From Curvularia clavata (lineage: Eukaryota), in the NCBI GenBank assembly GCA_023920165.1, contig CP089280.1:310001-374000 (forward strand): a stretch of DNA of 64,000 nt, written 5' to 3'. Under the pieces are notes generated by a model. That model had not been told where the DNA came from. It searched no databases and saw only the letters and a list, made by a program, of their open reading frames with translations. Both the position numbers and the translations under genes were made by a program. Positions 1-64,000 of this stretch are shown piece after piece (within the stretch, counting starts at the first letter, position 1; every line of letters starts with the position of its first letter).

Positions 1-199
1 AGGCAGGCCTCGAGGAGACGGGGTGAGCAGCAGCTTGTTCCTGGACTGGCTTGGGCGGCGCATCGGTGGGGAGTGAGGGTGGAGGAGTCTGGCCCCGCAG
101 GACTGAGCCGAGTAGGGAGAGGGGCCTGAGGAAGGAGACATTGGCGGCGGTCGAGGTCGAGGTCGAGGTTGAGTCTGCGGCCAACATGTCCATCAACAT
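1..199 (-). CDS. Possible 5' end of a gene running off the window (MLMDMLAADSTSTSTSTAANVSFLRPL...), product unknown
   Basis: Frame open from ATG at 199 to the window edge. Preceded by a candidate 5'UTR intron 326..233 (GTAAGT donor, CTGAC branch, CAG acceptor). Confidence 0.35.
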   Translation of the reverse strand, partial: MLMDMLAADSTSTSTSTAANVSFLRPLSLLGSVLRGQTPPPSLPTDAPPKPVQEQAAAHPVSSRPA

Positions 200-1262
200 A
201 GCTCCAGCTGCGGAGGCAGGAGGAGAGGCATGCTGCGACGAGCGTCAGTAAAAACGCACGTCTCGCCTTGCGCCATGGTCGGTTGGTGTTGTTAAGTATA
301 GTGTAATTGCGCCTGTTTGGACTTACAAGCCACAGCAAGCGGCGCACGAGCTGAGTTATGCAGGGCAGGGGTGCTAATTTCCCGCGAGGCTGCTGTCTTG
401 GTAGATGGGAAGTAGGCTGCTATTATGCTAAAAATCAGAGAGACTGCAACCGCAACAAAAGAAAAAAAGAAAAATCAAGCGTTGCAAGCGGGCGCCCGTG
501 GCAGGTCGTTCCGCCGGCGGGCGGACATGACATGGTTTTCTTTCTTGTCCGCGTCCATTGTCAACGCCCAGGCTGAGACGCCCGTCAGGTCAGTCAAAAG
601 TCGCCGTCCCGCTAGCTGGCCACCGTCCGTCAGAGCGCCCTGCTCCTTGCACCTCCACCTGCTCGCTCGCTATCCACTCCTCATCCAGCCCTCGTCCTTG
701 GGCCTCGCCATCCAATGACTCGGCTCCCACGGGCCCCGCTGCGGCTGCTTATGGTCTGCTGCTATCCGCCGAGGGCCGACCCAATCCAGAGCATGCGTCA
801 CTCGGTGCTGTAAACTGCCAGCTCTCCTCTATCGAGCACATCGTCGACGTCGACAATAGACGTCGTGCCCAGCCTGTTCCATTCACCGACAATGACACGC
901 ACCTCGCCGAGCCCTGCAAGGCCCCGCTCCCCCTCAACCGCCATCGTACTCGATGCCTGCTTGGTCCCGATCTTCGGTTGTGCCGGCCTCCGTCGTTCCG
1001 TACCTTCCATTTTTCCCCCGGCAAGGGCTCTCGTCAGCTGCTCCTCGAACCTCCAAACTTCTCCTCGGACGAACCCACCCTCCGAATCCGTTGCTCTCCA
1101 CGTGTACCTGCAGCCATCGTACCAGCAACTGCCGTATTGGCCGTATTGTCCCACATCTGAGCAACCAGGTCAAGCCGGAGCCGGACTGTTCTTCACCACC
1201 ACCACCACCATCTCCTCAGCGGCACTTGAGCCCTGCTCCCTAGACGAATGCCTGCTTCCCAA

Positions 1263-3388
1263 ATGGGCCATACCCCAAGCCAAGACCTCGCTGACCGTCT
1301 CGTTACCTGGTTTACCCAACATGGCGGCTACCTCAGCCCGGACGTCCAGCTCGTCTACTCCCGCGCCCAGGGCTTTCACCTGCGTGCTTTGAGCTCACTG
1401 GCTCAGCCCGTCGTGGCTTCCTGTCCGCTTGCTCTTACCTTGTCCGTCCTCAACCTAGACCCGACTGAGAAAGACGTGCTGCCTGTCCATTCTCCCTTGC
1501 AACAATGTCGAGGCACAATTCCAGACCATATATTGGCCTATCTCATGTTGATTGACCAGCGCAACAAGGCTGCCGATTCGCCTTGGTACGCTTATCTAGC
1601 ATGCTTACCGCAACCCCAAGACATGACCACGCCTCTCTGGTTCGACGAGGCCGACATGGCTTTTCTGGCTGGTACTTCCTTGGCCCCCGCCGCAAAAGAA
1701 AGAAAGGCGGAGCTGCACCAGCAATGGGAGCACGCCGTAGCGGTCATGAGGGAGGCGGGCATGCACCTTGCTGACGAAATCGATCTGTAAGTCTCCTAGC
1801 ACATGGCAATCTGTAGCAGCCTGGACTGTGTCTTTGGGGCGGGCTTGCACTAGGCCCATGTCAGCTCCACCACATGCATTAGCCACGCTCACCTGGATGG
1901 CTTTTTTGATACGTGATGTTTCCAACGTCCTCAATCACTACCCGTTTACGCCTTGGGCGCATGATTTTCCTTTTTTGCACCGGACGCCTTGACACACGCC
2001 CGCTAACAGTAGCCAGCAAATCATTGCAATGGGCTGCCACCATATATACTTCGCGCGCATTCATCTCCACTCACATCTTACCTGGCAGAGAGACCATACC
2101 CATGCTCTTCCCAGTCGTCGACATTCTGAATCATTCCGTCACCGCAAAGGTCGAATGGGACTTTCAGCCACGTCACTCGTTTGCTCTCAAGTGCCTCCAA
2201 GGTGACGCTGTCCAGCCCGGAGAAGAGCTTTTCAATAACTATGCCCCAAAGCAAAACGATGAGCTGCTGCTTGGATACGGCTTCTGCTTACAGGATAATC
2301 CAATCGAGCAGTTTGCCCTGAAACTAGCGTTCCAGCCGCAGCTGCAGCAGTACGCTCAGCAGCTAGGTCTGCTAGATGCCAAGAACGTGCCTTTTGGAAT
2401 GTCCCAAGATTTCCTCTCCACAGATCCCAACCAGGAACAACATTTCCTGCGTGCTAAAGGCCATCCTTTCGGGCGCTATGCAAACCACGTTCCCTTTTTC
2501 CGTGGTGTGCCTCCATACATTGTTCATTTCTTCTTCATCCAGACAGTCATCACCTCGGAAGTGGATATAGATAGCATTGACGTTGCACGTCCTGGACCGA
2601 GGATTACACTGCAGGTATTAGTGCTATTGCACCAGGCACTCGAGCAAAGATGCGCGTCCCTTCCACTTCACATAGACCAGGAACCCAAAAACGACAAGCA
2701 AAAGTATGCCAAGATTTATCGTGATGGCCAAGCCCGTATCATCCACTCGGTGCGGCGGGAACTCCAGGCGGCAGTAGCCAGGCTTAGAGTACCAAGCGGA
2801 GAGGCTTCGGTACGGTCCTTGCACACCAGACACGATGTAATGGCAATGTTCAAAAGCAATCTGTCCTCAGCAGCAGCAACATTCTCAGCTGCGCTCGAAC
2901 AGCACGCCTTGGACAAGTCAACCAATGACACTCTAGAATGGACACTGCTGCTTACCGTCCTGGTCTCTATAATGTTAACAACACAGGACACTACTGAAGC
3001 TCCCATATTTGCCCTCGTCCGCCGCCTCTGCGCCCACCATGCGCTCCCCACACTCGAAGACGGCATCGAGGACGTCGAAACATATACCTTTGTAGACGAG
3101 CACCTCGCAGACTTTGTACGCCTGCCTGGTTCAGATCTCAACGCCGCACCCAGCGATGTTCTCGACGATCTCGGTCTGACGTTCGTCAACCAGCCTGCTG
3201 ATAGCGATGCGCCCGTGTTTATCAACGGCCGCACAGAGCACTTCGGCGCCAGGATCATCATGTGGGCCATGAAGGTTGCGGAGCGGGACGTGGTACCCGT
3301 GTTTGAGGGCGGCGATATCAACAAGTGTTTATATGTTGCGGGTGGCGAGGGTGACGAGACGTGGATGTATGAGGATGTAGAGGTTTGA
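1263..3388 (+). CDS. SET-domain protein lysine methyltransferase (Rubisco LSMT/Rkm-type)
   Basis: Exons 1263-1786 and 2017-3388; intron GTAAGT...CTAAC...CAG, frame preserved. Motifs SPWYAYLACLP, WAATIYTSRAF, LFPVVDILNH, GEELFNNYAPKQNDELLLGYGF. Alternative in-frame ATG at 1248. Confidence 0.88.
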
Positions 3389-3577
3389 GTGAGTAAGGGA
3401 AAAAGGTAGAAACACACGCAAAAATATCATTAGAGAGCAAGTGTGCAGAGTGTCTCACTCATGTCAAAACATCCGCGGAAATTAAAGTCTCAACGCATTC
3501 CTATTCTTATCTACAATCTTTTGTCTCAGTATATTCTAATCCATTTCTACATTCCCATATCCCCAAAAAAAAGGAAA

Positions 3578-4983
3578 CTACGCAACAACCTTACTTGCCT
3601 CGACCTCCCTCCTCTCCTCATCATTTCCCCCCAACCTCCCACTCTCCTCATAAATCCCCTTCAACACGGCCCTCAGCTCCGCCAAAAACCTATCCACCTC
3701 CGTCTCTGTTCCCACCGTTATACGCAAGCAACCCAAACACCCGTGTTCCTTGCCGCGGAACCTCACCACGACACCTTTCTTCTCAGCCAGGGCCTCATAC
3801 ACCGCCAGCGCCGTTTCGTTTGATGGCTTACCGCCAGGCGCATCGAGAATCTGATAGAGCAGGAAATTCGATTCAGTGCCGCCGTGCAGCGCGCCGATAC
3901 CGGGAATCTTTGGCATTTCAGCGATAAGACGGTGGCGCTGCGCAACGATGCGGTCTTTGTTCTCGTGCATGACAGCCAGGTGAGCGGGGCTCAGGGCGGC
4001 GCGGGCGAGTTGGCTGGTGGGGTTGGGGATGTTATACGGTGCCTTCATGTTGTTGAGGAGCTGGGCAATGTCTGGGTGCGTGAATGCGGCGCCTAGACGG
4101 ATGCCAGCGAGGCCAAAGGCTTTGGACAGCGTCTGCATAACGACTAGGTTGGGCCATTCGCTGACCCATTCGGCCAGACTGGCGCCCTCGGGCGCAAAGT
4201 CAATGTAGGCTTCGTCAACGACGACGATGCCGTTCCATGAGTGCTCGAGGACGCGCTGCACGTCTTCTTTCTTGAGGAGCTTGCCCGTGGGGTTGCCCGG
4301 CGAGCACAGGTATGCCAGTTTGATGTGTTTGTCCGAGTCCAAGGCACTGAGGATCGCGGGCACGTCAAGGTCAAAGCTGGGTGTTTGCAGTGGGACTTTG
4401 ACGAGCGAGACGTCGTTGACTTGGGCAGACACGCTGTACATGCCGTATGTAGGCGGACATGTTAGGATCTTGTCTTTGCCGGGGACGCAGAAGGCGCGGA
4501 TGAGGGCGTCGATGGCTTCGTCGGAGCCTACGCCCACGAAGAGGTTGGCAGGTGTGATGGTCTTTTCGGTGTGCGTGTGCGTGTTGCGGAGGTTGCAGAG
4601 GAGCTGCTTGAGTTCTTCTTGGTGACTGCGCAAGTATGTCAGTCTACTAGTCTGAGCATAGGATATAGAGGCCATACGGGTCTGGGTAGCGGTTCAGGCC
4701 GAGTAGGTCCACGTCAATGGCGTACGATGAGTCGGATGTGCCATTGGTGCTGGTAATCTTTCCTTGCCCGTTCAATGCAAGGCCGGGTCCGTATGCGTTC
4801 TCGTTTGCGTCGAGGAGAATGTTGGTTCCATCGTCTTTGTAGTCACTACGCGCGTTAGGTCTGAGTACCACTTTCAGCATTGTTGCGCTTCACCTACTCG
4901 CGCGCGCATCGATACGGCTCTAACGCGAGGATATTAGATCGCGCGCATGTTTGCAGATTGAATGCCGTATTCTTTGGTGCCAT
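3578..4983 (-). CDS. HIS5: Histidinol-phosphate aminotransferase
   Basis: Introns 4897..4846 and 4677..4626. Motifs LEPYRCARD, LDANEN, NRYPDP, GSDEAID, CSPGNPTG, VDEAYIDF, TLSKAFGLAGIRLG (PLP lysine). Confidence 0.95.
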
Positions 4984-5083
4984 TGTTAACGTGGGGATGT
5001 TGGGATTCCAAAAGATGAGTTCACGACGATGGTCGCGGGGAACTTTTTGTTGCGCGGGGCAAACAAGGGTGCGGCGACGTCGG

Positions 5084-5155
5084 GAGTCATCTGTGATGAC
5101 ACTGGTTGAGCTAGCTTCTCCGACGCGGGACGATATGAGGCCATTTTAGAGTCAT
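5084..5155. promoter_or_regulatory. Two Gcn4/CpcA-type elements (ATGACTC on the minus strand) upstream of HIS5
   Basis: GAGTCAT at 5084-5090 and 5149-5155, about 100 and 170 bp upstream of the HIS5 ATG. Typical of cross-pathway control of amino-acid biosynthesis genes. Confidence 0.6.
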
Positions 5156-6564
5156 CCGTGAACAGATCAAACTACTGTTTTTTACTCCTGAAGCAACGGT
5201 TGCACGTTTGCAGATGCAAATTGTACTGAAATTCTGACAAGATTTCCAAGCATCAAATTACTGAAACGAATATCACTGTTGTTAATAGCTACGTACAGTC
5301 CTTCACCCCAGCAATATTCCTGTACACACCGAGGGTAGGATAGAACCCGATTTCACAGGTAGCTCTAAGAACATCTATTTGATCACGCACAGGTGTTTCA
5401 GAATCAATAATGGGCACAATTCTTGGAGTACCGCCATACTGACATGTATATTTTCACTATGTATGACGATGGTACATGGGAAATAGCTTTGAGTGGTTAT
5501 ACAGACCCCTGCTCAATGACAATACAATAGTATTTCGACAAACAGGAGACCCTGCAAGTGGTGATTTCACAGTTCCTAAAGGCCAGTCATTATTAGGTTT
5601 TAGCTACGATTAGGGACATATTTTAGACTTGCTATTACTTGTTAACTTAATATTTTTTTTCTAAAGAAATCTATTAAGCGTACATGATTGGTAATGAGAT
5701 CTCTGCTTCATAGCCATGGCAGTAGATTGCCCTCCGATACTTCCTACAATCATGGCTTACGACCTTCATTCAGCCAGAGCACCCTTCATATTGTCTCGAC
5801 CTATATCATTAGGCTTCTCCACCGCAATATTGGCAATAGTTCTAGGGGTCAAAATAAGACCCTAAGAAGCAAACAGCTTTGCGCTTAAGATTACACAGAT
5901 TCTGTAACGGGAGAGGATATCATTAGCGAGCTGAAGCGGCCAGAAACGTTATCGGAATAGTGGCAAGATTATTGAACACGAGGCCTACGATTTGTGCTAA
6001 ACTTCAGCCACAACAGTATTGCTGCGTGATTTCCGTCATTCTCAACGGCTGTTCCCTAATTTGAAGCCCCCTTCCCAATCGGAGCGCAAAGGACTCTGCA
6101 TTCGTGGTCCATTGGGGGTTGTTTGCTATTCCTCTACGGACGGCACGGGTAGATGCACGTGGTGTGTCTCAACGGCTTGGCTAGAATGCACATTGCACTA
6201 CATTGGAGAAGTAAGTGAGTCATGTTTTGACGAGATAGAGCATTCCTTATACCGAATATAGGATCATTCAAGCAGGTGCATCTGTGTGGCATGGTACTAT
6301 GTTTGCGCACCTGACCCAGACAACCTCATCCGAATCGTCTTGTAGTACAGCCTCGCAAGTCTTCCTATCCCTACCTGTGCTTCTGAATACAATGACGGCA
6401 GGGAGTACAAGGTGTATCCAGAGGCGTTTCCACCATCTATAAGAAGAGGTCGGAATTGCCAAACAACCCAAAAAGCCAAAACACATCTCAATCTAACTTT
6501 ACCAAGCCAGGCAGCTCCACTATCACTTCTTGTTCGTCAAAACCTCATCTTGCAGCCCTTCACC

Positions 6565-7038
6565 ATGTTTCTCCCCGCCCTCACCAGTGCCCTCGCCCTC
6601 TCCACCCGCGCGGCCCCCGACCCCTACGCAAAAGTCCACAACAAATGCTCTTTCCCTGTCTGGGTAAGCTCTGTGCAAAACACCGCTGGGCCCACTCAAA
6701 TGCTTCTCTCCGGCAACACCTTCTCCGAAGTCCAGCGCAACCCCGAAAACGGCACTGGCGTCTCCATCCAAGTCACCACGACTGTCGATGGCGCACATAC
6801 CAAAGCACCTATTCTGATCATGGGATACTCTTGGGATAATAGGACGGGGCTATATTATAGTTTGAGTACGGTCAATGGGTTTTCGTTTTGGGGACAGAAG
6901 CTGAGGATTCATAATACTGAGGGGAAGGCAGTGCAGGAGATTGTTTGGGTGGGGGAGCCGAAGGGAGAGTATACGGCGGTGTATCTGAAGGGTGAGGCGG
7001 ATATTACGCTCGAGCTTTGTGATGATTTTGCTGAGTAG
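6565..7038 (+). CDS. Small secreted Bys1-family (thaumatin-like fold) protein
   Basis: CACCATG start, hydrophobic signal peptide, AKVHNKCSFPVWVSSV N-terminal motif, YYSLSTVNG, C-terminal ITLELC. Confidence 0.75.
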   Translation: MFLPALTSALALSTRAAPDPYAKVHNKCSFPVWVSSVQNTAGPTQMLLSGNTFSEVQRNPENGTGVSIQVTTTVDGAHTKAPILIMGYSWDNRTGLYYSLSTVNGFSFWGQKLRIHNTEGKAVQEIVWVGEPKGEYTAVYLKGEADITLELCDDFAE

Positions 7039-7471
7039 GACTGGTAAGGTGGAGCGGGGCTTGTTTGTTGTAATGGAGAGTAAGCGGGGTGGGATGAAGT
7101 TCGAAACGGTATGGTATAGTAAAGTCGTGCTTTTATTTCTGGAGTTTCTCATCTTACCAGTAAAGGGGGTTTTTTTACCTCAAAAATCAACCAGTGTTTT
7201 ACAATCGTTTTATCGTAGCTTTACATACATACTAAGGTTACATCCAAATGCTATGGACTACACTGATGTAGCCCTACCCTTTACTACTTACCCTTAGTCA
7301 GCTACCAGTATCCAAAACTGATGATCATGCGCTAGTGATTCATCTCATGAGCGATCTAACTATTTGCTCTTGTCCAGTTCTCTACTGCTTGTGCTGTATT
7401 TGTCTCATACCAGTAATCTTACACTAAGGGCTCCTCGCACACAAAAGTGAGTAAAAGAATCTATAGCTAGT

Positions 7472-7518
7472 AGGTAGAGTAGGTAAAGCAGGTAGAGTGG
7501 GTAGAGTAGGTAAAGCAG
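7472..7518 (+). repeat. Degenerate 9-bp tandem repeat (AGGTAGAGT/AGGTAAAGC, about 5 copies)
   Basis: aggtagagt aggtaaagc aggtagagt gggtagagt aggtaaagc read directly. Confidence 0.7.
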
Positions 7519-7999
7519 CCAGTAGTTATACGAAGAAGCTCATCTTAACGAGAAATGTGTGTTGCGGCGTATACAGCACACTTTCACACACCTCGACATA
7601 ATCTTGGGGTCATGTAGCCGCCAAGACAGTCCATGTTAGATAGCTTCTGGACCTCAAAGTTTTCGCGCATCGACTTCTGCCCGACAAAGTGGAAACAACA
7701 CCCGGACAAATACAAGTCACTCAAATCAGAACATTCACAAACTCATAAGCCAAGGCACAGTCAAATATTGAAATATCATCTCAATTCTCTACACAGGATA
7801 TTAAACCCTATTATTAGAGTACATGCTACCACCAAACTTTTCCTGCCATGTTCATTGATCGTTAATTCATCCGATGCATCAGGAAAAACAATGAAAAGGG
7901 CTCATAAGCCGTGAACTCCATGAACTAACACCCGGGAAAATGTCTATGCTAGAAGATGTGAAGAAAAGAAGACAAAGAGACTGCCGTGAAGCGATCCGC

Positions 8000-9989
8000 T
8001 TAGTCAACCTCCTCGACGGTTGGGCCGTCATCGCCACCAGCACCGGGGGCGCCGCCGGGAGCACCGCCAGGCATACCGCCGGGCATGCCACCCTCACCAC
8101 CAGCTCCGTAGAACTTCATCATGATGGGGTTGGCGACACCCTCGAGCTCCTTCTGCTGAGACTCGTACTCGTCCTTGGTGGCGGTCTGGTTGTCATCGAG
8201 CCAAGCGACGGTCTTATCGATCTCGGCCTTGAGCTTCTCCTTGTCACCGGCATCGAGCTTCTCGTCAACCTTGGAGTCGCTCAGGGTGTTGCGGAGAGAG
8301 TAGGCATAGGACTCGAGAGCGTTCTTGGCAGCGATACGGGCAGCCTCAGCCTCGTCCTCAGCCTTGTACTTCTCGGCCTCAGCCAACATGCGCTCAATCT
8401 CCTCCTTGGAGAGACGGCCCTTGTCGTTGGTGATGACAATCTTGTTGGTCTTACCGGTACCCTTCTCGAGAGCAGAGACGTTGATGATACCGTTGGCGTC
8501 AACATCGAAGGTGACCTCGATCTGAGGAACACCACGAGGCGCAGGTGGGATGCCGGTAAGCTCGAACTTGCCGAGCAGGTTGTTGTCCTTAGTACGGGCA
8601 CGCTCACCCTCGTAGACCTGGATGAGCACACCGGGCTGGTTGTCGCTGAAGGTGGAGAAGACCTCGGACTTCTTGGTGGGGATGGTGGTGTTGCGCTTGA
8701 TCAGAGGAGTCATGACACCACCAGCGGTCTCGATACCGATGGACAGCGGCGCAACGTCGAGAAGCAGGATCTCGGAGGTCGACTTGGAGGAGGTGTCACC
8801 AGACAGGATAGCGGCCTGGACGGCAGCACCGTAGGCGACAGCCTCGTCGGGGTTGATGGACTTGTTGGGCTCCTTGCCGTTGAAGAAGTCGGAGACCATC
8901 TTCTGGACCTTGGGGATACGGGTGGATCCACCGACGAGGACGATCTCGTGGACGGAGGACTTGTCGATCTTGGCATCGCGGAGGACACGCTCGACGGGCT
9001 CCATGGTGGAGCGGAAGAGGTCCTGGCACAGCTCCTCGAAGCGGGCACGGGTGATGGAGGTGTAGAAGTCGATTCCCTCGAAGAGAGAGCTGGAAAATGT
9101 TAGCTTATGATACTGTGACAAATACATAGGTTTTTACTTACTCAATCTCGATGGAGGTCTGGGCAGACGAAGAGAGAGTGCGCTTGGCACGCTCGCAAGC
9201 GGTTCGGAGACGGCGAAGGGCACGAGCGTTGGAGGTCAAGTCCTTCTTGTGCTTTCTCTTGAATTCTTGTACGAAGTGGTTGACAAGACGGTTGTCGAAG
9301 TCTTCACCACCCAAGTGAGTGTCACCTGCAGTAGACTTGACCTCGAAGATACCTTCCTCAATGGTGAGGAGAGAGACATCGAAGGTACCACCTCCAAGAT
9401 CGAAGATGAGGACGTTGCGCTCGCCCTGGGTCTTCTTGTCAAGACCGTAGGCAATGGCGGCGGCGGTAGGCTCGTTGATGATACGGAGGACGTTGAGGCC
9501 GGCAATGAGACCAGCATCCTTGGTGGCCTGACGTTGTGAGTCGTTGAAGTAGGCTGGGACAGTGACGACGGCGTTGTTAACGGTGCCACCGAGGTAGGAC
9601 TCGGCAGTCTCCCTCATCTTGGTCAGGACCATGGATGAGATCTCCTCTGGTGTGAAGGTCTTCTCCTCGCCCTTGAACTCGACCTGGATGACTGGCTTGC
9701 CGCCCTTGTCGATGACCTTGAAGGGGAAGTGCTTCATGTCGGCCTGGACCTCAGCATCGGCGAACTTGCGACCAATGAGACGCTTGGCATCGAAGACGGT
9801 GTTGGAAGGGTTCATGGCGACCTGGTTCTTTGCAGAGTCACCGATGAGACGCTCGGTATCGGTGAAGGCGACGAACGAGGGTGTTGTGCGGTTACCCTGG
9901 TCGTTGGCGATGATCTCGATGCGGTCATCTCGGAAGATGCCAACACACGAGTATGTGGTTCCAAGATCAATTCCGATCGCGGGTGCCAT
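8000..9989 (-). CDS. HSP70: Cytosolic Hsp70 (SSA type)
   Basis: Intron 9141..9090. Motifs [35 protein letters not shown] repeats and C-terminal GPTVEEVD. Confidence 0.98.
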
Positions 9990-10166
9990 GGTGTAGCAGT
10001 GTGTATGTGTAGTGGGGTATCAAAAGCGGAAAGAAAATGAATAAAGTGCTCACAAGTCTTAGACTTCGTGTGGTGAGGCTTTGCTAGAGTTGATTTGAGT
10101 AGTGAATTGGAGAAGCAGGCAAAGGCGGCGGCGGAGGAGTTTTTGTATTGCTTTGGCGTGTCCGGT

Positions 10167-10218
10167 TTCTACAGAATTCCAGCGGCTTCGACGTGCCAAG
10201 CCTCCAACCAGAAGCTTC
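10167..10218. promoter_or_regulatory. Heat shock elements upstream of HSP70
   Basis: TTC at 10167, 10177 and 10187 (10-bp spacing, step-type HSE) plus GAAgcTTC at 10211-10218. Confidence 0.55.
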
Positions 10219-11147
10219 CCGCAGGCTCTGCGACCCACTAGAAACCGCTGCCTGACGAATTCACTGGGGGCGAAATATGCCTTTTTCCCTGGTGATGGGG
10301 CTCCACCGTTTGCGCCGCTGGTGCCGCTGCCATTGCCGTTTTTGCGCCAGTTGCTGTGTCGCGGCTGCTTCTTTCGCCGCTGCGAAGGCACGAGAATCTC
10401 GAAGCTATGACGGAGCCCTCACCCCACCATGACCTCAATCCGGCTGTCTAAGCGAGAGCCCCGCCATGCCTGGTCCACATGTCATAGCTGCCCATGGCAA
10501 CCGGCCGCTTCACGTACCTTCGACCAGGCGGCGATTTGTCTTCTTCCTTTTTCCACGGCCGCGATCGAGCGTCTCCTAGCCGTAGTAAACGCCTTCACGA
10601 GCTGGCGTGATCTCATGCCGTCTGGTCCAGCATGGCTCCATGACATACTATAGCACACCCCATACGTGTACACTACACCACAGCCTTGTCTTGCTTGGTC
10701 ATTACCTGCAGCCATGGGCTGTTGTCATGCATAGCCTGATACTCGACATTGCTATGGGCTTGTACGCCTCGAGACTCGAATTCACTCAAGAGAATTTATC
10801 CTGGATTGGAAATTTGCACACATTTATTTAAATTAATGAAAAAAAACTCCATGTTCGCACTCCGTGTGCACTGCATGCTAGGATGTAGGTGAGATAAACT
10901 CGAAAATAAAGCGCAAATCCAACGGCGAGGCCAACTCCTCTGCCTCTCTACAACACGAATATCCAAACCCCAGGTGCCTGTAGCAACAAACAAACTGCAA
11001 GACAAAGCCCAATCCAAGTGTCCAGCGTCCAGCCGAACGCCGCATCACGTGCCCAAACGCCAGAGATGGGTATAATACGAGATCGTGACGCCCAAGTCAA
11101 GAGACCGTCGAAGCAGCGCACAAAGTCGACTGCCAGAGACTTGACGT

Positions 11148-12869
11148 CTAACCGCCTCCTCGACCTCGACCTCGACCCCTCCCGCTTCCACTGGCTGTTC
11201 GACTCATGGCAACACCGCCACCGTGACCACCAACAATGAGCGATTCTCCGTTGCGTCCTATCGGCGTGTTTCCACCTTCTGACCAACCCGCGGCACTGCT
11301 CTGCGCGCTCATAGGCACCCCGCCCAAGGCTGCACCCACTTCCAGATGCGGTGCTGTACTGCGGAGCGCGCTCGTCATCTCGTTGACTGGCTCGGAAAAA
11401 TTCGGCGGCTGCACTTGATAGTCTCTGGCTTTGACGGGGTTACATGCTGCCTGTAGCAGTTTCTCGTTCAGGTCGTCGTCTGGCCGAGCCTCCCTCAGCA
11501 TCAGTTTCAAATCCTGCTCTACATCTTGCGCCGATAGTGAAGGCGGTGGTGGTGCCGACGCGTTGATCTTCTGGAAAATCTTTGCGTCCAAAACAAAAGG
11601 CGGGTTGTAGATAAACGGAGCTATTTGCCCACTGACTATTGCTGCCGTGGGATTGAGCGCGGATCGCGTAGCCCCGCGAGTCGCGTGTGGATTCGACGAG
11701 TGTTGACGCACCATGTCAGTGGCACCTGGAATGTCGTCCGAATCTTGATCCTGGTCCATGGGATCGCCGTTTTCAGAAGCATGCTCGCCATTTGTCCCAT
11801 TGGTGTTGCCATTGGCACTTGTCTCTTGTGGCGCAGTCTCTGCGTTTTTCATCTTCGCAAAGAAATGTGAGGCGGCTGTTGTAGCTTGGTTCATAGCCAT
11901 ATTAAGCTCCTTCTCGGTGAACAAGCGCTCCAAGGAATAGGCAGATGACTCGAATTGTGCGTTGACGGTGCGTGCTTTGGCTTCGCGGAACGGAGAGCCA
12001 ACACCCATTTCCGTAGCCCGCCCGGAAGGCCCTGGAGAGTCATTATCCTGTTCTTCAAACAGCTTCCTCTTGCGCTTGGTTTCGTTGGCGGCTGCAAGCT
12101 CTTCAGCGTCCCCAAATTTGTGTCCTGTCCTTCTTGTTTTTCGAGGCGCCTGTGGTCCGCCAGGACTCGCAGGATTCCCAATGCTGAACTGGTTGGGGTG
12201 TAGCAGCATGGCGTTGCTGTCGGATAAATCGAGTTGTTCCTTCTCTCGCTTTAGCCTGTTCGTCCGCTGTTGTATGCTCGCAACAAGACGTTCGCGAATG
12301 GTGGCGGCAAGTAACTTGTGCTCTTCTTCCGCGATTTGAACTTTGTAGTAATGCGAATTCTCGATTTCGTTTTTGGTGTTTTCGTGCTTGTTCTGTATGG
12401 CGCGTACGATTAGCGTCTCCTGTCAGGACAGCCGGCAGCAGGGGGCGCTCACCCAGAGCATAGTGAGATTGTAGTCTCGCTCTTCCATTGCATCGTTTAC
12501 CGCGTCAACAAAGCGCGAGTAGTATCTCCCGCATTGCGCGATATAATCGGTCCCAGCGCTTGGTGCAGACGGCACGTTGTTGCCCATAATCTGCGAGATG
12601 AGCTCCGACGCTTCCTCTCCGTTGTCCTCGAGCGGCTGGTTGGCATATGGGTCGGCCTTCATGATTAGGTTGATGTCGGCTTGCAGCGCCGCAAGCTGGG
12701 CACGATAATGGCTGTCTCTATTGTCAGAGAAGGAGGCCATCATCTCCGCAAGCTTGTCAGCGAGCATGTTGCGCCGTTTATCGCGCTTCGAGGGCTGCGG
12801 CTGTGGCGATGTTGCTGAATGGCCTAGCGGAAAGTTGTCCGCTGGCGACGGGCTGCCATTTCGAACCAT
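11148..12869 (-). CDS. SDS3: Sds3-like Sin3/Rpd3L histone deacetylase complex subunit
   Basis: Exons 12869-12453 and 12392-11148 (intron GTGAGC...CTAAT...CAG). SKRDKRR...F.DNRDSHYRAQLAALQAD coiled coil, EEEHKLL..TIRERL, LLHPNQFSI.NPASPGG. Confidence 0.8.
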
Positions 12870-13568
12870 GGCGATAACTGCGGTTTTGGAGTAGTACCAG
12901 AGTCGCGCTGGGTATTGGTCGTCTGCGTCAGGGTCGCCGCACGGTGGTTGTCGACGGTATTTGGCTACTTTACAATTCGGGATAATAGTCGTACTGAGTA
13001 CTGGGCCTTGAAGAGAAGCAACTTGCGCCTCCTAGTCGATGGTAGCTACCTGCTATGTGCCATGTAGGAGGTAGATACCCGGGTGTTGTTTGCGAAGGTT
13101 GAATTCAGCAGCCGAACGGTCCCAGCATCACTTGGTACATTCCGAATATAGTTTAGCGTCTGGCAGGTGGACGGCCGATCGCCGACTTCTCCCCAGACAT
13201 ACCACCAAAGCCATGACAAGCGGGAGCAGGTCAGATTGCGTATGCGCCTACAAAATCCCCAAGCTGTATTGAATCTAGTCTGCAATTCTTTATGAGCATC
13301 AGGAATATCTTTCAGCCGAGTTACCCAATCTAGACGCAAGTACTGCATATGCTGCCAACAGCAGGTACGTCAAACCCCTTAGGCTAGATGCCAATGGATG
13401 CAGGACCAATTGCGCCGCTTACTTGAATTGAGTCTGCAGCTCAACCCGGCACAGGACTGGGGTGTTGACAGCAGTCGAGGATCCGTTTGTCAACGAGTGG
13501 TCTTTGATGGCTTGTTGCGTTTGAATCTAGAGCATATAACGTGGAAATCTTTCATCAATCAAACAACA

Positions 13569-13663
13569 TCCGATATGGTCTAGTGGCTAGGATTTGCCGC
13601 TCTCATCGAGAGTCAGTTCGCCTCAGCGCCGGCAAGGCCCGGGTTCGATTCCCGGTGTCGGAA
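13569..13663 (+). tRNA. tRNA-Glu(CTC) with 23-nt intron (13606-13628)
   Basis: Acceptor stem TCCGATA/TGTCGGA, D arm with TAGTGG, anticodon stem TGCCG/CGGCA with loop CT-CTC-A, T arm CCGGG-TTCGATT-CCCGG, downstream oligo-T terminator. Confidence 0.93.
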
Positions 13664-14047
13664 ACGATCTTTTTGCGCTTTTTTACTCTCTCTAGTTGTA
13701 CCAGAATTGAGTGGGACGGAGCATGTTTAAATCAGAAATCACCTTTTTGCAATTTTTTGCTCTACAGATATGCTGGGATTGAATGGGACGGTGCAACTCC
13801 TTTGCTTGATATAATCTTTTTAAGCCTTTTTTTGCTACAACTATAGATATATATATTAATTTAGTAGATTAGATGTTAACTGTAATTTTGAGTATTAGAA
13901 ATTATCTTTCACTGTTTGTTTTTTGCTCTGAAGATATGCTACACTTGAGTAAGATAGTGCAATTCTCAGTTGGAAATCAGCTTTTTTTACGCTTTTTTTT
14001 TGCTCTACAGACATACTAGGATTCAGTGGGATGGCGCAATTCCTTCA
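13661..14047 (+). repeat. Five degenerate ~74-bp tandem repeats immediately 3' of tRNA-Glu
   Basis: Units start near 13661, 13735, 13808, 13898 and 13973. Consensus about GAAATCA.CTTTTT...TTTTTTGCTCTACAGATATGCT.GGATTGAGTGGGA.GGTGCAA.TCC. Confidence 0.8.
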
Positions 14048-14328
14048 ATTGTTACCAGACGTCTTTTTTTCCGTCAGCGTCTGAACCCAAACATGGCGTA
14101 TCCTAGTAGCTAAAATCATACTGATGATCAGAAGCCTGTGCTGCACCGCAACACCATATCTTGGGGCAAAGATAGTGAGGCGTGGAGAGTATGGAGGGCT
14201 CTTGGCTGCTGTGGACCAATTATCCCAGGCTTGATGACAGACGAGCTGTCGCATGCATCCGCAGCTACTCTCTTTGCTGCGTCCCAGCACCTAATTCTAC
14301 ACTGTATCGTACATATATTTCCTGTCCA

Positions 14329-14922
14329 TCATTGGCCCTCTACCTCCTCAGCAGGCCTCGTAAAAGCACCTCGAATCTCCTCTCCCGGTCCCCTCTTACG
14401 CCAAATATCCTCACTATTAGGTCCACTCTTTAGTTTCATCTCCTTCTCCCGATACCTATCCTGCACCATGCGCTCCTTGACGTCCTGGCCACTTCGACTG
14501 TTCTTTGTGCGCATGCAGAACCAGAAGTCGTTCCAGTGGTCCGAGCAGCTGCGCAGTTGTCCATAGCGGTATATGTCGTTGAAATGGCCGCCGAATGATG
14601 AGCAGTAGAAGGCGCTGTCGAAGGCGGCGCGGCAGGACATGCTACGAGGAAGGGTGGGATCGATTTCTTCTGATGCAGACGACTGTGCACCATCATCTGC
14701 GCTATTTGCTATCGAGGACGAAACATTGTTTGACGAGAAAGATGGTGGCGCGAGGTGTGGATGGGCGGCGTAGAAGTCGGGATCATGGGGGGCAGAGTGT
14801 GCTTGCTGTCTCTCTGGCTCCGGTGCATCGCTGGGTTTTTGGACAGGCGATGCTGAGGTGGATATGGTGGCTGCTGCGGCGTCTGCGCCTGAGCTTGAGC
14901 GTGAAAAAGGCCACAGCCCCAT
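14329..14922 (-). CDS. EMI1: Emi1/DUF3128-family protein (twin Cx9C-like)
   Basis: MSCRAAFDSAFYC...GGHFNDIYRYGQLRSCSDHWNDFWFCMR and GPNSEDIW motifs. ATG at 14922. Confidence 0.75.
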   Translation of the reverse strand: MGLWPFSRSSSGADAAAATISTSASPVQKPSDAPEPERQQAHSAPHDPDFYAAHPHLAPPSFSSNNVSSSIANSADDGAQSSASEEIDPTLPRSMSCRAAFDSAFYCSSFGGHFNDIYRYGQLRSCSDHWNDFWFCMRTKNSRSGQDVKERMVQDRYREKEMKLKSGPNSEDIWRKRGPGEEIRGAFTRPAEEVEGQ

Positions 14923-15513
14923 TCTGAAAATGTGTATAGAAGATAACGCGGATGTTTCAGCGCTCCGCGTCTTCAATTGCGATCCGCGGGGATGGTGGCC
15001 GCGGGAAGAAATTGGACACCACGCAAACCTCCAGCCAATGGCAGGTCAGACGGCCCGCACACGTGAGCGGGAAGGCGCGATCTACGTCATGCATCGCACT
15101 TGCGGCTAAACGACGTGTAGCTTTCCTGCCTTGGAGATCGCCGCTGCTCTCCACATTGATGTGTTGTGCGACTCCCTCTCCAATGTTCTGCATCCCCTCC
15201 TGTTTTGGAGCCTGTATACTCTTCTAGACGCTCACAGCGTCTGCTCCTTTGTTGCGGCCTCGGTAATTCTCGACACCGCACGCACATTCAGGTGTCTTTA
15301 ATCATCCCCGCCTTGTATTTACCACCTATTATATCCCCTCCCCTTCCGCAGTGTGACTGCGAGTTGACGCGCTCCCTATGACTTCATACAGTTTTTCAAC
15401 ACAACAACAACGATACTCTTGAACTCCGACAAGCCCTACCCCACACCCCACACTCCATACTCCATCCACCTGACCTCGAAGCCCGGCCTGGGTAACGGTC
15501 CCACGCCGCCACT

Positions 15514-18500
15514 ATGCTCGAGGGACTTGTGTCGACGCTGCTGAATCGGTTCTTGGGCATGTACGTCCAGAACTTCGATCCGAAGCAGCTGAACGTCGGC
15601 ATCTGGTCTGGCGATGTCAAATTACGGGACCTTGAACTCCGTCGCGAAGCCCTTGACCAGCTACGTCTGCCACTAAATGTCATCGAAGGCCATCTTGGCT
15701 CCCTCACACTATCGATACCTTGGTCTAACCTGCGTGGCAAGCCACTCAAGGTCAATATTGAAGACGTCTTCTTGCTGGCAGCGCCAAAAGAGGATGCAGA
15801 TTACGACGCAGAAGAGGAGGAGAGACGTGCACATGCCGTCAAGATGGAGAAGTTGGACAGCGCCGAGCTGCTCAAGGAAAGAAACACTGAAGGCATGAGC
15901 GCGGAAGAGCAGCAAAAGAACCAGAGCTTTACTGCGAGTTTGATTACTGCAATTGTCGATAACGTTCAGGTTACCGTCAAGAACATTCACATCCGTTATG
16001 AAGACTCGATATCTGATCCTGGACATCCCTTCGCTCTTGGTCTTACCCTGGCAGACTTCAGTGCTATCAGCACTGACGAGAACTGGAAGCCCACCTTCAT
16101 CCAAGGTACATCTGCTTCGACGCACAAGCTGGCCACACTTGGGTCATTAGCAGTATACTGGGACACAGATGCCAAGCTCATCGGTACTGGTAAAGGCAAT
16201 CAAAGTAGCGATGAGCAGCAAATCGACCGGGCAGACTTCATCGAACAGGCACGTAGCATGATTGCTAGAGGCGACAACCCCGATCTGGGTGACCATCAGT
16301 TTATTCTCAAGCCTATCAGCGGACGCGCTGGTTTGGAAATGGACAAGACGGGTAAAACAGACCGCCCAAAGACAAAGGCTCGACTCTTGTTCGACGAACT
16401 CGGTTTCATCATCGACGAAGATCAGTATCGCGATGCGCTGATGCTGGTTGACTTGTTCCACTACTTCATTCGCCATCAAGAATACAAGAAACTCCAGCCA
16501 AAGTCATCACCCAAGGAGGATCCTGCGGGTTGGCTTCGATTTGCAGGCAAGGCTGTGCTCGATAAGATCCACGAGAGAAATCGCCGGTGGAGCTGGGACT
16601 ACTTCAAAGAGCGGCGCGATGACCGGATACGATACATCGAGCTGTTCAAGAAGAAGAAGCGCGAAGAAAGGCTTGACGCTACCGAAACAGAAGATATGGA
16701 TAAACTCGAGCGGAAGCTTTCATACGAAGATCTGCGCTTCTGGCGCTCTCTAGCCCGGAATCAGCTGCGCAAAGAAAATGTTGGTGTGAAGAAGCCTCCA
16801 CCCAAGCAGACTTGGACTTCGTGGGTCTGGGGAACTAAGCAAGAGGAGCACCACGAAGACGACAATACTCAGATGAGTGAGCAGCAACGGAAAGAGCTGT
16901 ACGAGGCCATCGACTGGGATGAGAAAAAGGCTATTGCCGAGTCAGTTGACATGCCTCGTGAATACGTCAAGCTAGAGGTCAACATGAGCCTGCGAACTGG
17001 TAGCTTCACACTCAAGCGTGACCCACATGGCAAATCAAATGAGATTCTTCGGCTTCTTTTCGACTCGTTCAGCACACAGCTCCTGCAGCGTACCGACTCG
17101 ACATTTGTCAAGGTGGCGCTCGAAGGTATGCGTCTGTACGACGGTACCACCGAAGGCAGTCTGTTCCCACAGATTATCACCGTCAAGGATGCCCCGCCCG
17201 TCCCAGACGACAAGCGCATTGAAGAGCTCAATGATGATGAGTCGCCCAAGGATGCAGATGACGAGGATGATGAAGAAGAGAAGGAAGACCCATTCTTCTT
17301 CCTGAGCTTCGAGAACAACCCCCTCGACGGAGCAGCCGACACGAACCTCACCATGAAGCTGAAGAGCATGGAGTTTGTTTATAATCCGAGATTCATTGTT
17401 GAAGTTGCCAAGTTCTTCAAGCCTCCCGAAAGACACATGGAGTCCATTGGCGCACTCATGGAGACGGCTGGAGCGACGGTCGAAGGTATCCGACAGCAAA
17501 CCCGCGCAGGCTTGGAGTTTGCACTTTCCGAGCATAAGACCATCAATGCCCAGCTTAATCTGCAGGCGCCGCTCATCATTGTCCCCGATTCAGTCACCAA
17601 GGAGTCCAGTAACTGTCTTATCCTCGATGCTGGTCATGTGAGCGTTACCAGTGAGCTTGTCGACAAGGATACGCTTCGCGATATTCAGGCAAAGCAGAAG
17701 CAGCAGTACACCGAAGAAGATTTCCGAAAGCTGGAGAATCTGATGTACGACAAGTTCAACCTGAAGCTTGAATCAACACAAGTACTCATAGGTCCGTCCA
17801 TTGAGGAGACCCGTGCGCAGCTGGACCAAGACTCAAGCGTCAAAAACTACCACATTGTCGACCGTATCAACATTGACTTTAAAATCGAAATATGCATTGT
17901 TCCCAAGGCGTCTGATCTCACCAAGTTCCGCGTGTCCGGTAATCTGCCAGTGCTTCACGCATCAGTTTCGGACTCCAAGTACAAAAACTTGATGAAGCTC
18001 ATCGACGTAGCCATACCCAAGTTTGGGGATGATAGTCCAAGTAAACCAGTGGTCGAAGGCGCGAAGGGCCCATCGAACCTGAAACCCAAGAACGAGGCTA
18101 AGCCTGAGACGGATGCTCTTGGGCGGCCGCGGTCGCGATCCTTCAAGTTTGCTGCGCAAGAGCATGAGCTTGTCATGGAAGAGGATGGTCATAGCGATAC
18201 TGAAGAGCACTTCTCAGATGCTCAATCCAAGGAGGACAAACGGCACATACACCTACACCAGCGCAATTTCGAGTTCAAGTTCACCGTAGATAAGCTCCAA
18301 GGCTCACTATACAGAGCTGATCCAGAAGGAAGAAAGGCTGACCAGCTCTTGGTCGAGTTGATCGCTGAGAGTTTTGATCTTGACTTTTACCAAGAAGCTT
18401 TTGAGATGGCTGCAGATGTCCGTCTGCGGAGCTTGGCTGTTGAAGACCACGTGGAGGAATCCACAATCCCCGAGTTCAAGAACATTATCTCATCAGAAGA

Positions 18501-21500
18501 TGTGTCGGCAGACGAACAGAAAGACCTGTTCACTCTCAAGTTTGTCAAGGTGAACAAGGAATCACCCGAGTTCCAGACCAAATATGAGGGTATCGCGACA
18601 AACTTGGAAGTTGCCGTCTCGACGATCAACCTGATAGTGACCAGGCGAACACTGCTTACTTTACTGGACTTTGTTCTTGACACCTTCACAAACCCAGGAC
18701 CGCCCCAAAATCAACAGACCCAAATCACGGACAAGCAGCAAGAAGAGCAGCCAGTTGTCGAACAGCAACAGGCAGAGCCGGACAAGATACGCATTCGGGC
18801 TGAACTGAAGCGCATTGCAGTGGTTCTCAACAATGACGGCATCCGGCTGGCCACCCTGAGTTTGAACTCTGGAAATGTTGGCATCTTCCTTAGTGGCAAG
18901 ACCATGCGCATTGGCGGACGACTCGGAAACCTGTCACTCATCGATGATGTTAACCAGGGCGTGTCAGAGGAGTCTCCACTTCGCCAACTCGTAACCATCG
19001 AGGGCAAGAACCTAGCTGATTTCAGCTATGAGACCTTTGACTCGGATTCCGAGAGCTACCCAGGCTATGACGCGGCTGTCGCATTGAAGACAGGATCTGT
19101 CAAGATCAATTTCCTTACCGAGCCATTCCGCAAAATTATGCAATTTGCGGTCAAGTTCGGTAAGATGCAGGCCATCTTTAATGCTGCCCGTCAGGCTGCG
19201 GCGAACCAGGCGACACAGATCCAACAACGGGCAACGAGGTTCCATTTCGATATCACCATTAGCACCCCTATTGTCGTTTTTCCTCGTATGGTGATCTCCG
19301 ACAAGCCAGATCGCGATACTCTTACCGCGAACTTGGGAGAAATCTATGCGAAAAACAGCTTCGTTCCTCTCGATGATTCAAAACGCGCAGAAACTGCCAA
19401 CAAGATTTCTGCCGGTATCAGGAACATCAAGCTCACCTCCAAGCTCCACTATGACGAGGATCGCTCTGAGGAGCTCCAGCTGATCGACAAAGTTGATCTC
19501 GACTTCAAGATTACTATGGTCGAGCACAAGCCTGGGCAACAGCGGCCCGATCTTGAGATTGATGGATCTATGTCGAACATCAATCTCCAACTCACACCAG
19601 AGCAGATGAAGTTCGCATTGGAGTTGTCACGGTCAATACCTGAAGCGTTCGCTACAGAACCTGAAGCATTAGACCAAGACGTCCAAGCTGAGCTGCCAAA
19701 TGAGACGACCGAGCCGGCACGTCGAATAACGGATAGGAGTGATGACGAGTCGACGCCATCCAAGGACGTGGTAACCTCGCAAGGGCCTGAGCTACATACG
19801 GATGAGGACAAGTGGACGAAGCTGGACTTTGTCTTCAAAGTTGGCACTGTCGGCCTGGAGCTCGTCAAGCCTCCTGTGGACGGCGAGCCTGTTGGCGATG
19901 TTGAAGCCGCGAGTCTGTCGAAATTCTCTTTGAACGACACCAAAGTGAAAGTTCGTATGATTAGTGACGGAGCCATGGAAGCTGAGCTCGTTGTACAATC
20001 CTTTACTATCCGGGATAATCGTTCGCAGGGAACCAACAAGTTCCGGAAGATCATGTCGCTCATCAACAACGATGTCAAGCAACAGTTTATGGCCAGCGTA
20101 TCCATTGCTGGTGGGAAGGAGCGCAGTATGATTGCACTTCTTACAATTGATAGTCCTCGCATCATTCTGGCCCTAGACTACTTGTTTGCTCTTCAAGCGT
20201 TCGTCAACGCAGGCCTGGCTACTGACGAGCCCCTGGCCATTGAGCAAGAGGCCGAGCAGGAGCAAACAGATAGCGACGATGACGATATCATGTCACCCGA
20301 TGGTTCCCGAACGTTGGAAGCACCGCAGCCTGTTGAAGCGCCCGCCGACAATGGCATGAATGTGTCATTCCGTGTAAACCTGGTGGATGCGCAGGTCGTT
20401 CTCATTGCGAGCCCAGCTATGGCTAGCTCAGAAGCCATTGTGCTTGGTACCAAGCAAGTTCTCATCTCCAAACAACAAGCAATGACACTGCAGGTCGACA
20501 AGGTCGGCATGTTCCTGTGCCGTATGGACCGGTTCGAAACCAATCGCATGCGCATTCTCGACGATTTCAGCATCCAAACAGCCTTGGATATCCGAAACCA
20601 GGGCTCAAAGTCTTCGATAACGAGCATAACTGTCGACATTGAGCCTCTCATCCTGCGACTGTCACTTCGCGATATCTTGTTGGCTATGCAGATTGTGAAT
20701 CGAGCATCTGCAATGGCAGCGCCCGCTGACAAACCAATGCCTTCTGCAGAAGCTAAGCATCTCAAGCCAGCTACTGCGTCTAAAAAGGGCACATCTCATG
20801 CAGCTAAAGTGTCTACTCACAAAGGCCAAGCGAAATCTGTCGCGACTAGCAAGCGATCTGCTCAGCCTGCAACATATCAACAAGCACCTGCTTCAGCCGT
20901 CCTCAAACGGGAAGAGATGCATATCAACCTTGAAGGTATCCGGGTCGTCCTAATTGGCGATGTACATGAGATGCCCATGCTGGATTGGCGCGTCAAGAAG
21001 TTTGGGGTCGATGTACGAGATTGGTCGAGCGCAATGGTTGCCGACACCTCTGTCGACACACTGATTAACGTTTACAACTTCTCCAAGTCCGCATGGGAGC
21101 CACTGATTGAACCCTGGAGCGTCGGATTTCACATGTCCAAGGACCAGAACCCGGACAAATTGACCGTGGACCTCTATTCTCGCAAGTCTATGGAACTCAC
21201 CATCACGGCCGCCACAATTGCGCTGGGATCCAAGTCGTTTGACTTCCTCACTAGCGAAGACGACATTCTTTCTAAACCTCGAGGTAACGATGCTCCTTAC
21301 CGTGTGCGCAACTACACGGGCTTTAGCATCGATGTCTGGGCCGAGGGCAAAGAAGAAGAGGGCTATGCTGCTAAGCTTGAAGACGGAGAGGAGAAGCCAT
21401 GGCGATTCGAAGACCCCATGTCGGCAAGAGAGACACTTTCCACAGATGGCGCCATCGGAATGCTCGGGATCAAGCTGCAAGGCAGCGGCTTTGATCCCTT

Positions 21501-24500
21501 ATCGCGGGTACAAGTGCACCGCGAGGGCGAATTCCTGTACAACCTGAAGCCGAAGCAGGACCGCATCCAGCATCGCCTGCTTATCGATGTAAAGCTTGGG
21601 TCTGACAACGTAAAGAACATCACCATTCGCTCCCCATTGTTGGTGGAGAACAATACTCAGATACCCATAGAGCTCGGCATGTTCAGCCCAGATGATGGTC
21701 ATCTTCTCAAAATCGACAAGATTCCTCCTGGTGATGCTCGACCAGCACCTGTCGGTGCCTGCCACATGCATTCCCTCATCATCCGCCCAGACCAAGGCTT
21801 TGGTTACGCATGGTCTAATGAGCAGCTGTTCTGGAAAGATCTCCTCAAGCGTCCCACCCGGACAATCACGTGCCGCGGAGAACAGGATGATCAGGCTCCG
21901 CCATTCTTCTTCCAATTACATGCAGCTTATGATAAGAAGGACCCATTAACTGGTGTCTATCCATACATGAGGCTCCGTCTTCAGGCGCCAGTTGAGGTAC
22001 ACAATCTCCTTCCGTATGATTTCAAGTACAGAATCTACGACAGCAACACAAAGAAGGATTGGACGAACTTCCTTAGGAAAGGGGGAATTAGTCCAGTTCA
22101 TGTGGTGGAACTCTCGCACCTGCTCCTCATTAGCGTCGAGATGCAAGACGGGCCCTTCAAGCCCAGCAAATTTGGCATTATCAACTCTACTGATCGCGAG
22201 AGCTTTAGAAGAGAAAAGGTGCTGGAAGTCAGAGACAACAACGACACAGTTCTGCATCTAAACATGCACTTCTTGTAAGTTTGATCCTTTAGATTTGACA
22301 ATCGACATATACTAACAAACTTCAGCAATTTCCCTGACGGCGGTGGTGCTTTCAAGGTAGCCATCTACAGTCCATACATTATTCTCAACCGCACCGGGCT
22401 TCAACTGGACGTTCGAGCACAGCAGTCCATGGCCTCAGGCCGAGCCGCTGCCGGACAAGGCGTGGTCACAGACAACCAACAAGATGCTGGCAAGGCCCTA
22501 CCATTCATGTTCTCTTACCCTAACGAGCACAAAAAGAATCGTGCTCTGATCAGGGTTGGCGACTCCAACTGGAGCAAGCCGCAGAGTTTCGACGCAATTG
22601 GTAGCACATACACCGTAGCTTTGCCATCTACCAAAGCACGGTCCGACATGCATCTCGGTGTATCAGTCTCAGAAGGCGAGGGCAAGTACAACTTGACCAA
22701 GACTGTCTCCATCGCGCCACGCTTCATCATCAACAACAAGATGAAGGAAGAACTCCTCATACGCGAGCCTGGTCAGTCTGACTGGATGACGGTCAAGGAT
22801 GGGGAGCTTTTCCCGCTCCGATGGCTGCGACAAGGCGGTGCACCGCAACTGTCTCTCTGTTATCCTGGTGTCAACAACCAATGGTCCTCACCTTTCAACA
22901 TCTCCAATGTTGGTAATATTCACGTCAAGCTCTCCAAGGCAGGTCAACGCCAGAAGCTCGTTCGTGTGGACATCTTGATGGAAGCAGCAACAATTTTCTG
23001 CCATATCAGCGTTGAGAATAAGCACTGGCCATTCTCCTTCAAGAACATGAGCGACCAAGAGTTCCTGTACTGGCAAGTAAATCCCAACCTAGACGAGGAT
23101 GAAGACGATCGTGGCTCTGGCTTCCGGCCTATCAGGTACCGTCTCCCACCTAGGAGTATCATGCCATACGCATGGGATTTCCCCGCGGCAAAGAACAAGG
23201 AAATCATCATTAGTGCCAATGGTCGAGAGCGACATGTCAAACTTGCCGAGATTGGGCCGCTCATTCCATTCAAGATCCCACCTGGCCGCGAAGGTGGAGG
23301 CATGAAGGTTATCGACCTCAATGTTGTCGCCGCGGGTCCCACATTGACTTTGGAAGTTGCAAACTACAAGCCCTCTAAGAGTATGTACAAGCAGAAAGCA
23401 GCTGGTTCATCGTCAACAACAACCGGATTTGAAGTCAAGGACATGGACACGGACGTTACTTTCAAAGCACAGCTACGACTTGCTGGCATTGGCATCTCGC
23501 TCGTCAATCGTCACCTGAAGGAGCTCGTCTACATTACGCTCCGTGATATTGAGCTCAAGTACTCGGATTCACCGCTCTACCAGATGGTCAACATGCAGGT
23601 CAAGTGGATCCAGGTTGACAACCAGCTTTATGGTGGTATCTTCCCTATCATCTTCTACCCCAGTGTCGTTCCAAAGACTGGGAAGGAGATGGAAGCGCAT
23701 CCTATATTCCAGACCACTATTACCAAAGTCAAGGATGATTCATACGGTGTGTTGTACATCAAGTACTTCACATTCTTGCTCCAGCAGATGACTGTCGAAA
23801 TCGACGAAGATTTCATCTTCGCCATGATTGACTTCGCAAACATTCCTGGTGCTTCCTGGACCGAAGAGAAGCAAGGCAAGCTGTGGGATGAAAACCTCAG
23901 CATTCCCGAACCAAAGCAAGAGCAGTCTGGCCAGGATGTCTACTTTGAGCTCCTGCACCTTCAACCGATGCAAATCGACCTGTCGTTCGTTCGGACAGAG
24001 CGTATCAATGCGGAAGACACCATGTCCACGTCGAATCCGTTTATGTTCGCCGTGAACGTTCTTACCATGTCTATCGGCAACGTCAACGATGCGCCAGTGC
24101 GATACAACTCGTTGATGCTTGAGAATGCCCGGATTTCGACGACTGCGTTGATTAACAATATCAAAAACCACTACGTTCAAGAGTCTCTACGGCAAGTTCA
24201 CGTGATTATTGGATCTGCCGATTTCCTTGGTAACCCAGTTGGTTTGTTCAATAACATCAGTTCTGGTGTTGCAGATATTTTCTACGAGCCATACCAGGGT
24301 CTTGTCAAGTCCGATCGTCCCGAGGATCTTGGTATCGGTATCGCAAAGGGTGCATCGAGCTTTGTGAAGAAATCCGTTTTTGGCTTCTCAGACAGTATGG
24401 CAAAATTTACTGGCAGTATGTCAAAGGGTCTGTCTGCGGCAACTCTCGACAAGGAGTTCCAGGATTCACGCCGCATGTCCCGTTCCCGCAACAGGCCCAA

Positions 24501-25152
24501 GCATGCCCTCTACGGTATCACGTCCGGTGGTAATGCTTTTGCAAGCAGCTTAGCAAGTGGACTCGGCGGTCTCGCCCGTCATCCCATCCAAGGTGCAGAG
24601 AAAGAAGGAGCTCTCGGCTTCGTCAAAGGCGTTGGAAAGGGCTTGCTTGGTGTACCTACCAAGGCTGCGATCGGAGCCTTCGATCTCGCGTCCAATATGG
24701 CTGAAGGTGTGCGCAACACGACCACGGTGTTTGACCAAGAAGGTCTCGATCGCGTGCGCTTGACGCGCTTCATTGGTACGGATGGCATTGTGCGACCATA
24801 TTCTCAACGCGAAGCGCTTGGTCAGTTCTGGTTGAAGACACTCGACAACGGCAAGTACTTCAACGAAGACTACATTGCGCATCTCGAGCTGCAAAACAAG
24901 GAGATGCTCGTTATGCTCACATACAACGGGCTCATGATGGTGCGCACGAAGAAGTTGCAGACAGAGTGGGACGTACCTCTCAAGGATGTACAGACCATCA
25001 GCAAAGAGAGGACCGGCTTGGCCATTACGCTCAAAGGAGGCACCAACGGACCGTTTATTCCCGTCAGCGATGAGGGAAGCAGGAATTGGTTCTACCGGCA
25101 GGTTGCTGTGGGGGTCAACGCATACAACGATCGATGGAATGCAAAGGGGTAA
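15514..25152 (+). CDS. VPS13: Vacuolar protein sorting-associated protein 13 (bridge-like lipid transfer protein), about 3195 aa
   Basis: Chorein N-terminus MLEGLVSTLLNRFLGMYVQNFDPKQLNVGIWSGDV. One intron 22275..22325 joins the two long ORFs in frame. C-terminal IIGSADFLGNPVGLF. Confidence 0.97.
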
Positions 25153-25762
25153 TCGGAAGTTCTGGAAAGAGGGTGGATCCTAGGGGGTAATTTGATTATG
25201 AGTATACGGCATAGCGTGGTTTTGGGCAAGGACTGGTTCATTCCTGATAATGTGTATTCTTACTTCATGACCTTGATAAGCAATGGAAGTTTCTTTTGAC
25301 ATTCTATGCAGTCTCTCCCCAAATCGGATTGTCGTATCTTGGTATCTTGAAAACAGGGTTATCCTGATCCTTCCCTCGATTTCCTCGGACCGATACTGTG
25401 AACCACAGTGAACAGCATCGATTGCCTATTATGCCAATTTGTCCAGCCATTTCGGGTCGCGGCACCGTTTTGATCCACTCTTTGGCAAGGGTTGTGACCG
25501 TGATGCCGAACCATGGCCGACGTTGTGATGTAGTTTGAAGTCGAGGATCGAGTGTGACGTCAGACCCGCGTCGCGCGTCATTTTGCGGGGGAGCTGGCAA
25601 CCTCGATAGCAACAATGAAGTTTGCACCTTATCTTGCAACTTTAATTCTCTTTTTTCCTTCGTGATACCCAGTTGCTCTCTTTGCCTACACTGTGCAAAA
25701 ATACTCTTTTACGCTTCTGCGCCTCTTCTTTCCGGCCTACTCCCTCTAGCACCCAGTCTAAT

Positions 25763-26927
25763 ATGCTTCGCAACGGAGCGTCACGCCTAGCGCTAAGGTC
25801 CGTCGCAGGACCTACGGCAGCTCGACCAGCAGCAAACTTCACCCGCACAGCGCCTTCGCTGCAATGGAAAACACGATTCGGATCCTTGGCTGCGAAAAGG
25901 CCGCAGCTCGCTCAGACCGCAACTGCGCTGAAGCCGGCTTCATCCGCCATCTTGCGCCGGTGCATGGCCGATGTAAAGTTGACTGAAGCACAAAAGCAGG
26001 CAGAGAGCAGATACAGAAATGAAGAGATTAAGCCTACACCAGAGACTGTGACGAGTACTAGTACCACTCATCCTATCTTCTCTGAGGTTGGGGCGGATAC
26101 ACCAGTGAAAGAGGTGGATATGATGGCGGGTGTGAAGCACGATGTGGTATGTACCCTCAATTTCCTACAGTCCTACGTATATTGGTGGCTAATACGTGGT
26201 AGAACACAGTCAAAGACACATTCTCTCTCGCTGCCGTGCCCCGCGAGGCATACTACATGGGACTTGCTGGCACGCTTCCTTACCTCGCAACTTCGCTCTC
26301 CACCGTCTATCTCTCGTGGGAACTCAACCACTCCACTGCCGGCTATGGCTGGATGATTGACGAAAAGAACGCGACATACCTCCTTCATCTGATCGAGCCT
26401 CTGCAAATCGGCTACGGAGCTTCGATTCTGAGTTTCCTGGGTGCTATCCACTGGGGTCTTGAGTGGGCTGGCTATGGAGGATACCAGGGATACAAGCGTT
26501 ACGCCATTGGTGTTGTAGCGCCCATGGTTGCGTGGTCGACGCTCATAATGCCGGTCGAGGGTGCACTCATTGCTCAGTTCTTGGGCTTCACTGCACTATA
26601 CTATGTTGATACTCGTAAGCACTGCCACCCCTGTCTCCTCCCAAGTATGCGAATGACTGACTTGTAAATACAGGCGCTGCCTACCGTGGCTGGACTCCCG
26701 ACTGGTATGCCGTCTACCGCTTTGTTCTCACCATGATTGTGGGCGCAAGCATCGTGGCTACCCTTATTGGCCGCAGCGAGCTTCCAGAACACATTCCTGG
26801 CTCGGTCGACCGCGCGAAGGTGTTCAAGGAGGAGGGTTCGTCTGAGGAGAAGCTTGCGGAGCATGAGACAGCGCTGGCGGAGAAGAAGAAAGATGCTGCA
26901 CGTAGTGATAACAGGGGAAAGCACTAA
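25763..26927 (+). CDS. DUF3429/TMEM69-like mitochondrial membrane protein
   Basis: Arg/Ala-rich targeting-like N-terminus; introns 26147..26202 and 26615..26673. Motifs GLAGTLPY, YGASILSFLGAIHWGLE, GWTPDWYAVYRFVLT. Confidence 0.8.
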
Positions 26928-27364
26928 ATCTTCTTTTTAGTATGATGAGATGATGGGTTGCATCGGGTTTCTCGTTTTGTACCATAATCCTTTGGCGTTT
27001 TTTGAGCGACCAGCGCGCTCAGGGGGAATTGTGAGTTTGCATCAATATGTATCTAGCGTTTTTGTTTCTGTTCAATGGATATAACTTGTCATCTTCGAAT
27101 TTTGGTATGTATATGCGTGTAGTGCTAAAGTGCGAGTGAAGTGCTTTTACGAGGCTGTCCGGAGACTAACAGTAGATTCGGTATCAATTTGTCAAAATAT
27201 TTCATGCTTGACAGTCCTGTAAGCAGTAGATGTTTCTGTGTTCATGTCCAATATCATCTCAGTGTCTTTACCATATACAAAATATATACACATATCCACA
27301 CCGTATCCGCCACAATTCATCTTTTTTAACAAAACAAGGCCCTCCCCTAGAAAGAAACCACATC

Positions 27365-28378
27365 CTACCCCCTTCCCCGAAACTGCTCCGCCACAACATC
27401 CCCGAGTGTCCTCCTCTGCCTCGCCTGCGTCCCCGTCTCGCCCGCCAAAATACCCGTGGCCAACCCATCCGTCGAACCGCCTTCCCTCTCTCTCTCTGCA
27501 TCCAATCTAGCCCTCAGCCCCTCGAAACCGCGCGAATCGCGATTCTCTTCTCCAACCATCCACCCAGGGACGCGCCAGCGCGTAGCCCCAGGCAGCATAT
27601 CGCGACGATATGCAGTTCCCACGCCCCAACCAATCGCCGCTGCTATCAAAGAGCCAGGGAATTGTGACAGTGCGAGTTGTAGTGGGGCGGCGTAAGAGAG
27701 GGATTTCGAAGTTAGGGTCAGGCTGCGGGACCAGAGGGCGGTGATGGATTGTGACGAAGAGGACGAGGAAGGATCCCAGGGAGAAATCGTGTACCGGTAT
27801 GTGTAAGGAACTGCAGCGTAGTAGTTTGCAACGAGGGCGAAGAGAAGGGCGGTGGGGCCGGCGGGGAGGTGGTTTAGGTGACCGAAGGTGAGGGGACGGA
27901 GGAGGAAGGTCAGGAGGAGGGGTGGGAGGAGGGTGGTGTATGGTAGGGTGGAGATGAGGAAGGACTACAGGTTGTAAATTAGCGTTCAGGTACAAATGGA
28001 AGTGTATATAAGGTAAATAACTCACAGCGAACTTTCTACTCCCCCATAACCGCTCTATAACGCGTAGTTGGTAGAACGAAACCACTGCAAATAGCACCTC
28101 TGTTGAATTCGTGTAGCTGGCCTGCAAAATTCACAGTCTTTTTGTTAGCTTTCATTTTCCCTTTTTGTTTTCTTCTTTGTATCTCGAAACCAAAGGCAAG
28201 ATAAACGTACCTGCCACGTCGCAAATCGCCAAAACTGGCCATATCCCCATATATGCGGCACAACTAATATGTGCAAGTAGTACCTCGTGTCGGTAATAGT
28301 GGCCAGGAGCGCAGCGATTACCACGCCAAAGACGAGGAATTGCGACACGGGCGCGTTGGTGAAGCCCGAGGAGATCAT
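27365..28378 (-). CDS. DSC2: Dsc2/UBAC2-like rhomboid pseudoprotease (DSC E3 ligase complex)
   Basis: Introns 28210..28122 and 28025..27965. Motifs [56 protein letters not shown]. Confidence 0.8.
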
Positions 28379-29237
28379 TGTGTCGCTGTCCCGACTTGTT
28401 TGTTGCGCGAGTGGATTGAAAGTGGAAGAGATGGCGGCAAATGGGCAATTACGGCGAAAGGCGCATATCGGGTCGGAGTGTATGTGTGTGCGCGAGTGAG
28501 GGAATGACTAGGGTTTGGGTTGTCGAAGGGGTAGAAAGGACGAATGAAGAGGTGGGATGGATTGGAGCTGTCCGATGACGAAGGAGCGGGAGTTGTGTGG
28601 GGAAAACGGGTGCGTGGCATGTGCAAATGCGCCTGTGCGCGAACTCACACAAGACGAGTTGCTGATTTGTTTTTGTGTATGTGATTTTGTTATGGCCGGA
28701 CAATAGCATATAAGGCTGTGAGAAAAAGCAGAGACAAATGATTAAACGGGTGTCGTTTGAACTCCATTCACTTTGTGAGATTCTACCTCTTGCATCCAGG
28801 TAAAAGGTCTATGACAAGTAGACATTGCTCTATTCCACAAGGTACTTTACGTCTTCGATAGATTACACAATGTACTGGACAAAACACACATTTCTTTTAA
28901 CCAAAAGACACACAAAAAGCCAATGTATAGAGATTGGAGACTCTGTAAGTCAATTCGACGCCAATACTAATAATTCTAATACAACACGTATTCCGCGGTT
29001 GTCTATGGTGTTGATAATACAAAATAAACAGTAAGCCTACCTTAGCTATGCATAACAAAAGACAATTACCTGACCCATGCTAATGATATGGATATTTCCC
29101 TAATCACACCGACGCCTGTCCGTCGTGATTTTCCCCTTGCGGAGTGTATGTTGAGTGAACCCTTTCTCTAGTAAAAAAAAACGCCGGTTAGAGGAGAGAG
29201 AAAAAACCAGATTAGATTCGTAACAGTCATTAGGGTA

Positions 29238-31028
29238 TTACTTCAGCATTCCAGGATGCAGCAATGGCTGCAGTGGTGTGGATAATCTCCTCGATGTAGG
29301 AGGACGAGCATAATCTTTGCCAAACCCTTCCACGCGAGACGAAAGGTTCCTGTCAAGACGCTCGTGCTTGGCCGGAGGAGTGGCTTTGCGCTCTTGTCGT
29401 CGCGATTCACTTAAAGTGTCGACAGAATGGACCTTCTTCGGTTGTCTGGCTTGGACAGTTGCTGTATCGGCGTTAGATATCTGCGATCCAGAAGGGGTTG
29501 AGTAGTGGTCAATTACTTGTTCAAAATTCAAACGGTCCATGCTACGCCACCAGCGCTCCTTATCTTCTCGCGGATCAACTACGGAGGCTAGGTCGACTTC
29601 GGAGCCTGAGGAAGTAGACGGACGGTGCCATGTCTCGTAGGTGGTCTGTGGACGGCTGGCGAAACGGTCTGTGTTAGTGGGGTTCCGACGTTGAGTTGAT
29701 GACGGACGGTATTCGCTCGTTCTACGACTCAAAGGTCTATCAGAGCGATACAGGTTACGAAGACCTCCTGAACGGGAAGCCGTTTCTGCATAAGGCGCCA
29801 CTGTATGTGGTCGGGACGGAGAAATCTCTGCGGCATCCATCAAAGAAGGTGATGGTGTCTGATGATCCCCGCGGTACCGTCCAGAAGGGTCTCGCGGGGT
29901 GGGCGACCTGTCTTCTTCCTCTTGGACTGGAGCCATCTTTTGCTCACATGCAGAACATGGAGTTTCATCGCGAAGGGCTCTCAAGGATACCACTGACATG
30001 CGCTGAACCAGTTGACGAGCAGATTGCCTATGCTGTTCTGTCAAGTCAAGGAATTTCTTGGATCGCTCCGAGGGCACAAATGTCTTGAACGATTCGCTGC
30101 TTCGCTTTTCCTTCTTTACCTGGGGCGAGGAAGGCTGGCTATAGTAGTCCGAGTCAAAATGACTAGTCGAAGGCCGCGACTCATCCACACTGTAGACGCG
30201 CGAGGGATACTTGTCGGGTCCAGGAATGAGCGAGCTTTGAGAAGAGGCGAATTCAATGGCTGTGACTCGCTCTTTGAGTTCCCGGAGCTCCTTGGTCAGC
30301 ACAGCCTTCTCTTCCTCCATGGCGATGATGCATTCGGCCGCCTCTTCAATTGCCGCTTCGTGAGCGGACCAATGCGTAGCACTCTCGCTGGCTATGGCGG
30401 TAAGCTCCTCGTTGATCTTGCGATGGTCTTCGTTGACGGCTTTGAGACGTTCCATTTCGTCCTTCATCTTTTCCATTTTGAGCTTCAAGTGCTGGTTCTC
30501 TGCGCGGAGTTGTTGAACCTCGTCTTGACACGGCTCGAGGCGTTCGAGTTCCTCCAGGGCCGACGTCAGTTTGACCTGGGTTTCTTTCCTGTTCTTATCG
30601 AGGAGTTCGACGCGCATGTTGGCAGTCATGAGGGATTCTTTGAGCTGTTCGACCTCTTTGCTGAGCTCTCGATTTGTCTTGGAGGCATAACCAAAGTCTG
30701 AAGGTCGCCTTCGCTGAATGGGAGAAACGGGTGCTGTCTGTTCTTCGGAAAGGGCATACTGGAGAAAGATATCGGGTGAGACTTCAGGTTTCGGTACCTC
30801 GTGGGCGCTCGGAGCAGGAGAGGACGACTTGAGTTTAAGGTCTGGAGGGGTTCGGGTTGGTGTCGTTTGCGATTGCGACCTCCGTGCATGGATGGCGTTT
30901 TTGAGATACTCAGACTTGGGCGCAACAGAAAAACCACCCGAACGTGAGGCGGAAGATCGCGGTGAATCGGGGGTGGCCGGAAGGAGATCTCCGTAAAAAG
31001 AGGAGCGACGAGAAGATGGAGTCGACAT
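29238..31028 (-). CDS. Hypothetical coiled-coil protein with Ser/Pro/Arg-rich tails
   Basis: 596-aa ORF with heptad coiled coil (ELSKEVEQLKESL...ELRELKERV). A possible last intron 29241..29168 would change the C-terminus. Confidence 0.75.
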   Translation of the reverse strand: MSTPSSRRSSFYGDLLPATPDSPRSSASRSGGFSVAPKSEYLKNAIHARRSQSQTTPTRTPPDLKLKSSSPAPSAHEVPKPEVSPDIFLQYALSEEQTAPVSPIQRRRPSDFGYASKTNRELSKEVEQLKESLMTANMRVELLDKNRKETQVKLTSALEELERLEPCQDEVQQLRAENQHLKLKMEKMKDEMERLKAVNEDHRKINEELTAIASESATHWSAHEAAIEEAAECIIAMEEEKAVLTKELRELKERVTAIEFASSQSSLIPGPDKYPSRVYSVDESRPSTSHFDSDYYSQPSSPQVKKEKRSSESFKTFVPSERSKKFLDLTEQHRQSARQLVQRMSVVSLRALRDETPCSACEQKMAPVQEEEDRSPTPRDPSGRYRGDHQTPSPSLMDAAEISPSRPHTVAPYAETASRSGGLRNLYRSDRPLSRRTSEYRPSSTQRRNPTNTDRFASRPQTTYETWHRPSTSSGSEVDLASVVDPREDKERWWRSMDRLNFEQVIDHYSTPSGSQISNADTATVQARQPKKVHSVDTLSESRRQERKATPPAKHERLDRNLSSRVEGFGKDYARPPTSRRLSTPLQPLLHPGMLK

Positions 31029-32620
31029 ATTGGTATAGGGTTACTAGAGCGTGGTGGATAGATGATCGCGACGGAAGCGACTTTTAAATGGACGGCTAGA
31101 CGCCGCAGGGCCAAGAAACAAGAACTTGTGTTGTAACAAAGTTATGCGATTATAAACGTCAAGTCGTGTGCGAGAACAGTGTAGGTAGGGATGTCGCGTG
31201 GCGGCGCGTGAATTGTAGTATAGCGTGTAAAGACGGGAGGAAAGTCGCTCGGGAGCGGATCGCCCTTGGGTTCCATTGAGCGCTTGTTGGGCGCGTCTCT
31301 GTCGAAGTTTACACTGTGCGGTAGCGGAGAAAAAGGGTGGACAGCCGAGAGTGGCGAATATCGAGAGGGCGTAGGTTTAGTGTACAATGTTGTTGTTGGT
31401 GGTAGTCTTGAGGCTGCGTCTGGGCGCGCAATCACGCGCGCAAGTCTGGCACAAGCAATATGGAGAGGGCGACGCGGAGCAGGTGGCAGACAGGGTGGCG
31501 TGTAGCAAGAGACGTGTGGGAAGGGCGCGCGAGCAGACAGTGAGTGGTGAATGGCAAAATGGCCATAGGGGTGGTTGAATCGGGCACCAAAAAGGCCCAG
31601 GCCGCCACCCGAGCCAGGGGAGCGCCTTACCCCAGATTGGGCAAGCGAGAAAGGGGAAGAGAGTAGAGTAGTGCAATGGGAACAGGCAGCGTCCGGCACG
31701 ATCCAGCGTCATGGGCTGCCTCGCTCGTCAAGGCCTCTCATTAGCTGCACTGGCGACGGCGAGGGCGGTGGCGTGGGGATAGAGCGAGGAGAGAGGGGCG
31801 TTGGAGACCCCCTGTGCGGCCTGCATAAGGGTTGCATGGCGTCACAGAAGCCGTCGCCATGACATGCACGCGGGTTGACTGTCCACTCTGACGGCACAAG
31901 GACGTGCATGGTGACGCATGGGACCGAAGGATAGGCCCATCACACGAGACGGTCGTTGGGCGGCGTGTCAAAGAAGAAAAAACGGGCGGCGCGTTCCTAG
32001 GGCGTGACTGATGTTGGGCGTGTTGAGGCCTGTGATTGGCTGCGCGGCTGTCATGGCGGAACCGCCTTGAGCTCGACGGTGATTGGCCAGACTGCGGTTG
32101 GCTGCTCACCACACCCTTGAATATACGTCTTCCGACTCCCTAGATCAGATAACTTGGGCCGTTGTCTTGTCGGCCCTGCCCTGCCCTGCCCTGCCCTTTA
32201 GCCGTAGCCCGCGCGCCTCAACTGTCAAACTCTGAGCTGACCGGAGCATGAACCCGGAACCAAGCTGCAGTGATCGCCCTCGGACTCTCCTCCGCACCCC
32301 TCGCTCCCTCGGACTCATGTCGGCCAGCCAATCTATACCAGCCATCTGCTGTCTTACGTTACCCTCTGCTTGCATGTTTCCTATGCCATCCATATAGAGC
32401 ACGACAGGGATACCAACCGTACCCTAAACCTTGGTCCGTCAGCGGCGCCGAATACCGAATCCTCCAGCCTGAATCATCACCACATGTATACATTACACCC
32501 AATTAGAAACAATGCCAATATTACACATGTACTCTGGGTACATGGCACCTACATGCTCTCGGCCTTCTTGCCTCAATGCTTGTCCATGTCCGCCACTCTT
32601 GTATCAACACGCTTGCTACT

Positions 32621-33990
32621 TCACATGTCCACACCTACTCCAGCTTGGCGCAGCCGATCCTCCCACTCGACCCGCAACCTCTCCATCTCTTTCCAGCATC
32701 TCTTTCCCGTCTCCGCAAACCGCTCCTGACTCTCCTTGCTGAGATCCTTTGCATATGGATCCCGTCGGCGTCTTGGCCGTGTCTCTCCAATCTTGCCTCC
32801 CCATCCCCACCCCGGCACCTCGGTGCGATCTACACGCTCTTGGCCCCAAAAGTCTGTTGCACTCCCCCATTTGCCCACCCCTTCCTTTGCCTCCATCTCG
32901 TCTAGGGTGTTTTGACTCGCAAGTGCTAGCCACACCATGGCCGTCGCCCCCTTCTCTACCGTGATGGTATGCCACTGGCTGCCAACCCACCGCGCAAGGT
33001 AAAAGGCGATAAGCATGCACCACTCGAGTATCACCGGCAGAGGCATGATGGATGTTCCGCAGATACCAGGGTGCGTCACGTACAGTCGCGGCTTCGTCGT
33101 TTTTTCGTCCGCTTCGGCGTCTTGGAGGTAATGATTGACCGTCTCGCTGGTGTAAGGCTGCGCTGACGAAATGGCCAGCACATCCGTCAGACGCTTCGAG
33201 ACTTCGTATGGCATGTCCGAGGTAATGCCTTGTATATCCTCGACATCAAAAATGTGGTCGTATGCCTCCAGACTGCTGACCCAGATCATCCTGCCTCTTG
33301 CCGTGTCGACCTTGGAGTGTCTTGCTAGAAGCGGTGCTAGGTAGTGGCCCAGCATGTAGTGGCCAAATACATTGGCACAAAACACTTCACCCAGAGGCGG
33401 TTCCTCTACTTTCTTCTCCGCTGGTATCTGTGGCTTTGCAAGCCATCCAATACCCGACATCTTGTATGTAGGCCAAGTAATAGCATTGTGCCAGTCCGTG
33501 AGTATCGACCAGATTGCAAGGGGCCAATTGACGCCTGTCCAGCCGCCGATACCAGCGTTACAGATAAGAACGTCTAGCTTAGGCGTTGTGTCCCGTAGCT
33601 TTTTGCTAAGCTTTTGCACCGACACGAGACTCAGCAAATCCAGCCGCTCCTGCCGAAAGTATACCCGGTTCTGCAACACAGGTGCAATACCCGGGAGCTT
33701 TTGTTCGTGCCTCCGGATCACCTTGCGTAGGTGCTGCTCTAGCTTTTCAATCGTCGTGTCGCCTTTGCGCTGGTCGCGTGTGGTGATGATGAGAACGAGA
33801 GACTCGTTTTGCGGTCGGGTTTGGAGAAATTCATCAATCAATCGGGTCCCGATGCCCAGTCCGAGGCCGCTGCGAAAGGGTCAATCGTGTATCGAGCAAG
33901 AAGGCAGGGTCGTGCTGCAAACCTGTTGGCGCCGGTGACGAGAACATAGAAGCCATTGTCGGGGGTGGGTATGTCCTGTGGAGGAGACAT
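32621..33990 (-). CDS. ERG27: 3-keto-steroid reductase
   Basis: Intron 33922..33870 restores VLVTGANSGLGLGI (SDR Rossmann motif). CNAGIGGW, LGEVFCANVFGHY, YEVSKRLTD, HPGICGT. Confidence 0.92.
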
Positions 33991-36900
33991 GTTTGGTAGA
34001 TACGTAGAGCGGATAAAGAACAACGCGCTCCGGTGGACAATTCCACCTCGGAAGGAAGGAGCACGTGTTAGCCAATCAGAACCAAGGGCATCCACATTAC
34101 ACTTGACTTCACTCCATTGCACTTCAAAGGCACAGCCTCTGAACTGAACTCCCGTCCACATGTCCTGTACTTATATCATACCTGCATCTTCCATCTTGGG
34201 TTGTTGCTTGCAATTCTTCCTCAATGCATGTTGATAATACCCGACAAACATCGCTGTCTGTGAGAAACAGTGGTGCAAAGGCTGCGTTGGACACAGAACC
34301 GTCAAAGTTCTTCCAAGCTTTTGCCTTGCTGGCATAGCTTTATGCAAAAGCTTTCACACCGACTTTGTCGTTTGGAATCTTTTTTTTTTCTGGCTTTAAT
34401 ATGACACAGGGACCGGCAGTGCGCAATCTGCCGTGTCACAAGCACTAACAATCCACATGTACATACATGGACGGGTCGGCCGGATGAAAAGGTAACAGAG
34501 CCCAATACTCCAAAGCGGACTTTGCCGTATGTCTTCTGATGAGATGTATGTATTTTCTTTCTCCAAGTCATGCAGCCCTATCTGCCGCCCCGCATGTTGT
34601 TTACCGTAATCACGGCTCGCTAAACAGGCCGCCTTCCTTACTAGGACAACTCATCCGGCCTATGGAGTACTGACCTTCTGAATATTGCAAACGCCATGTG
34701 TCCCAGAGGCGCGGCAAGAATAAGCGACGCTTCACATCGGCCCGCCTGTAAGCATCTTGATCGTGCAACGGCTACAATCCGGCTGGTGCACAATGACAAG
34801 CCTGACAGTTGGTTGCCAAGATCCGTCTTCGCTTCAGAAAACGGACAAGATCAAGCTTCGGCAAATACAAAACTAGATATGCCGCTTACACAGCGGGAAG
34901 ACGACCGTTTTCTGAGGCAGGTACAACGAGTCATCAAGGTACTCTGCCAGGGCTTGCGAATGGAACCGAAATAAACCGAAGGGAAAAAAGGAACTTACCA
35001 ACGGGACCAGAACAAATAAAATACGTCCGTGTATCACCGGAATAAAAAACACGTCTATTGCAACCTACCCCATAGTTTCAGGTAATGCTGACTATGCTTG
35101 CCTTTCACAATTCATTATGATGGTCTGCTGACTTTCTCCCTGGTACCAAGCGTCGATCTCTCTCCGGCCATCCTGCTGCTGTTACGGCCAACACTGGACC
35201 AAGCATCGCCTAGGCAATCTGGCATTGTACATCACTTGGTCTTCCGAGCAAGCAGCCACTGGGTTCTCATTGGGCGAATAAAACCGCCGGCCGCGTATAG
35301 CACACATCGTTGTCTAGACCAATATTGATTTCAAAACATCATGTAACAAACGACTCACCACTACAACCCCTCTCCACGTCAGCCTCGCCCCGAGTCTCGC
35401 TACGCTTCGCTATGCATCGGCGAAATCACCGAAAGGCGGAGGTGGATGTGAGGCGGCTAGGCTTTTGCAAGGCTTTCGTGCATCTGTGACACCTGAGCCC
35501 TACGGCCTGGTGATCGGCCTGTTGCGCTTGGCCGTGCGCTCCCTCCAAGGAACATGGCGCGAGCATCGCTGTGCGTTTCGCAATCATTCCCTTACGGTAT
35601 AAGCCTGGCCATTGCTCGCGACGGCCCAACGTCAGCAAGGCCTCGTGTCGTCGTCTGCATTCTTCCGACGCGAGGAAAGGATCCCCCACTATCACGCCCA
35701 GGCCTCTCTAAAAACACCTCCTAGCCATCCCGCGTGGATCCGGTATTAGACTGTTAGCCCTGCCAAACTGAGCTTCGCCCACGTTTCTCATGGATAGCGC
35801 CGGCGGGAGTGCGGAGGTCGGGACGAGGGACCGAAGAAGCACCGCATTCTCTCCTCCATGCAATGGACATGGAGTCCATTTGTCAGTCAGCCACATAAAT
35901 GACACTCCATCATACATACATATACATGTTTACATGTAACCAGGCCCCGCAAAGTTTGTTTACGGTATACGTTGGAAGCATGGCAGTTTAAAACAAAAAT
36001 GCCAATGTTGGCGTCGGGACCCAGTGTTCCCCTCCAAGGGCCTAATCTTCTTGTTCCTGGTTGGTCTTCCCGCGTCCACCACCGTCTCCACAACTAACGC
36101 ATAACCCCCAAGTTAAAGCTCCGAAGTGATCCACGACTAGCTTCTCTGGCCTACTGCACGTCATACCTGCGACTTTGGCGCATCTGCGTACCCTACGTCT
36201 CAGGCTAAAGCAGGGGTGTGTGTGTGCCAAAAGTGCCGCGCTTGTGTTACCGACACGGAGTCTACTCCGCCAATGCCATAGGGACAGACCTCTTGTTGCA
36301 TTATGGTCAAAAATTGTTCTGACTTGCGGACATCGGCGATGACTTCTCTGAGTCCGTTCCGGGCCGGATGCCTGCATTTTCTGTCGCGTGCCAATCCCGT
36401 TATGCATAGTCTGTTCGACCAAAAAAGGTTTGTGACCATGAAGAAGAAGTGGATTAAGAAAACGATAGTTGTCCCGCTTTCCCCGTTGTCACCAAACCGA
36501 AAACAGTCCGCCTATTGAAAAAGAAACGATTGTATATCCCTGTTCCTTGTAATGAGAGGAATACAACTGCCTTGAGTACTTCTCGACAAAGTTCAAAGCA
36601 GGCTTTGATGCCCAGACTCGGGATGATCACTCTTCACCGTATCTTTTCACGTACGAATGATCGTCCATAGTGTTTTTCGTGACGGTAAGCTCTTGACGCA
36701 TGCATCCATGCACCAAGAACAGCATTACGAACAAGAACAAATGTAGCGTTGAGGGATTATTCTTTCAATCTCTTGACAGCCCGGGCCGTGCCGATTAGGC
36801 CTCCAACGAAGATCTCGGGTGGTACATTAGAGAATGTGAAACACCATGCCCTTCGTCTTTGTGTCACCTGCTACGGAAGGCGATGGCCAGGCTGCTCATG

Positions 36901-39900
36901 CATCGTCGTTTGTGCGTCACGAACGAAATTCGACGAGAAAATTATAGCTCACACGAGTGCCGACACGGGCTATCCAACTGCCGGCATGCGGTACCGGCAC
37001 ATTGCTTACGCTTTGATGTTTGCCTCTAAAAAAAGAAAGAAATAGACAGAGCGTCTGCGCGGGCATGTCAGTGGGCAAACAGCGGCATGAATCGCGGTCT
37101 GGGAACACATCGGCTCAGAAGTCGTGCTCGTAACGAGGATATTGGCAAGAGAAAAAAGAATAAAGAAAAAAAAAAGCCACACCAACGACTCCGGGTAGGA
37201 AAGGTGCTTACAGGACTAGCGGATGTTCCCGACCTCCAAAAAAACGACACAGATACTCTAATGCCATCAGCAATGGCTACTTCCTGCAAGCATCATTGGG
37301 GTACACGCTACATGTGGTTGATACCATTTTGTCTCCCATAACATGTGAGTGGGTGGAGACGGATGACCCTGGAACGATCCCAGGGTATGCGAGATTGGAG
37401 CGCAGACTTCCGTCTCTCCCCGTGTGACAGTGATCGGGCTGTCGCAGCGAAACAATGCGTGTGACTGCTCTTGCAACGGGATGATCGTATCATAGACAGG
37501 GCTCGAATCGACTTTTCACGACAAGATACCCCATGACCGACCAAACCACCACCCCCGTTCATCATCGTCATAATCAACCAAACACAACTAGCGGGGGTGT
37601 GGACAGGTAACTGGGATATCGGAACCTCCTCCACGCGAAAGGGCCGCGAGTCACGCACACAGACACCAAGACTTTCTTGTTCTTCCTCAAATCCCGACCG
37701 AGCGCGTAACTGCACTAATGCTCCAGCCGGCGCGTCATCAACCGTGTCTAGGCTGAGCGCTGGGCTGAGTGCTGGCCTGCACAGCCCTTATGGTCAAGGA
37801 TATGAGGCCAGCTGTTGCTCAAGGTCGGCGACGGGGAATCGGAACTGCAAACCCCAAACGACACGAGTAACTATCCTTTGACTAGCTGTGCACCGTCAAG
37901 TGTGCCATTCGAGCACAACGGAGCTATCACACCGAACTCTGAGTGGTTCAAACGGCACACGGATGATAGTTTTGTAACATCTTCCATCAATGAGCAACTT
38001 AGCAATTGGGGTCTAGCCACGGCACGAACACAACGGTTATTGAGAGGGATTTGAACGAGGTGCAGTTCTCGGTATGTATACCGCAAAAAGACTTTTGCAA
38101 TTTCATGTGACCACCTCACTTGGCATCTCTTCAACCGCAGGGCCTAGTCCTTTGATTCCACGAGCAGCATTCTTTTTGTTTTGTAAGCAACCAACAACAA
38201 CGGCGAGGTCTGGTCCGCTCTCCGTGTTCATATTTTCTCCCCTGCTCTGCTGCCTCATAATTTGGGTGGGCAGCGAGTCAGGAACACGCAGATCCGCAAC
38301 TTTTCCCACGCGCTTTGGTAACGTAATGATTCGCCTTCCAGAACCCTTCTACGGTGGTTCCCAAGCGACCTCGTCCAAGATGCACTGTCTCTTTTCCCCC
38401 CCGTACAGACTTGCAACAAAAGGCATCCATGGTTCTGCAGACGGAATGCCTCGCGCGCTAGGTTCGAGGGGCGTGGTACGACTTTTCTGAGTGATGAAAC
38501 AGAAGCGGAGTCAAATAGACATTCCGTCTGGCTCTCTTTCACATGGTGGTCAGCACAATTCCAGCAACGTCGTAGCAGTGGTACACGAAAGCACCCCTAT
38601 CGGAATTCCCCGGCAGCAGCAGAGACCATTTTGTCCAATAGCAGACCGATGCGATGCTAGCTCCAAAAGTCACCAGGTTCAAAAAAAATCGCGATATGTT
38701 TTTGAGGGGTTGCGTGTCGTGAGACTTTTGCTTCCCGGGCCGATGCTTGGGCGGGCTGTGTTGTTGAGCACAGGTACCTGGGATGATAGGGAAAGAAAGC
38801 GAGAGCGATTTGCGCGCGGGCGCAACAGAAATAACAAAAAAAGGGCTGGCCAGTTTGATACGAGTTAGAGCTTCGAAAGGGCCTGGTTTAAGCATGATTC
38901 GCAGATTCGATGTCGTCGATACGGGGTCCCTTGGGTCACGCCATAGACTCCCCATGTAGCACACCTGTCTACATGGTGGTGGTGGTGTTCGTTCGGCCGA
39001 CTGATGGGCAGTAAGATTGGCTGTTCTTGTCGGCACAGATCTCCATAGATGATGGCTGTGCCATGTCGGGCCGTGCTCATAGAGGCATTGGTTCGCGCGA
39101 TTGATTGGCTACTGCACTTGATTAGCCAACGCCGTGTTGATGCCCTACATACAACGTGTTGGTTATGAGGGGTCTTTTAGTTCCACAGTGACTTGCATAA
39201 GTCTCGATGATAGCGGGCATGATGTGCTTTGTCTGAGCCCACTGTATAAAGTGTGCCCGTACACCAAGGACGGGCCAAAACTTGCAGCGGCTAGAACCGG
39301 GACATTAACCTCGAGTGGCCAAAGTATGCCCAAAGTTTTTCTTTCTGTGTACTTGGGCTTCTTGAAACCAAGTAATCTGCCCACGCAGATGAGCTGGACT
39401 TGTGAGACAGGGGGGAGCAACTCTGTTCCGTCTTACACATACACGTCTTTGACGTTGCGCAAATCCAAGAAACGCCCCAGATACGAAGAGAAAGGCGCAG
39501 CTAGGGCCCCGTGATTTGCTCCCCCTCCCCCTTAAGGTACCGAGATTGGGCCGAAATCGTTTGTAACTCATGTCTGTGTGTGAGTGTGTTTCTGAGCTTT
39601 GAGTCCCCATTATGATTTCCGAGCCTCCCCTTTCGTGCCCCAAAGCTTTGCAGGTCACGCAGCTAGAGAGCATGAAACGAAGGGGTAGGTAGGCGAAAGA
39701 GCTAGAGACAGAATACGCCGGCTGGGTTCGTGCGGATCCTGAATTCGCCCCCGTTTCGCGTGTTCCACATACATAGACAGGTAGTTGAGTAGATGGGTGT
39801 TGTGTGCCGAGCATAGGTGTCCTTTAGCGGGTTGTGAACTGCGGGTTGACGGGTACTTAGCTCGGCCGGAGTCGTGGCCGGTCAGTGGTGGTGGATGCAG

Positions 39901-40424
39901 AGCCTCGTACGGGGATGGGTTCATTATCGCCTCGCACGTTGAGACTTGGGAATTTGCTAGTGCGAGTTTGAGCTTTTTTTGTGAGAGCCTGACGATGCCG
40001 TGCCTGCCGGTTTGGATGGTGGTGTTCTCGTACCTCTGTGATCTGCTCGTGTTGCTGGAGGAGGCTTGAAGGCAGAGAAAGGATACGCAGAGGACCTTTG
40101 TGTCGAGCGTGGGTTCCAAAGGGGTTTTGTTGGTGATCCCGAAGATAATCCTGGGTCTTGTTCACTGCTTCCTAGGCTTAATATCAAACGACATGTGAGT
40201 ATGTCTTGGGGCAAAAACAAATAACAGTGGGAAAAGCAAGTGAGCGCCGTGTATGAAGGATAACGATGATACAATTCGACTAGTCAACAAAGGTGCCAGA
40301 CTGAGAAAACGCATCCGAGAAAATGGGTATTATGCAAAATGCCCGCCATGTACGCCGCATGAATATCACGTTTCTTTTTTAACAGAAAAAGAAGAGGAAA
40401 ACAGGTTTGGTGTGGTACTCTCTG

Positions 40425-40696
40425 TCATCGTCTGCAATCGCCTGGAGTACTGTTAGAACACAGCATGACACTGTATGGCATATGATGATGTTACGAACCG
40501 CAGTTATCATTCAATCTATACTCTCTAGATGTAGAATCAGCATTGTGGGCTACATGTGCGGCATAGACTGTGTTTCTTACACGGCAGTGACGTTTGCCGG
40601 GCATCGTACGTGAGTTTGTTGGTATTTAGTACACCATGCCTTAACGACATATCGGACGTGAGTACATTTGTACTGCACTTGTGTGTAGTCGCACAT
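40425..40696 (-). CDS. 52-aa Cys/His-rich microprotein MCDYTQVQYKCTHVRYVVKAWCTKYQQTHVRCPANVTAVEYRLNDNCGDCRR
   Basis: Exons 40696-40581, 40524-40499 and 40441-40425. Two 56-57 nt GT-AG introns with CTGAT/CTAAC branch sites. CAACATG start context; a further acceptor at 40703 suggests a 5'UTR intron. Confidence 0.75.
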
Positions 40697-43204
40697 GTTG
40701 AGCTGACAAGGATTGGTTAAGAGGCTGTGGATGGGTGGTGCAGTGGTGTGGTGGTACAAGAGATCCACAAATGAGAAAAAGGTGGCAAAGGTGAGAACTA
40801 GACGACAAAGCGGGCAAGGCAGATAAGTGGTGCTTTTGATATGTGGGTTGAACGCTGAGTTTAGTAGTATGCAGGTGCGCGACCGTCAGTTGATGTTATA
40901 GTCGGAGACGAGCAGCCAGAGCAGATGGAGAGGTAATCAGGTACCCGTGGTAAGACTTCTAGCCCATGTCAAATAAGAACCTAGTACGGAAACATGAGTG
41001 ACATGCATCCTCGAGGCGGACATGGATTCGGAGCGGGACCGGGTTCGCTCATGGGGGTGGTCGAGCCTTTGGCGCCATACATAGACTAGGTGGGACCAGC
41101 CCATGTTTGAAGAGTAAGTCAGGCTTGAGCGAAAGCTTGCAGCCCAATTCGGACGTCGAGCGGATCAACGGGATGTGCCCATGCCTTGTCCAGGGAGATA
41201 AGATGGATGCGTAATGAACGTTGGTTTGACTTCCAGGGGGTCATGGCCAGCGGAACGGCCGAGTAGGGCTCTGAGTGGCAAGGACAGGCCTACCTAGCAT
41301 TTGCACTAAGTTCACAGCCATCAGACGCGCGCACAGGTCAGGGTTGATCTACAAGACTACGTTCCACGACAAAGGTGGTCCGTGGGAGGCCTGCAGCCGT
41401 TGGAGTAACCCTGGCTCTACAGATGGTAGACAAGAGTAAGCTTTGGGGCTAGGGTCACGCTTTTTCGCACATCTGGTAGGTCGCCCCAAAGCACAACGTC
41501 TAGTGTTGATGAAGCGGCACTTCTGCCATTGCCAACACGACGCGTTTGCTGTATCGTGGCGCCTGTTTCATCTTGGAGCTCGAGTACTTGGCCATACCGC
41601 AACTCACCGATTTTCGTCTTCCATGCTTACTGGCCCGCTTCCCCGGTTCCCAATTTGCATCGCGAGAGCATCCGGAGGTCAGGCGTTGCGCAATCGCTAT
41701 TTGCCGCTCCGCCCTACGGCACGTACGGTTATGTGTGACAAAGGTCCAACGGCGTGTTTGGGCCCCCACCTGTCGGCCTCACTTTGCTTTCTGTGTGCAA
41801 AATAGAGCGTATAGTCGCGAAATGACGCCCTCTACAGAGACCATTGGTGCTCAGTACTTCCGGGTGTCAACGGGAGCTAGATCAGTGCCATGTGACGCCG
41901 CGTACATGGACGTTTCTCCCTCCCTCTTCCCCGTCCTGTCGCGTACACGTGCGCATTACTCTTGGTCTTGTAATCCTTCTACTCAGAAGTAATCGCACTG
42001 TATACCGCATTCCTTCGACTTGGGCCCACTCCACCATCTCGTCCATCTACTTGCGCAGAGGGGCTCCAAGGAGACTCGAAGCACACCACGACTTATCGCA
42101 GGGTTGTTGACAAAGTGAGGCGCAATTTGCGCAGACTTCATAGGAACACGTCGTTGAGGCTATTTCGCCTGGAAGCGCCTTAATGCTGGGTTACATACAA
42201 ATGTATGGATGTTGACCAGGCACTCGGTAGATTAACTAGGTCCGCGGAAAGAAGCGAAGTACATACTACAAGGCATTCCTCGGTTCGAATGGTGGGCCTG
42301 CTGCAGGAGGTAGATAAAAGGGTAAAATGCTCCGTCTATGGTTGTGTGGGCCTTGGAATAAGGCCCTTGGATGTATGTAGAAGCAACACGACTGGTCTGG
42401 TAGGATGGTATTCTGGGGACTTGGTCGTTTTACCTCCATATTACTGGCTGGTGATCGGGCGTAGCACCTGCGTAGTTGTCATTTTAAAAGCAGGAGGCAG
42501 ATTTGGGGCCGGTTTGCCTAGACAAGGAAAGGGAGTCCGAATACGCCCCACTGACCACGTGCGGTCTCCGTCCCATGTCAGGGCTGGACCTCACCAACTT
42601 ATGGGTGTAAAAAAGATGCCGAGCCAATGCAGCAGCGAGAAAACATTCTTGCGGGCCGACATGAGAGTAGTACACAAAGTTGGCCTCTACCTGCCATTTC
42701 TGCATTTGCCTGACCATGGTGTGAGACAATGTAGACTGCATTAAGCGATATGCGCAACCTCAAACATATTCACGGCTTGGCAGACAAATTGGAGACACAT
42801 GATTGGTGCTCTGAGCGAAATTCCATCCCGCATGTAGGTGATTAAGTGCTTTTTTTTTTGACCAAAAACCTGGCACAGTTCAGGCTGAACATAAGGCATG
42901 CACGTCAACAACGCCAATGCCATGTAATACACCTATCTGGGCTGTCCGATCCTGATTTCTTGGATTATGGTTGCCACGCGGTGCTTGCATCTCTGGTAAC
43001 AATAGAGACAGCTATAGCACTGCATCTGACCTTACATGTTTCCAGGGGTCATCATCACACCCACAGTCAACCTTTAGTACGAGGATCCACATGCTAGTGT
43101 GGTGCTGATGAATGGAATCAGAACTGCCATCTCTGTGTTAGCCGTAAGAGAGATATGCATCAGATAGTTTACGGATATAAATTAGTCTTCAATATACATG
43201 CAAA

Positions 43205-45178
<1,974 letters not shown>

Positions 45179-46604
45179 CTAATTGCAATTGTATGCGCGA
45201 CTCGTTCTTTTAATGCTGCGAGTTTTTCCGTCCGCGGTCCAAGTCGTGAGGTAAACGCGGCAGATGTGGTGGTTGCTTGTAGGGTATTGCTGTTTAGAAT
45301 TGGGTGTCGGCAACGGTTTTAGGCGCTGCTGAGGTGCGGAAGAATTCCTGACGAGGCCGATCAGGTCGCACGGTATACCGACTTGTTTGCGATATTCGGG
45401 GGTGAAGGTGTATTAGCTGTGGTGCGTGAAAAAGGGCCTGTTCTAGGGGCGCGCAGAGACGACAAGGTCGTGCGACAGAGAAGACCAAAGTAAAAGGGGT
45501 CAAGTTCACGGGTTGAAGGTGAAGTGGTAAAGGGACGATCGCAAAGAGAGCATCGTAGGATATCGGAGAGCTCGGTGGTTAATCGGCAGTCTACGGGGTC
45601 AAGACACGTCCTTGGGTGTGCGGTGTCTGCCGTATGACGCTCGAAGAGGGGTGGTTTTGGCTTTAAAGCGGGGGAGGGGAAGAGCTCCACAGCCAACAAC
45701 ACGGCTGCAAAGATGCCCAGGCTTGTCACATGGAGCCTCAAATCTTTCAGCCTCCCCCGAGGTCGAGAGGCAAGCCGTTAATCGCCTTCGGAATCGTCGA
45801 TCAAGCCGACGGCTAGCAAAACTAGACCTTTTGCCCGGCAACCCATCCGCGCGTATGTCAGTGTGACTTCACATACAGCGGGTCGCTCGACCAACAACTC
45901 CACATGCATTCGCGCCGTCCTTTTTCTCCAGTGGGACCTCCAGTGGGACACCCGCGAATCCACCTAGAGCCTCATCAAGCAGCCGGCAACTCCAGGGCGC
46001 TCCCTGCCTGTTTGGTGGTATACATAAGTAGGCCCCAGACTCAGCCCGAGTTTCGGCTTTTGATATACCACCAGAGCGCTGTGCCCAGCCCTCGACGCGG
46101 CTTGACAAGTCCCAACATGTCACCGCGACGTCGGGAAAGGGCGATTGCTTTTTCCATGATGACTCGCCATTGGGCTGTGCCACATATTCCGCATCGCAGA
46201 GAAAAGGAATGATCTTCTTGGTAGAGGGTCCTTAGCGTGAGGACATGACTGCGCACACCGTGTTCAAACCTCAGTCGCACTTTTTTTTCATCCAGGACAT
46301 CACCACAACCATGGTATTTTCACAAGTGCCACAGTCTCCCACGGAAGGATTGGCGCCGAGCACAAGAGCCGCTTCGAGACCGATGGCTATCACGTCGGAT
46401 GTAGGCAGGATGTTTAACGATATAAAGTAACGTCTCCGCAATCGGTGGAGCAGAGTGGAGTGGACTCGTAATGTCAGAAACTCAAACCTTGGGGGTGGCT
46501 GGAAGGCGAACTAGCACGTGATATCCACATTCGGTAGTTCCCGAAGACTCTAGAACTCCATTCCACCCAAAAAACCACCACCACCCCACTTCATATCGCC
46601 TGTC

Positions 46605-47372
46605 ATGGCTCTATCACTGCTGCCCAAGGAGCTTCGCCTGCAGATCTGGGCCCTCGCATACTTCAATGAGCCGCCTCGGCTAGTGGCGCTGGAAACGAAA
46701 CCACACAATGAAGGACACGACGAGCAGCACTTTTGCCCACGCTACAGCCCCAGCCCGGCCCCCACAGTAGTGAACCTGTGCCGAGAATCGCGTGGGGAAG
46801 CTCATTATCAGGCCACCAAGGCGAACCACATTGTCAAGCTCCCCACTGGTCTTGCGGGCATCCGTTGTGACCAATTTTATTTCCGTGTTGAGACAGACAT
46901 ACTCTTGGTCCAGCTTGAAGGACCACGTGTAAAACACTACGACGATTCACCAGAAGTGGGACTGTTGGCGCACTTTCACGTTGCGACTGGTTGCGTCCCG
47001 ACCATGTTGAAAACCATTGCAGTAACAAAAGTTGTTTTGAACGGCTTCCGAGACGGCAGTCTCTCTAACGTCCTGCGGGATTTCCCACACATCTCACGCA
47101 TGGTTATGATGCTCACAGAAGAAACCTTCGACAATGAAACGCAGAAAGAGCTCTTCGTTCGTGCGGCTGCAAGAATAGTGCGCATGTACAAAATTGATCT
47201 CATGAACCATGCTCGTAGCCAAGGCGAGACGTACAGAGCACACCCCTTCGATGTGGATTTTGCAAGACTGCGCCATGGGCGCCTAGATATCGTCCCGAAA
47301 GACGTGTGGAGAGAGTGGAGCGACGGAGGTGATGGCTGGGCAACCCTGGACAATTCTGAGCCCTTTTGGTAA
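46605..47372 (+). CDS. 2EXR-domain protein
   Basis: N-terminal LPKELRLQIW, P.VVNLCRESR.EA and FYFRVETDILL pattern; 255-aa intronless ORF. Confidence 0.75.
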   Translation: MALSLLPKELRLQIWALAYFNEPPRLVALETKPHNEGHDEQHFCPRYSPSPAPTVVNLCRESRGEAHYQATKANHIVKLPTGLAGIRCDQFYFRVETDILLVQLEGPRVKHYDDSPEVGLLAHFHVATGCVPTMLKTIAVTKVVLNGFRDGSLSNVLRDFPHISRMVMMLTEETFDNETQKELFVRAAARIVRMYKIDLMNHARSQGETYRAHPFDVDFARLRHGRLDIVPKDVWREWSDGGDGWATLDNSEPFW

Positions 47373-47420
47373 CATGTGGAGTGCAGTATGTATCTACTAC
47401 TGCTAGATCGCGCATATACA

Positions 47421-48499
47421 CTAGGGAACTTCGTTGTATATCCGATCGCCCTCCTTTGGTAAAGCCAAGAAGTCAGTTGGGGTACTTTCTGCGTTTGGTA
47501 ACTGGTGCTTTTCTGCCCACTCTCTAATAGCATCAAAGTTACGACAAGTGTGAACAGTATTGAAATCGACAAAGGCCTGCAAAAATTCACCAGGAGGCTG
47601 GTACCAGACCTGGCCAAGGACACTGACATCCACTACACACATGAGTTGCTGGCGCAGTGTATCGAGGCAATGGGCTAAATCGCTATGAGTTGTATGAATT
47701 GCTGTAGAAGCGTGCAGTTTCACTCACTGACGTGATGCTTTAGGATATTCGCGTCGTTTGCGAAAGGACCCACACCCTGCTTCTTATAGTAGTCGATGTT
47801 CCAAGCTAAAGATTTGCGCAGCAGGTTCTAGTCGAAAATTAGTCCAGACTAGTAAGGATGCACAACGGAACACACCAAGCAATGTAGATGATGCAACCCT
47901 TCCACGTTTGCAGGATATCCACCGCCGTACTCTTCCTTAATCTTAACTTGGTCTGGAGCAAGGCCAGAACGCTGGGCTTCTTCTACTGGTATCCTTGCCG
48001 CATGATCTGTGCTGAAGCTCAACATTTGGTACTTCTTTAAACCGAGTGCGTACCTTACAATCTACGCCCAACGCCTTCCACGCCGCGTCTACTTCAGGAC
48101 CGGCATCCAGCCGGTACTTATTGGGCTTCAGTAACGAGCCATTGAATTGTACCTGGTGGTATGTAATACCAACGTCGTGTATGATTGGAGCTAACAACGT
48201 CAGCAGAGTATTTCAACAACCGGCCTTCTAAACGTACAGTACTTCGAAGTATGCCTCGCACAGAGTAAATCAATGTCTGACTGTTGGGCCTTGACTAGCA
48301 ATCCTCCAAGCAGTGCAGAAAATACTGCTGTGAAGCAAATAATCATAGTGGCTTGCTTCCACGATAGACCTCTTGACGCTGGCTGCGTTGGCCATGAGTC
48401 GAGTGACGATCGATCGCTCCCTGCGAGGAGTTTCTCACAGTCCTCTGCGTCTGTTTCATTCTTCGGATTGGAGTGTTTTCTGGAGCTAAAACCAACCAT
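47421..48499 (-). CDS. DUF3328/UstYa-family oxidase
   Basis: Five exons: 48499-48238, 48190-48059, 48006-47876, 47827-47728, 47674-47421, all GT-AG and in frame. N-terminal TM helix, PEVDAAW, VEGLHHLHCLNLLRK, HVTHCLDTLRQQLMC.VD, H.CRNFDAIREWA. Alternative ATG at 48541. Confidence 0.9.
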
Positions 48500-49804
48500 G
48501 TTGCTGAAGTTGGTGGACGCAGAGCTTGCATGCGTGAACATTAAGGACGAAGCAGTAATAGAATATGGAAATCACCAAACTAGAAATGTCCAAAACAACT
48601 ATTTGCCTCGTTAACATATTTGCAGGCAGAACACATGAATATTATTTTTCCCAAAATATTTTTCTACTCCTCTCCAGTTACCCCGCAGAAGCTGAACACG
48701 ACTGACGAGGCACCGTCCACTCGCGATCGCTGGTGGCGCATAGGGCTGGATTGGTCTTGGCGACATTTCTGTATTCTATCGTATGATTCTTGGTACTCTA
48801 GTTTTAAACGCCACGCTGATTCTCGATTAAGCGAAAAGGGATGTCTGTAATTGGTAAACTTGAGCCGTGTCAGTGCCATTGACGCACTACTACACATGCA
48901 TGGACTGATTAGGACAATGAATTATAATCAAAACCACATGAGAAACACTTCATAAAGGAGAGCGATGTGTTCATTTAGAGTATGAGTCTTATTAATAACT
49001 CACTGAGCAATATCTGAAGTCGTCCAGCATTGAACTACACCACATGTGCTCCTCTTCATCACAATAAATGACCCGGCTAGTTCACAATGGGCGCATATAG
49101 GACAACAACCGAAAGCCATACGCCACCATGTACCAACATAAAGAAAAGTATCTCATTGGGCGCCACATACCTTCAGCTCTCATCCAGAGCGTGGTCTTCC
49201 ATGTTGGCAATGGTACTTTGCACGGCCAGTAGACAGTAGGTGGCGACGTTGATCCTGACAAGTAACATTAGGCACTGAGTTCTAGTGCAGCCATTTCCTG
49301 GGCATGCGATCTAGATTCGATTCGTAAGAAACCCCAGATATAGACATTGGTTCGTTGAAAGCTAGAAGTGCAGGGATCTATGAGTCCATTTGACCTTCAT
49401 TCGCCGCGCAAAATACAATTGCTGGCACGAATGTACCTCTTTGGCTCCAAGACCCCTCTCGAACCGCCACCATCGATACTTTGTAAACTTCTCCACAGAC
49501 GCCACATGCTTGGCTAAAGCCTACTGTAGTGAGGGCTGACCTACGATCAACCCATGAGTGCAATCTACGCGGTGATCAGTGACTCTTCGAGGACTAGCTC
49601 AAAGGTCGGCTTTGAAGCTGAAACTAATCAAGCTTGTTGAATGACACCTTGGTTGTAAGCGAAAATCACTGTCCGCTTCTAGGGTCTCATTTGTGTATAT
49701 AACGAGCCTCTCCGACTGTGCTGACTTGTACCATTATCTGCTTAACTGAATCCTCTATCGTATTGCATAACTCAACGACAGCGCATATAAAGACTACCAC
49801 AACC

Positions 49805-50054
49805 ATGAAGTGCATTCTTTCCCTAGTTGCTCTCGCATCGTGCGCTCTCGCGGCGCCGGCCGCTCAGCCTGTTGCTGAGCCTGCCGCTCGGCCCGGTTAC
49901 AATGGCTATGGTAAGTAGCCAATCCCGTAGCTACACCCGGACCCCGTCATATCCGGAATTTTTCACTGACAACCATTCAGGCAAATACGGATCATATGGC
50001 TCTTACCCGCCTCCGCCAGGTGGGTATGGTAGCTACGGCGCTTACAAGGAATGA
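49805..50054 (+). CDS. 59-aa secreted Tyr/Gly-rich peptide, candidate RiPP precursor: MKCILSLVALASCALAAPAAQPVAEPAARPGYNGYGKYGSYGSYPPPPGGYGSYGAYKE
   Basis: TATATAA at 49696, ACCATG start, signal peptide. Intron 49911..49980 (GTAAGT...CTGAC...CAG) joins two YGx-repeat exons in frame. Confidence 0.8.
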
Positions 50055-50800
50055 GCTCTCGTAGGATATGAAGCCTAGACGCGCGATTAAGGAGCGTAGG
50101 GAATGAGGTCGGATCAATGGCAAGCAGCCATGTATCAGACGCTAAAATAATGTGAAACAGTAACGAAAATGTCAAATATTTGTCTTCAAGCATGTCTAAG
50201 ACATAACATTGGTTGAAACCACGTGTGATAATGGTATACAATTGTGGAAATATCTTACCGGGGTGCAAGGAAATTTACCGATCCACAATCTTCATGCTTC
50301 ACAGAAGGGGGTCTTGGTAGTATAATAACCCTGGGCTGTATCATCCAAGACAAGACTACGGTACCGTGCGAAAAAAAAACGGGTTCGGGTTTAGTAGCAG
50401 CCTAAAAATGCCCAATCCTAAAGCCGATGCCCATTGTCATATAACACATGGCTAAAACCAGCTCTCTACAAATAATGCATGCTCATTGCACAGTCATAGC
50501 CAACCCGTCCAATAATGCTTCTACCAGTTCAAGAGACGAATATAGAATTATTTGAGCAAAGCTGTTTCTCCAGCCAATCACACTAAAACACAATAACTCA
50601 GAGTTTCCAAACTGAGAAGAAGCAGTGATTCAAGCAGGCAAGTAGAAGGGCCATTGGCTTCAAGAACCCGAAACCAAACATACCTTGTGAACGTAATACA
50701 GGTCTTTGTAGCGTCTATTAGCAAAAAACTAATAGCACTAGCATGCCTCTTCCCGTCACTTGACATTTATGTGACTCTAAATGAAGTGCCAAAAACAAAA

Positions 50801-50919
50801 ACATACGACAGTGGGGATTCGCCAGTGGTCACCCACCTGACTACTAGCCCACCGGTCGAAGGATTAACGTGCGGGGATCGAACGGGACCCAGTTGGAAAC
50901 TTCGCCTATGGTCGTATGT
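50801..50919 (-). rRNA. Dispersed 5S rRNA gene, divergent variant
   Basis: 119 nt, ACATACGACCATAG...TAGTAGTCAGGTGGGTGACCACTGGCGAATCCCCACTGTCGTATGT, followed by TTTTGTTTTT terminator. Terminal helix I pairs. Confidence 0.92.
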
Positions 50920-53055
50920 GCAAGGCATTCAGGTGAGTGACAATGTAAATCTCATCGTCCCAACGGATCAGACAAAGGAACAACTGCAAACATATCAACA
51001 CAGTACTGTAGAGCGCCCAGATACTCGCAAGAGACTGTCTTTCATAGCAGGTTTATCTTAAATTCTCTATTCATACGATTAACCAATGCAGCAAGCTGTG
51101 GTGTAGGAAGGTGGTGTCGGTGAAGGATACGTTCACGTGACCATTACAGAACTGGAGGCAACAAACGCTGGGGCCACCCAGAGAAATAGTTTAGTGATAT
51201 TTGTTTTAGCGAAATTTACTTGAATTTTCCCAGTCTACCTCAATCTGTTTGCGGCTGAATGTGTACCCTACATTACCGTGCTGCAATAGTTATGGTAACT
51301 CCAGCACAGCCATGTTACCCTGCCATCGATAAGTGTGCTATGTGCTTCCGCCATGCTGTTTTAGGTTTCTTGAAGCTCCAACATCGCCCGCAAGTCTGCA
51401 CAGCGCTGTCTGTTACCAGAAAAAGACGTATCATGTCACTCAATTAAGAACAGAAAGCAGCACGATGAGGCGCGAGGGTCCAGTCCAATTGAGTCCAAGC
51501 GAGGAGATAAACATTGGCGCATGGGGCTTAATCACGTAATGAAATCTCCGGCCAAGAAGTACATTGGGGGCCAAAGAAGGGGCCGCAGTCAGGGACCTCT
51601 CACAGGATGCCAGGATACCTGGATGAGACGGTAGCGACCGCGGCAAGATCACAAGGAGAGGTAAACAAAATGGACCCATCTGTAGGATCTGATCCAAAGA
51701 GCCGCAGATGAAATCTAGCAGGGCGGGTTCTCCACAGATACTGTATGCTAGCGCGTACTTAGCAGCCAATCGGCAGCCGAGTAATACACTTCATAGGTCC
51801 GCCCTGATCCAGTGCCGTGGTGTTAGTCTGCTAATAATACTTGTTGGAATCTTGTATACGAAAAATGCGAGACGCAGTATAAACTAGAGTGATAAATTAG
51901 CTCGTTTAAACAGAGATTGGGGGCCATGAATACAGCGAACCTAGTACGAGGGATCTTGTCTTCAGTATCACAGGAATTATTTCCAAAAATCGGTAAGAGC
52001 ACAAAGATAAGAGATTGCTGCTAGCCATTTCAACCAATTACTCGGCAGGATGGTGATCTCTAAAATCCTCACTAGCGATTCCGCCTGTGACGACAACAAT
52101 ACAAGTGTCTTCGAGGGTTTTTACTAGGTACCCCATACCGCCCCCAAGATCCAAGCCTTGCCAAGTCCCCGAGCTTGGCGGGCTGCGTAGTTAGCTGACC
52201 AATAAGAGGTATCCGCTCCGGGCATGGAATGTGGGTCATCGACTTGAGTACTGGTGGCCTGAAAATAGCGATAAATATGTTTTTCCAAAACACGACCAGA
52301 AGTACGATGGCAGCCTGGAGAGATTTTACAAGCTTAATTGTACGTCATTACAAACAAATCCCAATGATCTAGTATACGAAGACAGCTCTTACTTCTATAT
52401 AGGCATTGCCATGGTGCTCGAGAATAGGTACCATGACTCGACGAGCGCATCAGCCTTGTCCCGTTTTCACCTGCACAGATGGTACTTTTACGTGGCTGCG
52501 ATGACAGCCGGAACCAGCCCCTGATTAGAAACAACTCAGAGCTTAGCTTACTGTAAAGTTTCACGATATTAGGTTCAGGAAATGAACGGCACGGTCTGGA
52601 GCCTATCACCATCCAAGATTCTCTTCAGCTGATGATATGAACTGCCTCAAAGAGTACACCGACCATCTCTCGCTAACGTCAGTAACCGCTGTACCGCTGT
52701 AGGTGGCTGTATGAAGACCGAAGCCATCCCTCGAACAGGAAGTTCCGCGAGCTTCAGCTGAGACTATGCAGATGAAGTACCTTGACAAGCGCACCAACCT
52801 CATCACTATGCCTGTACGCGATGTGTGCCCCATGGGGGCTATTCTGTGAATAGCATCATCGTATCCCTCGACGGAGGATACGAACCACCTAATCTAAACA
52901 ACTCACCGGCTTGGATTAAGTATAAATATGCCAGGTAACTCCGATATTCGACCATCATCCTCACCTACTTCAACCTCATTGGCATCAACAGCCCTCACTA
53001 CCACATACACATTCATTAAACGGACCACTTAATCGATCACTTCACCAACACCGCC

Positions 53056-53304
53056 ATGAAGCTCACTCTCATCCTCGCTACCCTCGCCGCCACTGTCCTC
53101 GCCGTCCCACACGCGAGCGACATTACCGCTGTCGAGGCGAGCCTTGATTCCCGCGCCGACAACTGCTTCCACGCCTCGCAATGTGCCACCTTCTGGACCG
53201 GCAAGTGCGAGAATCACTGCGGCTCCCGTGGCTTCTCCCACATGAGCCGTGACGGATGCAGCACGCTTAAGCTTCAGAAGAAGTGCTGCTGCATCAAGCC
53301 ATAA
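53056..53304 (+). CDS. Small secreted 8-Cys defensin-like/effector candidate
   Basis: TATAAA at 52921, GCCATG start, signal peptide, acidic propeptide ending LDSR, 49-aa mature region with CxxxC and terminal CCC. Confidence 0.85.
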   Translation: MKLTLILATLAATVLAVPHASDITAVEASLDSRADNCFHASQCATFWTGKCENHCGSRGFSHMSRDGCSTLKLQKKCCCIKP

Positions 53305-55722
53305 ACCACAAGGCCTATTTCTAGTCTCTGCTAGATCAAGGATTGTCAACAAGAACTTGGAGGGTCTGGTCAGGGTATTTGTGGCCGCTGCTGTACGGGG
53401 CCACGGGAGGTATGGGATCAATGAGATATCGGCAGTATCACTAAGATTGGGGTTTCGATTAGGGGCTGTGCTTGTATATTCCTTTGGTTGTGCTTTTGAT
53501 GTGGGTTCTGGTGGTTTGGAGCGAATCGTACGTGTTTCAATGAAACGTCATCGAGAGACTTCGCCAATTCGCTGGTGCCCAAGTGATGTTTACTAACTGA
53601 GAATTTCTCTGAAAAGCCTCTATGCGATAAAAGGACGCTTGTGATGAAGTATCAGTGGCATGAGATCAAATATTGAGCAAAGACACTGTGGAAATAAGTG
53701 CGGACCACCAATAGGAAATTAGAACTGCAACAAGCATACGCAAAATGAGAGAAGAGGGGCCTACAAGAGCAAAGAGGAGGATAGGTATCTAAACGCAACT
53801 ATCTTACAACTACATTTGAATAAGCACCAAAAATATCATACATAGTCCTATACCTTGATTCGATTACCCAAACAGGAACTATGGCGTACCCTGGCACACT
53901 CTGCTCCTAAAAGGTCTAAACAAGCAATAACTAACGGTCTGGGCGCACTAATTCTCAATTTAAACTTCAATGTCGAAAACTTCTGCCCACTAGACGTTGA
54001 TTCTTGCACTGTTCGAACCAGTCACGATCCCAATATATTGTATTGGCACACGGAACAAAAAAAGGCACACATACCCAAAAATGTGGAATCCAGCACACGC
54101 ACACTCACGCACAAAAAAAAAGCTCAAGCTCCCGCCCGTGAACTTCATACTTTCTTTTCCCACCTCCCTCTACACCACCCCAACCATCCTCAGCACCGCT
54201 ATGTCCACGACACCCACCCACTCACCTACGAACGCGTCAGTGCCTCGCGCATCCCTCTTCCCAACCAACAGCGTCATCATCCGTACCACCTAAAATAACC
54301 ATACACGCTTCATTCAAGCAAGCACAGTGGAATCTGACTCAGCCGTTTTTTTCTCCACACTCCTCCAAAGTCTCTTCCTTACACCGTCTTGCATACTTAC
54401 CTACTTGCAAAGTAAATATCACCTCAGAGCGCTATGTCGCGATACTCCCTTTTATTTTCAAAAAGTATCTTTCCTTCTACTAGCATCTTACGGCCGCAAG
54501 CTTTGGCGCACGAATCAAGTGTGAACAAGAACGAGTTTAGTTTTAGTTTACTTTTCTAGGCGTTCCCAAGACACGAAAACACACAGACACAGACAAAAAG
54601 ACTGAACGAGGAAAAGGGCGTTGATCGTTCGGTCCGGGATAAGGGGGGGTTTTATGTACATCGAGGCGAGGGAAGGGGTGCTTGATACCCCTGCGCGGGG
54701 GCTTCAGAGTAGGGAGGTAGTTACGGACGTAAGTGTAATTATATTTTTTTTTTTTCACCAAAACGCCTGGGACTGGGGGAGGGGAGCTGAGAGCGCGGCA
54801 TCGCACTTAGATAGTGGCTGTTAAAAAAAAGAAACCCAGGAGATAAAGACGGGCAAGGTGATGAAAAAGGAAAGAAAGGGGTGAACGCATGACGATAATG
54901 GAACATGTATGCTAGTAGGACTGACTCGAACAGGCAGGAGGTAGGCGGTTGGGGGCCGAGGAAAAGCAAAGATTATGACGGAGGTATTGGTCGGGGAAAG
55001 GGAAAAGGGCAGGGAAGGGGAGCAGGGGAGAACATAGATGAGGTTTGAAGTTGAAACAGTGGTAGCCAGAGTGGGGTAATGAGGATATTTGTCAACGGTG
55101 GTAATGGGTTTAGGGTGGAGTCGCAAGAATGCAATTGTCGCTAATGTGGAACACTCGATTTGTACATGTGTAAATGCCGTGTATGATTATTCTGTGTGCT
55201 TGGCCACCGTCAAGAAGAATACCACTATTATAATTTTCATCGACACATCTAGAAGATGATTACTTGTGTGTCCAGCAGCCTCTAACCTCATCACTCGACC
55301 AGAGTGATCAATGGGCCCCCTCATTCTTTCATAACCAACGTAGTAGCCCAAGATATGCAGATACTATAACGAGAAACCCTCCAATATTGAAACATAGTAC
55401 ACGATACCCTCCCACCCAGCAGAAATAACATATGAAATCATGCCGAGAAAAAAAGGGACCTGGAAATCTTCACAACATGTCCAGACCAGCCTAATGAAAG
55501 CTGCTAGTGTAGAAAAAGAAACTGAGCAGAATAGCGGCAGTGGGTATCAAGCCACGGATTATAGCCAAAAGAAAAAAGCCCTAGCCAAGAAACAACATGG
55601 CGGTATAGCTCTGGAAAAAAAAGAATATCGTCGTGGAATAAGAAAAGGAAACAAAGGAAACACGCTAGAACGCGAGGGGCTGTTGACGTGAAGCTCAAAG
55701 GAACTAGAAAGCGCGGGGACAT

Positions 55723-58476
55723 TTAGTATGTTCCGCCCAGGCTGTTCCATGCAGCCAAGACATCTTCGCTAACGCTATCTCTATCGTCGTTGGCGACGCG
55801 GGGAGTGGTCGTAATGCAGTCTGGGCTGAGATGGCGCGACCTGGTTTTGCCTGCACTGTTGATATAGGTGGAACCATGTGACGATGTACGCGACCCTGTT
55901 GAATGAGGGCTGCTCTGCCGATTTCGTGTCTCTATGCTCCCAAGTGCTACCTCACTAATGTGCCTTACGGTCTTTTTCTGTGGCTTCGGAGCTGGTGGCT
56001 CAACGATACTGGGTGGACGGGACGAGCCTTCCGATACTGAAGCCAGGTCGCGGAAACTGTGCGAGGTAGGCGGAACAGGAAACTTGATTTCGGCATCACT
56101 AGATGCGGTTCGACGGCGTCGATGCGCACCGAGTTCGCGAGATGAATCGGACTTGATACTCTCTGGTGGCGCGCCAATAACGCCTTGGTCGAGGACCGGC
56201 ATGTCGTCTAGGTCGTTGCTCGTATCACTGTCTGCTACTTTGACATCGACGTCACGATCACTGACATAGCGAGCAGGCGTCAAAGGCGACGGCAAAGGCG
56301 ATGGGTGATCAGTGGTAGTAGGTGATGTTGCGCCTGCAGCAGGCGTAGGAGAACGGGGCGAGGAAGGATGCAGCCCTGAAAACTCATGCGATGCCATGAA
56401 ATGAGGTGACCTCCCTCGGCTGGCCGGAGAGTGGTTACGGTCCGACCAAGCATCGCTTATAGAGCTGTCTCGAAGTTGACTGGCACTGACAACACTGTTG
56501 ACTTTTGCTGACCTGCCACGCGCAGAAGGCTGGTGTGGTGCTGACGCGCTCGATGTTGTGCGATCTCTTGACATGGTGTCCATGCGCACAGGACTTGATT
56601 CAGAGGGACCCGATTTGCCATGCCCATGTTGCTTGTGGGCTTCACCTCCTGACGCCTGTGATCCACAGTGTTTGTGCATGGCCGCACGCTTTTTTCTCAT
56701 AAGTTCCAGCAAGGCCTCCTCCTCCGCGGTGACCTGCATGAACCTCTGAGACGTATCGGTTTGCGGCTGTGGCGCACTGGCTGAAGTACGGGAACTCATT
56801 ACACTGCGGTTCGATGGCGACGCGGGCTCATCAAAAGCAATCTTTGGACGAGAGTCCTCATCTTCAAGGATCACGGATGGCTGTCGCATATGGCTGGTCC
56901 GTCTGCCACCGCTATAGGTGCGGTTGCGTGAATAGCGATGCGTAGGCAAAGGTGGTGGTTCAGGCGTGTACATGATGTCAATTGTCGCAGCATTGGTGGA
57001 TGTAGAGTAGGTACTCATCTTCCCTGCAGAGTGCTGACGACGGTGCGGAGAACGCATGTCAAACGTTTGGGCGCGTCCAATGACAATGTCTCCAGTGTAA
57101 TCCGTACTGTCCACGCTCTGGCGGTTCAAAGCGTTTCTGGATTCAAACTGGCCCGAGTCACCTTCATCTTCGGAAGACGAAAACGACAAGACACTCGAGT
57201 CCTGAAGATTGGTCTTTGCAAGTAGGGACTCTTTGGTTCTCGACGAGGTCTGCGAGTGATATGTGTTGACCGAGTACTGGCTAGGCGAGGTCAAATGACG
57301 TAGGTCGACAATATCCTCGAGCGCAAAACTATCCCTTTTGTACGTCGCTGGCATGTTTTGCGACCGCGAGCCGTATGACGAGTTTCTCGTTGATTGGGAG
57401 GCGTTAGCCACAGGGGCATTGCGGGTTGACGAACCATGTGCGCGGACAGCCCGCGGAGCCGATGTTTGCCTCATTTCCTCGGGATTCTCGTCACTATCCT
57501 CGTCAAGCGCATCGAACCAATGTTGAACCCCCTTTGGTGGACGACGTACGTGCACTTTGGCATTGTCGTACTCATCCCTCTCGACAATGCGGACCGGGCT
57601 TGATGGTCGGCGTGATGAGGGCTTGTTCTTCTGTAATTTGTTGGGTGTTGCCTGTGGAGTCCGGTCTCTGGATGGAGAGCGATGGAAATATTCAGAGTTC
57701 ATCGACATGGCGGCAGGCGAGTTGACCATCTTGGCCGGGGAGAGCATTGCGTTGCCATGGCGCTGGTCCCAGCTGTCCTTTGGCTTGGGAAATAGCCGCG
57801 AGAGATCCAGCCGTGCAGGTTTTCCCTTTTTATGTTCCTTCTTCCTTGCTTCGTCTAGGATGACGGGCGAAATTGGATTCGCCACATAGCCATCGTAACC
57901 CTTATCAGTCAGTACTGGGGTACGCCCTCTTCTGAGGGCCCGATCCCGGATCGCCGAGTCAGAGGTTTGCTGGGAGATGGACAAGGGTGAGTTCTTCGCA
58001 TCGTAATGCGATCGAAGGGTTGAGTTGGACGTCTGTGGATGTAGTCGATGGCTGGATGCGCTGTGGTCGAAGCCCCACTTTCTCTCCCCAGAGTATATTC
58101 GCCCCAGCACGTTGGAAGATGGCTGTCTAGACATGGGGGGCCGTCTCGTATCGTCTGCTGTCGACACTGAATGCCAATCGTCTACGTGTGAGCCAGCACT
58201 CGTCTCCGATATGACGACTGATATAAACCCAGGGCTCGGTGGCGGTAATGATGGTGTCGGCGTCGAGGGGTGTAAGGAGTTGGAGGTGCCTAGAACCTCG
58301 TGTGCCTTACTGGTTGGCTCTTCGGGACGAGAGGGTCGTATAGAGCCAGAGATGGAGGGAGGTATCGAGCGGGCGTCAGTATCATCCTCGTCGTCGAGGG
58401 GCTTTTGAATTCTAGTTCGCGATCGGCGAGGTAGAGGGAAGGAGAACTTCTTTGGTCCGCGGTCGCTGCGAGACAT
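55723..58476 (-). CDS. Hypothetical Ser/Pro/Arg-rich, largely disordered protein (917 aa)
   Basis: Long uninterrupted ORF with short motif-like islands (RLDLSRLFPKP, VRRPPKGVQHWFD, VTAEEEALLELMRKKR, SVSEDVLAAWNSLGG). Confidence 0.8.
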   Translation of the reverse strand: MSRSDRGPKKFSFPLPRRSRTRIQKPLDDEDDTDARSIPPSISGSIRPSRPEEPTSKAHEVLGTSNSLHPSTPTPSLPPPSPGFISVVISETSAGSHVDDWHSVSTADDTRRPPMSRQPSSNVLGRIYSGERKWGFDHSASSHRLHPQTSNSTLRSHYDAKNSPLSISQQTSDSAIRDRALRRGRTPVLTDKGYDGYVANPISPVILDEARKKEHKKGKPARLDLSRLFPKPKDSWDQRHGNAMLSPAKMVNSPAAMSMNSEYFHRSPSRDRTPQATPNKLQKNKPSSRRPSSPVRIVERDEYDNAKVHVRRPPKGVQHWFDALDEDSDENPEEMRQTSAPRAVRAHGSSTRNAPVANASQSTRNSSYGSRSQNMPATYKRDSFALEDIVDLRHLTSPSQYSVNTYHSQTSSRTKESLLAKTNLQDSSVLSFSSSEDEGDSGQFESRNALNRQSVDSTDYTGDIVIGRAQTFDMRSPHRRQHSAGKMSTYSTSTNAATIDIMYTPEPPPLPTHRYSRNRTYSGGRRTSHMRQPSVILEDEDSRPKIAFDEPASPSNRSVMSSRTSASAPQPQTDTSQRFMQVTAEEEALLELMRKKRAAMHKHCGSQASGGEAHKQHGHGKSGPSESSPVRMDTMSRDRTTSSASAPHQPSARGRSAKVNSVVSASQLRDSSISDAWSDRNHSPASRGRSPHFMASHEFSGLHPSSPRSPTPAAGATSPTTTDHPSPLPSPLTPARYVSDRDVDVKVADSDTSNDLDDMPVLDQGVIGAPPESIKSDSSRELGAHRRRRTASSDAEIKFPVPPTSHSFRDLASVSEGSSRPPSIVEPPAPKPQKKTVRHISEVALGSIETRNRQSSPHSTGSRTSSHGSTYINSAGKTRSRHLSPDCITTTPRVANDDRDSVSEDVLAAWNSLGGTY

Positions 58477-61400
58477 GATGCATGAACACGTTGAGAGCCG
58501 AAAGGAAGGATAGTGGCTTCGGTCCTAGTGGAGCCGCGACTCAGTAAAGTTAGGGACAAACTGGTAGGGACTGAATCGCGGCGCGCGCTGATGCCGTCAC
58601 CCCAATTCCCGAATAAGGTCTGGGTTAAGCCGAAAGCATATTGTGTGCTATCGTGAACCGGGGGGCAGGCAGGACATGCGGGCGAGCGGGGGGGGAGTTT
58701 GCTTTTTGGCGTGGTGCGAGGGCGCGATATGCGGTGGATAATGTAGGTACAACAAGGACGACGGAGAAATCCAAAGGGTTCAACAGCGGGCCCCTACTTG
58801 GCCAAGTTGCGCAAGACGCTAATCCGTCGTGGGATGGAGTGTTATCTGCAGGAACGGCAGCGCAAAAAGACCGAGCAGTACGATGTCATGAAGAACCGGG
58901 CGATGACGGAAAGGCTGCGGATGAGAGGATGGTGGGTGCAGTTTTGCGAGCGACCCAGGACGAAGGCGAGGCTTGCCAAACAAAAAGAATTGAGGGCAGG
59001 TATAGCACCAGAGTATTAAAGCCCATGGATTTGCTAGAATGTCGCGCTTGAGAGAGACGGCCGTCGCTCTGGTAGGATCCGCGTGGTAGTCGGCGCCAGG
59101 GGTGTCAGCCGGAAGATGTGCGGATCGCCCCCCTGCACCAGCTTGCCAGCCAGCCCTGCACGGCTCTGCCAGAAGCCACTGCTTCATGACAGGCCGAGTG
59201 TATACAAGAGGAGGGCTTGGCGTCGTCTTGTGTCACCAGACGATATCGGCAGCCATGGTTCTGTGTATCAGGGTGGACATGTGCATGCAGCAGCGGGAGC
59301 CGTGTTCATTGCTGTACCAGATAAATTGCGCGCAGTAGTGTAGAAAGTAGATGGTTGAGGCCGCTATAGTTCAGCGTACCGAACCTTTTTGCGCCGTACG
59401 AAGCTTCCGTGCGTTCCTGGCGTTGCGCTAGCCAGCTCCGATAGGTATAGCAAGGGCCATGGCGACTTGAGGCTGTTGAGCGCTTTGACGCCTGCCTCAG
59501 TTGTCGATGGCATGATATATAAATACATTCCCTGGCAATTTCCACACCTGGCACATGTACGAATGTCCCTTGGGTTCTGTCGCCGTGCTCGTGTTCCCCG
59601 CAAAGTTTGGTCGACCCCTAATTGACGACGACGAGCGGGAGGCGGCATTGGGCCCAAGCCAGCGTGTTGGCTCGTATGGAGGCAAGTGCAGTACTTTACA
59701 GGAAGGCAATGGAGCTGCCAAGCCACGTGGCTACGAGCAACTTTTTGAGATTTGAAATATTGATTTGACCCGATGAGTGTGGGGTCTCTGGTGTGCGGGA
59801 GATGCTCACAGCTCAGGGGGTGAGTGTGGCATGCACCCTGCGATCAGCGCATGCTCTTCGGCGTCGTGGTGATCCTGTGGGCTCTCTCACGATGATCATG
59901 AACATGTTCGTCTTGCTGATGGGCGCAGTGGATCCGGATGTGCGATGGGCTTTGAGTCTGACGACGCTCGTTCCCCTGGAGTCTGGACTGCGCTAGACCT
60001 TGCGGGGACTGTCTTGGTGGTGGTAGTCGTCGTTAGTTGGCAAAAGGTAGCTCTTTTGGAATGGAGGCTCGCTCGGGACTCGAGCACCTCGCCCACCATG
60101 GGCCGTCGTGTGTTTCACAGCGGGCATGTGAATATTGTCAAATACTGCCACTTTGCTCGAGAGGGTTAGCTCGAGCACGTGATCAGAGTTGACCATGGAG
60201 ATGCCGTGTTGTGAAATTGCGAGCGTCAAACACTGGTAGTGAAACACTTGCAAACTCATTCCCTGTGTCACAAGTCTAATTCACTGCGAAGGTTTGGTGG
60301 CCTCGGAGGGTTTAAGCTTGGCGGTTAAGATGTGCAGAGGCGGAAAGACGAATATCCGCGAGTTGGGCTGCAAGCAGTGTGTTAAGCTTTGCGAAGACTT
60401 GAAACAAATAGCACGATGGCCCTTGGTCGAAAGCATCTTTATTGTAGATCGACTGCAGGAGCTTGCAGATTGTCTCTGCCAACATGAGATGGAACGACTT
60501 GGTCACGCACAGCCTGGTATGTCAGAAAAGCCGAGCTTACAGTGTTGACTGTGTTGTGAGCCGTGGCGTGAGGGAGCATACTAGTGGCGAAAAGGTGAGG
60601 CTGACCATGTGTGCGGACAGAAGACGGTGAGGTCAAGATGGGATGGCCCAGCGTACAAGAATGACGTCTTGGTTGCCGGCGTAGCTTCCCTATGAACGCT
60701 GTCTGCTGGCCAAGGGAAGGAGCGACGCATCGCCTTGAGACGTCAGCCTCGTCATTTTCGGACCAAGCAGACGATAACCGTTGGGAGACCTCACACGGTC
60801 TTCTATAAGCATCGTCAGCTCGATACTAGACCCTTAGGTGCATGCAAGTCGTGCAGTCGACTGACGCTCTCTAACCAGTGCCTAGTATTATTATTATTTT
60901 CCTGTCCTTCTCGCGACGTCCCACGTGCGCTGCAGAGGAGGCGTCGAGTGGCCGTGCTCGCCCCAGGCGCGCCCTTTTTTGACAGCACATACTGGGCGGC
61001 GCTTGTTGTTCGCATTTTTTTTCCTTGCCACAGTCGAGCAAATGGCGTCAGGATACTGCCTACATACATGGCACACATGTACATAATCAGGCGGATGCGG
61101 AATGGGCCCGACCAGGCCAGCCAGCCTGCGGGCTCACCTCAAGGCCGCACAGCTGGCTGGGTGCATGCAGCGACGGGCGGCTGGGCTGGGCCGGACAGAA
61201 GATAACACGACAAAAGCCAGTGCCAGCTCGAGAAGCAGTGCAATCAATCTTCAATGCATGCTGGCCGAGTTTTGCATGGAGATAATTTGCGGCGGCTGTC
61301 GACCGATGCGGCACCAAATTGACATGGCGGGAAGTCAGGATTAGGGTTAGCCAAGCTAGACCAGCCCGCCCTGCAAGTGCTCATGCCTTCGCTCGCTCGT

Positions 61401-61890
61401 CTGCTCTCCATAAACCCCACCACCCAACCAGCCCACCATACCGCCCGTCGTGATCCATCCGCCTCTTCTCTCGCTGCTCCCGCCGCTCCCCCACGTCCTC
61501 TCTCCCTGCTCCCGAGCTTCGCCTGCACGCCTCGACTTTGCCGGTCCTCCCATCCCGTCTCGGCCACCGGCGACACGCCTCACAGCACCCACCGCACAAG
61601 CACCAGAGACTACCAGTCCGCGTCCTGCGAACGCCTGACGACATGCACGATTACGCCTCCTGCTGAACCCCCGTCGTCTCTTCCCCGCGTCTTCCTGCTC
61701 GTGCACCTCCCCATCGCGCTGTGGCTGTGAGGCTCCAAGTCCCGCACTACCACCATCACCAACACCAAGGCTCCTGCGAGCCACTTGACCTGCCAGCGAG
61801 CCCACCGCCGCCCCTTGTGCCGCGAGAGTACTCGACGCAGCACGGCACAGCACGTCGCCTCCAGTCCACACCCCGTGACCTTTGTGCAAC

Positions 61891-64000
61891 ATGGCTTCCG
61901 CCTCGAGCGACTCCGGCCCCGGTGCTGATGGCGTGTCCAAGACGCTACACACCGACGCCACTGATCCCTATGCTACCATGGCACAGTTCTCCTTTGCACC
62001 AGCTACCAAGACCACGGTAGTCACCACCACGTACACAACAACCACGACCTTCCCGCCCCTGTGCGTAAACGCCCCCGGAAGCCTGGCCGAGCGAGACCCC
62101 AAAGACTACCCCTTGGCTCACGTACAGGCACCAGAGTCAATACGCAAGTTCTACTTTGAGTCTGGCGGCGAACTGGCTTGCTTTGAAGAGGCAGATGCTG
62201 CATCAGAGAGAGTCCGAGAGGTATGCTTTGCACAAGTCTAGGGATATGCCTGCAGCCGACGCCTTTTGCGTTACAGCTACTCATGTCACCACCTTCCTTG
62301 TCACCCCGATCTTGACTGACGCTTTAGTTGCAGCAGAGAACTCTCCACGAAACCCTCCGATCAAAGGGCAAACTCCAGAAAGTCGAGTCTTTCAACGGCT
62401 CTCCAGTCTTCGCCACTCCCAACCGCACGACGCGTCCCAGGATACGGCCACATCACCAAGGACTACGCTCCGTGTCTGCTCGCCGAAAACGAGAAAATGC
62501 AGATGAATCGTCACCGCCTCCGTCAATAAGCAGGGCTGTCGAGCTGGTTGGCATGCATCGTCAAAGCAAGAAGCCGAGGTTGGATCGCGACAAGGGGACA
62601 GACCCTGCCCAAATGGCCCCCAACGGTGCAACAGACGAGAATGAGGCTTCGTGTCCCGCCACGCCAGAAACACACAAGAGAGAGTCCAGCTCATCCTATC
62701 TTTTAAAATCACGACCAGGCCCTGCCTCCAAGCCCAGCCTGAGAGCTACATCCCAACACTTTGGACCCGGCAGAACGCCATCCAGGTGGCGCCTCCGGGA
62801 GTCGTCTGCTGGACCCGCGCAACCTGAAAATAATCCTCCCAGCCAGCGGGAGCACTCTCCAGAACATTCATTCCCAACAGGAGTCGTCGACGGCCCTGGC
62901 GTAGCGGCTACACCCCCAATTGCTGAGTCAGACCTGGAACCGGTTGGTCCTTTTGCTGAAGATGGTTCCTTTTCCGCCTCGAGGCTCGCCCCACTGGACA
63001 CGAATCCTTTGCAGGACGCCAGCCTACCGAGCCCCAGTCTGTCGCCCATCACCGCTGCAGCAAACCTTGCGCAGCAAACTAACAATGGCGCATCATTTTC
63101 GGGTATGGATATGGACGTCGACTATGACGCGAGCGAGCTTTCTGGACTCGACCTCTCCCAAGGTGAGTCCAGCAATTCGCACTCGGGCGACTTTGCTTTA
63201 TTTCCCTACGGCTCAAGACACGACGACTCCAATACCCAATTGCCGACACCCTCAATCATGGACATACCAAACATGCTCAACTCGTTTGATGCCCTGCCCG
63301 AGCAGATGAAGTCATATGTTCTTTATCAAATGCTCCGCCGGTGCAAGAAACCGACTTTACATTTCGTCGCCGACGTAGTAAACCCTGCTCTCAAACGTGA
63401 CTTTATCGCCTCGCTCCCCACTGAGCTGAGCCTGGAAATTATTGGCTACCTAGATGTCAAGAGCATGTGCAGCGCCGCACAGGTATCCAAGTACTGGCGG
63501 AAGTTGACTGACACTCATGAGTCCGCCTGGAAGGATCTGCTCGACAGAGACGGCTACAAATTGCCACACGGCGAACTGGAGCGAGCTGTACAAGAAGGCT
63601 GGGGATGGCAATACCCTCATTCTCCCGATAGCTATGAGCGCGACCTGAGGGCTCAGTCGGTTACTTCCAGGTCAGACAACGAAGCCTTTTCAGGCTTTTC
63701 CAGTTCAAATTTGTCTGGTGCTCTGCATGACCAAGAAGGTGCAGTGACTCGATCATCGTCAACTCGCCAGAAGAGGAAAGCCACCAGTAAGCATGGCAGC
63801 GGTAGTGGCAAGAAACAACGCAAGAACCGGGCTTGTACCAAGACACAGGCTGCGCTATATCTGTGTCCTGCTGACCTTCAGGAAGGGCCACACGCGTTCG
63901 CCAAGCGTGCGGAAGCTGCCATTTCCGATCCCAACGTGGGTCTACCCAGTCTGCGCACTATGCATCTCTTCAAATCCTTGTATCAAAGGCACCACATGAT
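61891..64000 (+). CDS. CDC4: F-box/WD40 SCF substrate receptor Cdc4 (5' part, runs off window)
   Basis: QFSFAPATKTTVVTTT N-terminus; intron 62221..62327. Exon 2 encodes KSYVLYQMLRRC..PTLHFVADVVNPALKRDFIASLPTELSLEIIGYLD (D domain plus F-box). Confidence 0.88.

What the first reader, a model, noticed from the sequence alone, without database searches (positions are those of the whole stretch)
47421..50054. Candidate minimal fungal RiPP system: DUF3328 oxidase head-to-head with a Tyr-rich secreted peptide
Seen: a complete five-exon DUF3328 gene with both HxxHC motifs (HHLHC, HVTHC) shares a ~1.3-kb divergent promoter with a spliced 59-aa secreted peptide gene. The ORF track splits both genes. 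Known: UstYa-type enzymes form Tyr ether cross-links in dikaritins (ustiloxin, phomopsin, asperipin) and cluster with their precursors. Unusual: this precursor has no KR/RR-delimited repeats, its core GYNGYGKYGSYGSYPPPPGGYGSYGAYKE matches no product I recognise, and no tyrosinase, methyltransferase or transporter is visible. Inference: a two-gene system making a Tyr-cross-linked cyclic peptide or a cross-linked wall/matrix peptide.
Basis: partly seen in the sequence, partly recalled or inferred. Interest (0 to 1): 0.88.

Follow-up and report, generated by a model that had tools for sequence, protein, structure and literature searches.

The report
Tyrosine-rich peptide and its oxidase
A small, actively transcribed gene for a secreted tyrosine-rich peptide sits head-to-head with a copper-oxidase gene of the type that cross-links fungal toxin peptides, and the same pair recurs in many distantly related moulds, so the two very probably work together to make a modified peptide that nobody has yet described.

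Summary
A five-exon, 292-aa UstYa/DUF3328 gene (47421-48499, minus strand; HHLHC and HVTHC) lies 1,305 bp from a two-exon, 59-aa secreted-peptide gene (49805-50054, plus strand). RNA contigs from 4 of 4 runs splice the peptide intron exactly as predicted, and two runs confirm three of the four UstYa introns.

Among metagenome contigs carrying orthologues of this UstYa, 24 distinct loci had at least 2 kb of upstream sequence. All 24 carry a homologous Tyr-rich peptide gene upstream on the opposite strand, in at least eight different flanking contexts. Many relatives are classic multi-core precursors delimited by KR sites with Glu-Ala/Glu-Pro spacers. The window's copy is a single-core form with a leader of seven X-Pro/X-Ala dipeptides.

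The family signature is Tyr every third residue (651 of 930 neighbouring Tyr pairs) flanking a Pro-rich hinge. No tyrosinase, methyltransferase or transporter is conserved alongside.

Best reading: a two-gene, dikaritin-like RiPP module closest in logic to asperipin-2a, with unknown product chemistry. I found no paper that prints these cores. It is a new variant of a known kind. The product, the reverse linkage test and true co-expression remain untested.

The parts
47421..48499 (-). UstYa/DUF3328 gene, CDS with stop codon. Five exons: 48499-48238, 48190-48059, 48006-47876, 47827-47728, 47674-47421. 292 aa.
   Evidence: Gene model. PF11807 hits on three exon ORFs. Introns 1, 3 and 4 joined in RNA contigs of X7 and X8. 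Intron 2 supported by orthologue sequences. 100% identity of the last exon to P0005.
48293..48349 (-). Predicted single transmembrane helix of the UstYa protein (residues 51-69). It follows a roughly 50-residue N-terminal tail, giving a type II membrane anchor.
   Evidence: Highest Kyte-Doolittle 19-mer, mean 2.27. Same architecture as described for the DUF3328 enzyme CctR (PMC12435403, section 3 part 1).
47879..47893 (-). First HxxHC motif (HHLHC, residues 170-174).
   Evidence: H170, H173 and C174 are invariant in the 9-orthologue alignment A1.
47667..47734 (-). Second HxxHC motif (HVTHC, residues 207-211). It is split by intron 4 (47675-47727).
   Evidence: The joint 47674>47728 is seen in RNA contigs of X7 and X8. 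H207, H210 and C211 are invariant in A1.
48500..49804 (.). Divergent intergenic region (1,305 bp) between the two start codons. It holds both 5' UTRs and both promoters.
   Evidence: UstYa RNA contigs reach 48578 (X7) and 48682 (X16). Peptide RNA contigs begin at 49730-49745.
49696..49702 (+). TATATAA, a TATA-box-like element about 30-45 nt upstream of the first bases of the peptide RNA contigs.
   Evidence: Sequence. Contig starts at 49730-49745. The promoter role is inferred.
49805..49910 (+). Peptide gene exon 1. It encodes the signal peptide (49805-49852, 16 aa), a pro-region of seven X-Pro/X-Ala dipeptides (49853-49894, APAAQPVAEPAARP) and the start of the core (GYNGY plus the first base of a Gly codon).
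   Evidence: second residues of the dipeptides read PAPAPAP. Signal peptide by inspection only.
49911..49980 (+). 70-nt GT..AG intron of the peptide gene. In relatives an intron sits at the same place, right after a YGxYG.
   Evidence: Joint seen in 4 of 4 RNA runs. Same intron position in L073 and L063. In-frame read-through at that place in L021.
49981..50054 (+). Peptide gene exon 2 with stop. It encodes the rest of the core (KYGSYGSYPPPPGGYGSYGAYKE). The whole predicted core is 29 aa with Tyr at positions 2, 5, 8, 11, 14, 21, 24 and 27.
   Evidence: Homologues P0001-P0004.
49730..50201 (+). Extent of the spliced peptide transcript as covered by RNA contigs.
   Evidence: records 4, 7, 11 and 14.
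47169..48682 (-). Extent of UstYa transcript cover in RNA contigs, including UTRs.
   Evidence: records 1-3, 5, 6, 8-10, 12 and 13.

Best explanation
The 59-aa gene encodes the precursor of a secreted, Tyr-rich ribosomal peptide. The divergently transcribed UstYa/DUF3328 protein is its dedicated modifying enzyme. Together they form a two-gene, dikaritin-like RiPP module that is conserved across Pezizomycotina. Proposed course of events: (1) the signal peptide takes the precursor into the ER; (2) in the Golgi or endosomal lumen, the membrane-anchored binuclear-copper UstYa oxidises the core, which has Tyr at every third residue in two blocks either side of a PPPPGG hinge; (3) the leader of seven X-Pro/X-Ala dipeptides is nibbled off by a Ste13-type dipeptidyl aminopeptidase, and in relatives Kex2 cuts at KR between cores; (4) the modified peptide of about 29 residues is secreted. 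What is shown: both genes are real, spliced and transcribed; the pair is conserved; the precursor family has KEP-type processing signals; the enzyme carries the family's catalytic motifs. What is inferred: that the enzyme acts on this peptide (about 0.8), and that the product is a discrete secreted peptide rather than a polymer (about 0.6 overall). The chemistry is also inferred. The Tyr-to-Tyr spacing is the invariant feature, while the residue between is variable and the residue after Tyr is mostly Gly. I therefore favour serial Tyr-derived side-chain cross-links between neighbouring Tyr, as AprY makes in the YTGY part of asperipin-2a. Each link would cost 2 Da. I put this at about 0.45. Hydroxylation is the main alternative.
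For: 1. Both genes are real. PF11807 hits three exon ORFs. The peptide intron is spliced in 4 of 4 RNA runs and UstYa introns 1, 3 and 4 in 2 runs. 2. The pairing is conserved. The metagenome scan with the alignment of 9 UstYa orthologues gave 142 confirmed relatives, of which the best 80 were kept. They form 59 groups at 95% identity or more. 24 groups have at least 2 kb upstream of the UstYa start. 16 of the 24 carry a strict 4xTyr period-3 motif upstream on the opposite strand. The other 8 carry homologous Tyr-rich exons there (L021, L031/32, L045, L053, L067; L073; L063; L058). That makes 24 of 24. 3. Control. The strict motif occurs 86 times upstream on the minus strand. It occurs 4 times upstream on the plus strand (the three checked are antisense frames of the peptide genes; L006's was not checked), 0 times inside the UstYa genes and 0 times in 156,519 nt downstream. 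4. Only the pair is constant. The flanks fall into at least 8 different contexts, and no tyrosinase, methyltransferase or transporter recurs. 5. Relatives are KEP-type precursors with KR sites and EA/EP/SP spacers. phmmer with one of them found 67 representative proteins at E<=1e-3. 6. Family signature. Neighbouring Tyr are 3 apart in 651 of 930 pairs, and Gly follows Tyr 495 times. 7. Published knowledge of the enzyme family. DUF3328 proteins are membrane-anchored, lumen-facing binuclear copper enzymes with HxxHC(x)nHxxHC (PMC12435403, abstract and section 3 part 1). A single UstYa homologue, AprY, is essential for the Tyr side-chain to beta-carbon ether bicycle of asperipin-2a, made from FYYTGY cores (PMC6514808, passages). 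DUF3328 genes are enriched next to KEP genes, and Tyr occurs in 65.6% of repeat sequences of KEPs with a DUF3328 neighbour against 38.2% of those without (PMC7329392, section 7). 8. The tree of UstYa C-terminal domains shows peptide-bearing loci on both sides of the midpoint root.
Against: No product has been seen, and no experiment links enzyme and peptide. The linkage test ran from the enzyme side only; peptide homologues without a UstYa neighbour could exist and were not looked for. DUF3328 enzymes also act on non-ribosomal peptides such as CctR's substrate, so adjacency alone does not fix the substrate. This UstYa is unusually conserved for a cluster enzyme (60-86% identity over the last exon across Pleosporales), and it sits among housekeeping genes, which would equally suit a general cellular role. 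The window's peptide lacks two defining precursor features of dikaritins: multiple cores and KR sites. The four RNA runs were chosen by shared words over a stretch that includes both genes, so seeing both transcripts in all four is not an independent test of co-expression. The core is long and low in complexity, unlike any characterised dikaritin core of 4-6 residues.
Confidence: 0.62

Rival explanations
1. Same enzyme-substrate pair, but a different kind of product. The abundant Tyr/Gly/Pro-rich peptide is a structural, adhesive or self-assembling extracellular material. UstYa hydroxylates it or cross-links it between molecules, rather than making a discrete macrocyclic natural product.
For: The peptide's RNA contigs have word depths of 68.4, 134.7, 11.7 and 22.5 in the four runs, while the UstYa contigs have about 1.5-9; the tool warns that depth is a poor measure of expression. 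The core is long and repetitive: (Y-G-x)n blocks with a poly-Pro hinge. Some relatives have decapeptide-like DYPPPAGGYK repeats without KR sites (P0002-P0004). The module is widely conserved and sits among housekeeping genes, which fits a general cell-surface role better than a niche toxin. Tyr-rich proteins that are processed to small peptides and cross-linked through Tyr are known in other organisms, such as plant extensins and coccidian oocyst walls; this point is recalled, and one such paper appeared only as a search listing.
Against: Most relatives are cut into small units by KR sites with Ste13-type spacers, as diffusible peptides are. There is no Cys, no GPI-type tail and no wall-anchoring domain in the 59-aa product. 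All characterised UstYa-type reactions cited here are intramolecular modifications of small peptides.
Confidence: 0.2
2. The two genes are conserved, co-regulated neighbours that share a bidirectional promoter, but they are not enzyme and substrate. The peptide would be secreted unmodified, for example as a pheromone-like or antimicrobial KEP-type peptide. UstYa would act on something else.
For: There are no product data. The Kex2 and Ste13 signals are those of unmodified signalling peptides such as alpha-factor, and Le Marquer et al. state that STE13 is not predicted to process ustiloxin-type precursors (PMC6339444, passages). DUF3328 enzymes have substrates other than ribosomal peptides.
Against: 24 of 24 judged loci keep the head-to-head pair while their outer flanks differ. 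Over the divergence sampled (UstYa identity down to about 35-40%), neutral neighbourhood would not be expected to persist; this expectation is inference. The peptide's one invariant feature is Tyr, the residue that UstYa homologues are reported to cross-link. No other candidate substrate gene is conserved near the UstYa gene.
Confidence: 0.15
3. Chance adjacency of an unrelated small ORF and a stand-alone UstYa gene.
For: Before comparison, only this one locus was known. The peptide is not annotated in the protein collection searched (0 hits with the exon-1 ORF).
Against: The ORF is a spliced transcript in 4 of 4 RNA runs. It has homologues in other fungi. The arrangement recurs in 24 of 24 loci, with 0 motif hits in 156 kb of downstream control sequence.
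Confidence: 0.01

Closest known systems
Asperipin-2a pathway of Aspergillus flavus (precursor AprA, single UstYa homologue AprY)
   Same: One UstYa/DUF3328 enzyme and a Tyr-rich ribosomal precursor, with no tyrosinase. AprY is essential and is proposed to carry out sequential oxidative macrocyclisations, linking Tyr side chains to beta-carbons by ether bonds in an FYYTGY core (PMC6514808, passages). The Y-T-G-Y part of that core has the same Tyr-x-x-Tyr spacing as this family.
   Different: The Apr cluster also has a transporter and a reductase; none is conserved here. AprA carries short hexapeptide cores. Here the core is about 25-35 residues with 5-10 Tyr and a poly-Pro hinge. The window's copy has a single core, no KR site and a Ste13-type leader. 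Sequence relatedness of this UstYa to AprY was not tested because no AprY sequence was at hand.
Ustiloxin and phomopsin dikaritins (UstA/UstYa/UstYb/UstQ; PhomA/PhomYa-e/PhomQ)
   Same: A signal-peptide precursor next to DUF3328 genes with two HxxHC motifs. Tyr is the cross-linked residue. Relatives use Kex2 KR sites between repeated cores.
   Different: Those pathways need a tyrosinase and several more tailoring enzymes, and they have 4-6-residue cores (YAIG, YVIG, YVIP). Here there is no tyrosinase, only one DUF3328 gene and very long cores. Spacers carry the Ste13 signature, which Le Marquer et al. say is not predicted for ustiloxin-type precursors.
Kex2-processed repeat proteins (KEPs), including the yeast alpha-factor precursor
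   Same: A signal peptide, then KR-delimited repeats followed by X-Ala/X-Pro dipeptides (the STE13 signature), as seen in relatives. The window's leader is seven such dipeptides. Umemura 2020 found DUF3328 genes enriched next to KEP genes, for 1,758 of 7,878 KEPs.
   Different: The window's copy has one core and no KR, so it would not be called a KEP. None of the 5 named family members that I could check (KFZ02504, KFZ09970, KAB5583469, OBT78155, KUJ18968) is in Umemura's Table S2. Whether other members hide in that table is open. One candidate is type G-6, which is Tyr- and Asp-rich and has DUF3328 nearby in 46 of 49 cases. I could not check it because the held supplement gives accessions without sequences.
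DUF3328 copper enzymes as defined by CctR (cyclochlorotine hydroxylase)
   Same: An N-terminal tail, a single TM helix, a lumenal helical domain and HxxHC(x)nHxxHC.
   Different: CctR hydroxylates a non-ribosomal cyclic peptide within a large cluster. Copper binding, dimerisation and the reaction type of the window's protein are untested.
Plant BURP-domain peptide cyclases (burpitides) and bacterial three-residue cyclophane RiPPs (triceptides)
   Same: These resemble it in working logic only. Copper (BURP) or radical-SAM (triceptide) enzymes install side-chain cross-links on aromatic residues of ribosomal peptides that carry repeated short motifs. The CctR paper itself notes the resemblance between the planar four-His sites of DUF3328 and BURP proteins.
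   Different: The protein families and organisms are unrelated. The triceptide comparison is recalled and rests on no call.

Membership tests
Dikaritin-type fungal RiPP (UstYa plus precursor) | A DUF3328/UstYa gene with two HxxHC motifs next to the precursor gene | tested here: met
   PF11807 hits on three exon ORFs. HHLHC at 170-174 and HVTHC at 207-211. The gene lies 1,305 bp from the peptide gene, divergently transcribed.
Dikaritin-type fungal RiPP (UstYa plus precursor) | [quoted passage not shown] | tested here: met
   By inspection only, since no signal-peptide predictor was available. MKCILSLVALASCALA has a hydrophobic core and Ala at -3 and -1. Relatives begin in the same way.
Dikaritin-type fungal RiPP (UstYa plus precursor) | Several repeated core peptides separated by Kex2 (KR/RR) sites | tested here: not met
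   The window's 59-aa product has one core and no KR or RR. The feature is met in many relatives. Examples are L002, L007, L015, L024, L026-28, L034, L041, L054 and L074. Among the 72 family proteins, 13 have at least 2 such sites, 29 have one and 30 have none. That set includes mis-predicted fragments.
Dikaritin-type fungal RiPP (UstYa plus precursor) | Conserved Tyr in the core | tested here: met
   8 Tyr in the 29-residue core. Tyr spacing of 3 in 651 of 930 neighbouring pairs across the family.
Dikaritin-type fungal RiPP (UstYa plus precursor) | Tyr-derived macrocycle in the mature product | not testable with these tools
   Needs mass spectrometry or NMR of the product.
Dikaritin-type fungal RiPP (UstYa plus precursor) | Tyrosinase (UstQ/PhomQ type) in the cluster. 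This is required for ustiloxins and phomopsins but not for asperipin-2a. | tested here: not met
   No tyrosinase domain among 250 ORFs of the window, nor among 141 flank ORFs of 16 related loci.
DUF3328 binuclear copper enzymes (CctR type) | Single TM helix after an N-terminal tail, with the C-terminal domain in the lumen | tested here: met
   The hydrophobic 19-mer at residues 51-69 is the only strong one. Topology is inferred by analogy with CctR.
DUF3328 binuclear copper enzymes (CctR type) | HxxHC(x)nHxxHC motif, conserved | tested here: met
   All six motif His and Cys are invariant in alignment A1.
DUF3328 binuclear copper enzymes (CctR type) | Copper binding, disulfide-linked homodimer, O2 and electron dependence | not testable with these tools
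   Further conserved Cys are present (C221 and C252 are invariant in A1). Whether they are equivalent to the CctR disulfide Cys was not examined.
Kex2-processed repeat proteins (KEP, alpha-factor-like) | STE13 signature: X-Ala/X-Pro dipeptides preceding the mature peptide | tested here: met
   The pro-region APAAQPVAEPAARP has second residues PAPAPAP, 7 of 7. The signature is defined in PMC6339444 (passage). Actual cleavage is untested.
Kex2-processed repeat proteins (KEP, alpha-factor-like) | At least two repeats flanked by KR | tested here: not met
   Not met for the window's copy. Met in relatives.

The most novel reading that the evidence does not exclude
This is a widespread, near-housekeeping fungal RiPP in which a single copper oxidase zips a 25-35-residue peptide into a ladder of consecutive Tyr-to-Tyr macrocycles. 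In the window's 29-mer there could be up to six: four in the Y2-Y14 block and two in the Y21-Y27 block, hinged by PPPPGG. That would be a eukaryotic counterpart of bacterial multi-cyclophane peptides and much larger than any known dikaritin. It would be made from small genes that annotation pipelines routinely miss. This may explain why many stand-alone UstY clusters, such as those reported in lichens, appear to have no precursor.
Probability: 0.3. Interest if true: 0.85.

Novelty: new variant of a known kind. Interest (0 to 1): 0.66.

Why it matters
Characterised UstYa-type RiPPs are few: ustiloxins, phomopsins, asperipin-2a, victorin and the epichloecyclins. All have short cores. Meanwhile genome surveys keep finding UstY homologues for which no precursor can be found, for example the lichen clans in PMC12048977.

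This locus gives a clean, minimal and widely conserved enzyme-precursor pair. It has one enzyme, one small highly transcribed precursor and no other conserved tailoring gene. That makes it an attractive two-gene system for three purposes:
- Defining what a single DUF3328 copper enzyme does to Tyr-x-x-Tyr repeats.
- Discovering a new peptide scaffold.
- Asking why fungi from at least three classes keep it.

It also shows that the precursor is unannotated or mis-annotated in public records. The window's copy is absent from the protein collection, and relatives are often read through their introns. Precursor-less UstY clusters may therefore be an annotation artefact.

Tried and rejected
**Searches that gave nothing**
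- No whole genome is held for this window. Copy number and paralogues in the genome could not be examined.
- The search for homologous proteins with the exon-1 ORF gave 0 hits; a first try with the bare exon was too short. The exon-2 ORF gave 4 rows. Only P0001 is significant (E 2.5e-6). P0002-P0004 have E 1.5-3.0 and were accepted as relatives only because they share the YGSYPPPPGGY...GGYGSYGSYKE pattern and were later matched by the wider family.
- The search of earlier findings gave nothing by place, sequence or words. 'UstYa' returned one unrelated finding on a KEP plus DUF3176 module, which I did not use.
- ESM Atlas with P0068 gave a best score of 0.80, which is chance level by the tool's own figures.

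**Literature**
- String searches for 12 core fragments returned no fungal paper.
- Term searches were made.
- The held supplements of PMC7329392 and PMC6339444 contain none of the core strings. Cells over 400 characters are cut in those files, and Table S2 of PMC7329392 lists accessions only.
- Nagano et al. 2016 and Ding et al. 2016, which list further UstYa-linked precursors, were not in reach and were not read.

**Methods dropped**
- My crude splice-model finder chose a wrong model even for the window. I used it only to show the signal-peptide first exons.

**RNA observations that carry no weight**
- The intergenic stretch 48683-49729 has no RNA-contig cover in the four runs.

**Not attempted**
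- Complex prediction.

**Rejected reading**
- A larger cluster. No PKS, NRPS, tyrosinase, methyltransferase or transporter is present in the window or conserved in relatives.
Full report
**1.

On the minus strand, a five-exon gene runs from the ATG at 48499 to the stop at 47421. Its exons are 48499-48238, 48190-48059, 48006-47876, 47827-47728 and 47674-47421. The four introns are 47-53 nt, all GT..AG, and the product is 292 aa.

Three of its exon ORFs hit Pfam PF11807 (UstYa), with E-values of 2e-19, 1.2e-5 and 9.5e-9. The protein has HHLHC at residues 170-174, HVTHC at 207-211 and one strongly hydrophobic segment at 51-69.

On the plus strand, 1,305 bp away, a two-exon gene (49805-49910 and 49981-50054, with a 70-nt GT..AG intron) gives a 59-aa product. 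It has three parts:
- A signal-peptide-like start (judged by inspection).
- A 14-residue stretch, APAAQPVAEPAARP, in which every second residue is Pro or Ala (PAPAPAP).
- A 29-residue core with Tyr at positions 2, 5, 8, 11, 14, 21, 24 and 27.

**2. Both genes are transcribed and spliced**

I laid four RNA or probable-RNA runs from four studies on 46900-50600. All four hold a contig that joins 49909/10 to 49980/81, which is exactly the predicted peptide intron. These contigs cover about 49730-50201. A TATATAA sits at 49696-49702.

Contigs of X7 and X8 join UstYa introns 1, 3 and 4. Intron 2 is not bridged. It is supported by orthologues, which read GVDYHA(A/V)R across that junction. The public protein model that is otherwise identical to mine (P0005, Curvularia clavata, 303 aa) carries 11 extra residues there. 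That identity suggests the window comes from this species or a very close relative.

All four runs hold both transcripts. However, the runs were picked by word share over a stretch that spans both genes, so this is only a weak hint of co-expression. Word depths were 68.4, 134.7, 11.7 and 22.5 for the peptide contigs and roughly 1.5-9 for the UstYa contigs. The tool warns that such depths rank genes poorly.

**3. The neighbourhood is not a classical cluster**

I ran a Pfam scan of 250 stop-to-stop ORFs over the whole 64 kb. It found housekeeping-type genes:
- aminotransferase, Bys1, HSP70, Sds3, VPS13 and DUF3429;
- an FGGY kinase at 43.2-45.2 kb;
- a 2EXR-family gene at 46554-47369;
- an F-box protein.

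It found no PKS, NRPS, tyrosinase, methyltransferase or transporter. Only one UstYa gene and one Tyr-rich ORF are present in the window.

**4. The peptide belongs to a real family**

The window's peptide is not in the protein collection. The exon-2 ORF, however, found secreted homologues in Coniochaeta and Pseudogymnoascus that share YGSYPPPPGGY...GGYGSYGSYKE.

A multi-core relative from a metagenome locus (L002) then found 67 representative proteins at E<=1e-3 among 1.84 billion. Of these, 13 were at E<=1e-10. At least one hit (P0093) is an unrelated repeat protein matched through its spacers, and several are mis-predicted fragments.

Statistics over 72 family proteins:
- Neighbouring Tyr are 3 residues apart in 651 of 930 pairs. 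The second mode, 7 residues, is the Y-PPPxGG-Y hinge (91 pairs).
- Gly follows Tyr 495 times.
- Many members are cut into cores by KR or RR, followed by Glu-Ala, Glu-Pro or Ser-Pro spacers.
- Six end in YK(K)E, as the window's copy does.
- Nine carry a conserved amphipathic tail after the last KR, of the type AVEDFVKxIFG.

**5. The pairing is conserved; this is the decisive result**

I scanned metagenome contigs with an alignment of nine UstYa orthologues. They collapse to 59 groups at 95% identity or more.

Twenty-four groups have at least 2 kb of sequence upstream of the estimated UstYa start. All 24 carry a Tyr-rich peptide gene there, on the opposite strand:
- 16 of the 24 are found by a strict motif of four Tyr at period 3.
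- L021, L031/32, L045, L053 and L067 are found by the composition scan.
- L073 is found.
- L063 is found.
- L058 is found.

Four loci with only 1.5-1.9 kb upstream are also positive (L002, L033, L071, L068). Two are negative within what is held (L070, L038). The remaining groups have too little upstream sequence to judge.

As a control, I counted the strict motif across the 59 representatives:

| Region | Motif hits |
|---|---|
| Upstream, minus strand | 86 |
| Upstream, plus strand | 4 (the three checked are antisense frames of the same genes; L006's was not checked) |
| Inside the UstYa genes | 0 |
| 156,519 nt downstream | 0 |

**6. Only the pair is constant**

A Pfam scan of 141 flank ORFs from 16 long loci shows at least eight different contexts:
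- 2EXR with or without the FGGY kinase, as in the window (L021, L032).
- Sen15 and DUF2985 (L030, L054, L067, L074), three of these with a Zn2Cys6 factor.
- Multicopper oxidase, ATG17 and an aspartic protease (L024).
- GDSL lipase (L034, L041).
- M28 peptidase, glutamine synthetase and an ABC transporter (L045).
- HET and AA9 (L053).
- Esterase and ferroportin (L061).
- Usp and TPR (L026).

No tailoring enzyme or transporter recurs.

I built a quick tree of UstYa C-terminal domains. It has 48 rows: the window, 13 named proteins and 34 of the 59 group representatives. Five rows are under half filled, and support is SH-aLRT only. It shows the following:
- The window groups with Bipolaris, L032 and L013 (support 96).
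- The forms with a KR-plus-tail architecture fall in a clade with Pleurostoma, Podospora and Diplogelasinospora (95).
- Single-chain and KR-multi-core forms both sit among Pleosporales names (L002 and L007 with Ascochyta).
- Peptide-bearing loci lie on both sides of the midpoint root.

**7. How it most likely works**

DUF3328 proteins have been defined through CctR. They have a cytosolic tail, one TM helix and a lumenal helical domain. They form homodimers, with the HxxHC(x)nHxxHC motif forming a binuclear copper site, and CctR is reported at Golgi, endosome and vacuole membranes (PMC12435403, abstract and section 3 part 1). The window's protein has the same layout and motifs, and all motif residues are invariant among orthologues.

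The precursor enters the same secretory compartments through its signal peptide. Kex2 sits in the Golgi (lichen paper, passages). The X-Ala/X-Pro dipeptides are the STE13 signature (PMC6339444, passage).

I therefore read the pair as enzyme and substrate. UstYa oxidises the core, and the leader is then removed two residues at a time. In relatives, KR cleavage frees each core.

The chemistry is inferred. What selection keeps is the Tyr-to-Tyr spacing. The residue after Tyr is mostly Gly, which has no beta-carbon, and the next residue is variable. This points to links between neighbouring Tyr. AprY makes ether links from Tyr side chains to beta-carbons in the FYYTGY core of asperipin-2a (PMC6514808, passages). 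Hydroxylation, as CctR performs, is the main alternative.

**8. Comparison with what is known**

The general logic is well known: a KEP-type precursor next to a DUF3328 gene. Umemura 2020 counted 1,758 of 7,878 KEPs with a DUF3328 gene nearby, and found Tyr in 65.6% of their repeat sequences against 38.2% for KEPs without such a neighbour (PMC7329392, section 7).

The closest characterised case is asperipin-2a, which has one UstYa homologue and no tyrosinase. This family differs in several ways:
- Core length is about 25-35 residues, against 4-6.
- Tyr shows a strict period of 3, and there is a poly-Pro hinge.
- Ste13-type spacers are present.
- No other conserved gene accompanies the pair.
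- In the window's lineage there is a single core with no KR site.

As a dikaritin in the strict sense, the window's copy fails two tested features: multiple KR-delimited cores and, for the ustiloxin/phomopsin type, a tyrosinase. So I file it as dikaritin-like rather than as a member.

**9. Novelty**

Twelve core strings searched as free text returned no fungal paper. The held supplements of two KEP surveys do not contain them either. None of the five named family members is in Umemura's Table S2.

This does not prove that the family was never listed. Table S2 gives accessions without sequences. Type G-6 of that paper could overlap with this family: it is Tyr- and Asp-rich, has DUF3328 nearby in 46 of 49 cases and includes Pseudogymnoascus. 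Nagano 2016 and Ding 2016 were not readable here.

A lichen survey reports conserved single-ustY clans for which no precursor could be found, and it suggests a single core peptide as one explanation (PMC12048977, passages and sections 15 and 21). Small unannotated precursors like this one would fit that gap. The flanking genes reported there (GNAT acetyltransferases) differ from those seen here.

**10. What remains open**

- The product and its modifications.
- Whether the product is a soluble peptide or a cross-linked matrix component.
- The reverse linkage test, starting from peptides.
- Quantitative co-expression.
- RNA proof of UstYa intron 2.
- The role of the conserved C-terminal tail in the Sordariomycete-type relatives.

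Noticed in passing
window 48007-48058 (UstYa intron 2): The public protein model P0005 (303 aa) is otherwise identical to my model, but reads GVDCKKYQMLSFSTDH where orthologues, and the model with a 52-nt GT..AG intron, read GVDYHAAR. The public model is probably mis-spliced by 11 residues. No RNA contig bridges this intron.
   Followed up: partly
window 48116-48170 (inside UstYa exon 2): One RNA contig of X8 skips 53 nt (CT..AC on the plus strand, i.e. GT..AG on the gene strand), with a shorter side of only 21 letters. The skip breaks the reading frame. It is a possible minor non-productive isoform or an assembly artefact.
   Followed up: no
window 48341: A>G in all four RNA runs. By my arithmetic this is the third position of UstYa codon 53 (Ile), so it is synonymous. 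It looks like a strain difference rather than editing.
   Followed up: partly
window 53053-53301 (+): An ORF for a secreted-looking, Cys-rich small protein (signal-peptide-like start, 8 Cys). It has a weak Pfam AtDEF-like (defensin-like) hit, E 2.2e-4, below the curated cutoff. It lies about 3 kb beyond the Tyr-rich peptide gene in a gene-poor stretch (about 50.2-55.7 kb).
   Followed up: no
relatives: L045:4145-4255(-), L053:4155-4463(-), L061:3884-4015(-); proteins P0001, P0063, P0064, P0068, P0074, P0087, P0112, P0116, P0117: After the last KR, these precursors end in a conserved amphipathic tail of about 11 residues (such as AVEDFVKNIFG or VADWVKSLWE). It could be a follower or recognition sequence for the enzyme, or a second released peptide. 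The window's copy lacks it.
   Followed up: no
relatives: L073:1400-1860(-), L063:4000-4700(-), L034 and L041 upstream regions: Introns in the peptide genes sit at the same place as in the window, right after a YGxYG. In several relatives each repeat unit lies on its own exon. This is unusual for such small genes and is a likely reason why gene callers read through or miss them.
   Followed up: partly
window 55726-58524 (-) and 29241-31040 (-): Two long ORFs (933 and 600 aa) have no Pfam family at E<=1e-3.
   Followed up: no
L054, L067, L074 (upstream ends) and L024:2619-3296: In one lineage a Zn2Cys6 transcription-factor gene lies just beyond the peptide gene (3 loci). In L024 a multicopper oxidase lies there. 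Neither recurs in other contexts.
   Followed up: no
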